NCBI GenBank assembly: GCA_000165345.1
Contig: CM000435.1
Span: 640,001 to 704,000 of the forward strand
Direction: 5' to 3'
DNA length: 64,000 nt
Made by a program: the position numbers and the translations under genes. Of this stretch, positions 1 through 64,000 are shown piece after piece. The notes below the pieces were generated by a model. It made no database searches. It was not told where the DNA came from and worked only from the letters and a program-made list of their open reading frames with translations. Within the stretch, counting starts at the first letter, position 1; every line of letters begins with the position of its first letter.

Positions 1-1
1 T

Positions 2-3000
2 TTCGAGTATAACTATGACTCAGGAACGTCTTTTCCTCACATTTATCCAAATAATATTGCACTTTTGATTGGAAAATATATAAGAGAAGATAAAACTATT
101 GGGAAAAATACTGTAACGATTTTTAGACCTATAGATGTATCTCAAATAGTCAATATTGCGAACTTTGTTGTAGAAATTATGGATGGATATGAGAAACTAC
201 TAAATAACACTCTTCCAATGAAATCAATAATTATTGTTTTTTCAAATTATATTTTTAATCAACATTCACATTTTTTCAATTGCCATGGGAGAGTTTCCGA
301 CACACTAGGTAAAGTAGAGATGCTTTCTAATGCATCATCACCGCTACTTTATCAAGAGAATAATTACTACTCTCACTTAAGCGAAACAGACATTGGTAAT
401 ACAATTGGTAACATAATTATTGTGCCATTAGATATGTTTCCCCATAAGGTGATATCTAATATGTCATCAGCAATTGATAACAAAAAGAATAATTTTCAAG
501 ACAATTTTAGAATGCAAATAAGAACTCTTACAATGCCAATAATAATATTATTGGATCGCTTGGCCAGCCTTTGGTTTGGATCTTATATTCATATAACAAA
601 TTTAAAACGGCTTCCAACAGATGGCTGGATGTTGTTGGGCATGAAAAGATATTTAATGCGTCAAATGGCAAAGAAGCTTTGCGGAGAAGACTTAGTTAAA
701 TGTAGAATGAAGGAAGCACTAGAGAGGTGTTTACTGCTCATAGAAAATGGAAATGATTATATCCCATTATCTGTAAAAGACTTTTACATCAATCTACAGC
801 AAAATGGCACACCAAGTTTTCCTCTAATTCATTGGAGTCAGAGAGAATGTCAAACCCTGTTTAGATTAAAATCAGACATTGTATTTCATAGTTTGCAATG
901 TTACGTTAATCAGATGATAAAAAGCAAAGCGCGCAAGGTTGGTTTTGGCTTTTCTGATTTTGATTCTTCTATTAAACAAAATTCACAATCAAAATTTTTC
1001 AACATATTTATTCAATCCTTCATTAATAAACATTGTATTAAAAAAAATCACAGGAATTTCACGACCCAACATTTTTTTCTGCATATTGCATCTTGTATTT
1101 CACAGCAGTTTATTCATAGATCTAAAAAGGAAATTGCGGCAGCTCAGCTTCCTCAACATGAACAATATCTACTTAATGAGATCCAAGACGAGCTACTTGC
1201 ATTTAGATCTGCTTGGATAGAAGGAGTTGGATGCCCAAATCTTACAATTACGTCTACTTTTCAATTTTCTAATAAAAATATTTCTCTTGATCATGCATTA
1301 TTTACGGTAGACCAAACACCACTGCAGCCTCCACATTTAACATCTAAGGAAGGAATTTCTTCATTCATTCCATTGGTATCGATATTTAAAGTTAAAAGAA
1401 ATATAGCCCCTAGATGCGATATTGAAAAGTTAATTTTTAATTGCCTTTCATTTATTGATGGTTTTTATAATTTTGGTGCCTCCAGAAGTCAACTTTCTAA
1501 TTCTATAACAAAATTGCTTCCATCCTTTCTTTGGCCCCATGATCCGAACAATATAATATTGAAGGAATCAAATATAACAATCCTTGGATTAGGAAATACA
1601 GGAAGAATTCCTATACCAATAAAATTTGGTTTTGGTCCATTATTTGACTCTGTATTCCAAGATGAATTACAAGAAAGTACTAAGAGACGTGTTGACCATC
1701 TAAATAATAAAATTAACATTGAAAGGTCAGCTCTTGATAATAATTTCAACAATTTAAATCAACTTGATGCCCCAAATAAAAAAAAGAATTATTCAGCTTC
1801 CTCGAATGGATGTATTTCTTCATGGCAATTTGGATATATGAACATACTTTGTCAAATTCTCCTAAATTATCACGAGAACATGTCAGAGCCAGTAAATGAT
1901 ATCGAATGGCTATGCACTGAATTAGCATCTCACATACCTATTTCGGGTGGAACAGGCAAATTTTGGCCAGGGCACACCTTGATTTATATAGTTCAAAACG
2001 AAGAAAATAAAAATTGTGAATTAGAAACTATAGAACCGCAACTACCTGTTCTTCAGGAAATAAAATTTGAAACTCAAAAAATTAAATCAGGTTATAGACG
2101 CGATTCTGTACCCGTATCAAACGCCTCTATTGCATCTTCAGTCTGTACCCAAGGAGTTACGAACAATCAGAATTCTATTACTCATGCAAACATTAAAGTG
2201 AATGAGGTTCCTAGACTATCTCTCCTTCACGATTTACAACAAAGAAAACATTTTGTAGGGAAGTTATCAAATAGCGATAATATTTGGTTGCAGCCACTTC
2301 AATTTTCTAGAAATTACAAAGAAATCATTTCTAGTGAAAATGAACAAATCTCAATGAATCGCACGGCAAATACGGTTAATTTTAATTCTCATCTATTGTG
2401 GATAATTGCAGACTCGTCACAATACTGGCTCGCGAAAATTTCAAGATATCAGACCTGGAGTATGTGGGATCAACAGTTTTTGAATGAAACTGATGTTATA
2501 GGACAGTTTGAGGCAGCATACCAGCTGGGGATGGAAAGATACATTTTTGGTGATTGTAGTGCTCATAACTTAACTATTCTGGAAAGAGCATTCCAGTCTA
2601 TTAATATACTAATGAGCGCACTATATCATTTTGACTGGAATATTTTTGTAAGAAAAAAAGCACTATTATCAATAATTAAAATTCATAATAAACTTTCTTC
2701 TCAAGTTTCAATAAAAAGTGGTATTCAATCAATCAAAACTGCTGTTTTTTCACTAATAAAAAAGTTTATTTTTGAGTTGATTTCATTGATAGGGTATCAA
2801 AAAAACAAAGAGCTAAGTAACATAACTTCAAATGTTTTTTTCTTTAATGAATTAGAGATTTTGTTATTTACAATTAAATCTCTATCATATTTGTGGAATT
2901 TTGAAGTGGATTCTAGCAGCTTTGAATCAGTTCATTTCCTAACAGAGTTATTGGATAAGTACGCAAACCCATCACATGATAAATTTAATTTTGAAATATT

Positions 3001-4612
3001 ATGCAGCATTTTTGAGGCAATAGAAAGAATAGTATTGCCCCCTTCAAATGACCAATATTCGTCCTTAATTAACAAAGTTACTTCTGTAATCAGTAAGCTG
3101 ATAGTTGGCTTGCTGAAGGGTTGCAACTATATATTTGAGGATGCTAAAATATTTGTAATATTGTTCAAAATATTATCAAAACATTCTATTAATATTCTTA
3201 TACCAGTAAGTAATGAGTTTAGAAATGACTTCGGTATTTATTTCGATCCACTATGGTTCATTGATCTTCCATTTATGTATAATAACGCTTGGTGGGATAG
3301 TTACTCATCTATACATGGTTCTATTTCAATGCCTTTGTACAAACTTAGTGAACCTATAATTCAACTTAGTGCATTAAAATGTTATTTCAGCTTGTCGCTT
3401 CAAGGATTTACAGAAACAATGGCTGTTTTTAGTGAGAACGACATAGAAAGTAATATTAAATTCAAATCTATTTCTCCTGAAGTTATTTATGGCTTGATTC
3501 TTGAGTCATTTTCTGAATGCAATAAGCAAACAAATTCACAACAAAATATCACTTCAACTTGTGGGAATAAAAAACCTGAAGCAATAAATATTATTGGAAT
3601 ATTCAATGTTTGGAATTTTAAGAAAAATAGCCCAGAAAATGTCGCTTCTGCTCGAATATTTCCAAAAAATTTATTAAAAACTTTATGTGCATGTGCGCTA
3701 ATCCATCTCATATTGTGGAATGGGATTAAAGAGAGTTTCAAACATAAAAAAAACAATTCAAACAATTGGAAAATAATCAATAGTTTGTGGAGCATTTTTA
3801 TCTGCGCACTTGATGACATAATCCGAGATTTTCCTCACCTTCTTGATGAGTTTATCTTATTACAGGCCCATGCAGAATTTGAACCGCTTATTAATTCATT
3901 AACTAATAAACAACACAAGAATAGAGAAACATTTGATGATATTAAACAATGTTGTATATTTATTTCCCAAATTATATTAAATAGTCCAATCTCACTCTCA
4001 TCATACCCATTTGATCCACTAATATTTCAAAATATTTCAAATATGTATATATCTTTATTTGGTCATGGAGTCCCTGTTTGTATGAATCAAACTCCATTTA
4101 TTTCTCAAGATGTTAAATGTAATCAGTTAGTATTTAATCCTTCTAATGGATATATCTTATCTGCAATACCAGAAGTACCCATGAAAGAGTCATTGCGAAA
4201 ACGCCAAAAATTCATTAAGAGAGGATGCGATTTATCAGATTCCATTCAAATTAGAAGGCTGTGCGATGATGAAAGTTATATTATTTCTAGAGGGTGGAAA
4301 CACATATGCAAAAAAATAACGCAATGTCTAATTGAGTCTCCATATGGGGCACCTTTTATTCACCCGGTTGATGAAAATGATGCTCCTGACTATTATAATC
4401 TTATTGAGCAGCCGATTGACTTATCAACAATAATGAATAAAGTAAAACAGGATTTGTATGAATCTATCGAACACTATCGTTCCGATGTTGACCTAATCTT
4501 TGCAAATTGCAAAAAGTACAATGAGTCAACTTCACAGATAGTTGAGTGGTGTAACAAAATCCAATCTGAATTTGACCAGTTATTTAAACCCGTTTGTAGA
4601 CTCTTTGCATAA
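2..4612 (+). CDS. TAF2: TFIID subunit TAF2-like protein with a C-terminal bromodomain; 5' partial, reading frame open to the window edge
   Basis: The frame of ORF 65..4612 stays open back to nt 2 (FEYNYDSGTSFPHIYPNNIALL precedes the TTG pseudo-start). An M1-aminopeptidase-like/TAF2 segment LASLWFGSYI...DGWMLLGMKRYL resembles the TAF2 WFG...W(L/V)KG(I/L)SGY(I/L) core. The C-terminal ~110 aa are a canonical bromodomain (FIHPVDENDAPDYYNLIEQPIDLSTIMNKV...YRSDVDLIFANCKKYNESTS). Stop at 4610-4612. Confidence 0.55.
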   Translation, partial: FEYNYDSGTSFPHIYPNNIALLIGKYIREDKTIGKNTVTIFRPIDVSQIVNIANFVVEIMDGYEKLLNNTLPMKSIIIVFSNYIFNQHSHFFNCHGRVSDTLGKVEMLSNASSPLLYQENNYYSHLSETDIGNTIGNIIIVPLDMFPHKVISNMSSAIDNKKNNFQDNFRMQIRTLTMPIIILLDRLASLWFGSYIHITNLKRLPTDGWMLLGMKRYLMRQMAKKLCGEDLVKCRMKEALERCLLLIENGNDYIPLSVKDFYINLQQNGTPSFPLIHWSQRECQTLFRLKSDIVFHSLQCYVNQMIKSKARKVGFGFSDFDSSIKQNSQSKFFNIFIQSFINKHCIKKNHRNFTTQHFFLHIASCISQQFIHRSKKEIAAAQLPQHEQYLLNEIQDELLAFRSAWIEGVGCPNLTITSTFQFSNKNISLDHALFTVDQTPLQPPHLTSKEGISSFIPLVSIFKVKRNIAPRCDIEKLIFNCLSFIDGFYNFGASRSQLSNSITKLLPSFLWPHDPNNIILKESNITILGLGNTGRIPIPIKFGFGPLFDSVFQDELQESTKRRVDHLNNKINIERSALDNNFNNLNQLDAPNKKKNYSASSNGCISSWQFGYMNILCQILLNYHENMSEPVNDIEWLCTELASHIPISGGTGKFWPGHTLIYIVQNEENKNCELETIEPQLPVLQEIKFETQKIKSGYRRDSVPVSNASIASSVCTQGVTNNQNSITHANIKVNEVPRLSLLHDLQQRKHFVGKLSNSDNIWLQPLQFSRNYKEIISSENEQISMNRTANTVNFNSHLLWIIADSSQYWLAKISRYQTWSMWDQQFLNETDVIGQFEAAYQLGMERYIFGDCSAHNLTILERAFQSINILMSALYHFDWNIFVRKKALLSIIKIHNKLSSQVSIKSGIQSIKTAVFSLIKKFIFELISLIGYQKNKELSNITSNVFFFNELEILLFTIKSLSYLWNFEVDSSSFESVHFLTELLDKYANPSHDKFNFEILCSIFEAIERIVLPPSNDQYSSLINKVTSVISKLIVGLLKGCNYIFEDAKIFVILFKILSKHSINILIPVSNEFRNDFGIYFDPLWFIDLPFMYNNAWWDSYSSIHGSISMPLYKLSEPIIQLSALKCYFSLSLQGFTETMAVFSENDIESNIKFKSISPEVIYGLILESFSECNKQTNSQQNITSTCGNKKPEAINIIGIFNVWNFKKNSPENVASARIFPKNLLKTLCACALIHLILWNGIKESFKHKKNNSNNWKIINSLWSIFICALDDIIRDFPHLLDEFILLQAHAEFEPLINSLTNKQHKNRETFDDIKQCCIFISQIILNSPISLSSYPFDPLIFQNISNMYISLFGHGVPVCMNQTPFISQDVKCNQLVFNPSNGYILSAIPEVPMKESLRKRQKFIKRGCDLSDSIQIRRLCDDESYIISRGWKHICKKITQCLIESPYGAPFIHPVDENDAPDYYNLIEQPIDLSTIMNKVKQDLYESIEHYRSDVDLIFANCKKYNESTSQIVEWCNKIQSEFDQLFKPVCRLFA

Positions 4613-4810
4613 AAATTTTTCAGCCACTGTCTAGCTTCGCAGACCGCAATTATTTGTCATAGTTTTTTTTTTTATAGTTTACATTTTCGAAAGCACTGTA
4701 GTGAATGTTGTAAATATATTTCAACATACTTCACTATTTTAGTTCCGAAATGTTTAGAAATTATAGTAACTGTTCAAAGCTTTAAATTTTTGATTATTGA
4801 AGAAGGTTCA

Positions 4811-6925
4811 ATGAGTTTTTTTTATCAAAATCATTCTGGAGATAAAACCAATCTCCAAATAAATAAAGGAGAGATATATGAACATGCAAAAAAAAAGCAG
4901 ATTGATTATGCTGTCAAACAGGGAATTACTGGCTCTATCAAGATGGTTTGGGGATTATGCTATGAATATTTTATTTCGAATGGTTCAAATGAATTAATTG
5001 GTAGACCTATTAATCGAAATAATGGAAAGAGTGTTTTGTCTAAAATAAAACTACCTAAATATAAATTATTACTGACTTTTTTGTTAATTCTCGGTTCTTC
5101 AATTGTTTCGTATTACTTCTCTTTATTAATTGGCAGTTTCTGGAGCGCATTGGAAACCAAAAACAAAGATAGATTTCAAAAAATTTTGTTCTACTATTTT
5201 TTAATGCTTATTATAAACGGAGCAATTAATTGTGCTAGAACTGATATGTCGATTCGAATTCAAATTGATTTAAGGATGTGGCTAACTAATTTGATTTTGA
5301 AACAATATTATTCTGATTTAACTTACTATCAGTTCTCAATAAATAAGATGATTGATAACCCTGACCAAAGAATTGGAGAGGACATTTCACTGTTTTCATC
5401 ACATTTATTATTGTTAATATGTCGTTGTATAGACAACTTATTCGACTTTTTTGTTTATTCAATATTGCTATACAATGTTAATTTCAAATTGTTTATTTCA
5501 GCAATTATTTATTCTTGTTTTGGCACATTTTTAACTGCTAAATTAGGCATGAATATAATATTATTAAAAGTTCAAGAAAAAAAGCTTGAAAGTGATTTTA
5601 GATATTCAATTATGAGAGTTGGTGAAAATGCAGAAAATGTTGCAATGTATGGAGGAGCTCAGTGCGAGATGGAAAGACATGAGCAAATTTTAAATTCACT
5701 GCTTCTCAACTTAACTACGAAAAGATCATTTGAATCTAAAATGGGACTCTTTGGAAGTATTTTTAGAAACCTAATACGTGTTCTGCCTATTGCGGTTATT
5801 TCAGGAGACTACTTTTCAGGAAATATCCAACTTGGGAGAATTAATCAGTGTAGCCTTGCATTTAACAGTATAGTTGAAGATATTTCAATTTTGGTCAATA
5901 CTTTTAGAGAAATAAGTAATCTACTTTCTTCAATAGATAGAGTAGGGCATTTTATTGCATCGATGGCAGATAACTATATTGAATCTCAATCTATAAATAT
6001 TGGAGAGAAATTAATTAGTAGTTTTGAGAATGATTCTAAAACTAGCAGAAAAATTGATTTCTTACATCTTGAAAGCGAGTTTTCAAGACAAATGAAGGAG
6101 AAATCTTTAGAATTTAAACTTAATTTCCCGGCAGGAATTGCTTCTAAGTCATTAAAAAATTGTGTTAAATTAGAATTTACAAACACTCAGGGGAAATCTT
6201 CGGTTAATATACGTGGAAAAATTAGATCAGTAATATGGCCAGAACCAAAAATTAAGTTTGAAAGTGTGTCGATTAATACTCCGGAAGAATATCCCAGGAA
6301 ACTCCTTTTTAATATAAACTTTATGATTGAACATAGCGATAAAGTCCTAATAACAGGGGACTCCGGCGTTGGGAAATCATCACTCTTAAAGGTAATTTGT
6401 GGGATTTGGAAGAATGGGTCAGGAAATATTTATAGGCCACCTTCTAGTGAATTATTATTTATACCGCAAAAACCCTACTGTACCCAAGCAACGCTAAGGG
6501 AACAACTGTTTTATCCGCAAATACCCTCAATTAAAACTAATGGCTATGAATATAAGAATAAGGAAGAACTAGATTCATATCTATTGAAAATTCTTGAGGA
6601 AGTTGGGCTGAAATATCTATGTGATCGACTTTCTGAAAGTGGAACAGTTAATTGCTTAGACACCATTAAAGACTGGTCAACAATACTTTCGCTTGGAGAA
6701 CAGCAAAGACTTGCATTTGCAAGAATATTTATTTTCAAACCATCTATTTGTTTCCTTGATGAAGCTACAAGTGCGTTAGACATGGAGACTGAAACAAAAT
6801 TATATTCAATGTTAAGTAAAAAAAAGTTTACATACGTTAGTGTAGGTCACAGGCCCTCAATATCAATATTTCACAACAAAAAACTCCTTATCAAAAATGG
6901 TAACATAATTTTTGAGTGTATATGA
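4811..6925 (+). CDS. ABC half-transporter, subfamily D (peroxisomal ALDP/PMP70-like)
   Basis: First ATG of ORF 4790..6925 (the track start is TTG). TMD carries the ABCD hallmark NPDQRIGEDI. The NBD has Walker A GDSGVGKSSLLKV, then IYRPPSSELLFIPQKPYCTQATLREQLFYPQ (compare ALDP VLYKPPPQRMFYIPQRPY...LRDQVIYPD), signature LSLGEQQRLAFARIF and Walker B ICFLDEATSALD. Confidence 0.8.
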   Translation: MSFFYQNHSGDKTNLQINKGEIYEHAKKKQIDYAVKQGITGSIKMVWGLCYEYFISNGSNELIGRPINRNNGKSVLSKIKLPKYKLLLTFLLILGSSIVSYYFSLLIGSFWSALETKNKDRFQKILFYYFLMLIINGAINCARTDMSIRIQIDLRMWLTNLILKQYYSDLTYYQFSINKMIDNPDQRIGEDISLFSSHLLLLICRCIDNLFDFFVYSILLYNVNFKLFISAIIYSCFGTFLTAKLGMNIILLKVQEKKLESDFRYSIMRVGENAENVAMYGGAQCEMERHEQILNSLLLNLTTKRSFESKMGLFGSIFRNLIRVLPIAVISGDYFSGNIQLGRINQCSLAFNSIVEDISILVNTFREISNLLSSIDRVGHFIASMADNYIESQSINIGEKLISSFENDSKTSRKIDFLHLESEFSRQMKEKSLEFKLNFPAGIASKSLKNCVKLEFTNTQGKSSVNIRGKIRSVIWPEPKIKFESVSINTPEEYPRKLLFNINFMIEHSDKVLITGDSGVGKSSLLKVICGIWKNGSGNIYRPPSSELLFIPQKPYCTQATLREQLFYPQIPSIKTNGYEYKNKEELDSYLLKILEEVGLKYLCDRLSESGTVNCLDTIKDWSTILSLGEQQRLAFARIFIFKPSICFLDEATSALDMETETKLYSMLSKKKFTYVSVGHRPSISIFHNKKLLIKNGNIIFECI

Positions 6926-7012
6926 ACACGAGAAAGATAAATTCCTTTACACAAATATAATTAGTATATGACCTTTTTTTTATTTCTTTTTTTGGCGGAA
7001 ATAACAAAAGAA

Positions 7013-8235
7013 ATGATTTTTAGTGATATTATCAATGAAATAAAAAAGAACGAATATATCACAGAAGTTTCTTATCATTCTTCTGGTGAGTAGATAAAGT
7101 TTACTCAGTTTTTAATTATTACATATTTCTGTAGGTGATAGGCTTGTAACAGCAGATATTAAGCAAAATTTCCATATTTTTGATCTTCTTCCAACATGCT
7201 CCAATTACGATTATTTGTTTAGATTAATTTGGGTGGAGACGTCCACTCTTTATGATAGCAGTATTGTTGGTACTATTTCAAGAATTTCGTGGGCACCAGA
7301 GTGTTTTGGTCAATTATTCGTGGCTGGTACCACACAAAAGAACATTTCAATTTGGTCAGAGACTAGAAAAGGATATCAAGATACATATCATATTATAAGA
7401 AATAATTTTGTTTTTGAAAATGGTCTTGGTTTTAAAAATGGTACATTTTTCGATATTAATAATGGTAGTTCCTGGAAGCTTACGACTGCTTTTTCTCCTT
7501 TTAAAGGCAAGATCAGCAATATTAAGTTTGCAGATAAGGATCATGGATTAATTTTTGCTGCATGTGACTCTAACGGTATTGTTGGGATTTTCAAATGCAA
7601 CGATATGGCAATGAAAGCAGAATGGGAGTTAGAGACACTTAAGGTTAGAAAAACCGACCATTTTGTAGATTTGGGCATCGCAAATATGGAGAAACATTAT
7701 ACATGTTGTTTGGATTGGATACCATACCACGTGAGTAGTGGTATTGGGATTACAGTTGCAATTAGTAATCATATTTATATATTCAAAAAAAAATCTATTT
7801 TTTGGAATTGTGTTGAAACGATAGCTGTTAACAATGCAGGAATAATTAAAGACATTTCTTGGTCAAAACTTGCATTATTTTCAGACTTTTACAAGCTTGC
7901 AAGCTTACATGAGGACAATACTTTGATAATTTGGAAATCAACAGATTCTCCTAATATAAACGAATTAGGCAGGAATAAAACCATTTCACAATTAAACAAG
8001 TTTGAAAGTATAGGCTCAATAGTAAGTTTTGCGTTCTTTTTTTTTCATTGAAGGCAGTAATTATATATAGGAACGAATATATTGGCATTCTCTAGGACAA
8101 ATATTGGCATGTATCGGATATGACGGTCATGTAAGTTTTCCATTATCTTGTATTGCAATTTACTTTAATTCTATCAAGACAAAATACTTATTAAACGAAG
8201 ATAAGAATAAATTAAGAGAAATTACAGAAACATAA
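7013..8235 (+). CDS. SEH1: nucleoporin/GATOR2 WD40 protein SEH1-like, 4 exons: join(7013..7085,7135..8021,8071..8130,8179..8235)
   Basis: ORF 7215..8051 matches SEH1/SEC13 blades (ISWAPECFGQLFVAGTTQKNISIW; IKFADKDHGLIFAACDSNGIVGIF compared with SEH1 [24 protein letters not shown]). An upstream exon with ATG at 7013 ends at the G|GTGAGT donor and joins through the TAG acceptor in phase, giving ...SYHSSGDRLVTAD. At 8021 a GTAAGT donor and a TATAG acceptor restore a WD blade (ERIYWHSLGQILACIGYDGH, compare VQWSPHGSILASSGDDG), whereas the unspliced ORF ends in ...SFAFFFFH. The fourth exon (TKYLLNEDKNKLREITET, stop 8233-8235) is less certain. Confidence 0.65.
7086..7134 (+). other. intron, SEH1 intron 1, 49 nt, GTGAGT...TAG, phase 1
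   Basis: Donor G|GTGAGT at 7086 and acceptor TTCTGTAG| at 7134. Splicing joins the ATG-containing exon in frame to the WD40 ORF. Confidence 0.65.
8022..8070 (+). other. intron, SEH1 intron 2, 49 nt, GTAAGT...TAG, phase 0
   Basis: Donor ATA|GTAAGT at 8022 and acceptor TATATAG| at 8070. The downstream exon encodes a conserved WD blade. Confidence 0.65.
8131..8178 (+). other. intron, SEH1 intron 3, 48 nt, GTAAGT...AAG, phase 0
   Basis: Donor CAT|GTAAGT at 8131 and acceptor TCTATCAAG| at 8178. Acceptor choice is uncertain. Confidence 0.45.
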
Positions 8236-8647
8236 TATGATTAAATCTTATTTTATTTTATTATAAGCTACTGTCAGCATCATACTGAGCGTATATTTGC
8301 TTATTCTACAAATGGTTAATATTATAACAAAGGATCGAATTTTCGGAAAAATATTTTTTAGATTTGCTTTAAATTCAATTTTCTCTTGTTTTAATATTTA
8401 AAAGCTTAATTTACTGATTCAAAATCATTTCCAAGCAAATACTAAATTATACTTGAATGTTGATAAACAACAGAAAATATAAAATACTCGCAATTAAATA
8501 ATAAAGAAAAAATTATAATTCCTTCGGATAACTTTAGAAAATCAAACAATAATTTCAAATTTTAAATTCCAATATAAAATAAATCTTTAATGGATAACAA
8601 AACCATAACCAGAAATTTAATTTAATTTGATTTATGTATAAGTTAGA

Positions 8648-11188
8648 ATGTCAAAAGGCCATGAATTGAGTTTTTTCAAATATATTCCAAATGTTTTTTC
8701 AAAAAAACCAAATTGTAAGAAATATTTTAGTTCTTTTGAAATTAAAAAAGTACTTTTAACGGAGAAAGATGGAATTAAATTAAAGCCTGAAGATAAAAAT
8801 CATAATTTAATTGAACTAATTACTAAATATAACTCATTTTGCAGTTATTATTTTAACATAATTAATAATATAGAATATAAGAATGACACATGCATAAAAT
8901 TGTTTCCAAAACATTCAATTAAAATGTTCAAAGTTCTAGGAGTGAATTTAACAGAGGAAGAGATTACTGAATTTTTTTGCAACTTTTTCCAAACTACTAA
9001 GAAAAAATGTTTTATTCATTCAACTTCAAATGCAGAACGTACCGTTGAAAACATGTTAATTTGGAATTTTTTAAGTAATTTTATTTATCAAAATACTAGG
9101 GGAGTAGATTTAATAAATTTAAAAAGCTTATTTAAGAACAATTTGTGTAATATGCATTTTAATGCTATGAAATCGATTATAATTGTAGATCAAAAATTCT
9201 TATCAGCTTTCTCTCCTTGCTCCTACAGTGTTTACTTTCCTCCAATAATGGATGAAGTTATTCCAATTTGTACTTCAATTGTAGATTTGGCTTGCAAATC
9301 TTTAAATAATTCCAACCCTGCAGAATGGTCAACTCAAATATTGGTTTGGATATCTAGTTTATTAAGAATTAGTGATTTTAATGGGGTATTAAAGATACTA
9401 ATTACAATGAATTCAATTCTAAATAATAATCACAATAATCTTAAGTCATCAATTTCTTATGGCGTGTTTCCTTATCTTTGGGAAGGACTATTGGATATGT
9501 TTTTGTTGATCAATCAGACTGTTTCGAGGTCCTTAATAAATATTGTCAAAACTATTCCAGTTTGCGGAATAGTTTTCAAATCAGAAATTTTAAAAAAGTT
9601 TTTTATTGAAGAAAGAGTGAATTTATCTATTGAATTCCAAAAAGAATTATCAAGTAAGCTCAGAGATGTAGAAAACACTATTAGCAAGTCACCTAATGCA
9701 AAGATCTTTCGAAATTTATTCTTAAAAAATGATACCTTTGATAAATTTCGACATCAAAGATATAATTTGTTAGAAAATTACAGAAATCTGGATAAAAGCA
9801 TTTATAGTTCAAAATTACCATACTCCTCAAAACATGAAAAAGCTCATTTTGAATCAATAAATAAAAACTTTGAAGGTAAATACAACCTGTTTCAGAATTG
9901 TAATAAACTCAAGCTGAATTCTGGACTAAATTCAGATAATTTGGAATTCAAAGTGATCAGGTATGAGAATTCTGTTTTGACTGTTTGTGCAATTTGCAAT
10001 AGCCGAATTTTTCGAAAAGGCGATATAACACTTATACAACCATTTAACAAACAACTTACATTAAATGGAAAACAAATCATGTCTTTTAGACAACTAGCTA
10101 TTGTTTTGAATGTTATTTTTATTAAGCAATCACTTAAGTTTCAAGGAAATACTTTGAAGCTAAAATTAAAAATAACTGATCCTGGAATAGATCCAAGTAT
10201 TTATAAGCATTGTATTATTATTTGTTTATTGAATTATTATAAATATATTAAAAAAACAACATTAATAAGACGTCTTTCATTAAAGTTCCCCCAACCATAC
10301 TTATCTTTGATAGAAAATATTAATAGAGAAATATTTGAAAACTTGATTTATAATTTATCAAATGAAAATAAAAGTCCTAACGACAAATTAGTTATTATTT
10401 TTTCTAAAAGGCTAAAGTACGTATATTTATACCATAGAGTAGAAATAAAATGCATATTATTTAGACAAGAAATATTCAATTTTAAAAATGACAGTTTTTT
10501 TAATAACAAGAGACAAGATTTATTCAGTTATTTGTTAAGCTTTCCAAAAATAGATTGCAATATTATAAAGAAAATAATATATTTGACAAAATTGCAAAAG
10601 AATATAGTTTTCTTGGCTTTAAACTCGATTGCAATGATTATAAATAATATGAACTACACTAACAGAATAAATATCATAAGTATGATAGCTTTTTTGCAGA
10701 AAGCTATCATTCCGAACGCAAAAATATTAATTCTTGCAAGTAGATTTGAATATGCAAAAATGATTAAGCATGCTCTATGTACTTTAAATATCTCCGCAAA
10801 GATATTAGAAGAAGAGTATATATTATACAAAGCAGAGTACATCAAACTTAGAACAGAAAAGAATAGTTTTAGAGGGCTCCCAAGATATGAAAATTGGTTA
10901 TATAGAGAAATGGTTGTAGAAGAACATGACATAATTATTATCAATAATATTGAACTTAACTTTAATTTTGTTAAAAAAAGTCTTAACATTGAAAGAAAGT
11001 CGAATGAAAGTTCATGTTTTGATCATTTACTTATAGAAGATGTTGGAGTATTGTCTAGATTAGATATTTTATTACTTTTCATATTACCATTTAATAATAT
11101 AACACTTTTTAATAGCGGATTTATGGTCAATGATTTTTTTACAAAAGGAGACGCGAAAAAATGGGTAGATATTGCATTAGGAGATTAA
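8648..11188 (+). CDS. hypothetical protein, 846 aa, no recognisable domain
   Basis: Long ATG-initiated ORF. Codon and amino-acid composition match neighbouring genes. No motif could be assigned with confidence. Confidence 0.45.
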   Translation: MSKGHELSFFKYIPNVFSKKPNCKKYFSSFEIKKVLLTEKDGIKLKPEDKNHNLIELITKYNSFCSYYFNIINNIEYKNDTCIKLFPKHSIKMFKVLGVNLTEEEITEFFCNFFQTTKKKCFIHSTSNAERTVENMLIWNFLSNFIYQNTRGVDLINLKSLFKNNLCNMHFNAMKSIIIVDQKFLSAFSPCSYSVYFPPIMDEVIPICTSIVDLACKSLNNSNPAEWSTQILVWISSLLRISDFNGVLKILITMNSILNNNHNNLKSSISYGVFPYLWEGLLDMFLLINQTVSRSLINIVKTIPVCGIVFKSEILKKFFIEERVNLSIEFQKELSSKLRDVENTISKSPNAKIFRNLFLKNDTFDKFRHQRYNLLENYRNLDKSIYSSKLPYSSKHEKAHFESINKNFEGKYNLFQNCNKLKLNSGLNSDNLEFKVIRYENSVLTVCAICNSRIFRKGDITLIQPFNKQLTLNGKQIMSFRQLAIVLNVIFIKQSLKFQGNTLKLKLKITDPGIDPSIYKHCIIICLLNYYKYIKKTTLIRRLSLKFPQPYLSLIENINREIFENLIYNLSNENKSPNDKLVIIFSKRLKYVYLYHRVEIKCILFRQEIFNFKNDSFFNNKRQDLFSYLLSFPKIDCNIIKKIIYLTKLQKNIVFLALNSIAMIINNMNYTNRINIISMIAFLQKAIIPNAKILILASRFEYAKMIKHALCTLNISAKILEEEYILYKAEYIKLRTEKNSFRGLPRYENWLYREMVVEEHDIIIINNIELNFNFVKKSLNIERKSNESSCFDHLLIEDVGVLSRLDILLLFILPFNNITLFNSGFMVNDFFTKGDAKKWVDIALGD

Positions 11189-11839
11189 TAATTTAAATTT
11201 TAAAAACTTCATCTAAAATATGACAATTTTTTAAATAAATGGAATCATTATTAAAACATTTAGCTGACGAAAAAAAACGTTAATTTTTAAACTAATTGCG
11301 ATTTAATATTCGATTTTGAATTTTATTCACGAAACACAATTGTTCATTCTTAATCATATTGAGATAATTCATTTAGTTGTTCTATTTGTCTTCAATGAGG
11401 GTTGTTAATAACATCACTCATTCTCTAATAGGAATTTGACCTGAGTAAAATTATTTATGAAATGATTTGTCTAAAGAGAATAATACTAGTATTTTAGTTG
11501 AGGATAAACTAACAATATCTAAAAATGAATACAATAAAAGTTGAATATCGTATAAAAATCCCAATTTTTACCCATCATATATGAATTTACAAAATCATAA
11601 TATGATCATGCAAATAATTAAGACTATTAAATTAAGCATTATGAAATTAAAATTTAAGTTAAATATTTTGTGATCAAATGTAAAAAAAAAAAACATGAAG
11701 TTGTTAGTAGTCCTTAAATTCAGATTGACGAAATAAATAATATAAACTTGGCGGTTATCAAACCATGTAATGATTTTAATTGTGTAATTACTTAATTAAC
11801 TCTAATTGCCTTCATGTTAAGATAGAGTAAGTTTTCAAA

Positions 11840-14800
11840 ATGGATATTAATCTATTTGAGACGTTATTCGAGCTTTCAAGAAGTAATAGATTTGAAGATT
11901 TGTTATTTCAATGCATAGAGTTATTATTAAACAGGATTAGTACCATTTTTTCTTTCGAAAATAAACATGCCAATAACAAATCAAAAAATAAGAGAAATGC
12001 AGCTTTGTCTGATATTTTTGATAGTTTAATTGAAATTTTTGAATGTAATGCTCATATGGAAATAATTTTTGCAATTAAAAAAGGTTTGATGAAAGTAAAA
12101 AACTTTAGCCAAACAGAAAAGTTGTTTCAAACGAATATCAACAAAGTATTAAATTGTTTTAATGACATATATAAAATTTATGGATTTATTGCAGTTTGCT
12201 GTATTGAACTCAAAGAAAAAAAAACATTGACTCATTTTTTAATTCTATCTCACAATATTCTTCCCTGTTTTTTGATTGGAGATTTGCTCTTTCTAAAAAA
12301 AGGTGTAACAGGAGTTTGGAATACCGAAAAAGTATTGATATCTTCAATAGCAAGGGTTTCAAAAGAAATTTATCAAGACCATAATTCTAAATTTATATCC
12401 GCAAAAATGGAAGTATTATTTTTTTCATGGGTTATTTGTTTAGACAATTGGTTGGAATACTTAAGAACTAGAATATTTATAATTGATAATTTTCAGAGAA
12501 ATTTTTCGGAAGATATATTGGGTTTGGTAAAATATATTAAAGAATTATTTTATTTGATTTCAAAATCAAATCTATCATATTACTATCAAATATTGATTAT
12601 TGTTAATTTTTGTGATAGTTTATCAATTAATGTTTTGAATAATGTTGAATTTTTTGATGTAATAAAAAATCCATCATTAAATATCAATTTTTTATCGGTA
12701 GCAATTGAAAATGATGGCTTATTGAAAGGTATTATTAAATTATTAAATAAATTTATTAAATTTAGAATGTATACCACAATTGTGGATTTACTTGCTATTC
12801 TAAATGGTTTATCTACATTGCTTATTAATATTATTCATCAGAGGATGAAAAAATTAAATGACACAGAAATAAATTTAAATAATGGAATAAATGATGATCT
12901 TTTAATAAACTCAATTAAATATTATAGTTTCGAAATTGAATTTAGAAGAACAAAGCTAGTAATAATGGAGTTACACTATTTGAAAGCGAGCCTTTGTATT
13001 CCAAATCAATTATTAGTTGAAAGACTATATTCTATCGAGGATTCATTAAATAAACTTAGCCAAAATGTAGGTTTTAACGAAAGATATCAAAAAGCAATAA
13101 CAAGTTATTTATTTCTAACGATAGGAGTAATTAATTCCTTTTCTAAAATTGACCTTGACAAAAATTTAATTTTTTTTGTTGGCAATCTACTTGGGACACA
13201 ATGTTTATTGCTAAAAAGTATCTTGAAAGAAAAATTCTTTTGCGATGAAATTTTTTTAAAAAATATGGATAGTTATCGCATCTCATTATTAGAATACACT
13301 GTGAGACAGATCTTTTTTTTAAAAAATAAAAGTAATTTCAAAGTATTGTGTAAAGATTGTATTTTTAAAGTAGTCAAAATTTTGTCTCTATTTTTGAAAA
13401 TTCAAAGCAATCAACCTCAAGACTATAAAATCGAGGAAAACATTGGGATTAACAATAAAATAAATATAAAGTTTAAAACAAGTATTTGTGAGGTAGTATT
13501 AAAATCTATTCAATTTACGAATGCTATATTGGATGAGTTATTTATTATCATGGAGAAAATTATTGAGGAAATTTTGAATACAGTACAAATTGAAGACAAT
13601 AATAATATGGACGAGATTATATTAAATTTCTTGCTTTCAACATCAGAAAATTTAATTCGTCTTTCATCACAGATGAAATCAAATAAAAACTATCAAGATT
13701 CAATTAAATTGTTAAGTTTAGCTTTAAAATGTTTATCAAATACATTTAGCGTGCCATGGATTGCCACAAATGAATCAATGTATGATATTGAAAAGAAAAT
13801 AGAAAAATTAAAGATATTTGAAGAAAGTTCAAGTGATGATTTATCAGAATATTCATGCTCAACTCCAGATCAAAAAGAAGATTACTTTCAAGTAAAAAAT
13901 AATCTGATTGAAAATTCAATTGAAAATACAAAAAATCATAATACTTGCGCAAGGTTTTGGAAAAACGAAAACTTTGAAGTTTACAATGAAAGTTTTAAGC
14001 ATAAAAATGCTGATTTAATTTCATATAGCTCTAATATAGAATTTGGAAATGCTTTTACTCCTTTTACCCGAAGATTAAAAAGTAAAGGTTTATCTCAATT
14101 AAAATCACAAACAATTAAAAGAATTCAAACTTCAGCAATATCTTATATTGCCAGGGGTAAATCTAAATTTAATAAGATAAGTGATAGAGAAGTAATTGCA
14201 CTTACCCAAAGATTAAAAGATAGTGAAGTTGATTTTCCAATACATATTTTGCTATTTTTAATAGCAATTGATCAAATAATTTCCTCCATTCAATTTCAAT
14301 TTGCTCAAGAACCAACTCAATCTTTCTTAAATAATATAATGTTACTGGTTGAAGAGAAATTACGCACTCTCTTTACATTAATTGACGATCGCAGTTATTT
14401 ATTTATTTTTGGTAATAAAATTGTTGAACTTTTTCCATTTATTGAAAAATACAAAAAAATTAACTTTCTAAAGAATGAAATAATAAAAAATAACACAAAT
14501 AACTATGATGAGTTAATTGAGCAATATTTTTTTAATTTACTAAATTCAATTATTTCAAGGTTTGCAAAAACAAAAATGCTTTTAATCAATGAATATTCTG
14601 CAGAAAAAATAACATTGTATAGATACCCTGAAGTTGAAAACGAAAGAAATAATATGATTAAAGTTGTTTGGTTTACTTTGGAATTAAATTATTATTTGTA
14701 CTTGCGTGAAATATCTAAAAAATATAACCAAATATTTAAAAAAGGGATTTCAAATGGATTTTGTGAAGAATTGTTTAATATTTACAAAATTGTTAATACA

Positions 14801-17800
14801 TTTATAGATGAGAGCAGAGAAAAAGCATTAGTTGAATCCAAATTAAATTTCGAGTCGTATTTCAAATTCAAAGTTGAATTTTTAAATTACTATTTGTGGT
14901 TTATAAAAGTTAAATTTATTATTCAAAATGAGAATGTGGAGTCAAAATTAATTTTCGAAAATGAAATAAATAAACTTCTTTACGAATTAACTTCACTAAT
15001 AAAAAAAACAAATATAAGTTCTAAATTATTATTTCTATCTAAAATTAATATCTATGAAATTTACTTATTATTCTTTGAAGATTACAGAATAACTAAAATT
15101 ATGACCAATTTTTCTAAAGACAAGAATAATAGAATTTACATGGTTTTAAAGGAATCGCTTGATTTATTGTACAGTTATTTAGGATTTAATAGAGGTTATA
15201 GTGATCAAAGTTTTCATGAATTACTTTCCATAGAATATTGGAAAAATAAGCAGCTACAAATAAACTATGATTTAATTTTAGACGAAGACTTGGATAGTTT
15301 AAAAAATATCGAAAGCGATAAATCTTTAAATGAATTTGAAGACATTCCTATACCTATTAACAAAAAGTTAAGTAATTCTAAATATAATGAAAAAAATAAA
15401 TTATGTAAGCTTGAAGAAAGCGACCACACGAAATTAATTCAAAATACTAAGACCTTTGTAAAGTTTGAAATATGTGAACCAATAAATAAATATCAAGAGG
15501 TTTATTTAAGCTTTATTCATGAAATTGGTTTAATTGAGCTTGAAATTTTATTTAACAGTGTTTATGAAATAAAAGAGTTAATTTTACTTCAAGATTTAGA
15601 TCTGAAATTGTTAAAAGAGTTATTTAACGCTGTTCTATATCTATTTAATCCATGTTGGACATTTACCTTGTCTTCCAAAACTGATATATTTGACAAAGAG
15701 AAGATATCTAAAAAGATGTATATTTCTTTAAGTGGGTTTGTAAGCAATTTAAAACTATCATTAAGCAGCACTGAACAGAGGGAAATGCTAATTATTAATA
15801 TCGGATTATTTATTTCTAATGTTCTTTATTACTCAGCTCAGATTACTAATAAAGAGACATATTATTTAAACAAATCTACTCCAAGATGGATGGATATTGC
15901 AAAAACCTATACGGATGGCTTGATATTTTTAATTGAAAGTAAATATTTGTTAATAAGCGATTTTCTTGATACAAAGTTATTAACTCCATTTTCTGTTACA
16001 GAAGTTTTATTAAATTTAATTGTACTAAAAATAGAGCATATTGAAACAATAAATGATGCTTTTCAATATTTAGAAATAGTTAAGAAGGTAAAAATTTATG
16101 ATTCTGATAAAGACAATCATAACACTATGGCACTACTAATTAGAATAATGAATAAATTATCTACTCTTTTTATGAATGCAAATCAGCCTGATATGTCGTT
16201 ATTTTATCTACTTGAATCAAATAAAATTTCACAGAATATTACATTATTCTTGGAAACATGTGGTATTAATTCTTTAAATTTGCAGCGCACCGTTTTGTCA
16301 GCTTGCATATCACATAATTTTCAATTTTATTACATTAATTTGGTGTTAAAATCATTGCATAAATTAGGAGAATCTTGGTGGAAGTTAGGGGCGATTGAGA
16401 GGTCGCAAAGCGTATATAGTAAGCTAATAACTTTTTATAAAAAATGGACAATACCTTATAAAAAATTCATAACATTATATTTCTACCAACTTCCTACACT
16501 ATTAAATCATCTATTTTCAAGATCAGACTCTCAATATAATTTAATTTATTCTGCAGACAATATCGACTCATTTAAACAAATCTTGCTTGAAAAAAATGAT
16601 AACTTTGAAAGTTCTTCACATATTATTTTTCTCAAAGAAATATTAGAATACACTAGAATAATTTCAAATTGTACATGCTTAAGTATTTTTGAAGAGGAAG
16701 TCATATTGATGATGCTACTATTCGTACTTTTATATTTTACTTTGAATAATAGCTTATCAATAATAAAAGACTACTTTATTGCTAATTTTTCATTCATTTT
16801 ACAAACTCCTGAATTCTTAACAGAAATAAATCAATCTAAAATCATTTTAACGTTCAGAAAAATTATTCTTAAATTACTTAACTATGAAATAAACTCTTCT
16901 GGCTTAATCTTGGAATTACTTTCAATAAATATAAGCGAATATTCAGAAAACAAGCATTTCATGTTTTTTTTTTGCAATTCAATTAATCATATGTTAGTAT
17001 TTATTTCTTCAAAATATACTGAAATTATTGGTAATTATTTTAGTAAAAAATGGTCAAAAAAAATAAATGATAACATTGTAATTTTGGAAACCAAATTTGA
17101 TATTAAAAAGTTAACATCGAATATAAAAAAAAATAGCATTGAATTTACAATAAAAGAAATATGCAATCTAATTATTTCAATCAAGCAAATGCTTTCAATC
17201 GAATTAACTCCAATAGAATCTCAAGTGAAATTAATTGAAGCCACGAAATTAAATAGTTCAAATATAAAAAATACATTAATATTAAATAATTTGATTGGAA
17301 AATATGAATTAACTCTGTTAATTGATCAGTTGGATGAAAATAGGTCAAGAATTAAGAATAGATTACACCTATTCAAACAAATATTGACATTTGTTAATAT
17401 TATTTTCAATCATATGCTTTTAAACGAAAGAATGAATTATTATTTACTTAACCAAATTTCTATATCAATCATTCTAGATATTGTATTATTAATGAAAGTT
17501 CTATGTTATCCAGATACAAGTTGGAATGCCATTTTTTGTTCTTTTATCAACTCTTTAACCCCTATTTCTCTACTAAATGACTATTCATTTTCAATTATAC
17601 AGTCAATTAGAAAAATTCAAAGAGAATTTGAACATTTTAAATTTATATATAAGAACAATAACTCAGTTTTTGATGGTAATTCTCAATCAAGTTTACTTAA
17701 ATTTTTCCTGGAACATAAAAATAATGAATTTCCCACTTGGCAATGGGGAGAGGAAGTATCTATTAAGGAAATTGGAGATAATATCTCAATGGTTTATTTC

Positions 17801-19168
17801 CGACTTTCAACATTCTTCGCTAGCTCCACGTATAGAAATTCAAATGATTGTAAATATTCACTATTACAGATCACTAGAGATTTTTCCTTGAATAAATACT
17901 TAAATAGAGAAGTTTCTATAAATAATCAATTAATGCTAAGCTCATCAAAGTTAACTTTGCTCTATTTCATTGAAAATAATCAGGCAAATGAACTATTGGA
18001 GGAGTTTGATAATATTCAACGTATGAATACAGAAAGTATAATTAAAATTGATGTTAACACTAATTCTAGTGAACAAACAAGGAAATGGTGGAATAGAAGA
18101 ATATATATTGAATCTAGGTTAAATAGTTGGCTAAATAAGTTCTCAAATCAAATATTAAAGGGATGGACGTCGAAACTATTTTATGGATGGCGTAAAGAGT
18201 TAAATTCTGAGAAAAATATTAAACAAGTAGCGGAATTTATAAAAACCTATTTGATTGATATTGACCAATCATTGATTGGAATTATTATATTTTCCTTAAC
18301 AAATAATATACCTCAAATCCTTAATTTATTAGAATCTGACAATATACTCAATTTTAATCTAAAAGATATTTGTGTCAAATTCAAAAAAATAAAGTTCCAG
18401 TCAATTAAAAATAAAGTTGAAAATTTCCCTACAATCATTTTTTTAGATAAAATATTAATCAGTTTGCCAATAGAAAGTATTTGCGATTTGAAATTTCAAC
18501 CAATCACTAGAGGGATTAACAGAAGAATGTGTAAAAATAATATCGATAATCTATTTAATCAGCTTCAGAAATCTAAAGAAAGCAACCTTCGTTTGCTTGC
18601 CAGCTTCTGTAATATATATTATTGCATAAATCCAACTGGAGATTTAGAAGAAACTGAAAAGACTGTTATTGAATTCATTAAACAAAAATTTGGTTCAAAA
18701 TGTTCAGGAATATCGAATTCAATTCCTCAAGCAACAGAAATTATGAATACTATGAGTTTTAATCGATCTAATCTCTATCTATTTTGCGGTCACCAGGCTG
18801 GAGAAAAGTTTATCCAAGGAGAGTTGTTTGAAAGAGGAATAATCACTGAGAATTTGGAGTCAGAAAATTATCACTTCTATATGCCTCCTTCGTTGTTAAT
18901 TGGTTGTAGCTCTTCCAAAATAAGATCATATGGGTCAAACCATGTATTTTTTACGCCAATTCACTACCTAATTGGTGGAAGCCCTTTAATTCTCGGAGCG
19001 CTTTGGGACGTTACTGACCAAGATATAGACCGCTTTACTATGTCAATTTTTGACAATTGGGTTGGATCAAAACTCTCATTGGTTGAATCAATTACACTCG
19101 CAAAACAAGAATGCAAGCTTCCTTTACTGAATGGGTCATCTTGTGTTTGCTTTGGCTACCCTATTTAA
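11840..19168 (+). CDS. ESP1: separase (separin, peptidase C50), 2442 aa
   Basis: The C-terminal caspase-like domain carries the separase catalytic dyad context: LYLFCGHQAGEKFIQ (His) and SLLIGCSSSKI (Cys). A very long helical N-terminal region precedes it, as in Esp1/Cut1/ESPL1. Single uninterrupted 7.3-kb exon. Confidence 0.8.
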   Translation: MDINLFETLFELSRSNRFEDLLFQCIELLLNRISTIFSFENKHANNKSKNKRNAALSDIFDSLIEIFECNAHMEIIFAIKKGLMKVKNFSQTEKLFQTNINKVLNCFNDIYKIYGFIAVCCIELKEKKTLTHFLILSHNILPCFLIGDLLFLKKGVTGVWNTEKVLISSIARVSKEIYQDHNSKFISAKMEVLFFSWVICLDNWLEYLRTRIFIIDNFQRNFSEDILGLVKYIKELFYLISKSNLSYYYQILIIVNFCDSLSINVLNNVEFFDVIKNPSLNINFLSVAIENDGLLKGIIKLLNKFIKFRMYTTIVDLLAILNGLSTLLINIIHQRMKKLNDTEINLNNGINDDLLINSIKYYSFEIEFRRTKLVIMELHYLKASLCIPNQLLVERLYSIEDSLNKLSQNVGFNERYQKAITSYLFLTIGVINSFSKIDLDKNLIFFVGNLLGTQCLLLKSILKEKFFCDEIFLKNMDSYRISLLEYTVRQIFFLKNKSNFKVLCKDCIFKVVKILSLFLKIQSNQPQDYKIEENIGINNKINIKFKTSICEVVLKSIQFTNAILDELFIIMEKIIEEILNTVQIEDNNNMDEIILNFLLSTSENLIRLSSQMKSNKNYQDSIKLLSLALKCLSNTFSVPWIATNESMYDIEKKIEKLKIFEESSSDDLSEYSCSTPDQKEDYFQVKNNLIENSIENTKNHNTCARFWKNENFEVYNESFKHKNADLISYSSNIEFGNAFTPFTRRLKSKGLSQLKSQTIKRIQTSAISYIARGKSKFNKISDREVIALTQRLKDSEVDFPIHILLFLIAIDQIISSIQFQFAQEPTQSFLNNIMLLVEEKLRTLFTLIDDRSYLFIFGNKIVELFPFIEKYKKINFLKNEIIKNNTNNYDELIEQYFFNLLNSIISRFAKTKMLLINEYSAEKITLYRYPEVENERNNMIKVVWFTLELNYYLYLREISKKYNQIFKKGISNGFCEELFNIYKIVNTFIDESREKALVESKLNFESYFKFKVEFLNYYLWFIKVKFIIQNENVESKLIFENEINKLLYELTSLIKKTNISSKLLFLSKINIYEIYLLFFEDYRITKIMTNFSKDKNNRIYMVLKESLDLLYSYLGFNRGYSDQSFHELLSIEYWKNKQLQINYDLILDEDLDSLKNIESDKSLNEFEDIPIPINKKLSNSKYNEKNKLCKLEESDHTKLIQNTKTFVKFEICEPINKYQEVYLSFIHEIGLIELEILFNSVYEIKELILLQDLDLKLLKELFNAVLYLFNPCWTFTLSSKTDIFDKEKISKKMYISLSGFVSNLKLSLSSTEQREMLIINIGLFISNVLYYSAQITNKETYYLNKSTPRWMDIAKTYTDGLIFLIESKYLLISDFLDTKLLTPFSVTEVLLNLIVLKIEHIETINDAFQYLEIVKKVKIYDSDKDNHNTMALLIRIMNKLSTLFMNANQPDMSLFYLLESNKISQNITLFLETCGINSLNLQRTVLSACISHNFQFYYINLVLKSLHKLGESWWKLGAIERSQSVYSKLITFYKKWTIPYKKFITLYFYQLPTLLNHLFSRSDSQYNLIYSADNIDSFKQILLEKNDNFESSSHIIFLKEILEYTRIISNCTCLSIFEEEVILMMLLFVLLYFTLNNSLSIIKDYFIANFSFILQTPEFLTEINQSKIILTFRKIILKLLNYEINSSGLILELLSINISEYSENKHFMFFFCNSINHMLVFISSKYTEIIGNYFSKKWSKKINDNIVILETKFDIKKLTSNIKKNSIEFTIKEICNLIISIKQMLSIELTPIESQVKLIEATKLNSSNIKNTLILNNLIGKYELTLLIDQLDENRSRIKNRLHLFKQILTFVNIIFNHMLLNERMNYYLLNQISISIILDIVLLMKVLCYPDTSWNAIFCSFINSLTPISLLNDYSFSIIQSIRKIQREFEHFKFIYKNNNSVFDGNSQSSLLKFFLEHKNNEFPTWQWGEEVSIKEIGDNISMVYFRLSTFFASSTYRNSNDCKYSLLQITRDFSLNKYLNREVSINNQLMLSSSKLTLLYFIENNQANELLEEFDNIQRMNTESIIKIDVNTNSSEQTRKWWNRRIYIESRLNSWLNKFSNQILKGWTSKLFYGWRKELNSEKNIKQVAEFIKTYLIDIDQSLIGIIIFSLTNNIPQILNLLESDNILNFNLKDICVKFKKIKFQSIKNKVENFPTIIFLDKILISLPIESICDLKFQPITRGINRRMCKNNIDNLFNQLQKSKESNLRLLASFCNIYYCINPTGDLEETEKTVIEFIKQKFGSKCSGISNSIPQATEIMNTMSFNRSNLYLFCGHQAGEKFIQGELFERGIITENLESENYHFYMPPSLLIGCSSSKIRSYGSNHVFFTPIHYLIGGSPLILGALWDVTDQDIDRFTMSIFDNWVGSKLSLVESITLAKQECKLPLLNGSSCVCFGYPI

Positions 19169-19609
19169 AAGTATAGATTTGTTTAAAACCATGCGGATTA
19201 ATTTTTAGTTCAATGCATTAGTATAAACTTATTTTGAAATCGTTACTTTATTAATTTTTTAATAATTAATCTATTGCCGCAAAATATATCGTCGTATTTG
19301 CCCACAATTTACATGGGCGGTAAAATGCTACACCCCACAGAATGACAGGCACAAAATATAATTAACTGTGTAATCTCTCATGAAAAAACTAAAGACTTAA
19401 TAACATGCACGCCTAAATAAGAAGTGCTCCATGATAGGATTTGCTGCAGTAATTAGGGTCTTTAGTTCATTCTTTATTCGTCATTTAGATTGAGTTTTAA
19501 GTCAAATATTGATCAACGTAGGTTCAGTGGTTGGCCTCCAGATTTTGGTTAATAAGTAAATTATATACAATTGATTTGGTATATTCCATAATACCTATTT
19601 AATATTATA

Positions 19610-22600
19610 ATGAAAGAGCCAAATTGTATTGATAATAATGATACACCGAAACAAGAATACTTGGATGGGAAAATTGAACATGATGATTCAAGGTTGTCAA
19701 AATCAATACAATTTGTTGTAAATGAGATTTCAAGCCTACTTAATTACAGTAATACTTCTAAAACAAGAGAACAAGATACTTCTCATTTCTACAGTGAGAG
19801 TGGGCATCTAAAAGCGATTGCAACTGAAATTCACAAAACAATTCAAGTTTCGTCGGCAATTAAGCTTAGATCTAACAACCCTCTATTGCTTTCTCTTACT
19901 GCTCTATTATCAAATCCTCATCATACAAAGTATTTAAATCTTATGACAGAAAATATCATTGAGGGATTTTCTGAAAATCAATCAAAAAAATTTAATGTAG
20001 ATGAACTTGGAAATAAATCTAATGATTTGATTTCAAAAGAAACAAAAAATGCAGTTGTAAATTTGATTGCGTCTAACTTACAATATTATTTGTTTGAAGG
20101 AAGAGCAACAAACGTAGTTATTAACGATTTGGTTGTTACATTAATGAAGGCATATTCTAGTGAAAAAACTCCAAATAAGGTATTTGATATCGATTGGGGG
20201 ACTAACAACCAAGTGTTTATTGAAGCAAGAGATTGGTGCGTGCTTATCGGCCCCAAGGAGTGTATTTTCCCAAAAACCTGTTATGAGCTAAGAGAATTAT
20301 TAAATAAGAAAGGTATTAAACTTAAATCATATTTTGAAAATGTCAATACTGATAATATTTCATCACATAAGATAAATCTAGTTGCTGGCGGAATTGACTC
20401 ACAAGATACAAACCACTCTTCAATAGACGAATTGGATACTCAATATTTCGAAAGGTTATCTTATTCAAAGCTCAAGGAATACAAATCCAATAATATTCCA
20501 AACTACTCTCACTTCGAACAAATAAAAAAATTCATTTCTGTCCAATTTCCAAACCTGAAAACGTTCTTTTATTCGCCTGGTAGTTGTATTTATATTAATG
20601 GAAATGATGTTTTAACATTTTTAGATATTCTTAAAAAGGCTACAGAAGAAAAAAAAATGGAAGAAAATGAAATTAAGAACAATTCATCGATGAAAAAAGT
20701 TTCCAACTCAATAAATCCATATTGGTTTTTAAAAGATACTAAACGTATAATATCTAACTTTCCTGTAAAAGATACTGTCTTTAAAGCATCAACGTGCGAC
20801 TGTAACTTTATCCATAACCCTATTAAAAGTAAGACCCAAGGCTTCTATGAGTTAAATATTGAAGGACTATTTCTTCCAAATTCAATGTATGTGATATTAA
20901 ATGGATTTAAATTACTTTTCCCCGATATATTTACTTGTAATGTCTCAATAGAAAGCTTCGCAGAACCCCCGTTTTTGCCCAACGAAATAAATAATCCAGT
21001 CTTAATTTGGGAAAAGCTTATTCCATTATTAAATACAACCGTACGTTCAATTAGTCCAACTCTCGTGGAGCTGGCAAATCAACTGAAACCTTACACTAGG
21101 ATACATTTCAAAAATTCCAAAGCAAATACAGAGAATGTCAAGAATAATCAAGAGCAAGCTCAAATACAGACTTTGAATTGCGCAATCCCCTTTTTTTCAC
21201 TGCCAAGAAAACGCCTGAATCCTAGCTCACAAATTCAAAATTATCAAAGGAATTACTCAAATGTTAATTGTAGGAACAACTCTCAGAATTGTGTTATAAT
21301 TGGCAATTCAGCAATAAATAATTCTATATCTCAAATTCAACCCAGGAATGTCCATGCTTCAAACTCATCACTTTCAAATATTTTACTTGATTTATCTACA
21401 TCCAATGGTATTTATGATAGTGTTAATGCGCAAGTTGGATCTATATTTACTCATGGAATAAGCAACTTTCCTCATTTAATAGGGTCATCATCCTCTGTTG
21501 AAAACCAGGCTCTGCTTGCTTTATCGCAAAATAACACGCAGAACCACCCCCCACTACTACCATCATCAGGAATAAGGGCAAGAACTCCAAACTCAGTAAC
21601 TACAAATGTCCAGTGGTTAAATTTTAAAGGTATCGGGATTTCTTCGCAAACAAATTCAAATTATGTTTCCCTTTCCACTCCAATGGGTAAGCAGCTTTTG
21701 CACAGAATTGGAACAATAAATCCTATACAAAGGCTTGAACAAACTCAGAACTTAATTGGTTTTCAAATAAAATCAACTAGTCTCAAAGGGCTCAATTCAA
21801 ATCAAATCAATTCGCCAATTGAGAAGTTTATAACAAAAATATTTGAAGAAACTGCGTTATGTTTTATTGGTTTTGATTCTGAGAGGCTTGATTATTTTAC
21901 TGCTAGAGCCGTTGAAGAAGGTGCTAAAGTTATAAAGTTTACCAATCTTGAAAAGGAATATGCCAAACAATATTCAAAATTTGCTGCTCTTAAAGAAATA
22001 AATATTTCAAATTTTATTTATTCTTGGTTAAATGTTACAAGATTTTATTGCGTGTTTGATCATTCAAAACTTCAGCCAGACAACAAAAAATCTTTAAACT
22101 ATAGTTATGAAAAGGTATATCACTATTTCGAAGTTCAACAATTTGTTTCATTGGAATGGTTTTTGACATCCTGTTTTGAAAAACGATCTCTGGACCCAGA
22201 TATGTTTACCCCAATTTGTCGTCCGACATTTTCTATACAAAATACAAATAAATTATTTCTCACAAATTCTGTTGAAGATGATTTTCTAGTAATAGTTATT
22301 GAAAATTTCCCACACATGAATAAAATTTATAATTCATCGAAAGAAGGCCAGGAATTACTGAGCAACGCAATTTGGGGTAACTGTATACAAAGAATACTCA
22401 AATCAATTTATGGACCGAATATTACTAACATGAAGGAAATTTCAAATGTCATGGAAAGAAATAAATCAAAATGGGAGAAAGGCTTTCCAAGCAATGTAAT
22501 CATTGTCCCGTGCAACTTGTTGCCATACAAATCAAGCCTAAATAACGCATATTCTGAATGTACAAATTCGCCCATTTCTGCTCTCTATGGTCCAGGTAAA

Positions 22601-24163
22601 TCTCAGTTCATTAATGATCTAGAGGTTATTAAAAATTATTTAAACAATTACAACCCTAAAAAGGATAAAAATTTTGAAGAAATGCTACACATTGTTACTC
22701 CTGCATGGATATTAGATAGTTGTTCCAAAAGAACAAAAATAGATTATAAAGGATATGAAATTAAGTATTCGACTTCGGTAGTACAAATTAAACGAAGGCG
22801 AAGGAGGGCCAAAACAACATCAGTTGATGCCAAAAATAACACTTTTAAAGAGGAGGTCTGTTTTTTTTACAAACAAGATGAAAATTCAAGCATACGTAAT
22901 ATTATTCCTCCTCAAGGTCCATGGCCTCTCTGGGGTTGGAATGTCTATATTATTGACTCTATTAAACAGCGTCTTTCCGAAAATCTAAGAAAAAAACTTA
23001 AGGAAGTAGGAGCAATTTACACTTACTCCGCAATCTCCTTTGAACATGTTATCTCATACTCCGAAGAACAAATTAAAGATTTTTTGAATGAAATTGAACA
23101 CAATGGTATCAACATAATTGTTTGTAACGACTTCCTTGATTCTCAACTTTTAGAAAAGATAGGTATGGACAAATATTCAAAAGATGAAATGAGTGGCCAG
23201 CCTTCAAAAGGAATAAATATTGTTAGTGAATCATGGATAAATATGGTTTATGGAACCAGGACATTACATCCATTTGGTTGCAAGTTTTATTTTAATCTAA
23301 GCCTGGATATTAACAAAAATCTTGGCCATAATAAAGATTTCAATTCACTAAAAGTTTTAGAAAGCTACTCTGCCTCAAAAAAACTCGAACAAAATGAAAA
23401 CTATAATGAAGATCAGATTGGATGCAAAACTTTTGAGAATAAATTTATAGCATTTGACGGTTGTGGAACATTAGCTGTGTTGGAAAATTCAAAAAATATG
23501 AAAGAAATACATAAAAATAAAGCAAGGGAAAATGAAATTACAAATTTACACTTTGGAGAATGTGAATCCGCAAGATATACTGAATATGATAAAGTTCAAG
23601 ATTCAAATTCCTCTGAAAACAAATCAAATAAACAAAAACGTAGAAGAACTATGAATAAGAGTCTTCATGAAATGGATAGTACAATACATTTTGAAAATTT
23701 AAATATAAAAACTAATGATAAAAATAGTGTTTATTATGAAGCCAATGTTAAAAATGATAACTTAAACGCTTTGGATAATGGCAATCAAACTGAAAATGAA
23801 TTTTTGGTTCCTCTCTCATTATCATTCATGTCAAATTGGGCAGAAAATAAAAATAAAGATTGCCTTCCACTATTCTTTTCTTCAAATACTCCAATAAGGA
23901 AAGGTTATGAAGTAAAAGAAATTCGCTCCAACACTCCAACTCAATCCCAAAGTAATTGGATAAATCAATTTAACAATATTGAAGATCTAGTTGATAATAG
24001 TGCTTGCCCAATTGAATCAAATGATGACTTCGCATCTCAAACTGATAAAACAACGACATTTCAAAAAACTATTGATGAATCTGAAAACGATCATCCTGTT
24101 AATTCGACCAACCACTATTCTCCAATACTTTGCCCAATTATACCTGTTAACTTACATTATTGA
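19610..24163 (+). CDS. hypothetical large S/N-rich nuclear protein, 1517 aa, with possible BRCT-like segments
   Basis: ATG at 19610. Long ORF with low-complexity N/S/Q-rich stretches and a basic KRRRRRAK cluster. Two segments weakly resemble BRCT folds (LCFIGFDSERLDYFTARAVEEGAKVI; FIAFDGCGTLAV). No firm assignment. Confidence 0.5.
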   Translation: MKEPNCIDNNDTPKQEYLDGKIEHDDSRLSKSIQFVVNEISSLLNYSNTSKTREQDTSHFYSESGHLKAIATEIHKTIQVSSAIKLRSNNPLLLSLTALLSNPHHTKYLNLMTENIIEGFSENQSKKFNVDELGNKSNDLISKETKNAVVNLIASNLQYYLFEGRATNVVINDLVVTLMKAYSSEKTPNKVFDIDWGTNNQVFIEARDWCVLIGPKECIFPKTCYELRELLNKKGIKLKSYFENVNTDNISSHKINLVAGGIDSQDTNHSSIDELDTQYFERLSYSKLKEYKSNNIPNYSHFEQIKKFISVQFPNLKTFFYSPGSCIYINGNDVLTFLDILKKATEEKKMEENEIKNNSSMKKVSNSINPYWFLKDTKRIISNFPVKDTVFKASTCDCNFIHNPIKSKTQGFYELNIEGLFLPNSMYVILNGFKLLFPDIFTCNVSIESFAEPPFLPNEINNPVLIWEKLIPLLNTTVRSISPTLVELANQLKPYTRIHFKNSKANTENVKNNQEQAQIQTLNCAIPFFSLPRKRLNPSSQIQNYQRNYSNVNCRNNSQNCVIIGNSAINNSISQIQPRNVHASNSSLSNILLDLSTSNGIYDSVNAQVGSIFTHGISNFPHLIGSSSSVENQALLALSQNNTQNHPPLLPSSGIRARTPNSVTTNVQWLNFKGIGISSQTNSNYVSLSTPMGKQLLHRIGTINPIQRLEQTQNLIGFQIKSTSLKGLNSNQINSPIEKFITKIFEETALCFIGFDSERLDYFTARAVEEGAKVIKFTNLEKEYAKQYSKFAALKEINISNFIYSWLNVTRFYCVFDHSKLQPDNKKSLNYSYEKVYHYFEVQQFVSLEWFLTSCFEKRSLDPDMFTPICRPTFSIQNTNKLFLTNSVEDDFLVIVIENFPHMNKIYNSSKEGQELLSNAIWGNCIQRILKSIYGPNITNMKEISNVMERNKSKWEKGFPSNVIIVPCNLLPYKSSLNNAYSECTNSPISALYGPGKSQFINDLEVIKNYLNNYNPKKDKNFEEMLHIVTPAWILDSCSKRTKIDYKGYEIKYSTSVVQIKRRRRRAKTTSVDAKNNTFKEEVCFFYKQDENSSIRNIIPPQGPWPLWGWNVYIIDSIKQRLSENLRKKLKEVGAIYTYSAISFEHVISYSEEQIKDFLNEIEHNGINIIVCNDFLDSQLLEKIGMDKYSKDEMSGQPSKGINIVSESWINMVYGTRTLHPFGCKFYFNLSLDINKNLGHNKDFNSLKVLESYSASKKLEQNENYNEDQIGCKTFENKFIAFDGCGTLAVLENSKNMKEIHKNKARENEITNLHFGECESARYTEYDKVQDSNSSENKSNKQKRRRTMNKSLHEMDSTIHFENLNIKTNDKNSVYYEANVKNDNLNALDNGNQTENEFLVPLSLSFMSNWAENKNKDCLPLFFSSNTPIRKGYEVKEIRSNTPTQSQSNWINQFNNIEDLVDNSACPIESNDDFASQTDKTTTFQKTIDESENDHPVNSTNHYSPILCPIIPVNLHY

Positions 24164-24263
24164 AAGAAATAAATACAAAATTCCTTGTATTAATGTTTAA
24201 TACGTATCATCTAAGTTATAAAAAAAATATTGACACTTCTATAATTCTTTTTTATACTTTCTT

Positions 24264-26720
24264 CTATTCGGTCTGGCCTACTAATTTAGATTCTGATTTT
24301 GGTTTTTGCTTTCCTATTTTCCTTTTATCCAAAATTTCTTTTATTAACGCTTCAACTCCATCTTCAATTGTTTTTATTTCATTAGTCTCTAAATCAAATC
24401 CATTATTTTCAACTTTTTCAGATATTATTTTCTTTAGTTTGTTGTGGTTATTTATTAAATTTGACTCCTCCTCTATTTCGCCCAATACTTGCAATACCCC
24501 AGCAGCAGTACGTAGTGTATTTAAATTTTTTTCAAAACTATCAATATCCATGTTTAATTCCGCTCTTTTTTGTTGTTCTGATTGCTTAACACTTTTATTA
24601 ATCAGTTTCGTATCTTTTCCATCGATTAATTCGTCGAAATTTTTATTCTTTTCTTGAATTCCCAAAGCACTACCATTCACAAGTACGCTTAATTGTTTAG
24701 AATGGCTTATATATTTACTCTTAGTTGTAGCTGCCTTATTTCCCAATACATTTTTACTTTGATTTGTTGAATCTTTTACAATGGAGGGCTGAGAATCAGG
24801 TGGATTTCTATTTGTTTGCAGCAATATTTTATCGAGATGCTTAACCAGATCATTTTTCAATTCATCTGAAATTCCCTTGGTTAAAATAAGCTTATTTAAA
24901 CTGACTACAATATCATCTTCAAGTTTTGAAGTAAGATCTTGGCACATATTTGATTGATGAATATCGAGTTTATTATCAGATGAATTAGATAAGCCGATTT
25001 CAATTGAATTACAATCAGAGCTATTTTCCTCTTCAATTATTATTTTATATTTTTGCTCGTCAAAGTTTTTTTGGTTAAATATTTCCGGCTCATTTCTAAA
25101 CCTAACCTTATTGATTACTTTGCTTTTTGCGAAATGGCCCTTTTTTAATTTTGATAGCAAATTGGCTTCATCATAATCACTTTCTACTTTTGCCTTATTG
25201 ATAAGCTCAGTATAATGATTTTTCTTATCGCTTCCATATATTTCCTTCTTCATAATCTCTTTATTAATAGACAAATTATCTGAAATATTGGTTGATATCC
25301 CATCCATTTCAAACTTTCTTAAGGAATTATCTAACAATTCTCGTCTATATTCTTTTCTAATTTCAGTTAACTCTTGTAAAAATTCGTTTGGAATGCCTTT
25401 TTTAACCAACGATGAGTCCATATCGCTCAATCTTATTTTAGGCGAACCTCTTTTTAATGGATCCATTTCATCAATTGCGAAGTCACGCTCCCATTCCCAT
25501 GGAGTTTCGATCTCGGTCCAATTTAATTTTTTGTCAAGGAAATCAATAAGCTTAAGTTTCAATTCCTTAGGAGTTCTCTCAGATTCGCTTAGCTTATTCA
25601 AACCACTTATTTTATCTTTCTTTTCTTTTTCATAATCTAAATATCCGAAGAAGAATTGATAATAATCTGGTTTACATCTTCGTTTAAATTTTCTATCGAA
25701 TACGCTTAAAATTTGCCTAATTTGATAATTATTATATTCTATTCTTCCATCAGAATCTATCTTTTCAACAAAATCCATCATTTCATCTAGTTCATCCTCT
25801 GATGAATCATTAACAAATTGATTATTTAAACCCAATCTACTAAGCATTTTATCATCGTATATTTGTTCAATATCATCAAAATCAGTAATATCAAAGTAAC
25901 CTTTTAAATAAAGCCTTCTTTTCAGTGATAACCTCTTCATTTTAATTTCTTTTAACTTATCAAACTTTAATTTTATATTGCTGTTTACAAACTCATCAAA
26001 TGATTGTTCATCTGTTTGGCACCAGGCATCATCTAATTGTTGGTCTCCCCCTCGGCTTTTCTGAAACAATAACAAGTTCTTTTTCTGTTCCAAAAGTAAA
26101 TTCTGATATTCATTCCACTGTTGCATTTTAATTGTTGGATAATCCACTTCCTTTAGCTTCTCAAAAGAATTTCTTAAGAAAACTCTTTGTTCTAAATCAG
26201 TATTTCCAATTGTACTAGCATGATATTTGAAGTCAATAAATCTACAAAATTCATTTTTTAACCTATCTAAATTATCATGAATTCTTCCTGAATCTGTTGA
26301 AACTCCAGGTGTTAGCCCAGCAATTCCCTTATCTAAGTTTTTACTAAGTCTCGCTGGTAGATCTAAATAACCAGGTAACTTTACACGGTTATTTTTTATT
26401 GCTTCTGCCAATAGTGCCTCTGGCAAATTTGTGTTTGAATTAACGGTAGCATTTCCTGTTATTTGCGCATTATTAAATATTCCGATATCTGAAGGTGGTG
26501 GCTTTACATTTGAATCTTGAATATTTGTGGTATTTTTTTGTCTTGGTCTGAGCAACCCTTTTATTGGATTGATTGATTTGTTTGGGGAGTTAAGCTCTTC
26601 AATTCTTGCAGGATCAAATTCATCTTGATTGCTTCCTTTTCCTTTTAAAGGTCTGTTAAGTAGTTTAACACTTTTAGATGAAGGGTTAAGCTTCCTAGTT
26701 AACCTTTGGTGTTCGCTCAT
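24264..26720 (-). CDS. hypothetical protein, about 818 aa, acidic/basic and coiled-coil rich
   Basis: Minus-strand ORF 24264..26732. The track start at 26732 is TTG; the first ATG is at 26720 (MSEHQRLTRKL...). Convergent with the 19610..24163 gene; 100 bp separate the two stop codons. Confidence 0.5.
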   Translation of the reverse strand: MSEHQRLTRKLNPSSKSVKLLNRPLKGKGSNQDEFDPARIEELNSPNKSINPIKGLLRPRQKNTTNIQDSNVKPPPSDIGIFNNAQITGNATVNSNTNLPEALLAEAIKNNRVKLPGYLDLPARLSKNLDKGIAGLTPGVSTDSGRIHDNLDRLKNEFCRFIDFKYHASTIGNTDLEQRVFLRNSFEKLKEVDYPTIKMQQWNEYQNLLLEQKKNLLLFQKSRGGDQQLDDAWCQTDEQSFDEFVNSNIKLKFDKLKEIKMKRLSLKRRLYLKGYFDITDFDDIEQIYDDKMLSRLGLNNQFVNDSSEDELDEMMDFVEKIDSDGRIEYNNYQIRQILSVFDRKFKRRCKPDYYQFFFGYLDYEKEKKDKISGLNKLSESERTPKELKLKLIDFLDKKLNWTEIETPWEWERDFAIDEMDPLKRGSPKIRLSDMDSSLVKKGIPNEFLQELTEIRKEYRRELLDNSLRKFEMDGISTNISDNLSINKEIMKKEIYGSDKKNHYTELINKAKVESDYDEANLLSKLKKGHFAKSKVINKVRFRNEPEIFNQKNFDEQKYKIIIEEENSSDCNSIEIGLSNSSDNKLDIHQSNMCQDLTSKLEDDIVVSLNKLILTKGISDELKNDLVKHLDKILLQTNRNPPDSQPSIVKDSTNQSKNVLGNKAATTKSKYISHSKQLSVLVNGSALGIQEKNKNFDELIDGKDTKLINKSVKQSEQQKRAELNMDIDSFEKNLNTLRTAAGVLQVLGEIEEESNLINNHNKLKKIISEKVENNGFDLETNEIKTIEDGVEALIKEILDKRKIGKQKPKSESKLVGQTE

Positions 26721-27070
26721 TGGGAAAGTCAAAATTTAACGAAAATTATTAAATATATTTGTAAAAACAAAGTTTTCTAATTTAAAAGTATATATAACCT
26801 GTGATTAGCTTTGACAATATAATGAAATTTTCTTACCAATTACTTTCCATTTTAATTTTTCTGTTTAGAGCATGACCAATACATGCAATTTTTGGCGGTC
26901 TATTTACGCATTTACAATTTAGCCGATGAAGAAAGATGTAAAATAATGAAATTAAAAAACTAATAAATTACATTAGTCAAATTTATCTAATGAACCTCAA
27001 TAAAACAGTGAAATTTTGAGTATTACCTATTTCATAATATCAAATAATATATTTTAAAATATAGCAAAAA

Positions 27071-28255
27071 CTATTTATTTGAAGGGTTATTAATTGTGCA
27101 ATGATCATTAATTGCGCCATCAGCATTGAAAATATTTTCAGAAATATCTGAATTAAAACTTATTTGATCTTTGTCAGCACAAGCCTTGCTGTTGTAGCAA
27201 GCATTAGACTCATTATTTTTGTTAATAACAATAGGTGTATCATCCAGGTGAATATATTCAAATGCAAAGTCATTTTTTATCTTTTGGCACCAATCTTTCT
27301 CAAAATCAAAATATATATAGTCTGCAACTTCGGCATCTTCTGTAGTAATTTTTGAATCAGATCTTTTATAAAACCAAGCAAAACATTTTTTATGAAATTG
27401 CCATTTTTTTCTTTTAAGCTCTTGAATTGATAAGAACTGTTGAAATGTCCCTTGTTGAAAATAAAAAATAAAAAATAAAGTGTCCAAAGCCAACTTATCA
27501 AAAAACGAAGTGTTAGCCAACTTTTCAAGTGGTCTAGAAGGAAAATCAGATCTTGGATTATGCCAAACCATTCTTGGAGTATATTGAATATGCCTGCCAA
27601 TTGAATCCTGTATCTCTAGTTTGTTATTAAATGAATTATCTAGAATATCTGTATTTAAATGTTTAGATACATCCATACGAAATCCTATCGAATGCTTATA
27701 TTCATCCGTATTTTCAATCGGTATCTCTGTATTATTTCCAGGTTTAACAATTCTCTCCCTAGTGTAAATATCGTTTTCATTAAGTTTTTCTGGACTGAAA
27801 CTATCCTTAATATAATTATCGGCATTAATTTGGCTAAGTTTAACTTCATTATCAATTCTTAGTTCAGAAAATTCGTCATTTAAAAGATCGCCTACAGACT
27901 TTGATTCGAAATCATTTATTTGCAATTTTTTGTCCCCTTGTGAATGATCATTATTCATTTTTATTTCTTTAAAGTTAACAATAGATCCCTTTAGAGACTG
28001 TAGTGACTCATGACACTTTTCCAAAATATACTTCTCAGAAACGAAATCCGTTTGATTAGATGACACAATTCTACTTTCTACTATTTTCTTCTCTACAATA
28101 TGCAACTTTTCTTTAATTTCTCTGATTTCTGTTTCGAACTTATTAACTTCATATTTATTTTTTGATAAAATATTTACAATAGACACTATAGCTTTTAAAT
28201 CGCTTTCACATTTTGAAAAAATTGAGCATATCAGATTTAATTCGCTATCTGCCAT
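27071..28255 (-). CDS. NOT3: CCR4-NOT complex subunit, NOT3/NOT5 family (compact form)
   Basis: The C-terminal NOT box LFFIFYFQQGTFQQFLSIQELKRKKWQFHKKCFAWFYKR...ADYIYFDFEKDWCQKIKNDFAFEYIHLDD aligns with CNOT3 [39 protein letters not shown]...[28 protein letters not shown]. An N-terminal MAD... coiled coil resembles the Not3 N-domain. Confidence 0.75.
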   Translation of the reverse strand: MADSELNLICSIFSKCESDLKAIVSIVNILSKNKYEVNKFETEIREIKEKLHIVEKKIVESRIVSSNQTDFVSEKYILEKCHESLQSLKGSIVNFKEIKMNNDHSQGDKKLQINDFESKSVGDLLNDEFSELRIDNEVKLSQINADNYIKDSFSPEKLNENDIYTRERIVKPGNNTEIPIENTDEYKHSIGFRMDVSKHLNTDILDNSFNNKLEIQDSIGRHIQYTPRMVWHNPRSDFPSRPLEKLANTSFFDKLALDTLFFIFYFQQGTFQQFLSIQELKRKKWQFHKKCFAWFYKRSDSKITTEDAEVADYIYFDFEKDWCQKIKNDFAFEYIHLDDTPIVINKNNESNACYNSKACADKDQISFNSDISENIFNADGAINDHCTINNPSNK

Positions 28256-28514
28256 TTCAACAATAGAAGGATAAATATACTATTTAATTAATAAACTTCA
28301 AAAAAATATATAAATATTGCTTTCCAATTAAATCTAATTGCACAAAACGAATTTAACTTTAAAGCTACTATTAACACCTTAGAATATTTATACCAAAAAT
28401 AATCAATTAATAATATTGCATAACTTTATTCATCAGTTTTAACTAATTCAAAACAATAATGGCGGCTTAATATTGTCTTACGTAATTTATATTAATAAAT
28501 TTTATAAACAGAAT

Positions 28515-29079
28515 ATGAGTGCATGTAAAAGTCGGCTCATAATCGAGTTAAAGGATTCTAGCAGAAATAAAGATACTGATATTAGATTGATCCCATCGTA
28601 AGTTTTAGCATAAAGTAGGAAACAATTATTAATACATATTTCTTTTCAAGAGAAAATGACTTAATGTATTGGGACGGAGAAATAGTAGGGCCAGATGAAA
28701 CGCCATATGAAGGATTCGTATTTAAAATCGAAATTATTGTGTCGCCACAATATCCTATATTACCCCCATCTGTAAAATTTGTGACACCGATTTTTCATCC
28801 AAATGTAAACTTTTTTACTGGTGAGTAATAAGCATTAATGTTGTTTTTCACGAATAATAAATTATAGGTGAAGTTTGCATTGATGTAATCAAGGATAACT
28901 GGACGCCAGCATGGACGTTGCATGCTGTTTGTAGAGCAATAATATCTATCTTATGCGATCCAAATCCCAATAGTCCGTTAAATTGCGATGCAGGAAACAT
29001 TTTAAGATGCGGAGATAAAAAAGGATTTAATAATATGGCAAGGATGTACTCTTTAGAGTATGCAAGCAAATATAAGTAA
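28515..29079 (+). CDS. ubiquitin-conjugating enzyme E2 (class I UBC fold), 3 exons: join(28515..28597,28651..28820,28868..29079)
   Basis: Absent from the ORF track. Spliced product MSACKSRLIIELK...IRLIPS|ENDLMYWDGEIVGPDETPYEGFVFKIEIIVSPQYPILPPSVKFVTPIFHPNVNFFTG|EVCIDVIKDNWTPAWTLHAVCRAIISILCDPNPNSPLN... carries the HPN motif, the catalytic Cys (CID) and the LCDPNP signature typical of UBE2D/UBE2T-type E2s. Introns: GTAAGT...AAG (53 nt) and GTGAGT...TAG (47 nt). Confidence 0.8.
28598..28650 (+). other. intron, E2 intron 1, 53 nt, GTAAGT...AAG, phase 2
   Basis: CCATC|GTAAGT ... TCTTTTCAAG|A. Restores TC+A = Ser and continues ENDLMYWDG... Confidence 0.7.
28821..28867 (+). other. intron, E2 intron 2, 47 nt, GTGAGT...TAG, phase 1
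   Basis: ACTG|GTGAGT ... AAATTATAG|GTGAA. Restores G+GT = Gly before the catalytic-Cys exon. Confidence 0.7.
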
Positions 29080-29087
29080 TCAATACA

Positions 29088-29885
29088 CTAATATCCCTCT
29101 CTAGACAGGCTACTACTTCTAACTTTATATTTTTCCTGGCAACAATTTTGGAATTCAAAGTTTCCATTGCAAGTAAAGTCTTGCTCTTGAAAATTAAACA
29201 AATTTTGAACAGAATTGTGTTCAGAAATATTATTTCTATTATTATTTATTTGAATTGAAATCTTTCCGTCATCATCTTCTAAATTAGTTGTATTTCTTAA
29301 AAACACAGTTGGACATCTTTGAATGAAAGACGCTCTTTGGTTAGATGAAGAGTTTGATTTGACTACCATTCCAATTCGTCGTTCTCTTCTGTTGTCTTCT
29401 GTAAGTCTGAATTTATTTTTTGAATCCAAGTCCTTATTCTTTTTTTCGCCTTCATGACCAATATACTGGATATACCATCCTTTATCAGAATATTCGATTT
29501 CGCATTTGTTAGTATTGCTCAAGTAGTGAATAAATTCTGTGAGAGTTGTCCAAATTGTCGAGTTCATGTGTATATGGTTTCTATCATGAATTAAGTCATT
29601 ATAGACTGTATTTGCAAGTACCTTTGACTTTGAATATCTTGTTTTCATTAATCTCATAAAAGCAAGCTCAAATTGTTTACTATAGTCATTCAATATTTTT
29701 TTAGAATTTTGCTCAAAAACTTCCATCTGTCTCAAATGTGCGTCAGACATCCTGTGGCATTTAAAGCCGTTTTCATCTCTACATTGTTTTTCACATAGCT
29801 GGCAATACCATCTCAATTTCTGCAATCCTTTGGACTTTATTTGCTTAGATAACCACTTAACTGTTCCGACTTCAGCTTTTGGCAT
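29088..29885 (-). CDS. KIN17: DNA/RNA-binding protein KIN17, short form lacking the C-terminal SH3-like tandem
   Basis: N-terminus KSKGLQKLRWYCQLCEKQCRDENGFKCHRMSDAH...VYNDLIHDRNHIHMNSTIWTTLTEFIHYL...KGWYIQYI aligns near-identically with KIN17 IKSKGLQKLRWYCQMCQKQCRDENGFKCHCMSESH...YNEYISHREHIHMNATQWETLTDF...KGWYIQYI. ATG at 29885, stop at 29088. Confidence 0.8.
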   Translation of the reverse strand: MPKAEVGTVKWLSKQIKSKGLQKLRWYCQLCEKQCRDENGFKCHRMSDAHLRQMEVFEQNSKKILNDYSKQFELAFMRLMKTRYSKSKVLANTVYNDLIHDRNHIHMNSTIWTTLTEFIHYLSNTNKCEIEYSDKGWYIQYIGHEGEKKNKDLDSKNKFRLTEDNRRERRIGMVVKSNSSSNQRASFIQRCPTVFLRNTTNLEDDDGKISIQINNNRNNISEHNSVQNLFNFQEQDFTCNGNFEFQNCCQEKYKVRSSSLSREGY

Positions 29886-29938
29886 GTAACTATCTTAGAT
29901 ATACTATTTTTATGATCCTTAATTTTGTTTAAAAAAAT

Positions 29939-29954
29939 AAAAAAAAAAAAAAAA
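29939..29954. repeat. poly(A)16 homopolymer tract in the intergenic spacer between the KIN17 start and the W-rich gene 3' end
   Basis: 16 consecutive A read directly; flanked by further A-rich sequence (gaaaagagaaaaaaa). Confidence 0.95.
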
Positions 29955-30060
29955 TGAAAAGAGAAAAAAAACTGAAGAAAATTTATAAATAAAAATTTTG
30001 CGTAAATGCAACTAGCACTTTAATGCACAATATTTCTGCTTAAGAAAATTTGTAATTTAG

Positions 30061-32712
30061 TTACCATTTTTCTGTTATATTGCTATTCTCCCACTTCTCA
30101 CCCCAAGATTTTACCTTTTTAGACCAATTCCACATATCTCCCCATGAGTTTCCCCATTCATTACCGCTTCCATCTGTTGCATATTTATTAGCCCATTTTT
30201 CCATATACTCAGCATGTATTCCCCCATCTCCCATGGATTCATTTCCTATACCATAATATAATTCTCCCCATTCTTCACTCCATTCCTCGCCACTAATCAT
30301 TTTTTTCCCCTTCTTCGATGCACTCTTCTTACTGATATGATTTGTCGTGTCAATCTCTTCCCTCCATTCTTCTTTCCATAAATCTCCAACATTATTTTCC
30401 CCGCTCTTCCTTGCCCACTTCCATTTATTTTCGAAATCTTCTTTCCATTCTTCCTCCCATTTATCTCCGTAGCGATTTTCTCCCTTCTTCCATGCCTCTT
30501 TATATCCTGACCTTTCAGACCACCTTTCTGACCAACTTCCCTCATTATCAAAACCTTGTTTTACTGCCCACTGTTCTCCTGTATAGTCTGATTTACCAAA
30601 TTCATCTAAATACCAGTTCTCTCTACCTTTCCCTTGTTTTTTTGTATACAAATTTCCATTTCCGTCATCATTACAGGCTTCTTCCCATTCTTCAATTACT
30701 TCAGTCCGATTATCAAGATTATATTTTCTACCTCTCTTATTAACTATAAAATTTCCTGACTGATCTTGAAATTGATCTTCTGTCCAAACCTCAATTAATC
30801 CACTATCATCCATTAATTCCCAAGTGCATTTCTTTTTTAGTTTTTTTAAATGATCTTTGTTCCATTTTTCTTCCCATTTTATGAACCTATTGTTATCATG
30901 CTTCCTATCTATTCCTTTTTTATAACCATGTTGATTCAAACCATCGGTTTCCCAAGTGTCAGAGTATTCCTCAAACTCAGATAAATACCATGACTCAGTA
31001 TTTTCAATGTATAAGTGCTCATTTTGTGGTATTGAATCTACAACTTTTTCATCCAATATTTTCGAATCCTTATCATAGTTAGATTCCAGTTTTAACTGTA
31101 TTGTTTTCTTTTCCCCCCACTTTTCGCCATTTTTTTTTGTCCACCATTTATCTGTAAACAGCTTTGTTCTTATTATTTTCTGATTTATTTCGCTTCTTTT
31201 GAGGCTTTCATTCCAATTTTCAGACCATGTCTCTCCTGTTGCAAATCTTTCGCCTCTTTTTTCTCCTCTCCTAATAATTAAATCTGGTAATTTATCTTCA
31301 TCTAGATCATTAAATTGCGACTCTTCATTACATTCTTCTCTAAAAACTTCAGCTCCGTTATTATACCAATTTTCTTTTACTATCTGAATTTTCTTTCCTA
31401 ATGAAGTTTGATCAACGACCTCTGTAAACTTTTCTCCCCAAGAATTTTGTTCTCCAACTTTCTCCCAATTTTTCTCAATGTATTTTTCTCGTTTCAATCC
31501 TCCTTGTTCCTTTTTATTTTCCCATTTAACTTTAAAGCTTTCATTATTTGATTTAGAATAACCTATTTTTTCTCCCCATTGTATTTCATCATTTTCATAC
31601 CAAATATCATATTCTTTTGATCCATCAATTTCTTCAAACCAAACTTCATGTAATTCTGTGTTATCTTTATCGCCATATTTTCTGCCTTTTTTATTTCCAT
31701 GGCTATCTATTTCAATGCATTCACTCCAAGACTCCGAATATTTGATGTCATCAACTGAATTAGTAGGGCATAATCCATCAAAAGTTAGATTGCTCGAGCT
31801 GTGTCCAGAAGAGATTGCTTCAATATCAAAGGTTTCATTTTCTCCACCATATCCTTTGTAATACTTGGAATATATAATTTCTGAATTGTCTTTGAAAACT
31901 TTTTTTCTTTTAGAATAAAAATAGGGGTATTTGTTAGACCCATTAGAAATTCCCCTTTCCTCGTATAAGATTATATTATAATCATCATAGAAATCATTTG
32001 ATTCTTTCCATTCTTTTTGATCTGATATTATTTTTCCATATTTATTATTCCTAACTAATTTCCAGCTGAGCTTATTCGGATTCGAGTAAATATTTATCGA
32101 GTCAAAAATAAACTCAGAATCCTCAAACCATACCTTTAATACTCGCGAATTATTTTCACAAAGTTGTTGAACAAACTTTCTAACAAACAGTTTTCTTCCT
32201 CTTCTAAACCACTTTTCTTTCCATCTTCTGTTTTTTTTATAATCTACACCAATTAATTGGCCGAGTGATGCTCTATTGCAATTTTCAAACTTTTCACATA
32301 GAGACAAACTCTGTTCATTACTATTTTCTCTTAATTCATTTTTTAAACACTGAAAATTAATATTATTTGGTGATTCGTCTTCGCTATAAGGCATTTGGGA
32401 AATATTTGAATCTTTAGGAATATTTCTCTGTTCAATCCATTCTTCTTTCCAACTTTTGTCCCTTGCTTCTTTTTTCCCCCATAAAAGACCTTCATCGTTT
32501 CCTTCCCAAGTTTCAATGTACTCATCATTTTCGAGAGTTTTTTTTTCTCTGGAATTGAGTGACAGGTTTAATTCATCTTTCAATTCATCGTCATAGTTTG
32601 AAAAGTATAAACGGTCACCAAATGTTGATCTAATATTGTCATTAAATAATTGTTGTTCATTTTCAGCCGTCGAAATCGAGCTACGAAGGCTTTGAAATTT
32701 TGAAAATTGCAT
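30061..32712 (-). CDS. tryptophan-rich acidic/basic tandem-repeat protein, 883 aa, no known family assigned
   Basis: Uninterrupted minus-strand ORF. More than 30 degenerate repeats of the form G-x-(K/E)-W-x-E-(K/E)-W (for example GDKWEEEWKEDFENKWKW, GEKWGEKK, GNEWGNSWGDMWNWSKKVKSWGEKWENS) spread over the entire length. No signal peptide is obvious. Confidence 0.55.
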   Translation of the reverse strand: MQFSKFQSLRSSISTAENEQQLFNDNIRSTFGDRLYFSNYDDELKDELNLSLNSREKKTLENDEYIETWEGNDEGLLWGKKEARDKSWKEEWIEQRNIPKDSNISQMPYSEDESPNNINFQCLKNELRENSNEQSLSLCEKFENCNRASLGQLIGVDYKKNRRWKEKWFRRGRKLFVRKFVQQLCENNSRVLKVWFEDSEFIFDSINIYSNPNKLSWKLVRNNKYGKIISDQKEWKESNDFYDDYNIILYEERGISNGSNKYPYFYSKRKKVFKDNSEIIYSKYYKGYGGENETFDIEAISSGHSSSNLTFDGLCPTNSVDDIKYSESWSECIEIDSHGNKKGRKYGDKDNTELHEVWFEEIDGSKEYDIWYENDEIQWGEKIGYSKSNNESFKVKWENKKEQGGLKREKYIEKNWEKVGEQNSWGEKFTEVVDQTSLGKKIQIVKENWYNNGAEVFREECNEESQFNDLDEDKLPDLIIRRGEKRGERFATGETWSENWNESLKRSEINQKIIRTKLFTDKWWTKKNGEKWGEKKTIQLKLESNYDKDSKILDEKVVDSIPQNEHLYIENTESWYLSEFEEYSDTWETDGLNQHGYKKGIDRKHDNNRFIKWEEKWNKDHLKKLKKKCTWELMDDSGLIEVWTEDQFQDQSGNFIVNKRGRKYNLDNRTEVIEEWEEACNDDGNGNLYTKKQGKGRENWYLDEFGKSDYTGEQWAVKQGFDNEGSWSERWSERSGYKEAWKKGENRYGDKWEEEWKEDFENKWKWARKSGENNVGDLWKEEWREEIDTTNHISKKSASKKGKKMISGEEWSEEWGELYYGIGNESMGDGGIHAEYMEKWANKYATDGSGNEWGNSWGDMWNWSKKVKSWGEKWENSNITEKW

Positions 32713-32774
32713 TAATATTTTAGAAAAATTTTAATAATATTAAATATAATTTAACATGTAAATCTGCTATTTCT

Positions 32775-32795
32775 AAAAAAAAAAAAAAAAAAAAA
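32775..32795. repeat. poly(A)21 homopolymer tract in the intergenic spacer upstream of the W-rich repeat gene
   Basis: 21 consecutive A read directly from the sequence; appears as poly(T) on the minus strand relative to the flanking genes. Confidence 0.95.
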
Positions 32796-32877
32796 TATAA
32801 AAAAGAGCGATATAGACAATTCGAGCTTCAAGTAAAAGATTAATTTAGATACGAAGTAATAATTACCAAATAAATTC

Positions 32878-35271
32878 TTATTCGAAATTAAACTTCTTGG
32901 AGTGGTTAGTTGAACCGAATATACTACTTTCATCAATTTTCGATAGTGCTTTGTCAAAATAACTAATTCTAGCAGCATAATCATTGGATTTATCAAGCAG
33001 AAAAAAATTATCACTTTTAGAATTAGGAATTTTTAAGTGAATAGATGGCTCAAAATCTTTACCAGTGCTTATTATATAAAATATACGTTGGTGTTCTCTT
33101 GAAATAAATTTCATTGAATTTACAAGATAGTAAATTGAGAGCCAAAATAATTTTGGTACGCTTTGTCTTACAAATTCTCTTTCAGCAATAATCAAAGCAA
33201 TTGTTTCTGAGCTAATTCCCTTACAACTGAACAAACAGCCGTTCATTGGCAATTCTCCTAATAATAAAGACAAATATTTATCAAGTTTTGAAACTAATAC
33301 TTGCATGTCTTGGGCTTTACCCGTCTGACAATTGATTTTTGTTTTCAAAAAATTATTTAAAATAATTTTTCTCTCAATTCCATGAATAATTGGGAAAATA
33401 AGATCAATTAACTTGGTTTTTCTTATAAAAAATTTAGATTCGAAATATTCTTTCTCATCTTCAAAATTTGAAACAAAATCTTTTAAACTATAGATTTCTC
33501 CTTGACTCATTCTTTTTGTGATGAAATATTCAAACTCTGTGAGCAAAGAAGGCAGCCCGGCCATTGTAATTTTAATTAAATTGCAAATATCTTGACTAAA
33601 ATTTAATTTTTTGATTAGAATTAAATCCAAACATTTGTTTTTTTTTTCGAAGTTACAAAAATCAATCATACAATAAACATTCTTGTTAATAATAATATTA
33701 AGATCAACAGCTGTCTTAACCTTATGAAATAACTCTTGGAATTTACCTGAAGCAAAGAGAATATATTTATCATCTATTTGCGAAATATTGATATTAGTTG
33801 TCATATTTACTTTATTTTCGCATTGAAATTTCCTAGAAATGGGTAAAGGTATAATTGGATTACGATTAATTATCACTAGATTAAACAAATTTCTTTTCAG
33901 AGTTGTAGAAACGCAGCCACTTTCAGGCGATCGCTTGGTTTCATTTATTTGTTTAATAAAGTCATTTCTTGGAATACCTTTATTGCAATTTCTACTTTTC
34001 ATTTTGGATAAGTTTATGATAATAGCAGCTGAGGGTATATCATTGATTCCCAATAAAATACTACCAAAATTTAAAGAATGATATACTTCTTGTAATAGCT
34101 TAAAACTATTCCTTCCGACAGGAGATGTCAGAGGAAATAACTTAATAGCAGTTGGACTCCAGTGAGAAGGCACAAAACCTATAATTTTCATAGAAATGTT
34201 ATCAACTAACCTATCCCATCCTTTTTTTTGAAACTCATTTTCCATAATTGCGATAATATTCTCCTGTTCTACCACCTCTCCTTCCTCTGAGTCAGATAAA
34301 TCTGTCGGGTCAATCTTTCTATCGATATACTCGTTGTAAGCATTTTTGTCCACATATTTCAATAAATAATTGTTTTTTTCTGCAAATAGTGTTAATATAG
34401 TATTTCCACCGAAGAATAGGTTTGAAAAATCTAACCTTAAAGTTAATAAGTTCAGCGAATTTGCAATTATTACATCAGAATAGCTCAGTAAACATCTTGA
34501 ATCTACACAAGATATTTTAATTTGATGATTACTTTGATTCGTAATAATAGTTGGTCTTTTATCACTACTTATAGAAAGAAGTACTTTAGAATATTTAATT
34601 ATTAAAATCAAATTGATTTTTATATTTCTTAGGTTGAAAAATTCTCTCTGTAAGTCATTAAAGCAAATGCTCAGTAACCCTTCAATAATTTTAATTGGCA
34701 TTGCATCATCTTCAGTTGATTCAAAAGATGAGTTAAATTCCATATTATTTTCCGGAATTATACTCCAAATAGTAATATTTTTATTTTCGTCACCGCATTT
34801 CTTTATGATGTTTCGTAAAATACTTACAAAGTTGACATTCAGTTGGCTATTAAATATTTGTTCAGTGTTTTGATGGGATTTTTTTTTTATTTCATTTTTA
34901 GTCATATTGGAAGAAATTTTTTCGAATTCCTTATCCGACTTTAACCATATATCAATTATAGACTGGTAAATTTGTCTGGAACTTAAGCATTCATCAATTT
35001 TATACAATTTTTCGTTTAATCTACTGGAGACAAAAAAGCCAAGCTTTCGCAAAAAAGTGTTAATTTGAAATTCATTGGAAATTATTCGAGAGAATACTCT
35101 AGATAAACTATCAATTGTTCTGTCATTGCAAGAAACAAATGGATATATAAGGTTATGCGAGTATCTTTCGAGGGTTTGATTATTGATTCTTCCTGAGATT
35201 AAATCGCTTTTAAGAAGTACCCAGTTTATTGGGGGGTGGTATTGTACAATGTGGACTTCATTCCCTATCAT
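32878..35271 (-). CDS. hypothetical protein, 797 aa
   Basis: ATG at 35271, long ORF, no assignable motif. Confidence 0.5.
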   Translation of the reverse strand: MIGNEVHIVQYHPPINWVLLKSDLISGRINNQTLERYSHNLIYPFVSCNDRTIDSLSRVFSRIISNEFQINTFLRKLGFFVSSRLNEKLYKIDECLSSRQIYQSIIDIWLKSDKEFEKISSNMTKNEIKKKSHQNTEQIFNSQLNVNFVSILRNIIKKCGDENKNITIWSIIPENNMEFNSSFESTEDDAMPIKIIEGLLSICFNDLQREFFNLRNIKINLILIIKYSKVLLSISSDKRPTIITNQSNHQIKISCVDSRCLLSYSDVIIANSLNLLTLRLDFSNLFFGGNTILTLFAEKNNYLLKYVDKNAYNEYIDRKIDPTDLSDSEEGEVVEQENIIAIMENEFQKKGWDRLVDNISMKIIGFVPSHWSPTAIKLFPLTSPVGRNSFKLLQEVYHSLNFGSILLGINDIPSAAIIINLSKMKSRNCNKGIPRNDFIKQINETKRSPESGCVSTTLKRNLFNLVIINRNPIIPLPISRKFQCENKVNMTTNINISQIDDKYILFASGKFQELFHKVKTAVDLNIIINKNVYCMIDFCNFEKKNKCLDLILIKKLNFSQDICNLIKITMAGLPSLLTEFEYFITKRMSQGEIYSLKDFVSNFEDEKEYFESKFFIRKTKLIDLIFPIIHGIERKIILNNFLKTKINCQTGKAQDMQVLVSKLDKYLSLLLGELPMNGCLFSCKGISSETIALIIAEREFVRQSVPKLFWLSIYYLVNSMKFISREHQRIFYIISTGKDFEPSIHLKIPNSKSDNFFLLDKSNDYAARISYFDKALSKIDESSIFGSTNHSKKFNFE

Positions 35272-35390
35272 TATTTATCAATTATCCCATCATGAAAAAA
35301 AAATTAAAGATACAATTAGAAAAATCGATTTAACATTAGGACTAAAAAAATTTTAACCGGATTTTTTTTTCAAAAATAGCGGGTATACTA

Positions 35391-35921
35391 TTAATCAGAA
35401 GGCCTATTTTGCAAAGCTTGCTGTTTAATTCTTCTATTATATTCTGCTCTATTATTTGAGTAAAGCTGATACGACTCAGCTTGAGCTGGGGATTTAATAT
35501 TTGGGTTATCTAAAAGATCTTGGATACCTAGCAAAATCTGTTTCATGGTAATTGAGGGTTTCCAATCTTCATCTTCATTTAGAATAGAAAGGCAAACCGT
35601 ACCTGAAGGATATATGTTAGGGTGAAACAGTGGTGGTTGAAAAATACACTTAGGAGGTTTTGCAGGGTAATCTTCAGGGAATGTTACATTTAGCGTATAT
35701 TCACCATTTTCCCAGAGAGTCTAGCATTATAGAAGTAAGAATGATTTTAATTAACAAATTAATTAACTTACCCCACTTTTACCCGGAATCTTGCATATCC
35801 ATTTCATCATATCTTGGCCTTCTCCATCCTCAGATGGAGCATATTTTGCAGAGAATCCAACTGGATGGTCCTTTCGCCATTCTGCTCTTTCTTGAGCAAT
35901 TCTCTTCCTCGAAAAACTCAT
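35391..35921 (-). CDS. UBC9: SUMO-conjugating enzyme UBC9, 2 exons: complement(join(35391..35720,35772..35921))
   Basis: Absent from the ORF track. Exon 1 [50 protein letters not shown], a 51-nt intron (GTAAGT...GCTAG), then exon 2 [84 protein letters not shown]... This is near-identical to UBC9/UBE2I ([60 protein letters not shown]). Confidence 0.9.
35721..35771 (-). other. intron, UBC9, 51 nt, GTAAGT...TAG, phase 0 (minus strand)
   Basis: Minus-strand GGG|GTAAGTTAATTAAT...TATAATGCTAG|ACTCTC joins IPGKSG to TLWENG, matching UBC9 IPGKKGTPWEGG. Confidence 0.85.
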
Positions 35922-36087
35922 TCTAGTAATTATCTTCGAAATAAATACAATTCATTAATTTAATTCTTACATATGTTTGTTTTCCCGGAATTTATTGGGC
36001 GATACGTATAGTTATTTTTATATTGGACAAAAAAAAAAGAAAAATCGAACAGAAATTAATGATTCAAAAACTAGACTAATAATGCCG

Positions 36088-38109
36088 CTAATACACTAAT
36101 AATAAGATATTAATTATAAGGCATATTCCATAATATGTTTTTTTCAAAAAAATATTGTATTCAGTAGATTTTTTTTGCGGTTTATTTATTTCTCCTGGAC
36201 CAGTAAGTAACAATTTATTTCCTGTGCATTTATCAGGCAAAGATTCTGATGAAACTTGACGGATAATACCAGGGTACCAAAACATGTCACACGAATCTGC
36301 TGAAACATTCATAAAACCACCAATTCCCCATGACACTCCCCAACTATTTTGTATTACATAATATTTATCGCCATTGTCATTTATTCCATACCCGATCATA
36401 ATTACTGCATGGTTCAGTTCAGAGTGAGTTGTGCATTTTGGTGCCTTATAAATTCCATCTGAATAGCTGCTAAAACCGGGTAAATTAGAATTAATACTTA
36501 ATGAAATTGACCCAACTTTCGGAAGTATTGTTGTCACAAAATCCCAGCCATCATCACCATTTAATGCAAGGCCAGTAAAAACATTATATTTGCTAATAGT
36601 TAAACAACCATTGCAAGCACTCGCCTTGCAACTACTAATTGAGTCGATATAAGGGTATTCATTCCAAGAACAAATGTAATTTCTCGGGACGTTTTGTTCA
36701 AGCAAGTAACTCCAACCATTCGAATAAAATCCGCCATCGCATCCTAAATTCCCAAAACTCATGCTGCAATCAATTATTTGTTGAGGAGATAGCGGCGCAG
36801 GCAGTACCAACTTTTGTATACAATTTGAAATACTTATTGATGCACTAACAACAAATGCATAGCATCCACCGCATTTACCCTGATCAAAAGGTATATATAC
36901 ACAGGAACCTCCATTTACATCGCGCGAATCAAAATATATATTTTTATTTGTTATCTCGCCAGTTTCATTAACTCCGTTACCAGCGTTCGAATTTTCTGTA
37001 TTCAACTCCTTTAAGATTTCATTTCCACTGCTGTGCGTGGGCTCAAGCTTTTGTACAGATCTACCTAACAGATTTTCAGATTGTATCTCTTTTCCTTCCG
37101 CAATAGATTCTTTCCAGCTATATCCGGTTACTTTATCCCCTAAATTCTTTGGAATAATTAATTTGGAAGGGGGGCGATCAAGCGATAATTGAGTCAATTC
37201 AAATCTTGCTTCTGGATTTGACTTGATTGCTGAAATAATCTCCTGAATTTTTATATTACAAATTTCTAAGGAAGATCTGTTCAGTCCTAAATTTGATTGA
37301 ACTTCAGAAACAAATATGCAGATACAATCTATAATTGATTGACTATTATCTTGATTATTTGTCAAATTTAATAGATTCATGGGACTTGAATTAATATTTG
37401 GAGTATCCAACAATCTGTCCATCCACGTGGTATTTGTTCTATAAATAGAGTTAAAAAACACCTCAGGTTGAATAATTATATCAAGGTGATTGTCCATTTT
37501 TCCAGAATTAGTTGCAATATTGATTTTAATTGTAGTATTTACAACTCTCTCATTCTCAGCTTTCAAGATGCTAGTAGAATTGTTATTTAAACCCTCATTT
37601 TCAAGCTCACGAGTCTTATTAAATAAGTAAAAAATCAAAGAGATCTTTTGAAGATATTTGTTCAGCTTCTCGTATTTACTTATACATTGATGAACATCAA
37701 TGGAAAAATTGAATACAAATGGATCGAAAAACTTAGAAGTCAAATTATCTTCTTCAACTAAACTATTATTTTTCTGGAAATCTTTTTCTATGAAATTTTC
37801 AGTGCGATGATCTACTAGTTTAGTGGAGCTTTGACTAGAATAGTTATTTGGAGAAAATATTTCAGTATTTGTTTCGTTTTTTTTTCCAATTAGTATGGAG
37901 TGGTCATCTTTTTCTTGCTTCAACGTACGACTCACACCGGATTCATTACCGTTCATGGAGTGGTTTCCATTATGTAATAAGTTACCATTTATTTTTGTGA
38001 TAATTGAGAGAAAACTAATAAAATTGATAAATACAATGAACTTATTCCATTTTCTTCCACATGACTTATTTGGAATTTGCAGGTCTTTCTCTGTGAACCC
38101 AATTTGCAT
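36088..38109 (-). CDS. papain-family (C1) cysteine protease with ~400-aa N-terminal extension, N-terminal signal/anchor and C-terminal hydrophobic tail
   Basis: The C-terminal ~270 aa carry the C1 catalytic motifs: QGKCGGCYAF (Cys; Ser to Gly variant of CGSCWAF), GCDGG, NHAVIMIGYG (His) and NSWGVSWGIGG (Asn/Trp). N-terminal hydrophobic segment FIVFINFISFLSIITKI. C-terminal GICLIINILLLVY. Start set to the first ATG (38109); the track start at 38145 is TTG. Confidence 0.8.
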   Translation of the reverse strand: MQIGFTEKDLQIPNKSCGRKWNKFIVFINFISFLSIITKINGNLLHNGNHSMNGNESGVSRTLKQEKDDHSILIGKKNETNTEIFSPNNYSSQSSTKLVDHRTENFIEKDFQKNNSLVEEDNLTSKFFDPFVFNFSIDVHQCISKYEKLNKYLQKISLIFYLFNKTRELENEGLNNNSTSILKAENERVVNTTIKINIATNSGKMDNHLDIIIQPEVFFNSIYRTNTTWMDRLLDTPNINSSPMNLLNLTNNQDNSQSIIDCICIFVSEVQSNLGLNRSSLEICNIKIQEIISAIKSNPEARFELTQLSLDRPPSKLIIPKNLGDKVTGYSWKESIAEGKEIQSENLLGRSVQKLEPTHSSGNEILKELNTENSNAGNGVNETGEITNKNIYFDSRDVNGGSCVYIPFDQGKCGGCYAFVVSASISISNCIQKLVLPAPLSPQQIIDCSMSFGNLGCDGGFYSNGWSYLLEQNVPRNYICSWNEYPYIDSISSCKASACNGCLTISKYNVFTGLALNGDDGWDFVTTILPKVGSISLSINSNLPGFSSYSDGIYKAPKCTTHSELNHAVIMIGYGINDNGDKYYVIQNSWGVSWGIGGFMNVSADSCDMFWYPGIIRQVSSESLPDKCTGNKLLLTGPGEINKPQKKSTEYNIFLKKTYYGICLIINILLLVY

Positions 38110-38302
38110 TCTAATAAATTTCTGTTCGGGAGGAGAGCAATACAAATTAAATATTTAAGTTATTTCGCCTTAATGGCAACTAAGAAACAATATTATTAAT
38201 TTCATGAAACATTTTAGCCCCACGCAATTAGCGTGTGCATAGATGATGCCGCCAGAAAAAAAATGGTTAGGTCTGCAGAAAAATTCAGGAAAAAAAAACT
38301 AT

Positions 38303-40780
38303 TCAAATAATTGAATGAACAAGGGTATAAATTAAAGGCTCAGTCTGACTATTCTTTCTTAGGTGTGAGAAAATTTCCATAAATTGGTTGTTAACAGGAT
38401 TGCCTTTTACAGTGGAAAAATAGTCGACAATGTTATTGTCGGCAGTGCCATCTTCATCTATGAAGAAATCAGTGAGGACTATATTTGAAGAAATTGAGGA
38501 ATTTGAAATGATTGCTTCTATTTTCAGAATTATAATTAAGTGAAAGTTTGGGGATTCTTTGGATAAGCTGAGCAGTTCTTCCTTAAGGCGATAAGCGTTG
38601 ATTGAGCTCAAAAAATTTGGAGATAAAGTCTCTATTTCTTTGTATATTTGAGATATAAATTCTTCGGAACTTTTATATTCACAGTTGCTTATGGTTTTTG
38701 ACTTGCCAATAGCTGTATTACGAAAATTAAGTCCTGAAAGAATATTATTACAGTTGGATTTTGAATGATTATTAACAAGAGCAAAATTTTCAAGACTTAA
38801 GTTTTGTTCTGTAGAAATATAGCCTGATAACCCTCCGTCAAAATTTAATAGTTTCTCGCAATTAAATGATTGTTGTGTTCCGAAATCTACCTGATTAGAC
38901 TTATTTTCAATATCCTCATGAATATTAGTTGATTTTTGTATTAATACGTCCGCACTCAACTTCCAATTAAATAATGAGGAATGATTAATGTTTTGAAATA
39001 TTTGATATATTACTGAGTGCAGGATTCCCGGAATTTTCTTATTACGGTCTTTAATTCCTTGTCTATCATTATATTCGCTGATTCCATCGCAGATTGAGAC
39101 TATCCTGGCATCATTTGTGCCCCAGAAAGTTTGTCTTGAAGCTGCGGAATTTGATCCAACATTAGTAATAAAAATAGAGGAAATTTCAGAAATAGGGCTA
39201 TTATTGCTTTTTGATTTATCATGCAAATCACTCTTCTCACTAAAAACTAGTTTAATATTATTGAATAAATCATTAATTAAAAGCAAAATGTCCATTTCAA
39301 CTTCCTTTTGTTCGTTAATATCAACCAAGTAATACTTACTTTTCTCAACACAATTATTTAACGAGCTCATCTCAAATGGATTTTTTTCTGTTTCGGAGTC
39401 AATTTTTGAATATATTAATGATTGCCTTCTAATAATATTGTTTTTATAATGAATTTTTGGTTGGTAGCATGTACTCGACTGCGGCTCGTCGATTTTATCA
39501 ATAATATTTGAAATTTGTTTATCAATTATAGATAGATCAGTCAATAATAATGTTGAAGGCCTCTTGGTATCATCAAACTCGATTATCTTATCAAATCTAA
39601 TAGTTTCCTTGCCAATACTAAACTGAAACTTTTTAATATCAATTTTTAGTTTTACTTCATTTCCCACAAATCGATTTTTTTGAGAAATTGACTGATGGAT
39701 ATCCTTATTCTCAGTTTTATCTACAGCTATAGTTTTTTTTCCGCATGAAGGAATAGAAATATGAACTTTTGACAACTGTGGTATTTCAGATGAATATGTT
39801 CTACAAATAAACTTTGGATTTTTTGTAAGCTTATGCAGCCTAAATTGGAGTTGATTGATCAGTAATTTGTCATTTTGCAATAGTTTTTCTAAATTTAAAG
39901 AGTATTCAATAGATTTGTTGAATGGAACTTTTAAGTTTTGAAATATTAACTCTCCGTCATCCTTCTCTAACTCGTAAAATTCAATTGACTTTTCGCATTC
40001 CAAAATTTCTTTAGATATTAATTTAATTGTTTGTTCAATATCAACATTTTGTAGTTTAAAATCATCAATCGAACTTTTAATATAGTCCAAATCTTTCAAG
40101 TTATATAAATTACATTCCATTTTACTAATTTGGTTTTCCAGATTTATTATTTCGCATTTTAATGTTTTCTCAAACTCCTGTATTAGCTCAATTTCTTTAA
40201 AATATATAGAGTTGTTCTCATCGAGGTATTCCAGCTGGAGTTTAAGCTCAGATTCAATTAACTCGCTAAGTAGCAATTCTTGGCTAAGCTTGTTTTCTGC
40301 GGATTCTAATTTCAACTTGGTTTTTTCAAGTCTCAACTCTCTTTCTTTTATCAAACTTTGTTGTCTAATACTTAAACATTTACTTACATTATCTCTTTCG
40401 CTTTTAATATTTTGATTCGAAAGACTTGAGTTTTGAATTAAAGTATTTTTAGATATATTTTTAAGGTTAACTTGGCTACTTGATGATACTTTTTTTGTAA
40501 CAGTCTTTGAAGATTGCTTGATTTCTGTTTTAGTATTTTTACTTTGAACCTTATCTGATAAATATGCAACTCTTGGTACTCTGAAATTCATAGAACTTTG
40601 AGAATTAGCTTTACTTCTCAAAAGATTGTTCTCTTTGTTCTCATTCTTTAAAGATTTTGCTGGATTTAGTTTTTGCTTACTATCACTCAAATTATTTATG
40701 TCTGTTTTTATTTGGCTAGAAATTGTAGATGGTTTTTTCAAATTTGTAGGCCGAATCAAACACGGGATTTTAGATGACAT
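38303..40780 (-). CDS. coiled-coil protein with C-terminal degenerate kinesin-14-like motor-homology region (possible pseudo-kinesin)
   Basis: ATG at 40780. The N-terminal ~300 aa are heptad-rich (LKLESAENKLSQELLLSELIESELKLQLEYL...). The C-terminal region has kinesin-14-like landmarks: KFICRTYS (compare IRVFCRIRP), RFDKIIEFD (compare FSFDQVF) and YYLVDINEQKE (compare LNLVDLAGSE). It has no P-loop GQTGSGKT. Confidence 0.5.
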   Translation of the reverse strand: MSSKIPCLIRPTNLKKPSTISSQIKTDINNLSDSKQKLNPAKSLKNENKENNLLRSKANSQSSMNFRVPRVAYLSDKVQSKNTKTEIKQSSKTVTKKVSSSSQVNLKNISKNTLIQNSSLSNQNIKSERDNVSKCLSIRQQSLIKERELRLEKTKLKLESAENKLSQELLLSELIESELKLQLEYLDENNSIYFKEIELIQEFEKTLKCEIINLENQISKMECNLYNLKDLDYIKSSIDDFKLQNVDIEQTIKLISKEILECEKSIEFYELEKDDGELIFQNLKVPFNKSIEYSLNLEKLLQNDKLLINQLQFRLHKLTKNPKFICRTYSSEIPQLSKVHISIPSCGKKTIAVDKTENKDIHQSISQKNRFVGNEVKLKIDIKKFQFSIGKETIRFDKIIEFDDTKRPSTLLLTDLSIIDKQISNIIDKIDEPQSSTCYQPKIHYKNNIIRRQSLIYSKIDSETEKNPFEMSSLNNCVEKSKYYLVDINEQKEVEMDILLLINDLFNNIKLVFSEKSDLHDKSKSNNSPISEISSIFITNVGSNSAASRQTFWGTNDARIVSICDGISEYNDRQGIKDRNKKIPGILHSVIYQIFQNINHSSLFNWKLSADVLIQKSTNIHEDIENKSNQVDFGTQQSFNCEKLLNFDGGLSGYISTEQNLSLENFALVNNHSKSNCNNILSGLNFRNTAIGKSKTISNCEYKSSEEFISQIYKEIETLSPNFLSSINAYRLKEELLSLSKESPNFHLIIILKIEAIISNSSISSNIVLTDFFIDEDGTADNNIVDYFSTVKGNPVNNQFMEIFSHLRKNSQTEPLIYTLVHSII

Positions 40781-41096
40781 TCTTCAGAAAATAATTATTA
40801 AGAGTTTGATTGAATATAGGTAAATATTCTATTAAAAAACATAATTTCATTTAACTTATCAAATCTAAATTTTACTCATCAAAGGGGGGGACAAAATTTT
40901 CATTTTTTTCCGGCATAATCTTTTAATAACCATGTCTAAAATAAATTCATTTCATTAATTGATACAATAAATTGGCTTAATATAATTAGAGGGATAATTA
41001 GAATTTAGGCAAACGAATTATGCGTAAAATGAGTACAGTAATCAAAAATTACTCTTGATCAATCTAACGAGCTTTAAAGCTAGTAAATAAAGCTTA

Positions 41097-41130
<34 letters not shown>

Positions 41131-41593
41131 CAGTTTAATACATCCGAAGAGCATTTATAATATAAACATTTTTTATCTGCCCATTAATCTCACACTTAAG
41201 AAGACTAGACATAAATTTATTTCACCCTTTTTTTATTTATTAAACCCAAGTCATAATTGATTAAATTGTTTTGCTATGTATAAATCATTCTTTCTTTGAA
41301 CATAAGTTTTGTTTTTGATAAAGTACTTTATTTGTTTTCGATTTTTTCCATATTTTATTAAATTTAAATAATAATTTTCATAGTTGATTAATCTACTTTT
41401 TTTGTATTGAAATATACATAGCGTTCATTATTGTTCACACATCGATTCCTCGAGAGAAAAATATTATGTCATAAATGGATGCTTATATCTAGAGTAGTAT
41501 TCATACATTAAATTCACTTAAACGTATAAATGGATCAAATGACCCATATTAAAGACTTACGGATCTTGGTGTTTTTTTAATTTAGAACAAAAA

Positions 41594-44500
41594 ATGAGAG
41601 AAATTGCCTTAAATAATATTGAATTAGAAAGACGGCCAAATTGGTGGAGAGGAAGTGAATCTGAAAATATTTTGGACCCATACTTTAAGAAGCCAATTTA
41701 CTCGGGCAAATCTAAGTTTAATTTTTTCCCAAAATTTTTAAAAGACAATATGAAATGGTTTAAAAATAGAATTCCATCAAATAATACTAATGACGATTAT
41801 TCTCAACTTAATGAGTATGATAAGAAGGCTATAATAGAATTTAGCAAACAGCAAAAAATAACTCAGGGACAAGAATCTTCACGATATAAATATATTTCGC
41901 CGTATTCTGAATATCTTTTGGAAAGATTAAAATGGAAGATTGCACTTCGAATTTACTACACACTAGATCCTAATGACAAAGGATATATAGAATTAGAACA
42001 TTCCAAGAAATTATTATTTGAAATGCTGAAGGTCGACACGGAAAAGGCACAAACACTCCTTTTGTTACTTGAAACTATTAAACCTTTCTATGCAAAGGAT
42101 GGATGCGTTGAAAAAAATGATATAATTATTTACTTGGCGAGGGAAATTTTCGATGACACAAGAGGGTATGGGCTTTTTTCAAAACTGAACAACATATTTA
42201 AAAATCCAATTAGTAGATCAAAAAAGCGGAATAATGATTGCTTTATCAATGGTTTTCAAGATGTTTATATGCCAAATAAAAAGCAAATATGTTTTTCTTC
42301 TGATCCAAACGCGATAAAGTTAAATGAAACAAATGTTAAGCAAAGTAATTCAAAAGACACAAATTATAATTGTACTTATTGTCAAAACAAAAATAAAGCT
42401 TGTATAACGTGCAAAATGAAAAAAAATTGCACTGGAAAATTAAGAGATCACATAAAGATCAGTGAAGATAGAAAAAGAAAGTTGATTGAGCGAATTAAAG
42501 AAGAAAAAAAAGAAATTAATGACAAAAATATGCTAGAATGCACATTTAAACCAGAAATTTTATGGCCAATTGGGAAATTTATAAATAAAAATAACAAAAG
42601 TTGGTTAAAGAACAAGAAGAATTTGAAAGGATCAAAGCTACCTCAAGAAAAAAAAAATGAAATATGCGGATATGAAATAATTAATGAGCAGAATATAGAA
42701 GATAAAAATATTCAAGTTTTTTTAAATCAAGGTTACTATTTTGATTCACTTAATAATTGGAATGGATATATACATGATAGTATTACAAATCAAGTTTATG
42801 TTATACATAAGGGATATTTTATGGATGATCACAATGTAGACAAAAATGAAATTTTCTATAGAAAAACAGACAAGGAGGAACAGAAGGAAATTCGGAATAA
42901 AATGCTGGATTCAATCATGAGGAAAATAAATATCGAGTTTCAAACTCTAGAAAATAATGAAAATGGCAATGAGAAAAAAAAATCATTAAATTTTGGAACA
43001 AAGAAATTAGTAGATAAACTTAGAGCTGAAAGAGAAACTGGAACTAATGACCCAAGATTAAATACACCAGAATTTACAATAGAAGTTAATCATCCTGAGT
43101 TCGTTGAGAAAATTGTTGATTTTAGTGAAATTAAGCCTTACAAAAATGTAACAAATCATGAAGATTCTGAAATCAAGAGAGAATATTCAACAAGCCCTTG
43201 TTATTATTATCTTCCAAGAGGATACGAAAGAATAGGTAATTGTTTTAATGAAATCCGGTTTAGGAGAAAACTTGATTTTTTAAAAGATAGTGTACGAGAT
43301 AACCGAAACATTGATACAAATAATAGTTCAAATCTGAAGGTGAAATCAAATTCATTTATAAACAAAGAATTTAATACGAAGAACAGTTCTTTATGTTTAG
43401 ATGAAAAGCCAGCTGGCTTAATCGAAGATACAAAAATGTCGAAAATTTTTAATAAATCAGCAAAAATTGATCCATCATCTCTAAAAGATTTAAATAAAAT
43501 TGTTGGTGCTGGCCAAAGTAAAAATGTTCAAGTTGAAAGTTTAGGAGGGTTAAAAAAAAATAATGGTTTAGATCAACACTTGCTCCTTAAAAGCCCATCA
43601 AAAAATGAGACGAACATAATTGGTTCTCATGTAAATGATGAAAGCGATTTTCAAAAAGGAAGTATTTTAGCTACCAAATTTAAGAAAGAATTAGAAGCTT
43701 CAATTAAAACAAAGAATAGTTTAAAAGTTTCATCAAAGATTGATTCCTCAATACATCTAATAAAAAAAGAAGCTGATACTTCAATTCAAACAAAGAGTAA
43801 CCTTAAAATTCCTCCAATAAAGAAAGAAGCTGATACTTCAATTCAAACAAAGAGCAAACTTAAAATTCCTCCAAAGAAAGATTTGTCAACACCTCCAGTA
43901 AAGAAAGAAGCTGATACTTCAATTCAAACAAAGAGCAACCTTAAAATTCCTCCAAAGAAAGATTTTTCAACACCTCCAATAAAGAAAGAAGCTGATACTT
44001 CAATTCAAACAAAGAGTAACATAAGAATTCCTCCAAAGAAAGATTTTTCAACACCTCCAATAAAGAAAGAAGCTGATACTTCAATTCAAACAAAGAGTAA
44101 CCTTAAAATTCCTCCAGTAAAGAAAGAAGCTGATACTTCAATTCAAACAAAGAGCAACCTTAAAGTTCCTCCAAAGAAAGATTTTTCAACACCTCCAATA
44201 AAGAAAGAAGCTGATACTTTAATTCAAACAAAGAAAAGCCTTGTTATTCCACCAAAGAAAGATTCCTCAGTACCTGTAATGAGCAAAGAAGCTGATACTC
44301 CAATCCCAATAAAGAATAATTTAAAAATTCCATCAAAAATAAATCCTTCGATGCCTCCAATAAAGAGAGTAGTTGTTACTTCGACTCAAGCAATGAACTG
44401 CCTTAAAATTCCACAAATGGAAGCAGCATCAGTACCTCCAATTAAGAAAGAAGTTGATACTTCAATTCAAACAAAAAAAAGCCTTATTATTCCACCAAAG

Positions 44501-45421
44501 AAAGATGCCTCAGTACCTGTAATGAACAAAGAAGCTGATACTTCAATTCAAACAAAGAGCAACCTTAAAATTCCTCCAAAGAAAGATTTGTCAACACCTC
44601 CAGTAAAGAAGGAAGCTGATACTTCAATTCAAACAAAGAGTAACCTTAAAATTCCTCCAAAGAAAGATTTTTCAACACCTCCAGTAAAGAAGGAAACTGA
44701 TACTTCAATTCAAACAAAGAGCAACCTTAAAATTCCTCCAAAGAAAGATTTTTCAACACCTCCAGTAAAGAAGGAAGCTGATACTTCAATTCAAACAAAG
44801 AGCAACCTTAAAATTCCTCCAAAGAAAGATTTTTCAACACCTCCAGTAAAGAAGGAAGCTGATACTTCAATTCAAACAAAGAGCAACCTTAAAATTCCTC
44901 CAAAGAAAGATTTTTCAACACCTCCAGTAAAGAAGGAAGCTGATACTTCAATTCAAACTAAGAGTAACCTTAAAATTCCTCCAAAGAAAGATTTTTCAAC
45001 ACCTCCAATAAAGAAAGAAGCTGATACTTCAATTCAAACAAAGAGCAACCTTAAAATTCCTCCAAAGAAAGATTTTTCAACACCTCCAGTAAATAAGGAA
45101 GCTGATACTTCAATTCAAACAAAGAGTAACCTTAAAATTCCACCAAAGAAAGATTTTTCAACACCTCCAATAAAGAAAGAAGCTGATACTTCAATTCAAA
45201 CAAAGAGTAACCTTAAAATTCCTCCAAAGAAAGATTTTTCAACACCTCCAGTAAAGAAAGAAGCTGATACTTCGATTCAAACAAAGAGTAACATAAGAAT
45301 TCCTCCAAAGAAAGATTTTTCAACACCTCCAATAAAGAAAGAAGCTGATACTTCAATTCAAACAAAGAGTAACCTTAAAATTCCACCAAAGAAAAATGGT
45401 TTAGTAACATCATTAAATTAG
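41594..45421 (+). CDS. K/P/T/S-rich protein with a Cys-rich N-terminal region and ~20 tandem 27-aa repeats (KKEADTSIQTKSNLKIPPKKDFSTPPV)
   Basis: ATG at 41594. The N-terminal 700 aa are non-repetitive and include CTYCQNKNKACITCKMKKNC. The C-terminal half is almost entirely the 27-aa unit, encoded by 81-bp DNA repeats. Stop at 45419-45421. Confidence 0.6.
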   Translation: MREIALNNIELERRPNWWRGSESENILDPYFKKPIYSGKSKFNFFPKFLKDNMKWFKNRIPSNNTNDDYSQLNEYDKKAIIEFSKQQKITQGQESSRYKYISPYSEYLLERLKWKIALRIYYTLDPNDKGYIELEHSKKLLFEMLKVDTEKAQTLLLLLETIKPFYAKDGCVEKNDIIIYLAREIFDDTRGYGLFSKLNNIFKNPISRSKKRNNDCFINGFQDVYMPNKKQICFSSDPNAIKLNETNVKQSNSKDTNYNCTYCQNKNKACITCKMKKNCTGKLRDHIKISEDRKRKLIERIKEEKKEINDKNMLECTFKPEILWPIGKFINKNNKSWLKNKKNLKGSKLPQEKKNEICGYEIINEQNIEDKNIQVFLNQGYYFDSLNNWNGYIHDSITNQVYVIHKGYFMDDHNVDKNEIFYRKTDKEEQKEIRNKMLDSIMRKINIEFQTLENNENGNEKKKSLNFGTKKLVDKLRAERETGTNDPRLNTPEFTIEVNHPEFVEKIVDFSEIKPYKNVTNHEDSEIKREYSTSPCYYYLPRGYERIGNCFNEIRFRRKLDFLKDSVRDNRNIDTNNSSNLKVKSNSFINKEFNTKNSSLCLDEKPAGLIEDTKMSKIFNKSAKIDPSSLKDLNKIVGAGQSKNVQVESLGGLKKNNGLDQHLLLKSPSKNETNIIGSHVNDESDFQKGSILATKFKKELEASIKTKNSLKVSSKIDSSIHLIKKEADTSIQTKSNLKIPPIKKEADTSIQTKSKLKIPPKKDLSTPPVKKEADTSIQTKSNLKIPPKKDFSTPPIKKEADTSIQTKSNIRIPPKKDFSTPPIKKEADTSIQTKSNLKIPPVKKEADTSIQTKSNLKVPPKKDFSTPPIKKEADTLIQTKKSLVIPPKKDSSVPVMSKEADTPIPIKNNLKIPSKINPSMPPIKRVVVTSTQAMNCLKIPQMEAASVPPIKKEVDTSIQTKKSLIIPPKKDASVPVMNKEADTSIQTKSNLKIPPKKDLSTPPVKKEADTSIQTKSNLKIPPKKDFSTPPVKKETDTSIQTKSNLKIPPKKDFSTPPVKKEADTSIQTKSNLKIPPKKDFSTPPVKKEADTSIQTKSNLKIPPKKDFSTPPVKKEADTSIQTKSNLKIPPKKDFSTPPIKKEADTSIQTKSNLKIPPKKDFSTPPVNKEADTSIQTKSNLKIPPKKDFSTPPIKKEADTSIQTKSNLKIPPKKDFSTPPVKKEADTSIQTKSNIRIPPKKDFSTPPIKKEADTSIQTKSNLKIPPKKNGLVTSLN
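43766..45400 (+). repeat. tandem array of ~20 copies of an 81-bp unit (some 54-bp half units), in-frame and coding
   Basis: Unit aagaaagaagctgatacttcaattcaaacaaagagcaaccttaaaattcctccaaagaaagatttttcaacacctccagta repeats head-to-tail. Copies at both ends of the array are near-identical; central copies (about 44200-44520) are diverged (KKEADTLIQTKKSLVIPPKKDSSVPVMS..., IKRVVVTSTQAMNCLKIPQMEAASVPP). Confidence 0.9.
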
Positions 45422-46314
45422 GAGGCTAGTAGTCAATTCCCAGGCAGAAATAACATAAAAGTTCACAATAAATTAGCTCAATAATAGATTAAGATAGGAC
45501 ATTAATTACCAATTAAACAATTTTAGACATAAAAACTATTTCTTGAAAATAATTTGGATAATATTTATTGGAATTAGCTTGAATAAAAGTTCGAAAAAAA
45601 TTCAAATATTAATTTCAGAGTAATAACTAGTTAACAATGACTAAAAATAAAGAATTTATTTTTGGGTTTAAAATAATAAATTTATTACCTTTTAGCTTTC
45701 TCGAGGAATGATAATATGTCTTGAAGATCATTACATTAATTCTAAGACGATTATTTCAAACTCAAGAATATTAAGCAAAGGAGACAATGACCACTTTAAT
45801 TGAAAGAATAAAACATATTCAATAGGTAGTTTAATAATTTCCTTTATAGTTAAATCGTAAAAAAATCAATATAATAACGGCCAACTTACAGCGTATTAGA
45901 AATAATCATCTTGGTCTAAATCTAAGATTAAGAAAAGAAGTTGCATTAGAGAATGAATAATTGCTTAAATCATGGAGATAGGAAATAAGGATAAATTCCA
46001 TTTGAAATTGAAGAGAGCTTTTACGAGAAATCGAATTGATGCCATCATATTATTAATAAATTAAGAAATTGTAAGTAAATTTCTTGATTTTATATAAGTT
46101 TATTAAACATGTGAATAAATATGAAAATGCTATGTATTTGAATTCATTTATTTTGCCCGGGGTGATAATTAGTTTTAATAAAAATGTAAAATAAAAAAAT
46201 TTGAAAAGAACAAAAAGGAATTTTTTGCATTCTTTTATTCTTGTTCAACCTATTTAAATATTTATAATTATAGTTATTGATAAGTTCTTATTTATATTTC
46301 CAAGTTTATTAGAA

Positions 46315-46761
46315 ATGCAGGATGAATTTGTTGATCACAAGTTGGAGACGGAATTATTTTCTATTCTATCTCCTGAACTATTAAATGAAATAATGATTGA
46401 GGAATTCCCTCACATAAGACTAGGACCTTCTGTTTCACAGGTTTTAACGACTTTGACAAACGGATTTATTCAAGACGTTGTTAAGAACTCATACATAATT
46501 TCTAAACACAAAAATCACTCCGAAGTCCAAGCTGATGATATACTAGTTTATTTAAGAATGAAATACCCTGATACTAAGCTAGAAGAGTTTTGTGAAACTA
46601 TTTCACAAAGGAAAGAAGGAAGGAGCGGAGCTGGCACTTTAGAAAGTGAGGAGGGCAATGCTGTAAGTAATAGTGGATTACTATCGATTAAATTATTTAA
46701 TACAGAGAGATTTAAAAGTAATTCAAAAATAATCAACAATTTGCGGAATAGTTCAATTTAA
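46315..46761 (+). CDS. small histone-fold-like protein, possibly TAF13-like, or alternatively the 5' exon of the downstream SLBP-like gene
   Basis: 148-aa ATG ORF. DDILVYLRMKYPDTKLEEF resembles the TAF13 histone-fold segment EDIVFLIRKDPRKFARV, and the preceding VLTTLTNGFIQDVVKNSYIIS fits a helix. The similarity is modest. It lies only 82 bp upstream of the ATG-less SLBP-like ORF. Confidence 0.35.
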   Translation: MQDEFVDHKLETELFSILSPELLNEIMIEEFPHIRLGPSVSQVLTTLTNGFIQDVVKNSYIISKHKNHSEVQADDILVYLRMKYPDTKLEEFCETISQRKEGRSGAGTLESEEGNAVSNSGLLSIKLFNTERFKSNSKIINNLRNSSI

Positions 46762-46843
46762 GCCTGAAGGCAGATATAAGTTTTAACATTAAAGATAAGC
46801 GGCTCTTTTTATAATAATTACACGAAGTTTAGGAATTTTCAAA

Positions 46844-47860
46844 TTGTTATCAAAAATAGAAGAAAGAAGGATCAGCCAAAGGCTGAAGCAGATCAACATA
46901 GCAAAGAATAGCGTTGGATATCAAAGGTACACAACTGCGGTGAGAAAAAATGAAAGGAAGAGAGAGTTAAGTTTTACTTGGCATCCTTCTACCCCAGATC
47001 CATACTCAAATACAAGTAAATCATGCTTTTCAGGTAGATTAAAAGAATGGAAATTGAGATTACATCTTTGGGGAAATCTTGATGATCTAGAATATAGTAA
47101 TCTAATTCAAAACAACTTAAAATTCCCACCTGGAGCAAATTCAAACCCTTTTAGTAAAGTCAATTATTTTGAAAATATTTTAGATAATGGTAATGACAAT
47201 ACGAATGAGTCATCACTTAAGTTTATTAGGTTCTCTGAACTCAGAATCTCTCCAATTAGTTTTTCCGGACAAAATTCGTTAATCAAAACTAACAGAGGCG
47301 AACGAATTAGCAAATCAGATTCTCTAGTAAATTCGATCAAGTTGTCTAGAAAAATCTTGTTGCCAAAAGTAATGGATTGTGAGAAAAGCCATGATATTAT
47401 GAAATATATCACTCTTTTCATTCCAGATAATTACAAAGGCATGCTGATATGGAAATCAACTAATTTTATACGTCATTGTGATATTATCCTTACAGCACAC
47501 AAACACCGTCTGAAAATCTTAAAGCATGGTTTATCTCTATTCGAATTTAACAAGAGGTATAATATCGATGTTTCTGGGCTAGCACACAACTCAAACAATT
47601 TTCTGAAGGATATTCAAATTAGTATATCCGGTATTGATAGCAACTCTAATAAATTATGCAAATTAAGTGATAAGCCATATAAAAACATCTGTACTCTAAT
47701 AAGTCACCAAAAAATGATTAGTCATTTTTCAAAAAAAGTAGTTTTGACTCAAAACAAGTTATTTGGTTTCAGAGAGCAAGACGTATTCAAGCTGTCTTTT
47801 GCCTATCACCCTTCCTCTATCATTTACTACAAGATCCTAGAAAAGCTACATAAGAGTTAA
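46844..47860 (+). CDS. SLBP: stem-loop binding protein (SLBP)-like RNA-binding protein; N-terminus unresolved
   Basis: RISQRLKQINIAKNSVGYQRYTTAVRKNERKRE...WHPSTPDPYSN...FSGRLKEWKLRLHLWG aligns with the SLBP RBD [28 protein letters not shown]...[31 protein letters not shown]. The ORF opens with TTG and has no in-frame ATG until about residue 185, so the true 5' end must lie in an upstream exon. Confidence 0.7.
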   Translation: MLSKIEERRISQRLKQINIAKNSVGYQRYTTAVRKNERKRELSFTWHPSTPDPYSNTSKSCFSGRLKEWKLRLHLWGNLDDLEYSNLIQNNLKFPPGANSNPFSKVNYFENILDNGNDNTNESSLKFIRFSELRISPISFSGQNSLIKTNRGERISKSDSLVNSIKLSRKILLPKVMDCEKSHDIMKYITLFIPDNYKGMLIWKSTNFIRHCDIILTAHKHRLKILKHGLSLFEFNKRYNIDVSGLAHNSNNFLKDIQISISGIDSNSNKLCKLSDKPYKNICTLISHQKMISHFSKKVVLTQNKLFGFREQDVFKLSFAYHPSSIIYYKILEKLHKS

Positions 47861-48086
47861 TTACACCAGCACCAATTTCTGTGATAGAATATGAATAATC
47901 CTATGCTCAACGTTTCTAATAAAAAGTCATTTGCGGGAATATTTTACGAATATCACAATATGAGGAAACTAATTTACTGGGTGGGGGGACTGAGGGGATC
48001 TTCCAAAACTTCCGGAACTAAGAGTTTTATATTTTTTACACAATTTTTTGAAAATATTTCTGTTTCAATTCTCGGGGTGTTTAATA

Positions 48087-49028
48087 ATGTGTCTAAGCGG
48101 AGAACATTCAGGTGCTGCATTGTACAAAGTAAATTCCAGTTTAAGTAATCGAAAAAACATTATTATTCACCCAATTGTGCTTTTATCAATTGTAGATCAT
48201 TATAATAGGATTGCAAAGGGTACTTCAAAAAGGGTAGTTGGCACATTGCTAGGAGAACTTCATGATGAAGATGGAATTCACGTTACAAATAGTTACGCTT
48301 TACCTTTTGAGGAGGATTCAAGGGACCCAATGGTTTGGTATCTAGATCACAATTATCATGAACAAATGTATTTAATGTTTAAAAAGATCAATACAAAAGA
48401 GAAAATCATTGGTTGGTACAGCACTGGCCCCAAAACCAAGGTTGTTGATATCGATATACATGAGTTATTTAGAAAATATTGCCCTGACCCATTATATTTA
48501 ATTGCTGATGTAACTGCGGATGATTTTGAATATTTGTCAAGTCCAATTAGCGCTTATTTTTCAATGGACGAACCCAATAGTGTCTTAAAGAAAAAGTTTG
48601 CGCATGTTCCATGTACGATTGGCGCATTCGAAGCAGAGGAAGTTGGTGTGGAACACCTATTGAGAGACCTTAAAAATACGTCAACCTCTACTCTTATTAC
48701 GCAAATTTCAGATACAATTAACTCTTGTAAAATACTTGTCTCTAAATTAAAAGAATCCAAAAACTATTTGAATGATATAGTTGAAGGTAGGATACCTCCA
48801 AATCACAGCATTATTTCTGTCCTTCAAGATATTTTTAACTTGCTTCCAGACTTGAGAGAGCCAGAAGCGATTTATGCATTTTCAAATAGGTATGCGGATA
48901 TGATTCTAACAATATATGGGATGAGTTGCTTACGTTCTGTGCTTTCTATGAATGACCTAGTCAATAATGTTTCCGAGAATAGGACAGCCTTTGAAGCGAG
49001 TATGAAAACTTGTAACTCTGATTTATAG
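48087..49028 (+). CDS. RPN8: 26S proteasome regulatory subunit RPN8 (PSMD7), MPN domain
   Basis: IIIHPIVLLSIVDHYNRIAKGTSKRVVGTLLGE...VWYLDHNYHEQMYLMFKKINTKEKIIGWYSTGPK...AEEVGVEHLLRDLKN aligns almost residue-for-residue with PSMD7 (VVVHPLVLLSVVDHFNRI...[34 protein letters not shown]...AEEVGVEHLLRDIKD). Start set to the ATG at 48087; an earlier in-frame ATG at 48048 is possible. Confidence 0.85.
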   Translation: MCLSGEHSGAALYKVNSSLSNRKNIIIHPIVLLSIVDHYNRIAKGTSKRVVGTLLGELHDEDGIHVTNSYALPFEEDSRDPMVWYLDHNYHEQMYLMFKKINTKEKIIGWYSTGPKTKVVDIDIHELFRKYCPDPLYLIADVTADDFEYLSSPISAYFSMDEPNSVLKKKFAHVPCTIGAFEAEEVGVEHLLRDLKNTSTSTLITQISDTINSCKILVSKLKESKNYLNDIVEGRIPPNHSIISVLQDIFNLLPDLREPEAIYAFSNRYADMILTIYGMSCLRSVLSMNDLVNNVSENRTAFEASMKTCNSDL

Positions 49029-49160
49029 TTGATTATTAGAATATTAAGTATATTTCATTAATGCCTTTTTAACATTTAAATCTTCCTTTTACGCATATTG
49101 GCGCTAATTAACGTGCCACTGTAAAAAGAAATAAATAAGAATAAATGAGTCAAATAGTAA

Positions 49161-51164
49161 ATGTCTAGAGAAACGAGTAAGATCAGGTTTTTATCGCTCT
49201 CAAGGAGGTCATGTTTGAATGATGTAGTAAAAAATTTCATCATTCAATGCAGTAGCCATAGTGACCACGAGATAATTGCAAAGTTTGGAGAAATAAAGGG
49301 GTATTATTCCAGAATGAGCATAAATTTACCAGTTGCATGTGACTGTATTCTTGAACATGGCTCAAGCGATTACAAATTTGAAGAAAAAATTGGAAGAAAA
49401 CAGCAAAGCTATTTGATTGAAAGAATTATCCGAGCAAACAGAGAATCATGGCTGGTTGCAGAAAAAGTAGGCATTGATTTATTCTTCGAGGAAAAATATT
49501 CTAATGGAACAGTTTCAATTGATAACAATGGAGATAAGTCTTCATTTTGTGAACTGAACCTTGGCGAAGTCGTCGTTTATAAACCAAAATCTAAAGTTCA
49601 TTTTACTATTACTGGTATTTCAAGGTCAACGATTGATCAACCTAAATCAGATATTCCATTATCTAGATATAAAAAAAGCGTCATTAGCTGGAACTTTCAA
49701 AGAAAGTCTGGCAGTGCATATCCTTTTTGGGATTTAAAGATAATTAACGTAATAAGCTCCTCTGAAAGAAAGCGCAGAAGGGAAGAGCATTATGATATGC
49801 GCAATGACTTGACTGAAGGAAGTTCGCCAGATAGTTATTCGAAGGATGAAAATGACGACGAGGACGAGTATTGGATGGTTGTATTTTCAGGTAATAAGCA
49901 ACTGATATCCAAACATGTTGATTTATATAATAAAGGACAAATAAATGGACTAGATAGAATTACAAATGAGCTTATATATAATTCATCGCTCATAGCAAAA
50001 TATTTGGATGAAGCAATTTCTAGTAATTCTTGTAATATTTATCCCATAAGCTACTATTACCCAAATTTTTTTGGTGATATTACTACTTCAATTAGAGCAC
50101 ACTACAATATGAAAAAAATACAAAATGCTGATTATTCAATCATAGGGGGTTTGAGAAAGTATAATAATGAGGTAAAAAGAGCATTAATAGATCAATATTT
50201 TGAGAGACAATTGAAATATAGACAAAATAGGCATTTAAGCGTATTAGATTTAGCATGTGGGCATGGGCAAGACATACTTAAATTTAAAGGGAAGAAAATA
50301 AGTCGTCTTATCGGGATAGATATTTCTGCAGAAGAAATTTCTGAAGCAAGGCACCGTTTAAAGAGATACGAAAATTCTTTAAACTTCTCCGTTGAGTATC
50401 ATGTTGGGAATCTGCTTTCGAGAACAACATATTCAAAAATTTTGAAAAACTATACATTCGAAATTATTTCGATACAACTATCAATGCATTATATGCTTAT
50501 CAATGAGGAAACATCACTAGAATTTTTGAGGAACATATCAAACTATCTAAAACCTGGTGGGTTTTTTATTGGTTCTACAATTTCATGCGACCATATATTT
50601 TATTCTATGAAACAAAACTCAGTTAAGATAAACCTTAATGAAAACACCGAAGATGCTAACGATTCAAATGGAAACTTAAATAACACAAAATATGTGAGTG
50701 GAAACTCAATTTATAAAATTTCATTTAGTTGTGATGATTGGGATAAATATTTTTCAGACAATATTGATTTGGAGAGAGGAATCAAACTTTTCAGAACTGA
50801 GTGGGGTATTAAGTACGACTTCTGGTTAATTGAGCATATCAATCAATACGAATATGTTGTGCCTTGGGAGTCATTTTGCGGCCTTGCAAGCAAAGTTGGC
50901 CTAGAGCTTGTCCAGTATTCAGATTTTCCAAGTTTCACTGAATTTACACAAAAAAACTTTCCAAATATTAGATTCTCTAACTGGTTAAATAACCCCAAGA
51001 ATTCTGGGTTAATTACCCAACCTGAAAACGAAGTATTTGGTCTTTATTGTGTGTTCGCATTCAAGAAAATTGAAAATAGTAATATTAATTTAGATGAGCA
51101 AGGGATTACATGTGACTTTCAGTTATCTAAAAATTTGACATCCGGCTTTAAAATTAAGAGATAG
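49161..51164 (+). CDS. ABD1: mRNA cap guanine-N7 methyltransferase (ABD1/RNMT) with ~330-aa N-terminal extension of unknown function
   Basis: The C-terminal half carries the class-I MTase and cap-MTase motifs: LSVLDLACGHGQDILKFKGKKISRLIGIDISAEEISEARHRLKRYE (compare VLDLGCGKGGDLLKW...DIA..SV..C..RY), then IISIQLSMHYML...LKPGGFFIGSTIS. The N-terminal 330 aa show no recognised domain. Confidence 0.75.
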   Translation: MSRETSKIRFLSLSRRSCLNDVVKNFIIQCSSHSDHEIIAKFGEIKGYYSRMSINLPVACDCILEHGSSDYKFEEKIGRKQQSYLIERIIRANRESWLVAEKVGIDLFFEEKYSNGTVSIDNNGDKSSFCELNLGEVVVYKPKSKVHFTITGISRSTIDQPKSDIPLSRYKKSVISWNFQRKSGSAYPFWDLKIINVISSSERKRRREEHYDMRNDLTEGSSPDSYSKDENDDEDEYWMVVFSGNKQLISKHVDLYNKGQINGLDRITNELIYNSSLIAKYLDEAISSNSCNIYPISYYYPNFFGDITTSIRAHYNMKKIQNADYSIIGGLRKYNNEVKRALIDQYFERQLKYRQNRHLSVLDLACGHGQDILKFKGKKISRLIGIDISAEEISEARHRLKRYENSLNFSVEYHVGNLLSRTTYSKILKNYTFEIISIQLSMHYMLINEETSLEFLRNISNYLKPGGFFIGSTISCDHIFYSMKQNSVKINLNENTEDANDSNGNLNNTKYVSGNSIYKISFSCDDWDKYFSDNIDLERGIKLFRTEWGIKYDFWLIEHINQYEYVVPWESFCGLASKVGLELVQYSDFPSFTEFTQKNFPNIRFSNWLNNPKNSGLITQPENEVFGLYCVFAFKKIENSNINLDEQGITCDFQLSKNLTSGFKIKR

Positions 51165-51315
51165 CCCTATATTTTCGGTTATTCGCAAAGCTATAATTAG
51201 CGCAATTGATGCGGTACCGCCATCCCCACATTTTTTTGAAATTATATTTCTGAATAATGCTGCAATATAAGCAAATTAATTAATAAATTTCGTGTGACTA
51301 TATAACCCTTTTATT

Positions 51316-53691
51316 ATGCAAAATTCAATAGGAACGATTTATTATAGCCATCCTACTCGAGATTTAGAAAAGGGCGATTGGAATAATGATACAGTAAATA
51401 GTTCAGTAGGTCTACTCTCATTAGAAGAATGTAGAAGTAAATTTAGCAATTTCATCAAAAACTTTAATCAAGGTGGAGAATATATTTACAGAGAGATGCT
51501 AATAAACAATATTTCTATTGGCGAATATACACTTAGACTCGAACTTCACCATTTGAGTATTGATGAGGTTTCTTGCTCAGAAATGGGAGAAAACACTGAG
51601 AATGCAAGTTATGATGGGAACCTTATAGATGGGCAAGAAAATGACTCTGATAATTTTGTTAATGGCGTAAGGACGAGCAATGAATTATGTTGTTTAATTC
51701 AATGTTTCAAGAATGCACCACTAAAATATATTCCAATTTGTGAAGGCGTATTAAAAGAAGTATATTTAGAACTTGTGGGAAAACATAAAAAAGAAATATC
51801 TGAGGAAGAGATTAACGAGATTGTTCCAGATATACAGTTACAAATTGTCTCAAATCAAGAGCCAACCTTAATTAGGGATCTCAGAAGTAATGTTATGGAA
51901 AAACTGGTCACCGTTCCTGGAATAGTTATCCAATCTTCAAAGCCTCAAAAGAAAGCCTCTAAGCTTAAAATTTTATGTCGCCAATGTAAGGGTACCAGAA
52001 ATATAAATATCCCAATTTGGCGTCAAGGTACAATGCTTCCAAGAGTTTGCAATACAACTCCAATAGGAGATGCACCAAAGTGCCCATTGGATCCATATTT
52101 TACTCTTTGCGATGAGTCTGAATACATTGATATACAAAGCATGAAATTCCAGGAACTTCCAGAACACGTTCCTACTGGAGACATTCCTCGTAATATTTCA
52201 CTACATATGACACGCGGACTTATAGACAAAGTGATTCCAGGAAATAGGCTCTATGTTGTAGGTGTGCTTTCTTCCACAGATAAGGAATCATCGAAGGCTC
52301 ATTCTAGCAGTAGAAATGGCTCTCTCAGAACATCCTATTTGTACGTTATTGGCGTAATGAACTATGGGAGTAGTTGGTCAAATAAAAATACAAATACTTT
52401 GATAAAGAACTCATCAATTAGCAACCAATACAATGAAATAGAAGAATTTCGTCGTATTTCATCTTTACCAAATATTCATGAGCTAATTGTTAACAGTATC
52501 GCCCCTGCAATTTATGGGAATGAAACAATTAAACAAGCAATAGCATGCTTACTTTTTAGCGGGAGTTCAAAGTGTCTACCTGATGGTAATAGAATTAGAG
52601 GTGATTTAAATGTTTTGTTGTTAGGAGACCCTTCAACAGCCAAATCTCAACTTTTGAAGTTTGTAGAACAGGTTGCCCCAATATGCATTTATACGTCAGG
52701 TAAAGGAAGTAGCGCCGCTGGTCTTACTGCTGCAATAGTTAAGGATCATGCGAATGGTGTGTATGCACTGGAGGGTGGAGCTATGGTACTTGCAGACGGA
52801 GGGGTCGTATGCATTGATGAGTTTGATAAAATGCGTGATGATGATCGTGTAGCTATTCATGAAGCTATGGAACAACAAACAATAAGTATTGCAAAAGCAG
52901 GAATTACGACTATTTTAAAAGCAAGGTGTTCTATATTGGCCGCTGCAAACCCCACTTTTGGTTCTTATGATGATAGCAAGGACTTAACACAACAACATGA
53001 TTTTGAATCTACGATTCTATCAAGATTTGACCTTATATTTTTATTAAAAGATGAAAAAAATGTTGAAAGAGATAAGCTAATAGCCTCGCATATTGTGGAG
53101 CTGCATTCTGGTATTAAAGGCAAGATTAACGGCGACTGCTCAGAATCTACTAACTCTCTCCAGTTCGAGCAACTGCAAAAGTACATTAATTACTGCAGAG
53201 AGTTTATCCATCCACGTTTATCTCTGGATGCTGCTGCGATACTAGAAAATTTTTATGTCAAAATAAGAGAAGATAACCGTGAAGATACGAACAAAGCAAG
53301 CAAAGATAGAATACCAATAACAGTTAGACAGTTAGAGGCAATCACAAGAATTGCAGAGAGCTTTGCAAAAATGGAAATGCAGAATATCGCAAGCGAGAAA
53401 CATGTCGAGATGGCTATCAAATTATTCAAAAATGCAACAATAGAAGCAATTAAATCAAATATTCTATTACTTGACAATCTATCGCCAGCAGAGCAATCTG
53501 CTATTATCGATGCAGAGGTTGCTATAAAAAATAGGATTCCAATAAAAGCAAGGGCAGGAAAAGCGACAATAGTCAAGGATTTGGCGTTAATTGGATATGA
53601 CCCATATTATTTAACAAAAGCCATGAAGATCCTTATCCAAAAGGGTGACCTGATCGAAAGATCAGATTTTTCTATATTCAGGGTTAAGTAA
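51316..53691 (+). CDS. MCM5: DNA replication licensing factor MCM5
   Basis: Walker A LLLGDPSTAKSQLLKFVEQVAPICIYTSGKGSSAAGLTAAIVKD; Walker B and arginine finger region GGVVCIDEFDKMRDDDRVAIHEAMEQQTISIAKAGITTILKARCSILAAANP; ILSRFDLIFLLKDE; C-terminal IPITVRQLEAITRIAESFAKM. Subfamily-specific residues match MCM5 (EEFRRISSLPNIHELIVNSIAPAIYG compared with [26 protein letters not shown]). Confidence 0.9.
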   Translation: MQNSIGTIYYSHPTRDLEKGDWNNDTVNSSVGLLSLEECRSKFSNFIKNFNQGGEYIYREMLINNISIGEYTLRLELHHLSIDEVSCSEMGENTENASYDGNLIDGQENDSDNFVNGVRTSNELCCLIQCFKNAPLKYIPICEGVLKEVYLELVGKHKKEISEEEINEIVPDIQLQIVSNQEPTLIRDLRSNVMEKLVTVPGIVIQSSKPQKKASKLKILCRQCKGTRNINIPIWRQGTMLPRVCNTTPIGDAPKCPLDPYFTLCDESEYIDIQSMKFQELPEHVPTGDIPRNISLHMTRGLIDKVIPGNRLYVVGVLSSTDKESSKAHSSSRNGSLRTSYLYVIGVMNYGSSWSNKNTNTLIKNSSISNQYNEIEEFRRISSLPNIHELIVNSIAPAIYGNETIKQAIACLLFSGSSKCLPDGNRIRGDLNVLLLGDPSTAKSQLLKFVEQVAPICIYTSGKGSSAAGLTAAIVKDHANGVYALEGGAMVLADGGVVCIDEFDKMRDDDRVAIHEAMEQQTISIAKAGITTILKARCSILAAANPTFGSYDDSKDLTQQHDFESTILSRFDLIFLLKDEKNVERDKLIASHIVELHSGIKGKINGDCSESTNSLQFEQLQKYINYCREFIHPRLSLDAAAILENFYVKIREDNREDTNKASKDRIPITVRQLEAITRIAESFAKMEMQNIASEKHVEMAIKLFKNATIEAIKSNILLLDNLSPAEQSAIIDAEVAIKNRIPIKARAGKATIVKDLALIGYDPYYLTKAMKILIQKGDLIERSDFSIFRVK

Positions 53692-53717
53692 TTTGTCAAT
53701 ACATACCTTTCGGTTTT

Positions 53718-54506
53718 TTATTGTTCATCGTCTGAAGATCGAAATTCAAATTTGTAAGAAACGCCTTGAAAAGGACTAATTGCTGTGCTTTCAGATGAAG
53801 AAACTGTTACATTAGGATAATAATTAGCATCTTGAAAGCTTCCAAGTGAATATAGAGGAAGATTTGAGCTATCTTCCATTATATGAAATGATCCAATGCC
53901 ATTTAATTCTTCTATCTGTATTCTTCTTGCAAGCTCTTCATCCGAGATTTCTGTGCGTAGAATGTTTGACTCACGATTTTCAATCTGCGATATACTTCCA
54001 TGGCATTCAGTATTAGCAGTCTCCATATTAACCGTAGTATCTATGTTTCTTGGTCGCTGGCGCCTGCCTTGGCAATTTTGTCTAGACGAATGGGCAATTA
54101 ATGAATGAGTCCACGACTTGAATGAGCTAATTATCCCTGAACTCTGATTTGAAGTGCTCTTCTTTGGATTCCTTGATCTGTTCATCTTGATTTTGTTTGC
54201 CAAGGAGCCATTCGCATTCTGCGCAGTGTGGTCCGACGAGGAGTTTTCTATAGATGCATTAGTTTTTTCACGAGCTTCCCCTCTTTGTAATGCTAGTTGA
54301 TTAAGGTCTGTATCTAATTCAAAAGATTCAGCTAAATTGCTATTAAATTCATTATCATATCCTGGATACCGGCTATTCATCTCGTGATTCGACCTTTGCG
54401 CTTCCGAAGATGAAGTGGGGCGATTTACTATAAAGTTATTTGAACAATTAACTCTACTAGCGCCTAAGCTTGCATCCTCCTGATTTGATCTAGCCGAAAG
54501 GGACAC
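53718..54506 (-). CDS. hypothetical S/N-rich protein; true 5' end unresolved
   Basis: Minus-strand ORF whose track start is GTG. The first in-frame ATG is ~40 codons downstream (HEMNSRY...). An upstream ATGGCCAAA|GTAAGT...TTATAG motif at 54662-54608 looks like a spliced first exon but is out of frame by +1 as read. The C-terminus has a UIM-like acidic helix SDEELARRIQIEEL. Convergent with MCM5; 26 bp between stops. Confidence 0.45.
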   Translation of the reverse strand: MSLSARSNQEDASLGASRVNCSNNFIVNRPTSSSEAQRSNHEMNSRYPGYDNEFNSNLAESFELDTDLNQLALQRGEAREKTNASIENSSSDHTAQNANGSLANKIKMNRSRNPKKSTSNQSSGIISSFKSWTHSLIAHSSRQNCQGRRQRPRNIDTTVNMETANTECHGSISQIENRESNILRTEISDEELARRIQIEELNGIGSFHIMEDSSNLPLYSLGSFQDANYYPNVTVSSSESTAISPFQGVSYKFEFRSSDDEQ

Positions 54507-54861
54507 CGACCCATCCGTAAGGACCCCCTTTTGATTAAGATATTTTTTCCTTTGTTTATCTCTATATTCGGCTATTTCCGATTCAATATCATAGCTTTGT
54601 TGTAATTCTATAAGCTCGATTCAAGTCGAAAGTTGTAAAAAGTAGCAACTTACTTTGGCCATTATGCATATTTGAATAGCGCGAGGGAGCTATAAATTTA
54701 AGAACTACACGTCGGTATAAGCTAAATATCAAATAAAAAATGAAAAATGATCCGAGTATTTTGCAATATCACGAACTTCCACTTAACAATGTCTTTTCGG
54801 CGGCAATTAATTAGAATCACTGAATTAGAAATGAAGAGAATATTAGTTAAAAACTAGGTTA

Positions 54862-56469
54862 TTATTGGTTAATAGCTATATTATATTTAGTGATACAGCG
54901 CTTTGGGTTTACATAATTTTTGTCCTTCATTATTCTTACTTTACAAACAGATATTGACGTGGATGCACATAGATCTATAGGTAAAAAGTTAGATTGGTTA
55001 GTACTAAATTCAAGTACAGCCGTTTCTGAAGGAGATAGTTGAGGAATGTCCCAAGAATAACTGTTTTTATTTGATTCGAATGCGCCGAGATTTGTGTTAT
55101 ATGTAGATACAAATGTCAAGGGAATATTTAATTTAAAATTAGTTATTGATTGGGAGGGTTCGATTTCGATAGTAACATTTGTATACCCATTTCCTGCGTC
55201 GAGAGGCCAGTAGGAAAAAGAAAATGGAAGCTCAATTTGATTATTCTGGAAGTGGGATGATGGTCTCCATTTAACAAGTGGCATCAGAGTGTTTACTGGC
55301 AGCGTGCAATTTATGCCATCCTTTAATTCCAAGATACCGCAATCTTGGAATTTTTCCTTATTAAGGTTTGGGTGAGTCTTAAATTGAAATCTGGGGTCTT
55401 CAGTTATTGAATACTCAGGAAAGGCTTCTGAAGGCAAAGCAACTTGAAAAGTTCCTTGAATTTCAACTTTAGATTGAATCTTTCCATCAACACTGAGTGA
55501 AAATTCGATCTTCTCCTCAATCAATGAGCAATCATCTTCAGTATACTTAATATCCAGGGTGTTGCATATATTTTCTTTTAATTTAAAATCTGAATGATTA
55601 TCCATAACTTTTGATGGAAGACTAATATTTGGTTTCGATTCTGTGATTGGTTTCTTTTTCCCAATAAGCATCCCTTTTCCTGGAGCGTTCATGGATTGAA
55701 TAGCTGTTGATTCGTTTACAAACATCCCAAAGTTTCGGCTATCTCCCGCTGGATCTGAATTGTTAACTAGATTATTATCGTTCCTCGAAATATTTTTTAT
55801 TGGGCCAATTCCTACAGACTGAGCTATCTTACCGACTCCAACAGATTCTGCGAACGCTGCAATCCCAGATAATGAGGACTTTACAATATTGTTATTTGAA
55901 TTTGTAGATGCATAGTTCGATTGGTTAAATGCCTCATTTGTTACCCTCTCTTTATCGAGCCTATTTGCGATATGCCTTCTGCGTTCTTTTTCTTCATTTT
56001 CCTTGTTCTGCCTTATCAACTTATGCAGCTTTTCTTCTTGAGATTCCATTTCAAGGCACGTTTTTATTTGACTCAAATTTATTGATTCTCTATACCCAAA
56101 AGAAACAATTTCATCAAAGGCGAAAATGACATCAAAGCAATTATTTGCAATTAAATCTTCCGTTATTGGAGGGGGGTTATTACAACAATCGTATAGTACT
56201 TGACAAAATAATTGCAATGTGTCCATATCTTCAATTATATTAGAATTAATGGGTGTCATCAAGATAAGATAAATATTATCGATTGCTTGATATATAAACC
56301 TAATGTTATCGATCTCCATATAGGTATATTCACTGCTTAAGCAAAATTGCTCAATTTTTTTAATAAATCTATTCAAGTAAGCTTCAACATCGCCTCTTGT
56401 CATTTCAACAAATTGTCTTGATAAGAGAATTTTTCTATTACTAACAATTGATGCAGAAAAAACCACCAT
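54862..56469 (-). CDS. COPD: coatomer subunit delta (delta-COP/ARCN1): N-terminal longin domain plus C-terminal mu-homology domain
   Basis: [35 protein letters not shown]...[33 protein letters not shown]...[38 protein letters not shown] aligns with human delta-COP ([33 protein letters not shown]...[33 protein letters not shown]...[38 protein letters not shown]). Start set to the ATG at 56469; the track start at 56499 is TTG. Confidence 0.85.
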   Translation of the reverse strand: [535 protein letters not shown]

Positions 56470-56849
56470 TGTGTACAATGGATACCTTACTATTGTCAAG
56501 CTTACAATATTCTGGTGTCTTTTCTTTGATACCTTACTATTAGATAATATTCTGGAGATATCTTAGCAATTCTACTTTTATAATTTTTGATGTGAGGGTA
56601 AAAAGCCGCATGGCGTAAAGAACGCGCAAATCCACTTGAATGTTTAAATAAATTCAATCTAAAGAATTCTTAAATAGCTTAATTTCGAAGTTTCTGCTCA
56701 AATGCTACAAAAAAATCATGGGTTCGGACTGATTATATTTGATTAAAATAGTATCTTTGATTATTGTTTTTATTTTTCATGGAGTCTTACGCTATACGAC
56801 TTTCTTTCACAGTAAGGTATTTATTTCTCCATAATTAAAACTCATCAAT

Positions 56850-58052
56850 ATGAATACCAAAAACTCGAATAACTCAAGAATCTTTGTTGACGGTGTATTT
56901 GACCTAATGCATGCTGGCCACTTTAATGCGTTAAGGAAAGCAAAGCAATTCGGAAATGAATTGGTAGTTGGTATAAATTCTGATCTTGATTGCTTCAATT
57001 TAAAGGGATGTTATCCTATTTATAACCAGGATGAACGTGGAGAGCTTATGAAAGGCTGCAAATGGGCTGATGAAATTGTTATCGGAACTCCGTACATAGT
57101 TGAGGGGAGCTTACTAAATCAATTAAACTGCGAATTTGTTGCGCATGGCGATGACCTTGTATTATGTTCAGATGGGACTGATCCATATAATGAGCCAAGA
57201 ATATTGGGTAGGTTAAAAATATTTCAAAGAACTGAAGGTGTAAGCACAACTTCAGTTATGACTCGTATTTTTCGTGTTTTGGGCCTAGAACTTGAAGATA
57301 TTCTGCCGTTGAATAAATTTGATAATTCTGGTATGAATGGAAAAGAAAACTTTATTGCATCAAAAATTGACAAATTCCTTGATGGAGATTATTCTCCTTG
57401 CCAAAGTTTGATCTCTGCAAGTAGAGTTTTAAGTTTTGCCTGTGGAATAGCATCTGCAAAGCAAGTATATAACTCAAATCCCAATGTTACGTATATTGAT
57501 GGAAGCTTCGATATCTTTCATATCGGTCATTTGAGATTTCTTGAAAGAGTGAAAAAAATTTTTGGTGGAGTCTTAATAATTGGAATTTATGATGACTCAA
57601 CAGCTCAATTGATTTATGGAGATGGGTTTCCAATACTTAAAATGATGGAAAGAGCACTAACACTATTATCTATGCGTGTTGTGGATGATGTAATATTTGG
57701 AGCTCCAATAAAGATTACAAAAAAACTTATAGAAACTTACAAAATTAATAATGTTGTCTCTTGCAAGATTATAGAAAACTATGTCAGTTCTGAACATCTA
57801 AAAAAAAACAATTTTGATTCAGAAAATTCAGCAGAATACGCATCAAAGCTGGAGGAATTTTGCTATGAAATTCCAAAAAAGATGGGAATATTTTGCAATA
57901 CTACTATTCTTAAAAAAGAAGAAATTTGTACTAACCGTGATATATTTTCACGCATCATGAATAGAAGAGACTCTATCTTGTATGTTATCAAAAAAAGGTG
58001 GGCAAAGGAACTAAGTTTTTATGAAAACGAGGTAAATACTAAGCTACATTGA
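56850..58052 (+). CDS. PCYT2: ethanolamine-phosphate cytidylyltransferase (ECT/PCYT2), tandem cytidylyltransferase domains
   Basis: Two CTP-transferase HxGH motifs, VDGVFDLMHAGHFNALRKAK and IDGSFDIFHIGHLRFLERVK. Intervening conserved blocks match PCYT2 (CKWADEIVIGTPYIV, FVAHGDD). ATG at 56850. Confidence 0.85.
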   Translation: MNTKNSNNSRIFVDGVFDLMHAGHFNALRKAKQFGNELVVGINSDLDCFNLKGCYPIYNQDERGELMKGCKWADEIVIGTPYIVEGSLLNQLNCEFVAHGDDLVLCSDGTDPYNEPRILGRLKIFQRTEGVSTTSVMTRIFRVLGLELEDILPLNKFDNSGMNGKENFIASKIDKFLDGDYSPCQSLISASRVLSFACGIASAKQVYNSNPNVTYIDGSFDIFHIGHLRFLERVKKIFGGVLIIGIYDDSTAQLIYGDGFPILKMMERALTLLSMRVVDDVIFGAPIKITKKLIETYKINNVVSCKIIENYVSSEHLKKNNFDSENSAEYASKLEEFCYEIPKKMGIFCNTTILKKEEICTNRDIFSRIMNRRDSILYVIKKRWAKELSFYENEVNTKLH

Positions 58053-58071
58053 CTAGCTGAAATTTTTAAAA

Positions 58072-59112
58072 CTAGTGAATGCCCTCTATAAAGCTACATA
58101 AATGGCATTTATCACCATCTATACAAGCATAATCAATCAATATATCATAATTCGAATAACTGCTTTGATAGCAGCAATCAGGTTCAGTTATTATTGGAAT
58201 TACTAAAGGTGTTTCCCAGCCAAAATAAACATTCAAGTCTTTGAATAAATATCTTTCAACTTCTTGGCGGTAAGAGTTGTTCTCAGAGCGAGAAATCGCA
58301 TTTATTTCAGTATTTTTATCATCAACACCGAGATCTTCAATCGCAACTACCTGCTGTGTAGTTCTCTTCTCTTCTCTATTATGATATTTACTGTTCAAGA
58401 TATCCAGTATCTCTTTATTCAGATAAGGCTTACTTTCCCTGCAATTGTTATTCTCTCCGCTATTGTTTCTTTTATAAGGTTGAAGCTTAGTTTTTTTTTT
58501 GCCTTCAACCGCATTTTCTATTCTTTTTTTAATCGGTATCCCTTGCTCCTGTGAGATGTTCTCTTTACGTGAAGTATCAGAGCAATTATAATCGGTATTT
58601 TGATTGTAATCCTGGATATTTGAACGATTATATGTCGAACTTTGAGTATCGCTGGAATGATTGCTTTTATATTTAGAACTTAAAATTGTGCTCGAATCGC
58701 TAAACAAGCTGGTTGATGAATTATCTGAAAATGTTTCATTCAATGAAGGGCTAGAATTGGAATTGATAGCTGTTTTATTCTCAATCTTCGTTGTAGATTT
58801 GCTAAGTTTGTACTCGAACTTTGATCCTTGTCTTTCTTGACTATTACAATTATTTGAGTCATGGCTCATGTTGTCCGGCGAAGAACTCATGCAATTAGAA
58901 GAAATATGTTCGTTACTTGAATTTACAATTGAATCCAAGTAAGTATTTTCGAAAGAAACATTTATCCCTTTAATTTTCTCATTTTCACATTTCTTTGAGC
59001 CGGCTTTCTTTCGACTAAAAATCCTATGTTTGGCATTGTTCATTGAGAATACTTTGTATTTGCCTTTAAGATTAGAAAAAAAAGAATTGTGTTTCTTGTC
59101 CATATTCATCAT
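58072..59112 (-). CDS. hypothetical S/N-rich protein, 346 aa
   Basis: ATG ORF with a low-complexity Ser/Asn-rich centre and a Cys-containing C-terminus (CCYQSSYSNYDILIDYACIDGDKCHLCSF). No family assigned. Convergent with PCYT2; 19 bp between stops. Confidence 0.45.
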   Translation of the reverse strand: MMNMDKKHNSFFSNLKGKYKVFSMNNAKHRIFSRKKAGSKKCENEKIKGINVSFENTYLDSIVNSSNEHISSNCMSSSPDNMSHDSNNCNSQERQGSKFEYKLSKSTTKIENKTAINSNSSPSLNETFSDNSSTSLFSDSSTILSSKYKSNHSSDTQSSTYNRSNIQDYNQNTDYNCSDTSRKENISQEQGIPIKKRIENAVEGKKKTKLQPYKRNNSGENNNCRESKPYLNKEILDILNSKYHNREEKRTTQQVVAIEDLGVDDKNTEINAISRSENNSYRQEVERYLFKDLNVYFGWETPLVIPIITEPDCCYQSSYSNYDILIDYACIDGDKCHLCSFIEGIH

Positions 59113-59217
59113 TAATCTTGGGACTAGAGCTCAATATCATCAACAAAATAATATGGGTTTAACCCCATGAAAAGTTAAGGCAATCAAGCTGTTAAACTTT
59201 ATTTTTTAAATTATATT

Positions 59218-59718
59218 TTACCTTTTCTTTTCCATTGAACTTCCACGCAGAATATTGTTCAGAAAATTTACTTGTTCGCACAAATGTTTATTTGGAGAGG
59301 AGTTAATAGGTGCATATAATAAAGAATCGCCAACCTGTGAAACGCACATATCATTACAAATCTCCAAATTCGGGGGAAGGCTTGACTTTAATGAAATTAT
59401 ACAATTGTTACCTATTTTTACGTTCTTATTTACTCTGGATCCCACTTCAAAACTATTATTATCGCCTATAGATAAGGCACTGTCAACTTCACATCTTACA
59501 TGGAACCAGTTGTTATTACCAATTGGCATTTTGTTAATAGTCTTGTTAACAATTTTAACAGATTCTTCTATTATATTATTCTTTCCTATTATAATTCCGC
59601 CAACTCCACCATCGATTAACGCAGAAGGGTGGACTATACATCCTTCATCTAACTCAACGTTTCCAGAAATATTCGATTCCTGACAAATAAGTGAAGCTAG
59701 ATTCTTATTTTCTTGCAT
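59218..59718 (-). CDS. DCTN6: dynactin subunit 6 (p27), left-handed beta-helix hexapeptide-repeat protein
   Basis: 166 aa with hexapeptide repeats. IIIGKNNIIEESVKIVN...PIGNNNWFHVRCEVDSALSIGDNNSFEVGSRVNKNVKIGNNCIISLKSSL...VNFLNNIL aligns with DCTN6 IVIGEGNLIEEQALIIN...[49 protein letters not shown]...LDFLMKIL. Confidence 0.65.
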   Translation of the reverse strand: MQENKNLASLICQESNISGNVELDEGCIVHPSALIDGGVGGIIIGKNNIIEESVKIVNKTINKMPIGNNNWFHVRCEVDSALSIGDNNSFEVGSRVNKNVKIGNNCIISLKSSLPPNLEICNDMCVSQVGDSLLYAPINSSPNKHLCEQVNFLNNILRGSSMEKKR

Positions 59719-60263
59719 GAATCAACTATAATTTAGGAAAATTATATCTTCTCAAAACTGCATATTTACCTGAGTTGAAAAAGCAATGCTTGGTATATCC
59801 GCTATTGGAAACGAATTCGCTACCGAGATCAAAGGCGCGCGATTTGTGGGGTATATTTATTTATTCTGTATTTTGTAGTGAAAGAATTGCAAATACTCCC
59901 TGATCAATTTAACTGAACAACTGTATTCGTTGATTATCTTTAGTTTTGATATTCTAATTTGAGCTTTTATTTTTGAAAACTTATTCGATTTTTTATTAGA
60001 TCTCGATGTGGAATATTTAAGCCTATTCTAAACGTGATTAATGTCTCGCGCAATGAAAAGTGACTGAAAAAGGAGTAAGCGATAAATTATTAAATTGAAG
60101 GGCAATTTATGACAGGTTAACTTCATTTATATTGCTTATATTAACTATTGTATTAATCTTGGAGAATAGTTTGTAAATATGTAATGTTATTTAGGGAATT
60201 ACATCAAATATTAACTTCATATGAAGAGGCTCATGTTCTTTATTTTTGAACGATCACGTATCT

Positions 60264-61595
60264 ATGGAAGAATTAATTAATGATATTGAAAACATTTCAA
60301 TAAATAGTAATAATGTTGATGAATCGAATACTAAGGATCCCGAAAAAAATGATAATTTTTTTGATTATGAAATTTTATTACCAACTAGGAACCAATTAGA
60401 AGATGATTCTATTCTTTCATTAACGCCAGTTAAGGACAATGATAAGGAACTATTTAAAAATTGTATTCTTTGTAGAGATTATTCAAGCCCAATTTGTAAA
60501 GAATGTTCAAAACATAATTCAAAAACTTCAAGGAAAAGCAAACTCAAAAAAAATAAAATTATCCCAGATGGTAAAGTTAAAGCACTCGCAATGCAATTTG
60601 AAAATATTCTGCCAGAAGTAACAAATAGTAGTCCGAGCTTTTCTATTGTAAATGATAATTTCATGTTAGAGAAGAGCGAGCCTGCGCATTTTCAAGCTGA
60701 TATTTCAATAAATTCAATAATTGAGCATACAAATGTAGATAATAGAGATTATTTGAACACTAGTTTACTTGGGGACCAAACTAATATTCTTAGTATAGAT
60801 TCCGAAAACGACAATGCAAAGTCTAAAATGGCAAAAAATCAATTGACTCCAATTATAGACCCAAATTTGTGCGAAAAAATTGACCCAATAAAAGCAATTA
60901 TTACATCTTCAAACAGTTATATCAATATCGTTGGAAATACAGAAATTGGAAATTGTGCATCTGCTGATACCAAAGTTAGATCAATTGCGACAGAAATTAA
61001 CCATTTATTTGAATGTGGTTTTCCAGAAAACGATTTAATATTTGATCAATTTGAATCATTGAATCCACTAGAGCAGAGGGCTCTACTGCTGAAATGGATT
61101 ACCGAAATTCTGAAAACATCGGAAGCAAGCTCCAAATTATCAAATAATGAATTCAAAGAGATAATAAAAATTTTAAAAAGTATTGTGGATGAGTTAGAAC
61201 GCAATGAAACGTATAAAATATCCAAAAGTTCCCCAAATAACAACTCAACAGAGTATCAGTCAATTCTCAGCCATGTTTTTGATGAAAAGGATGAAAGATT
61301 AATCATTAAAAGAAATGGCATACAAATCCCTAATACTAAGAACTCAATAAAACTGGTGAATTCCAAGTTACAAATAAATATTAGTATTCCTGAAGACGAA
61401 GAGATAGAAGAGGAACGCATCAATGAACTAATATTAAATAAGTATATTTACTCAAGTAGCAACTTCGAATCAAATTCAATAATTATTGACGAAAATAGCC
61501 TGAGCCCAAAATCTGAAATAGTTTTAGATGATGAGGAAATAGTTGGAAACTCAATCAAAGAAATTGGGAATAACTTTTTTGGGTTTTTCAAATAA
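60264..61595 (+). CDS. hypothetical acidic protein, about 443 aa
   Basis: First ATG of ORF 60246..61595 (the track start is TTG). No assignable domain. Divergent from the DCTN6 gene across a ~545-bp spacer. Confidence 0.45.
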   Translation: MEELINDIENISINSNNVDESNTKDPEKNDNFFDYEILLPTRNQLEDDSILSLTPVKDNDKELFKNCILCRDYSSPICKECSKHNSKTSRKSKLKKNKIIPDGKVKALAMQFENILPEVTNSSPSFSIVNDNFMLEKSEPAHFQADISINSIIEHTNVDNRDYLNTSLLGDQTNILSIDSENDNAKSKMAKNQLTPIIDPNLCEKIDPIKAIITSSNSYINIVGNTEIGNCASADTKVRSIATEINHLFECGFPENDLIFDQFESLNPLEQRALLLKWITEILKTSEASSKLSNNEFKEIIKILKSIVDELERNETYKISKSSPNNNSTEYQSILSHVFDEKDERLIIKRNGIQIPNTKNSIKLVNSKLQINISIPEDEEIEEERINELILNKYIYSSSNFESNSIIIDENSLSPKSEIVLDDEEIVGNSIKEIGNNFFGFFK

Positions 61596-62425
61596 TATGG
61601 TAATAAATGTTGTATTTAATCAATTTTCTTTCTTGGAATAACTTCGTAAATCCAACTCAATTTTTTAAGTATTCTTTAGACAAAGTTGTTGCCTTATATT
61701 CAAACACTTGTTTAAAGTTAACTTAATATTTTCTCGTAATTATTTTTTCATCTATTCTCATCAAACTGCATTGACAATTTAAACATTTTTTGAACCTCTG
61801 GTTTATTATTTGAATTTTTTTTCTCTAGCAATGTTGAATGAACAATAATATTAAGTTTAATCTTATATTTTAATATTAAGCAAATTGCATATCTTTTCGA
61901 ATGAAAAGTGCGAAAAAATAAATAAGCTGGGAATATTTTGTGTAAATAATATCTAGGAATAATAATTATAAATTTATAAGTCTATCGGCTTTATTACAAC
62001 TATATTGAATCCATTAAAACTGATTATTTGGATAACTGAAATATTAGTTAAAAAAACATGTATTATCATTCCTAAATATTAATAAATTTTCATTTAAAAA
62101 GCTTGCTCATGTTAAATTGAACTAAATCCAAAATTGTTGATATTTAACCAAAGTTGAAGAAATATTATTGTTTGGGGCAACAAATTCTAGATATTGAAAA
62201 GAAGCTACAAAAAGAATGGAAATAATTAAAATGGTTGATCAATTCAAACGACACTATTTAATAAATTGTAGAAAAATTCAAGAGGTCAATCTAAATAAAT
62301 ATTTTACGTAAACCATTAAATTTAATTGGCATTAAATCAATAATTTTCAAAACAATGCCAATTCTATTAAGAAAAAAATATTTATTTTCTTTTCAATGAT
62401 TAATTTAAGAATAATTTGATTAACG

Positions 62426-63572
62426 TCAATAGCTCGTTTTAATTTCAATATTTTCAATTGACTTTAAAATGCTATCTAAACCTTTTATTAACCCTATAAA
62501 TAATTAATGAAAAATAATATAAAATAAATAACATACCTTCATTCATCAAAAAATCTTCTTCGTTCTTTCTGTTTTGTTTCAATGCATGCGTGAAATCCAA
62601 CCATCTAATGTCGCATTTTTCAACGTTTAACCTGAATTTATAATTAGACAATCAAATATTCCTCGACTTACAACATAGAACTAGTTTTTTTTGTAATATA
62701 TTTTCTTACCTATCGAAAGCTAATACAATTGAGGTTGCAATAAATCTATAACTTTTTTGCCTTTCCAACCAGAATTTCAGCAGCTCAACTTTTTTTCTTG
62801 TTAATCTAATCAAGTTCGGCGAAAGTTTTAGAAATTCAGACAAAAGTTTCATTGTTTCATTAGAAGTTAATTCTTTACCTCTTTGTCTCGAAATTGTAAT
62901 TTTATCACTAATTAGTCCTTGTATTCTAATTCCAATTTCATATTGGCATGAGTTGTTAATTATCATATACTGTTTAATAGATTTACGTAAAGACTTTAAT
63001 TTATAAAGCATGCCATTCATGAATTCAGTTTTTTCCGGGATACGTTCAATCTTACAAAAAATATCGTTGAACTCTTGTACTAGATCTTCATCTGGGAATG
63101 TTTTAGTAAAAACTTCTCTTAAGTTATAAATAGAATCATTCTTAGATTCTCCTATCCAAGATGTTCCCAATTTCAAATCAATAATGTTAATATTCGAATA
63201 TCCGCTCAAAAAATTTTTCATTTCGATTGCAGATTCAATTTTGAAGTGTTGTAAATTGTGCATTTTTTTATTTAATATTGAATTAATAAAAGATTTCCTT
63301 AAATATATTTTTTTTGATTTCTTTCCAACTTCAATAATAAGCACAAATCTGATAAACTTAGGAATAATATCATGACGTTTGAGGAGATGTTGTTTGTTAA
63401 TGGAACTATAAAAATCCAACTCATTGCAATTATCATTCTTTAATATCTTATAAATATACTTGTTATCTTTAGTAGTTAATAATAGAGTTGATCCCATAAA
63501 TCTTTCATTCTTTTCAGTGGAAAGAACCTGAAAAGGAAAGAGCTCAAAACTATTTATGCTTGAACAAAACAT
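62426..63572 (-). CDS. inositol polyphosphate kinase (IPK family, IPMK/IP6K-like), 3 exons: complement(join(62426..62493,62537..62631,62710..63572))
   Basis: The main exon carries the IPK motifs NIIDLKLGTSW (PxxxDxKxG) and IATSIVLAFD (SSLLF-type). The unspliced ORF stops right after it (..FDR*), before the essential IDF catalytic triad. A GTAAGA...TTCAG intron (78 nt) then an exon encoding LNVEKCDIRWLDFTHALKQ...DFLMNEG (compare IPMK VRMIDFAHVF...DEGY), a GTATGT...TATAG intron (43 nt), and a last exon GLIKGLDSILKSIENIEIKTSY* (compare YGLKHLISVLRSIL) restore the conserved C-terminus. Confidence 0.7.
62494..62536 (-). other. intron, IPK intron 2, 43 nt, GTATGT...TAG, phase 1 (minus strand)
   Basis: Minus-strand GAAG|GTATGTTATTTATTTTATATTATTTTTCATTAATTATTTATAG|GGTTAATA. 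Restores G+GG = Gly and continues LIKGLDSILKSIEN. Confidence 0.6.
62632..62709 (-). other. intron, IPK intron 1, 78 nt, GTAAGA...CAG, phase 2 (minus strand)
   Basis: Minus-strand GATAG|GTAAGAAAATATATTAC...TTATAAATTCAG|GTTAAACG. Joins ...AFD-R to LNVEKCDIRWLDFTHA. Confidence 0.65.
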
Positions 63573-64000
63573 AAGTTATTGAATTTATTTGTGCAGATTG
63601 AATATACTAATATATTATATTTCTAATCGACAGCAACTAAAACTTTTTATGCGTATTTTAATTCTTACATTCGATGCTCGAAATTATGTGACATCTTTTT
63701 TAAAATATTTTTTTAATTTATATAGTTGTGACCAACATTAATGAAGTTTATAAATTTACATTTAGATTATTTTGAACTTCATTTTGTGAATAAAATGTAA
63801 TTAGTACAGACAAATATTATTCTCACTATTCTTTAATCAAATCGAAATAACCAACCTACACAACTAAATCCAATACGAAAATAAATTTTGATAATCTTTG
63901 ATGGCACTGCGCTAATTATGTTCTCAAAATATTAATAGTCAAAATTAAAATTTTCAATCAATTATTGCAACCTATGATGATTTCCTTTGCAATTAAATAT

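Follow-up and report, generated by a model that had tools for sequence, protein, structure and literature searches.

Two apicomplexan proteins, PfTAF2/BDP6 (PF3D7_0724700, formerly MAL7P1.134) and TgTAF2/150 (TGME49_214240), have been predicted to be TAF2 (TFIID subunit 2) and are listed as bromodomain proteins. Our literature searches found no functional studies of TGME49_214240, TgTAF2, or PfTAF2, nor did they turn up experiments on the TAF2 of any apicomplexan. TAF2s carrying one to six bromodomains have been described in Basidiomycota, Mucoromycota, and Blastocladiomycota; the gain of the bromodomain has been called specific to the fungal branch, possibly offsetting the loss of bromodomains from TAF1, and the GxMxN motif was reported to be absent from all TAF2 (Antonova et al. 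2019, PMC6672047). The TAF2-plus-bromodomain architecture has precedents in Plasmodium, Toxoplasma, and fungi, and the Cryptosporidium parvum gene analyzed here adds a member. The first-pass annotation of this DNA had regarded the combination as a lineage-specific domain rearrangement. The combination is real, but it is not new, given that PfTAF2/BDP6 and TgTAF2/150 are listed and the fungal cases are published. The main effect of this analysis is the correction of an uninformative annotation, and the architecture itself will not surprise specialists.

The open frame and its gene model

The window, a stretch of 64,000 nucleotides, begins within a forward-strand frame of 1,536 codons (2-4612), which is open from window base 2 and ends with a TAA stop codon at 4610-4612. 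With a stop due roughly once in 13 codons at the base composition here, the chance of 1,536 codons without one is about 1e-54, and the remaining frames in the region reach 110 aa at most. The translated frame matches residues 247-1782 of the C. parvum Iowa II "FALZ protein" (EAZ51582.1/A3FPP3) without a single difference. The frame and the exact match identify 2-4612 as the 3' 86% of this gene, whose full-length product has 1,782 aa. The 5' end was correctly recognized as truncated, and the database protein supplies the missing 246 N-terminal residues, which are encoded upstream of the window. Downstream, an ABC transporter ORF is separated from the frame by the TAA and a spacer of 177 nt. In C. 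xiaoi, C. ryanae, and the chipmunk genotype, "FALZ" models of 2,800 aa continue into this transporter.

The current names of the gene are "FALZ protein" and "bromodomain protein", and a TAF2 label for it was not found in the database annotation and literature searched. We suggest replacing these misleading names with TFIID subunit TAF2; standard domain searches are unable to place the gene.

Relationship to TAF2 and the degenerate zinc site

The ORF very probably encodes the C. parvum orthologue of TAF2 with a C-terminal bromodomain. This agrees with the core call of the first-pass annotation, and the family search, the profile-profile comparison, and the search with an apicomplexan-only profile were all significant. 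The relationship is distant, as the Cryptosporidium protein has only about 15-20% identity to canonical TAF2. With Pfam at E values up to 1, PF00439 was the only domain found either in the window protein or in any of four full-length orthologues, and PF25316 (TAF2_3rd), PF25577 (TPR_TAF2_C), and PF01433 were not matched. The curated TAF2 models miss these proteins because the sequences are too divergent; sub-threshold Pfam TAF2 matches were present in the gregarine, Theileria, and P0022 homologues. The profile searches that had been proposed as a check thus recovered the bromodomain but not the PF01433 or TAF2 models, and deeper methods were required. Several other searches were uninformative. 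When the PDB was searched with the complete protein sequence or with the full-length alignment, bromodomain chains dominated and nothing else was seen. A bromodomain-free profile of four Cryptosporidium sequences found no TAF2 or M1 peptidase in the PDB, only two chance-level matches (mL49 and cytidine deaminase). For a mixed alignment of distant homologues without their bromodomains, which gave a poor MAFFT profile, a word-indexed search returned only Cryptosporidium proteins among the best 8,000 candidates.

When the bromodomain-free Cryptosporidium profile was searched against 1.84e9 representative proteins, all 24 matches were apicomplexan homologues or TAF2s, and none was an M1 peptidase. 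Among them were P0025 (E 1.3e-7), P0030 (6e-5), and P0035 (5.7e-4), all of which carry Pfam TAF2_3rd and TPR_TAF2_C, with Peptidase_M1 in addition in P0025 and P0035; P0035 itself scored 1e-76 against human TAF2 compared with 1e-10 against ERAP1. The matches form three blocks, which are collinear and sit where the domain boundaries of TAF2 are expected. The apicomplexan-only profile recovered lamprey, asparagus, and snail TAF2 (136, 127, and 104 bits), and the M1-like protein P0090, which lacks TAF2 domains, was not matched by it. Against 20 canonical TAF2s, hhalign aligned the M1-like domains (full-length residues 18-667) over 474 columns (98.6%, E 7e-16), and a separate hhalign comparison with TAF2 gave 97% and E 8e-11. 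An AF2 model (pLDDT 61, pTM 0.69) had human TAF2 (7edx_B, E 2.7e-10) as its top Foldseek match, with M1 peptidases from 7e-7. An AlphaFold run on C. meleagridis residues 1-1195 with a 4-sequence alignment reached a pLDDT of only 28 and was set aside.

The in-window part of the M1-aminopeptidase-like (pseudo-peptidase) domains spans 2-1261 on the forward strand, as delimited by hhalign and by confidently modelled helices and strands. Within it lie the last part of the N-terminal beta domain, then the thermolysin-like "catalytic" domain, and finally the beginning of the third domain. The consensus of M1 peptidases is a zinc site of the form HExxH-x18-E together with a GxMxN substrate-anchoring motif. 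In the alignment with the 20 canonical TAF2s, the corresponding region of the C. parvum protein (551-655, forward strand) is degenerate. It contains the signature LASLWFGSYI...DGWMLLGMKRYL highlighted in the first-pass annotation (window-protein residues 184-218) and matches the degenerate "HExxH" helix of canonical TAF2 column for column. LDRLASLWFG (nt 551-580) occupies the HExxH position, with H-E-x-x-H replaced by D-R-L-A-S, and DGWMLLGMKRYL (nt 620-655) lies at the position of the third zinc ligand, where the Glu of the WLNEGFA type is replaced by Leu.

It might be argued that the protein is an active M1-family metallo-aminopeptidase with an incidental bromodomain, and an intact HExxH...E site would have pointed that way. 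However, neither HE..H nor G.M.N occurs anywhere in the 1,782-aa protein, which rules this out at the sequence level, and the earlier reading as TAF2 is supported. At the zinc-ligand positions the protein has D, S, and L, the exhaustive profile search gave TAF2s and no M1 peptidases despite the great abundance of the latter, P0090 went unmatched, and a TAF2-specific junction motif is present. We consider an active peptidase extremely improbable.

The junction motif belongs to a block at 2384-3040 (forward strand), which holds the boundary of the Ig-like and HEAT/TPR domains and the first HEAT-like repeats. The signature LLWIIADSSQYWLAKISRYQTWSMWDQQFLNETDVIGQFEAAYQL (nt 2393-2527) aligns with all canonical TAF2s, the second hhalign hit covers 184 columns (90.3%, E 1.5e-6), and the block maps to the TAF2_3rd/TPR_TAF2_C boundary of Pfam-verified TAF2s. 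Its helical repeats were modelled at pLDDT 75-90, and only this proximal part of the HEAT domain is detectable by homology. Upstream of it, an insertion of about 350 residues in the third (Ig-like) domain (1328-2380, forward strand) has no hhalign match to canonical TAF2. The insertion is conserved in Cryptosporidium and shared in part with other apicomplexan homologues, as the Ancora, Babesia, and Theileria proteins match over profile positions ~575-934, and the model is of low confidence across it (pLDDT <50 for much of window-protein residues 446-796). Downstream, a helical region (3041-4240, forward strand; helices predicted to model residue ~1175) is conserved among Cryptosporidium species, with no match outside Apicomplexa and no hhalign hit against canonical TAF2. 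It may represent the rest of the TAF2 HEAT/TPR domain in a divergent form, together with a linker.

The bromodomain and other TFIID subunits

The last ~100 residues of the ORF form a canonical bromodomain (4307-4552, forward strand), delimited by Pfam, PDB matches, and the homologue alignment. PF00439 matched window-protein residues 1436-1517 with 73.3 bits, against a gathering threshold of 21.7, over profile positions 1-82 of 84, and both stretches cited in the first-pass annotation, PDYYNLIEQPIDLSTI and LIFANCKKYNE, are present. Acetyl-lysine binding by bromodomains depends on the ZA-loop PF..PVD, the Tyr of PDYY, and the BC-loop Asn. In the alignment with homologues this pocket is complete, with PFIHPVD at nt 4352-4372, PDYYNLI at nt 4385-4405, and NCKKYNE, which contains the acetyl-lysine-anchoring Asn, at nt 4505-4525 (all on the forward strand).

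The name in GenBank and UniProt implies a homologue of BPTF/FALZ, the NURF remodeller subunit, and presumably derives from the similarity of the bromodomain to that of BPTF, since this domain alone scores well against BPTF bromodomains in the PDB (60 bits, E 5e-16). However, its PDB matches also include TAF1, BRD4, GCN5, and PBRM1 bromodomains with comparable scores, the second bromodomain of TAF1 being among the best (48.9 bits), and the other ~1,650 residues are homologous to TAF2. The domain content refutes a BPTF homologue, as Pfam finds only the bromodomain in the full-length orthologues and no PHD, DDT, or other BPTF domains; this reading retains next to no credibility.

As to other TFIID subunits, the genome does encode a bromodomain-containing TAF1, a point that had been left for checking: cgd4_650 has a TFIID-subunit-1 domain and a bromodomain, and the TAF2 bromodomain is therefore no replacement for that of TAF1. 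A histone-fold-like ORF at 46315-46761, previously described as TAF13-like, does exist, but from its sequence it looks like TAF12 rather than TAF13. It scored 24.4 bits against PF03847 (TAF12), which is under the 27-bit cutoff, compared with 13.7 bits against PF02269 (TAF13), and it matched human TAF12 in the PDB with E values of 0.005-0.009. TAF2, alongside this TAF12-like ORF in the same window, adds to the few basal transcription factors recorded for Cryptosporidium.

It could also be proposed that a TAF2-derived protein works outside TFIID, in another chromatin complex such as a parasite-specific acetylation-reader or GCN5-associated one, with the insertion and the bromodomain providing new interactions. 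Consistent with this, ~750 residues have no canonical TAF2 counterpart, the divergence is so extreme that the Pfam TAF2 models fail, and, according to the literature, TFIID in apicomplexans seems to be reduced or unusual, few histone-fold TAFs having been detected, and TAF1 and TAF5 co-purify with GCN5b in Toxoplasma. However, all Apicomplexa sampled keep both the M1-like core and the junction signature specific to TAF2, no second TAF2 candidate in Cryptosporidium surfaced in any search, and C. parvum has TAF1 and the TAF12-like ORF. We therefore regard a role outside TFIID as unlikely and favor a TFIID subunit.

As a TFIID subunit, the protein would be a catalytically dead M1-aminopeptidase-like scaffold of beta, thermolysin-like, Ig-like (with the large apicomplexan insertion), and HEAT/TPR domains, followed by the bromodomain. 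By analogy with other eukaryotes, the TAF2 body would lie with TAF1 in lobe C of TFIID and touch the initiator and downstream promoter DNA, and the bromodomain is predicted to bind acetylated lysines, either of nucleosomes near promoters or of partner proteins. It may, jointly with the one bromodomain in TAF1 (cgd4_650), help to tether TFIID to acetylated promoters.

Distribution and comparison with known TAF2 proteins

The Cryptosporidium family profile directly matched proteins of Besnoitia, Cystoisospora, Babesia, and Theileria, and the UniProt name of the Theileria homologue is TFIID subunit 2. The homologues from Ancora, Selenidium, Gregarina, Besnoitia, Babesia, and Theileria all have a terminal bromodomain, so that the architecture reaches the deepest apicomplexan branches. 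This extent is relevant to the coupling between TFIID and histone acetylation in parasites whose bromodomains are being explored as drug targets. Considering that gene-model fusions are known at this locus (the three models that run into the ABC transporter), an artefact of the gene model or assembly could have merged two genes, one TAF2-like and one encoding a bromodomain. This was rejected, as no stop interrupts the frame between the TAF2 core and the bromodomain in the window. The same arrangement is found in >10 Cryptosporidium species, gregarine transcriptomes, coccidia, and piroplasms, and the TAA and spacer precede the transporter ORF; such an artefact is very improbable.

With about even chances, the fusion of TAF2 and bromodomain goes back to the ancestor of all Apicomplexa (gregarines, Cryptosporidium, coccidia, piroplasms, and Plasmodium) and is independent of the fungal gains. 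TFIID would then read histone acetylation by way of two subunits with one bromodomain each, because TAF1 too keeps a single bromodomain in these parasites, and the ~350-residue insertion would serve as a clade-specific interaction surface. If true, this would contradict the published restriction of TAF2 bromodomains to the fungal branch.

Human and yeast TAF2 (PDB 7edx_B, 6mzl_B, 6hqa_A) are likewise built of a pseudo-enzyme core resembling M1 aminopeptidases, an Ig-like third domain, and a HEAT/TPR domain, and canonical TAF2 shares with the C. parvum protein the motifs xLAxxWFG and LWI..D...W......MW..Q...D.DV..Q.EA; however, they lack both the bromodomain and the third-domain insertion. Fungal TAF2s likewise combine an M1-like and HEAT core without GxMxN with added bromodomains, but they belong to another eukaryotic supergroup and vary in bromodomain number. 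Where the fungal gain may offset a loss from TAF1, the TAF1 of C. parvum retains its own bromodomain. PfTAF2/BDP6 and TgTAF2/150, likened by description and through direct matches in their close relatives, have the same architecture. Apicomplexan homologues can be much longer than the C. parvum protein (3,351 aa for PfTAF2 and 3,014 aa in Besnoitia), and coccidian and piroplasm bromodomains are more degenerate, with WF..DPE in place of PF..PVD. The tandem bromodomains of metazoan TAF1 and yeast Bdf1 bring acetyl-lysine reading to TFIID, but they reside on TAF1 or on a separate protein, whereas the TAF2 bromodomain of C. parvum is single; if the ancestral fusion holds, the pair on two subunits would correspond to the metazoan TAF1 tandem in split form.

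The gene and its Cryptosporidium orthologues

The gene under study (positions 2-4612, forward strand) runs through 1,536 codons without a stop from window base 2 and is terminated by a TAA at 4610-4612. With a stop expected about every 13 codons at 69% A+T, the chance of such an open run is ~1e-54, and the remaining frames of the region reach at most 110 aa. The translation matches residues 247-1782 of the C. parvum Iowa II protein EAZ51582.1 (UniProt A3FPP3; deposited as "FALZ protein") without a single difference, which identifies the window as C. parvum DNA and places the first 246 codons of the gene upstream of it. Orthologues of about 1,780 aa occur in C. meleagridis (94% identity), C. 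hominis, C. ubiquitum, and C. canis, and those of C. andersoni (35% BLAST identity across 65% of the query), C. muris, and C. serpentis have about 1,900 aa. They have been deposited as "FALZ protein", "bromodomain protein", "hypothetical protein", and once as "histone acetyltransferase GCN5"; the name TAF2 is absent from all source annotations of these orthologues.

Along the forward strand, the coding sequence comprises M1-like pseudo-peptidase domains (nt 2-1261) with a degenerate zinc site inside (551-655), an insertion of ~350 residues in the third domain (nt 1328-2380), which is without a canonical TAF2 counterpart and partly common to other apicomplexans, a TAF2 junction signature with the first HEAT repeats (nt 2384-3040), a helical region with no relatives detectable outside the clade (nt 3041-4240), and the bromodomain (nt 4307-4552, Pfam PF00439). 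Downstream of the gene (4790-6925, forward strand) lies an ABC transporter of ABCD type, with ABC_membrane_2 and ABC_tran domains. Proteins of 2,800-2,860 aa named 'FALZ' or 'ABC transporter' have been deposited for C. xiaoi, C. bovis, C. ryanae, and the chipmunk genotype (including the database entries P0015, P0055, and P0056). The bromodomain lies mid-protein, at about residue 1,700, in those of C. xiaoi and C. bovis, and ABC domains are carried by three of the four, the C. bovis protein having no domain listing. In these long proteins, the TAF2 gene and the neighboring transporter gene appear to have been joined in error. For the gene under study itself, a reading as a gene-fusion artefact was considered and rejected.

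TAF2 homology and the lost peptidase site

The first-pass annotation described the product as a TAF2-like TFIID subunit with a C-terminal bromodomain and proposed Pfam-type profile searches. These recovered the bromodomain and left TAF2 and M1 domains undetected: in the translation and four full-length orthologues, the bromodomain alone was found even at E values up to 1. Likewise, a profile built from four Cryptosporidium sequences without their bromodomains matched no TAF2 and no M1 peptidase among PDB sequences. Deeper methods succeeded. Searched against 1.84 billion representative proteins, the same profile (full-length positions 1-1195) gave 24 significant matches, which outside Cryptosporidium were large proteins of gregarines (Ancora, Selenidium, Gregarina), coccidia (Besnoitia, Cystoisospora), piroplasms (Babesia, Theileria), and Cardiosporidium, with a few unnamed or contaminant records; the Theileria homologue is named "Transcription initiation factor TFIID subunit 2" in UniProt. 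Three of the 24 are bona fide TAF2 proteins by Pfam. P0025 (E 1.3e-7) carries Peptidase_M1_N, Peptidase_M1, TAF2_3rd (109 bits), TPR_TAF2_C (162 bits), and a C-terminal bromodomain, and its core aligns with TAF2 of animals, plants, and fungi at ~1e-100; P0030 (E 6e-5) carries TAF2_3rd, TPR_TAF2_C, and two bromodomains; and P0035 (E 5.7e-4) matches human TAF2 at 1e-76 and yeast Taf2 at 1e-71, versus 1e-10 for ERAP1. Despite the very large size of that family, genuine M1 peptidases were entirely missing from the 24 matches.

The matches to verified TAF2s occupy three blocks, in collinear order, at the domain boundaries of TAF2: the M1-domain "HExxH" helix, the junction of the M1 and Ig-like domains, and the junction of the Ig-like and HEAT/TPR domains. 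Profile-profile comparison gave 97% (E 8e-11) against four TAF2s and, against 20 canonical TAF2s, a first match of 98.6% (E 7e-16, 474 columns, residues 18-667) and a second of 90.3% (E 1.5e-6, 184 columns, residues 1042-1260). An apicomplexan-only profile cut before the bromodomain, its rows drawn from an alignment built jointly with canonical TAF2 sequences, matched canonical TAF2s at 100-170 bits, with E values at PDB database size of 1e-38 (lamprey), 4e-36 (asparagus), and 4e-29 (snail), and did not match P0090, an M1-like protein without TAF2 domains.

Two records consist of apicomplexan-like or TAF2 fragments filed under unrelated hosts. P0023, a 'LOW QUALITY PROTEIN' of the pika Ochotona princeps, matched the junction block of apicomplexan TAF2 (E 5e-11) and probably stems from a parasite that contaminated the pika assembly; P0035 carries the flag UNVERIFIED_CONTAM in the assembly of the chytrid Siphonaria sp.

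At the motif level, LDRLASLWFG...DGWMLLGMKRYL...GEDLVKCR aligns to the TAF2 consensus xALAxQWFG...D.WL..G...Y...GNNEYRFR, and LLWIIADSSQYWLAKISRYQTWSMWDQQFLNETDVIGQFEAAYQL aligns to LWIRxDPD...QP..MW..QL..D.DV.AQ.EA, with other apicomplexan sequences intermediate between the Cryptosporidium motifs and the consensus. The possibility that the protein is a bona fide M1 metallopeptidase, which the first-pass annotation had tied to an intact HExxH...E site, is rejected: neither HExxH nor GxMxN occurs anywhere in the full C. parvum protein, and the zinc-ligand positions hold D, S, and L. The TAF2 profile matches and this motif alignment, together with the Pfam bromodomain, bear out the original description of the product.

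A structure of the first 1,200 residues of the translation, modeled on a 37-sequence alignment that contains TAF2s, reached a pLDDT of 61 and a pTM of 0.69 (489 residues at ≥70); the thermolysin-like domain, third-domain beta strands, and helical repeats were modeled with confidence, and the insertions were not. Foldseek ranked human TAF2 first in the PDB (7edx_B, from a TFIID-based pre-initiation complex; E 2.7e-10); M1 aminopeptidases came next, starting at 7e-7. The predicted fold is M1-like, as expected for TAF2. Fold alone cannot separate TAF2 from M1 peptidases, and the discrimination between them rests on sequence.

Other ORFs of the window

The ORF at 46315-46761 (forward strand, 148 aa), originally called TAF13-like, is histone-fold-like as proposed, and its best matches point to TAF12: the top Pfam match is TAF12 (PF03847, 24.4 bits, slightly below the 27-bit cutoff) versus only 13.7 bits for TAF13, and among PDB sequences it comes closest to human TAF12 (E 0.005-0.009). 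The ORF probably encodes a diverged histone-fold protein of the TAF12 type, a point of note since histone-fold TAFs have been reported to escape detection in Plasmodium.

The 667-aa ORF at 49161-51164 (forward strand) strongly matches the mRNA cap guanine-N7 methyltransferase domain (167 bits over residues 306-636) and has a weak, sub-threshold match at its N terminus to the mRNA triphosphatase beta-chain family (residues 28-129; PF02940, 20.6 bits versus a cutoff of 24), so that two capping enzymes may be fused here. An ORF of 1,275 aa at 41594-45421 (forward strand) matches nothing in Pfam. In its C-terminal half, an 81-bp (27-aa) KKEADTSIQTKSNLKIPPKKDFSTPP-like unit is repeated in tandem (43698-45394), with ~16 copies of 87% identity in 44111-45394 and variant periods upstream. 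A marked strand asymmetry at 30001-32000 (GC skew -0.47, AT skew -0.28, 2-kb window) overlaps an 883-aa ORF at 30061-32712 (reverse strand) with no Pfam match. Five further long ORFs (797-1,517 aa) matched no Pfam family at E values up to 0.001: 8648-11188 and 19610-24163 on the forward strand, and 24264-26732, 32878-35271, and 38303-40780 on the reverse strand. The housekeeping neighbors are separase (11840-19168), NOT2/3/5 (27071-28255), KIN17 (29088-29885), a papain-family protease (36088-38145), SLBP (46844-47860), an MPN/JAB protein (48048-49028), an MCM-family helicase (51316-53691; MCM5 C-terminal match sub-threshold), and a cytidylyltransferase (56850-58052).

The bromodomain and its probable place in TFIID

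The bromodomain matches PF00439 at 73.3 bits (cutoff 21.7) over residues 1436-1517 of the translation, covering 82 of 84 profile positions, and its PDB matches are the bromodomains of TAF1, BPTF, BRD4, GCN5, CBP/p300, and PBRM1. The 60-bit BPTF match is presumably the origin of the name "FALZ"; identification of the protein as BPTF was rejected. The pocket elements that matter for acetyl-lysine binding in the bromodomain family (PF..PVD, PDYY, P(I)DL, and the NC..YN asparagine) are complete. A bromodomain ends every full-length apicomplexan homologue in hand, including an alternative Theileria gene model, and the segment leading into it is also conserved between Cryptosporidium and gregarines, which suggests a single acquisition before the apicomplexan radiation. 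For the C. parvum protein, we regard it as established that it is homologous to TAF2, has lost the peptidase motifs, and keeps its bromodomain pocket intact, and that its architecture is conserved across the clade.

In TFIID, the TAF2 body lies in lobe C with TAF1, and initiator and downstream promoter DNA are contacted. By analogy, the body of C. parvum TAF2 would lie in lobe C beside TAF1 and touch initiator/downstream promoter DNA, its bromodomain would bind acetylated lysines of promoter nucleosomes, and the parasite TFIID would have a single acetyl-lysine reader on each of two subunits, TAF1 and TAF2. The principal alternative, that the TAF2 scaffold has been retained but the protein works in a different chromatin complex, seems to us improbable. 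Our literature search found no functional studies of any apicomplexan TAF2. As to whether the genome also encodes a bromodomain-containing TAF1, it does: in a published bromodomain table, C. parvum cgd4_650 has a TFIID-subunit-1 domain as well as a bromodomain. The several unnamed C. parvum bromodomain genes in that table carry no TAF2 label.

PfTAF2 (MAL7P1.134) was predicted by PSI-BLAST (Callebaut et al. 2005), and PfTAF2/BDP6 (PF3D7_0724700, essential) and TgTAF2/150 (TGME49_214240) appear among the bromodomain proteins in the later malaria and Toxoplasma literature. The novelty implied when the fusion was first described as a lineage-specific rearrangement fails because the architecture has already been named in these sister apicomplexans and documented in fungi. 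The advance is a limited one: explicit support for identifying the Cryptosporidium "FALZ protein" as the TAF2 orthologue, and extension of the TAF2-bromodomain fusion to the deepest apicomplexan branches. In fungi, TAF2 carries bromodomains in several phyla, a gain termed specific to the fungal branch (Antonova et al. 2019, PMC6672047), a description which is incomplete. The fungal proteins have from one to six bromodomains, whereas C. parvum TAF2 has one.

Follow-up and report, generated by a model that had tools for sequence, protein, structure and literature searches.

An in-frame 81-bp coding minisatellite in the 3′ half of Cryptosporidium parvum cgd7_2870

Subtyping of Cryptosporidium makes use of coding mini- and microsatellites, among them the serine-codon repeats of gp60, MSC6-7, CP47 and MS5. 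Like these, the array described here is in-frame and coding and varies in copy number by isolate and species, and slippage or unequal exchange is presumed for both. In contrast, its unit is far longer (81 bp), the array is larger (1.65-1.9 kb, 21-24 units) and contains an internal core that was not homogenised, and the protein is predicted not to be secreted. The central repeats of Plasmodium CSP are a concertedly evolving array in a secreted or surface antigen under immune pressure; they share with cgd7_2870 units that resemble one another more within species than across them and a copy number that varies by whole-unit changes, whereas the cgd7_2870 protein has no recognisable signal for secretion and its transcript is enriched in female stages. 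Lysine-rich repeats also occur in microtubule-associated proteins (MAP1B, with its KKEE and KKE[IV] repeats, and tau/MAP2/MAP4). These are basic, P/K-rich and probably disordered with short motifs including KKE, as is the tail of cgd7_2870, but the tail shows no detectable homology to them, no PGGG motif and no Pfam match. The array is an ordinary coding minisatellite and not a new kind of element; cgd7_2870 is not known to be among the established typing markers.

The open reading frame was identified by exact-sequence look-up as cgd7_2870 (XP_628454.1 / EAK90299.1) on chromosome 7 of C. parvum Iowa II; the window refers to the whole 64-kb stretch of DNA that was analysed. XP_628454.1 is annotated as "uncharacterized low complexity protein", and orthologues were found in 11 other Cryptosporidium species. 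Beyond PMC4637869, no mention of cgd7_2870 was found in the texts of the literature searched. Across the array, the cgd7_2870 frame is the sole open frame, the five remaining frames holding 20-49 stops each. The gene and the parts of its array are as follows.

41594-45421, + strand: complete intron-less ORF, 1275 aa (ORF list and exact-sequence look-up)
43688-43759, + strand: degenerate proto-unit ELEASIKTKNSLKVSSKIDSSIHL at the 5′ edge of the array (TRF period-138 row from 43698; translation)
43760-44197, + strand: 5′ homogenised sub-array, units 1-6 (95-99% identity to consensus, per-unit table)
43760-43816 and 44060-44116, + strand: short 57-bp units (19 codons), both in the 5′ sub-array (in-frame parsing)
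44198-44521, + strand: diverged old core, units 7-10 (73-83% identity to consensus)
44522-45394, + strand: 3′ homogenised sub-array, units 11-21 (93-100% identity to consensus)
45143-45384, + strand: zone without a 243-bp (3-unit) block found in three same-haplotype assemblies, exact placement ambiguous (assembly comparison)
45395-45421, + strand: unique C-terminal tail NGLVTSLN and stop codon (translation)

An earlier sequence-only reading had described about 20 copies of an 81-bp unit in the 3′ half of the gene, together with a few 54-bp short units. The tandem array was recovered both with TRF, one of the checks proposed at that time, and by in-frame parsing. TRF reported two stretches with an 81-bp period: 43811-44116, with 3.8 copies and 93% matches, and 44111-45394, with 15.9 copies, 87% matches and a score of 1819. 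No other tandem repeat in the 64-kb window scored at least 150. Parsing resolved the last 553 codons into exactly 21 in-frame units (43760-45394): 18 of 81 bp (27 aa), two of 57 bp and a terminal 63-bp partial unit that continues into the unique tail. The short units measure 57 bp and not 54 bp. A 32-nt core of the unit occurred 19 times with at most three mismatches, all within 43766-45369, and not at all in shuffles. The consensus unit begins with IKKEADTS and ends with DFSTPP. As judged from their junction sequences, the 57-bp units are shortened by the 24 bp between two CCTCCA motifs of the full unit, and they may have arisen by microhomology-mediated deletion between these motifs.

The divergence noted earlier for the centre, at about 44200-44520, coincides with units 7-10, which stand apart from all other units (93-100% identity to consensus). 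The array consists of four parts, namely the proto-unit, the 5′ sub-array, the old core and the 3′ sub-array, and is not a single block with a decayed middle. Within the 3′ sub-array, units 14 and 15 are identical to each other, and units 12-16 and 18 have in common a local variant with G at both position 1 and position 9 of the unit. The C-terminal tail is kept in relatives: C. hominis has GLVTSLN, and C. tyzzeri has GLVISLN.

Units were compared with each other and with those of C. hominis and C. tyzzeri. Units 8 and 9 (44279-44440) have one-to-one orthologues in both species, with nucleotide identities for unit 8 of 90% to C. hominis and of 96% to C. tyzzeri, and for unit 9 of 96% and 98%, respectively, compared with 77-79% to any C. 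parvum unit. Units 7 and 10 form an old pair (93% alike). The other 19 units match their best C. parvum paralogue at 92.6-100%, or at 97.5-100% when the pair 7/10 is left out. Outside units 8-9, every unit had a C. parvum counterpart at least as close as any from C. hominis or C. tyzzeri, ties being seen for units 2 and 11 with C. hominis and for unit 11 with C. tyzzeri. In each species a different unit variant was amplified: DFSTPP is found in 12/21 units of C. parvum, 1/18 of C. hominis and 0/14 of C. tyzzeri, DLSIPP in seven C. hominis units and in none of the other two species, and ADISIQ in five C. tyzzeri units only. The core is older than the split of the three species and homogenisation ended there, while the 5′ and 3′ sub-arrays are recent expansions. 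The concerted evolution put forward by the sequence-only reading is borne out by this nearest-unit comparison and by the species-specific spread of variants. Its statement that outer copies are almost identical even at synonymous sites applies only roughly: some pairs are 100% identical, but mean pS among outer units is 0.103 and mean pN 0.033, owing to a few recurrent variants. This pS resembles the dS of 0.077 between C. parvum and C. hominis, which shows homogenisation to be incomplete and in part local.

The best explanation of the locus as a whole, its protein part included, is that the 3′ half of cgd7_2870 is a translated 81-bp coding minisatellite turning over between near-identical units, and we hold this to be likely. 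Judging from the pattern of the units, turnover would proceed by unequal sister-chromatid or meiotic crossover, or by slippage, and crossover, conversion or slippage may be what homogenises the units. Meiosis occurs in every host passage of Cryptosporidium.

Copy number was compared among assemblies and species, and the length polymorphism expected of such an array was found. The window (Iowa II) holds 21 units by assembly count (array of 1653 bp), HLJ 22 (1710 bp), BGF and 43IA8 24 each (1896 bp), ATCC about 24 (1886 bp), C. hominis 18 (1452 bp) and C. tyzzeri 14 (1134 bp). Copy number thus differs among species and also among C. parvum isolates (22 vs 24). All length changes observed (57 bp, 243 bp) comprise whole units and keep the frame; in HLJ, the additional 57-bp unit lies immediately 3′ of 44116. 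Part of the difference between assemblies could be assembly error and not biology, the ATCC array containing clustered indel errors. For C. hominis UdeA01, Isaza et al. 2015 (PMC4637869) described a deletion of 1,248 bp from cgd7_2870, 'in the repetitive region'; the 4-unit model of this isolate looks like a short-read collapse.

A similar question, raised by the sequence-only reading, concerns the window itself, as the repeats could have been collapsed or expanded during assembly; the concern was borne out in part. The array is real, but its count is probably three units low: with 24 units in three other assemblies of the Iowa haplotype, the window probably lacks one 243-bp block. Outside the array, BGF, 43IA8 and ATCC show no difference from the window across about 8 kb, yet they hold 243 bp more; the BGF gene matches that of the window except for 243 additional bp, and the shortfall of ATCC (1886 vs 1896 bp) corresponds to obvious small deletions. 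In BGF, the insert matches the neighbouring 243 bp at 242/243 positions, a near-perfect tandem duplication of the type prone to collapsing. In the Iowa II reference, 12 compressions of at least 2x depth were reported, and about 2.3 kb were recovered by long reads (Baptista et al. 2022, PMC8744675). Against a collapse, the HLJ assembly likewise lacks the block, so a block-free structure does exist; moreover, Iowa lines maintained in separate places continue to evolve (PMC8744675), which makes a genuine loss in the sequenced line possible. The 21-unit state would reflect a collapse during Sanger assembly or else the recent loss of a single 243-bp block. We lean slightly towards a real array that was under-counted, the duplication having collapsed when Iowa II was assembled from Sanger data in 2004.

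The part of the protein preceding the array contains the following features.

41888-42229, + strand: EF-hand-like helix-loop-helix pair, aa 99-212 (alignments, AF2 model, weak PDB sequence/Foldseek matches)
42371-42430, + strand: Cys cluster CTYCQNKNKACITCKMKKNC, aa 260-279 (alignments; not conserved)
42434-42568, + strand: long conserved helix GxLxDHI...R... ending in ECTF[KH]P, aa 281-325 (alignments)

This N-terminal module of about 560 aa is under purifying selection (dN/dS 0.20-0.34). Its core, the best-conserved stretch of the protein, is modelled as an EF-hand-like pair with degenerate loops, an assignment based on sub-threshold matches and on an AF2 model (pLDDT 82.5, pTM 0.74) that has EF-hand pair topology, its loops bearing short paired beta bridges. 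PDB sequence and Foldseek matches of the core were nearly all EF-hand proteins and all sub-threshold (E of at least 0.04 and at least 0.08; TM 0.45-0.55), centrin being the top sequence match; the Pfam search gave no EF-hand match for the core. The model shares the twofold helix-loop-helix topology of centrin, calmodulin, troponin C and calexcitin, but the loops, DPNDKGYIELEH and YAKDGCVEKNDI, are non-canonical: loop 1 has K at position 5 and H at position 12, and loop 2 has no acidic residue at position 1. As canonical ligands are missing, calcium binding is doubtful. The helix at aa 281-325 is the best-predicted helix in the full N-terminal model (pLDDT ~73). The Cys cluster, singled out previously, is present, but it hardly qualifies as a notable feature: of the five Cys, C270 alone is invariant over 12 Cryptosporidium species, and gastric species lack most of them.

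Homologues, all uncharacterised, were found in Toxoplasma (TGME49_293540), Neospora, Hammondia, Besnoitia (BESB_010930), Eimeria, Cyclospora and Cardiosporidium (IE077_004107), with profile E-values of 1e-10 to 3e-5 for TGME49_293540, its coccidian relatives and IE077_004107. TGME49_293540 and relatives share with cgd7_2870 the EF-hand-like pair (LDPxxxGYI...), the GxLxDHI...R helix, ECTF[KH]P and VxHxG. They are shorter, however (about 470-750 aa), contain no tandem repeats and have 6-9% lysine without a K-rich tail, compared with 14-19% in the tails of all Cryptosporidium orthologues. Among the latter, a tail periodicity of 27 aa (or 50-53 aa) is confined to the intestinal clade. A literature search revealed no function for TGME49_293540 and relatives.

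The cgd7_2870 protein is basic (pI 9.65). The part encoded by the array has a net charge of about +59 across 553 aa (K 20%, P 14%, S+T 21%), and the motif [LI]K[IV]PPKK[DE] / KKE is repeated 18-24 times in the tail. A Pfam search of the whole protein gave zero matches, and neither for the tail nor for TGME49_293540 was any Pfam, PDB-sequence or literature link to a function found. By sequence criteria, the protein is predicted to be intracellular: there is no signal peptide (mean hydropathy of the first 20 residues -1.12), no hydrophobic or membrane segment (maximal 19-residue Kyte-Doolittle mean 0.8 over the whole protein) and no GPI-like C-terminus, the C-terminus being hydrophilic.

Expression data were taken from Tandel et al. 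2019 (PMC6877471). Log2 CPM of cgd7_2870 amounts to 5.09 in asexual stages, whereas females reach 8.22 in vitro and 6.82 in vivo; with a logFC of 3.14, the transcript is about 9-fold up in females compared with asexual stages. Among the sporozoite-comparison lists, its sole entry is in the sheet 'SporoVSinvitro-Female' (PMC6877471, supplementary files 4 and 8), a name that suggests genes in females, absent from sporozoites. The same list includes alpha- and beta-tubulin, a kinesin, MCM, RPA, FEN1, Bub1 and Nuf2 (PMC6877471).

These data bear on what the tail may do. The sequence-only reading had compared the units to microtubule- or surface-associated repeat proteins. If the protein were microtubule-associated, its K/P/T-rich units would bind the acidic tubulin surface in a MAP-like way and copy number would set valency. 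The basic, repetitive tail with 18 KKE motifs, the lack of secretion, centrin as top sub-threshold match of the core, and the tubulins and kinesin in the female-only list agree with such a role. Zero Pfam matches imply that there is none to the tau/MAP tubulin-binding repeat or to any other MAP family, the PGGG motif is absent, the coccidian homologues have no tail, and the only sporozoite-comparison entry is the female list although sporozoites are rich in subpellicular microtubules; we consider this role improbable. Slightly less probable still is a chromatin or nucleic-acid binder with a histone-H1-type K/P/S/T-rich tail acting on AT-rich DNA or RNA in the macrogamete or zygote. The charge and composition of the tail would suit it, as would the female-enriched transcript, listed with replication and meiosis genes (MCM, RPA, FEN1, Bub1, Nuf2), and the recurring TPP[IV]KK and IPPKK, which loosely resemble S/TPKK motifs. 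Canonical SPKK is absent, however, no DNA- or RNA-binding domain is recognisable, and each unit contains three acidic residues, unlike H1 tails.

Parasite antigens typically show tandem repeats, species-specific variants and copy-number change. All three are seen in cgd7_2870, and a secreted or surface antigen diversified by immune pressure would account for them as well as for the surface association proposed earlier. That association was not borne out, given the missing signal peptide, the hydropathy maximum far from membrane-spanning and the hydrophilic C-terminus; together with pN below pS among the homogenised units and a transcript peak in intracellular female stages, this leaves an antigen very improbable. 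Returning to the coding minisatellite, its translated tail is tentatively viewed as a putative disordered polycationic scaffold, in which selection may act on frame, length and composition over exact sequence, and whose likely partners would be polyanions (microtubules, nucleic acids) in female gametes or zygotes.

The ORF carrying the 81-bp repeat array in its 3′ half encodes a 1275-aa product that is an exact match to XP_628454.1 (EAK90299.1), annotated as 'hypothetical protein [Cryptosporidium parvum Iowa II]' and named 'Uncharacterized low complexity protein' in UniRef. Using the orthologue locus tags CHM_7g2870 and cpbgf_7002870, together with a paper naming the gene, the ORF was identified as cgd7_2870 of chromosome 7. 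The window has 30% G+C and is densely packed with long intron-less ORFs, among them genes for an mRNA cap methyltransferase, a protease of the papain family and proteins resembling SLBP and TFIID. The following features were recorded.

41594-45421, forward strand: ORF of cgd7_2870
Directly 5′ of the array: degenerate proto-unit, ELEASIKTKNSLKVSSKIDSSIHL
43811-44116: 81-bp period, 3.8 copies, 93% matches (TRF)
44111-45394: 81-bp period, 15.9 copies, 87% matches, zero indels, score 1819 (TRF)
Within 43760-45394: 18 units of 81 bp (in-frame parsing)
43760-43816 and 44060-44116: two units of 57 bp (in-frame parsing)
3′ end of the array: terminal partial unit, leading into the unique tail NGLVTSLN (in-frame parsing)
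46315-46761: ORF with a weak TFIID_20kDa match
46844-47860: ORF with an SLBP RNA-binding domain

The two 81-bp stretches reported by TRF overlap, and the periods of 57, 138 and 219 bp found in the 5′ part of the array are mixtures of long and short units. No further tandem repeat scoring at least 150 was detected by TRF in the 64-kb window. A 32-nt core of the unit was matched 19 times with at most three mismatches, each time within the array, and never in 100 shuffles; together with the TRF score this establishes the array as real. Following in-frame parsing, 43760-45394 was resolved into 21 units with consensus IKKEADTSIQTKSNLKIPPKKDFSTPP, numbered here from 5′ to 3′. The sequence-only reading had counted about 20 copies with some half units of 54 bp; its array stands, but the exact count is 21 and the short units measure 57 bp. 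Both unit lengths, 81 and 57 bp, are multiples of 3, and the frame is preserved throughout. One of the six frames is open across the array, the other five containing 20-49 stops each. The 57-bp units lack exactly 24 bp located between two intra-unit CCTCCA motifs, which would fit a deletion via microhomology between the two PP-KK sub-motifs. Identity to the consensus is 73-83% for units 7-10 (44198-44521) and 93-100% for the remaining units.

Some observations were made elsewhere in the window. The ORFs at 46315-46761 and 46844-47860 are kept apart as two genes when annotated in C. tyzzeri and ATCC, and form one spliced 467-aa gene in the annotations of 43IA8, HLJ and C. hominis CHM; because annotations either split or merge them, the gene model at 46315-47860 is unsettled. 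Within the window, strand asymmetry peaks at 30001-32000 (GC skew -0.47, AT skew -0.28), inside a minus-strand ORF of 883 aa (30061-32712), and may mark another compositionally biased or low-complexity coding stretch. A scan for bacterial promoters and terminators upstream of cgd7_2870 gave no more matches than shuffles, such bacterial models being irrelevant for a eukaryote.

Orthologues of cgd7_2870 were found in every Cryptosporidium species sampled, and the C. parvum units were compared as DNA with those of C. hominis (locus L003) and C. tyzzeri (locus L004). Strictly higher identity within C. parvum was obtained for 17 of 21 units in the comparison with C. hominis and for 18 of 21 in that with C. 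tyzzeri, with two and one ties, respectively (units 2 and 11). The exceptions were units 8 and 9, which share 90% and 96% identity with C. hominis units 3 and 4, and 96% and 98% with C. tyzzeri units 5 and 6, versus just 77-79% with any other C. parvum unit. For every unit apart from this pair, the best C. parvum paralogue is at least as close as any unit of the two sister species, with an identity of 92.6-100% (97.5-100% when the old pair 7/10 is excluded as well). In the protein unit lists the conserved core extends from the last part of unit 7 into the beginning of unit 11, with the pattern ...DSSVPV / MSKEADT.. / IKR.VVTSTQAMNC.. / IKKEVDT..KKSL.. / MNKEADT... A second old pair (..ILSKEDSSILT / MKKEVDTSIQ..) is common to C. 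hominis and C. tyzzeri and was lost in C. parvum. Each of the three species has amplified a unit variant of its own: DFSTPP is present in 12 of the 21 units of C. parvum, one of 18 in C. hominis and none of 14 in C. tyzzeri; DLSIPP in seven C. hominis units and in neither of the other species; and ADISIQ in five C. tyzzeri units, being absent from C. parvum and C. hominis.

The concerted evolution claimed earlier is thus borne out by within-species likeness of units and species-specific variants, units 8 and 9 keeping their orthology. Homogenised flanks around a diverged centre were likewise seen in the sequence-only reading; the pattern holds, but, in view of the unit orthology and the species variants, the centre is better named an old core (units 7-10) retained outside homogenisation and flanked by two sub-arrays, units 1-6 and 11-21, that expanded after speciation. 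Homogenisation is partly local, with G at unit positions 1 and 9 common to units 12-16 and 18. The rare NIR variant is found in units 4 and 20, and between the blocks of units 3-5 and 19-21, 214 of 219 positions match. Homogenisation is also incomplete: outer copies had been described as almost identical, synonymous sites included, which is true of units 14 and 15 (identical) but not of the outer units as a whole, among which mean pS is 0.10 and mean pN 0.03 (core units: pS 0.31, pN 0.28). Coding minisatellites under concerted evolution are familiar from Cryptosporidium and from other parasites, and Cryptosporidium goes through meiosis in each host. Near-identical 81-bp units would allow unequal exchange or slippage, through which whole units would be gained or lost. 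The cgd7_2870 array is a minisatellite in a translated frame; it has gained and lost whole units, its variants were amplified species by species, and an orthologous core was kept.

Array lengths were collected from exact-sequence cluster members and their loci, and therefore refer to assemblies, not reads.

Array length and number of units in Cryptosporidium assemblies
C. parvum Iowa II (window): 1653 bp, 21 units
C. parvum HLJ (GCA_048859185.1): 1710 bp, 22 units
C. parvum BGF T2T (GCA_035232765.1): 1896 bp, 24 units
'43IA8' (GCA_031892065.1): 1896 bp, 24 units
C. parvum ATCC (GCA_015245375.1): 1886 bp, about 24 units
C. hominis: 1452 bp, 18 units
C. tyzzeri: 1134 bp, 14 units

The C. parvum assemblies differ among themselves (21, 22 or 24 units) and from the sister species (18 and 14), so that the length polymorphism expected in the sequence-only reading was found. 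The same reading had named assembly error as the explanation to be tested. As an account of the whole array it was rejected, since the order of units is the same in five of five other C. parvum assemblies and orthologous arrays are present in two sister species; the exact count of 21 in the window, on the other hand, is doubtful. Outside the array, comparison over about 8 kb showed zero differences between the window, BGF, 43IA8 and ATCC; inside it, BGF and 43IA8 are a single base apart. The BGF gene equals that of the window plus one 243-bp block, which can be placed anywhere in 45143-45384 and has 242/243 identity with the adjacent 243 bp. Both the BGF and ATCC assemblies are long-read hybrids. 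The 2004 Iowa II reference contains 12 compressed regions, and Iowa lines continue evolving (Baptista et al. 2022, PMC8744675). On balance we lean slightly towards collapse in the assembly as the origin of the 21 units, and the reference cgd7_2870 probably under-counts the array by 243 bp. HLJ differs from the window by a few SNPs and an additional 57-bp unit after 44116, and is without the 243-bp block; variation between C. parvum isolates, 22 versus 24 units, is supported by chromosome-level assemblies. In HLJ, about 290 bp of intergenic sequence (window 41100-41393) between cgd7_2870 and the divergent upstream gene is also missing, the gap beginning at an (AT)14 microsatellite (41100-41127); this sequence is present in all four Iowa-type assemblies.

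Annotated gene models under-represent the array in both ATCC and BGF. In the ATCC locus (L005), small deletions clustered in one unit (about 6780-6810) cut the annotated protein to 1260 aa, a truncation caused by indel errors; in the BGF locus (L006), the model at 3001-7071 is annotated 'partial' with 1261 aa, and the ORF is open for 1356 aa. For cgd7_2870 in C. hominis UdeA01, Isaza et al. 2015 (PMC4637869) reported that 1,248 bp were deleted from the repetitive region. Underlying it is a model of 831 aa (P0017) with four units versus 18 in two other C. hominis assemblies, in which the unique 5′ flank is fused straight to units 15-18 of the 18-unit array. The four-unit state, and with it the published deletion, is probably a short-read collapse.

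The N-terminal 560 aa show genus-wide conservation and evolve under purifying selection (dN/dS 0.20 versus C. hominis, 0.28 versus C. tyzzeri). An hmmsearch profile search of 1.84 billion representative proteins returned 13 hits, six being Cryptosporidium orthologues and seven others (E 1e-10 to 3e-5). Six of these seven are named as coccidian or Cardiosporidium proteins, and the hits include Toxoplasma TGME49_293540, Neospora, Besnoitia, Eimeria and Cyclospora, with Hammondia within the Toxoplasma cluster. These homologues share with cgd7_2870 a core of about 115 aa (LDPxxxGYI...), a long helix (GxLxDHI...R), ECTF[KH]P and VxHxG; whereas the core is common, the repeat tail is absent from the coccidian homologues. 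By sequence, the N-terminal module is assigned to an uncharacterised TGME49_293540-like apicomplexan family. A core-profile search of the protein database gave three Eimeria-like fragments only. The array alone gave zero hits in the protein database, known orthologues included, probably through composition filtering and word saturation, and this search is uninformative. Literature searches for the Toxoplasma homologue and other gene IDs found nothing, the bare-number search being confounded by DOI matches.

AlphaFold2 prediction for aa 1-564 with 10 orthologues (pLDDT 40.7) was too poor for a fold search, and the 114-aa core (aa 99-212) was the only part giving a usable model (pLDDT 82.5, pTM 0.74), consisting of two helix-loop-helix elements, short beta bridges in the loops and two more helices. 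Foldseek retrieved calexcitin, CDPKs, calmodulin, centrin and sorcin below threshold (best E 0.078, TM about 0.5), and the core profile gave 33 sub-threshold hits in the PDB, mostly EF-hand proteins (best E 0.042, a centrin). Both sets of sub-threshold hits point to a possible EF-hand pair. A canonical EF-hand loop has 12 residues, with D/N/S at positions 1, 3 and 5, G at 6 and E/D at 12. Loop 1, DPNDKGYIELEH, is non-canonical in having K at position 5 and H at position 12, as is loop 2, YAKDGCVEKNDI, with Y at position 1. Pfam searches of the whole protein, the isolated core (E up to 10) and the seven homologues gave no family and no EF-hand hit, and the 564-aa N-terminal profile had no match in the PDB sequence search at E up to 1. 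Given the loop ligands and the Pfam result, the core is named EF-hand-like and calcium binding is not claimed. The Cys cluster (aa 260-279), noted earlier, is not conserved: C270 is its sole invariant Cys across 12 aligned species, several of which lack most of the remaining Cys positions, and a zinc-finger reading was rejected.

The protein has a pI of 9.65 and the array one of 10.0, with 20% K, 14% P, 11% S, 10% T and a net charge of about +59. The encoded units had been likened to microtubule- or surface-associated repeat proteins. By hydropathy, no signal peptide (first 20 residues, mean -1.12), hydrophobic segment (maximum 19-residue mean 0.8) or GPI signal was found, the C-terminus being hydrophilic. 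The surface-antigen reading was therefore dropped, and a secreted or surface role for cgd7_2870 is unlikely. The Tau/MAP2/MAP4 tubulin-binding repeat, a 31-32-aa unit with PGGG, was not found as a Pfam family, and PGGG is absent from the translation. A K-rich tail (14-19% K) is present in all Cryptosporidium orthologues, but the 27-aa periodicity is strong solely in C. parvum, C. hominis and C. tyzzeri. Chipmunk genotype I and C. ubiquitum retain it in decayed form, whereas a 53-aa unit in C. canis and a local 50-aa unit in C. felis have taken its place; C. xiaoi, C. ryanae and the gastric species are without it. Because NL[KIM][IVM]PPKK[DE] is the best-retained element across these arrays, exact sequence appears to count for less in the tail than its composition, its length and a reiterated short motif.

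A separate 11-aa tandem repeat (IETKSDIHPKQ / IETKSNIYPKQ) was observed in the C. muris orthologue (P0010), in five copies and at a different position (about aa 570-625); C. andersoni and C. serpentis have one or two copies at the same site. As this repeat arose independently, repeat birth recurs in the low-complexity region of cgd7_2870 orthologues.

Expression values were taken from sorted-stage RNA-seq (Tandel et al. 2019, PMC6877471, supplementary file 4). The log2 CPM of cgd7_2870 was 5.09 in asexual stages, 8.22 in females in vitro and 6.82 in females in vivo, with a logFC of 3.14 for females over asexual stages, which shows that cgd7_2870 is expressed, with enrichment in females. In the comparison with sporozoites, the gene is listed solely in the sheet 'SporoVSinvitro-Female', the name of which suggests genes present in females and absent from sporozoites. 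In the literature searched, cgd7_2870 occurred in the text of one paper only, was absent from the AP2-F paper supplements, and had no protein-level or localisation data.

Tentatively, the tail might be a disordered, polycationic, multivalent scaffold that is attached to the EF-hand-like module and works in female gametes or zygotes, with microtubules or nucleic acid as its possible partner; we hold this with low confidence. Much less probable still is that the number of units sets the valency for such a polyanionic partner, so that array turnover would have phenotypic consequences and be non-neutral. If true, the rapid, lineage-specific turnover (14, 18 and 21-24 units, each species having amplified its own variant) could affect fertilisation, meiosis or oocyst output, and would contribute to differences between host-adapted Cryptosporidium lineages, as opposed to neutral drift in a tolerant disordered tail.

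The annotation of cgd7_2870 and variation in its repeat region, noted in 2015, were already known. New are the unit-level anatomy, with an old core and two expanding sub-arrays, the connection between the N-terminal module and a coccidian family that is uncharacterised, and the probable under-count of 243 bp in the reference. These results leave present views of repeat evolution and of the parasite as they were. For isolate comparisons at cgd7_2870, spanning long reads or PCR are advisable, and an array of 1.6-1.9 kb changing by 57, 81 or 243 bp could be a simple PCR-size marker for close C. parvum lines. Being common to Cryptosporidium and coccidians and female-enriched, the protein family is a reasonable target for tagging. 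The cgd7_2870 array itself is a clear small example of coding repeat evolution, in which the core remains orthologous and the side sub-arrays expand independently in each species.
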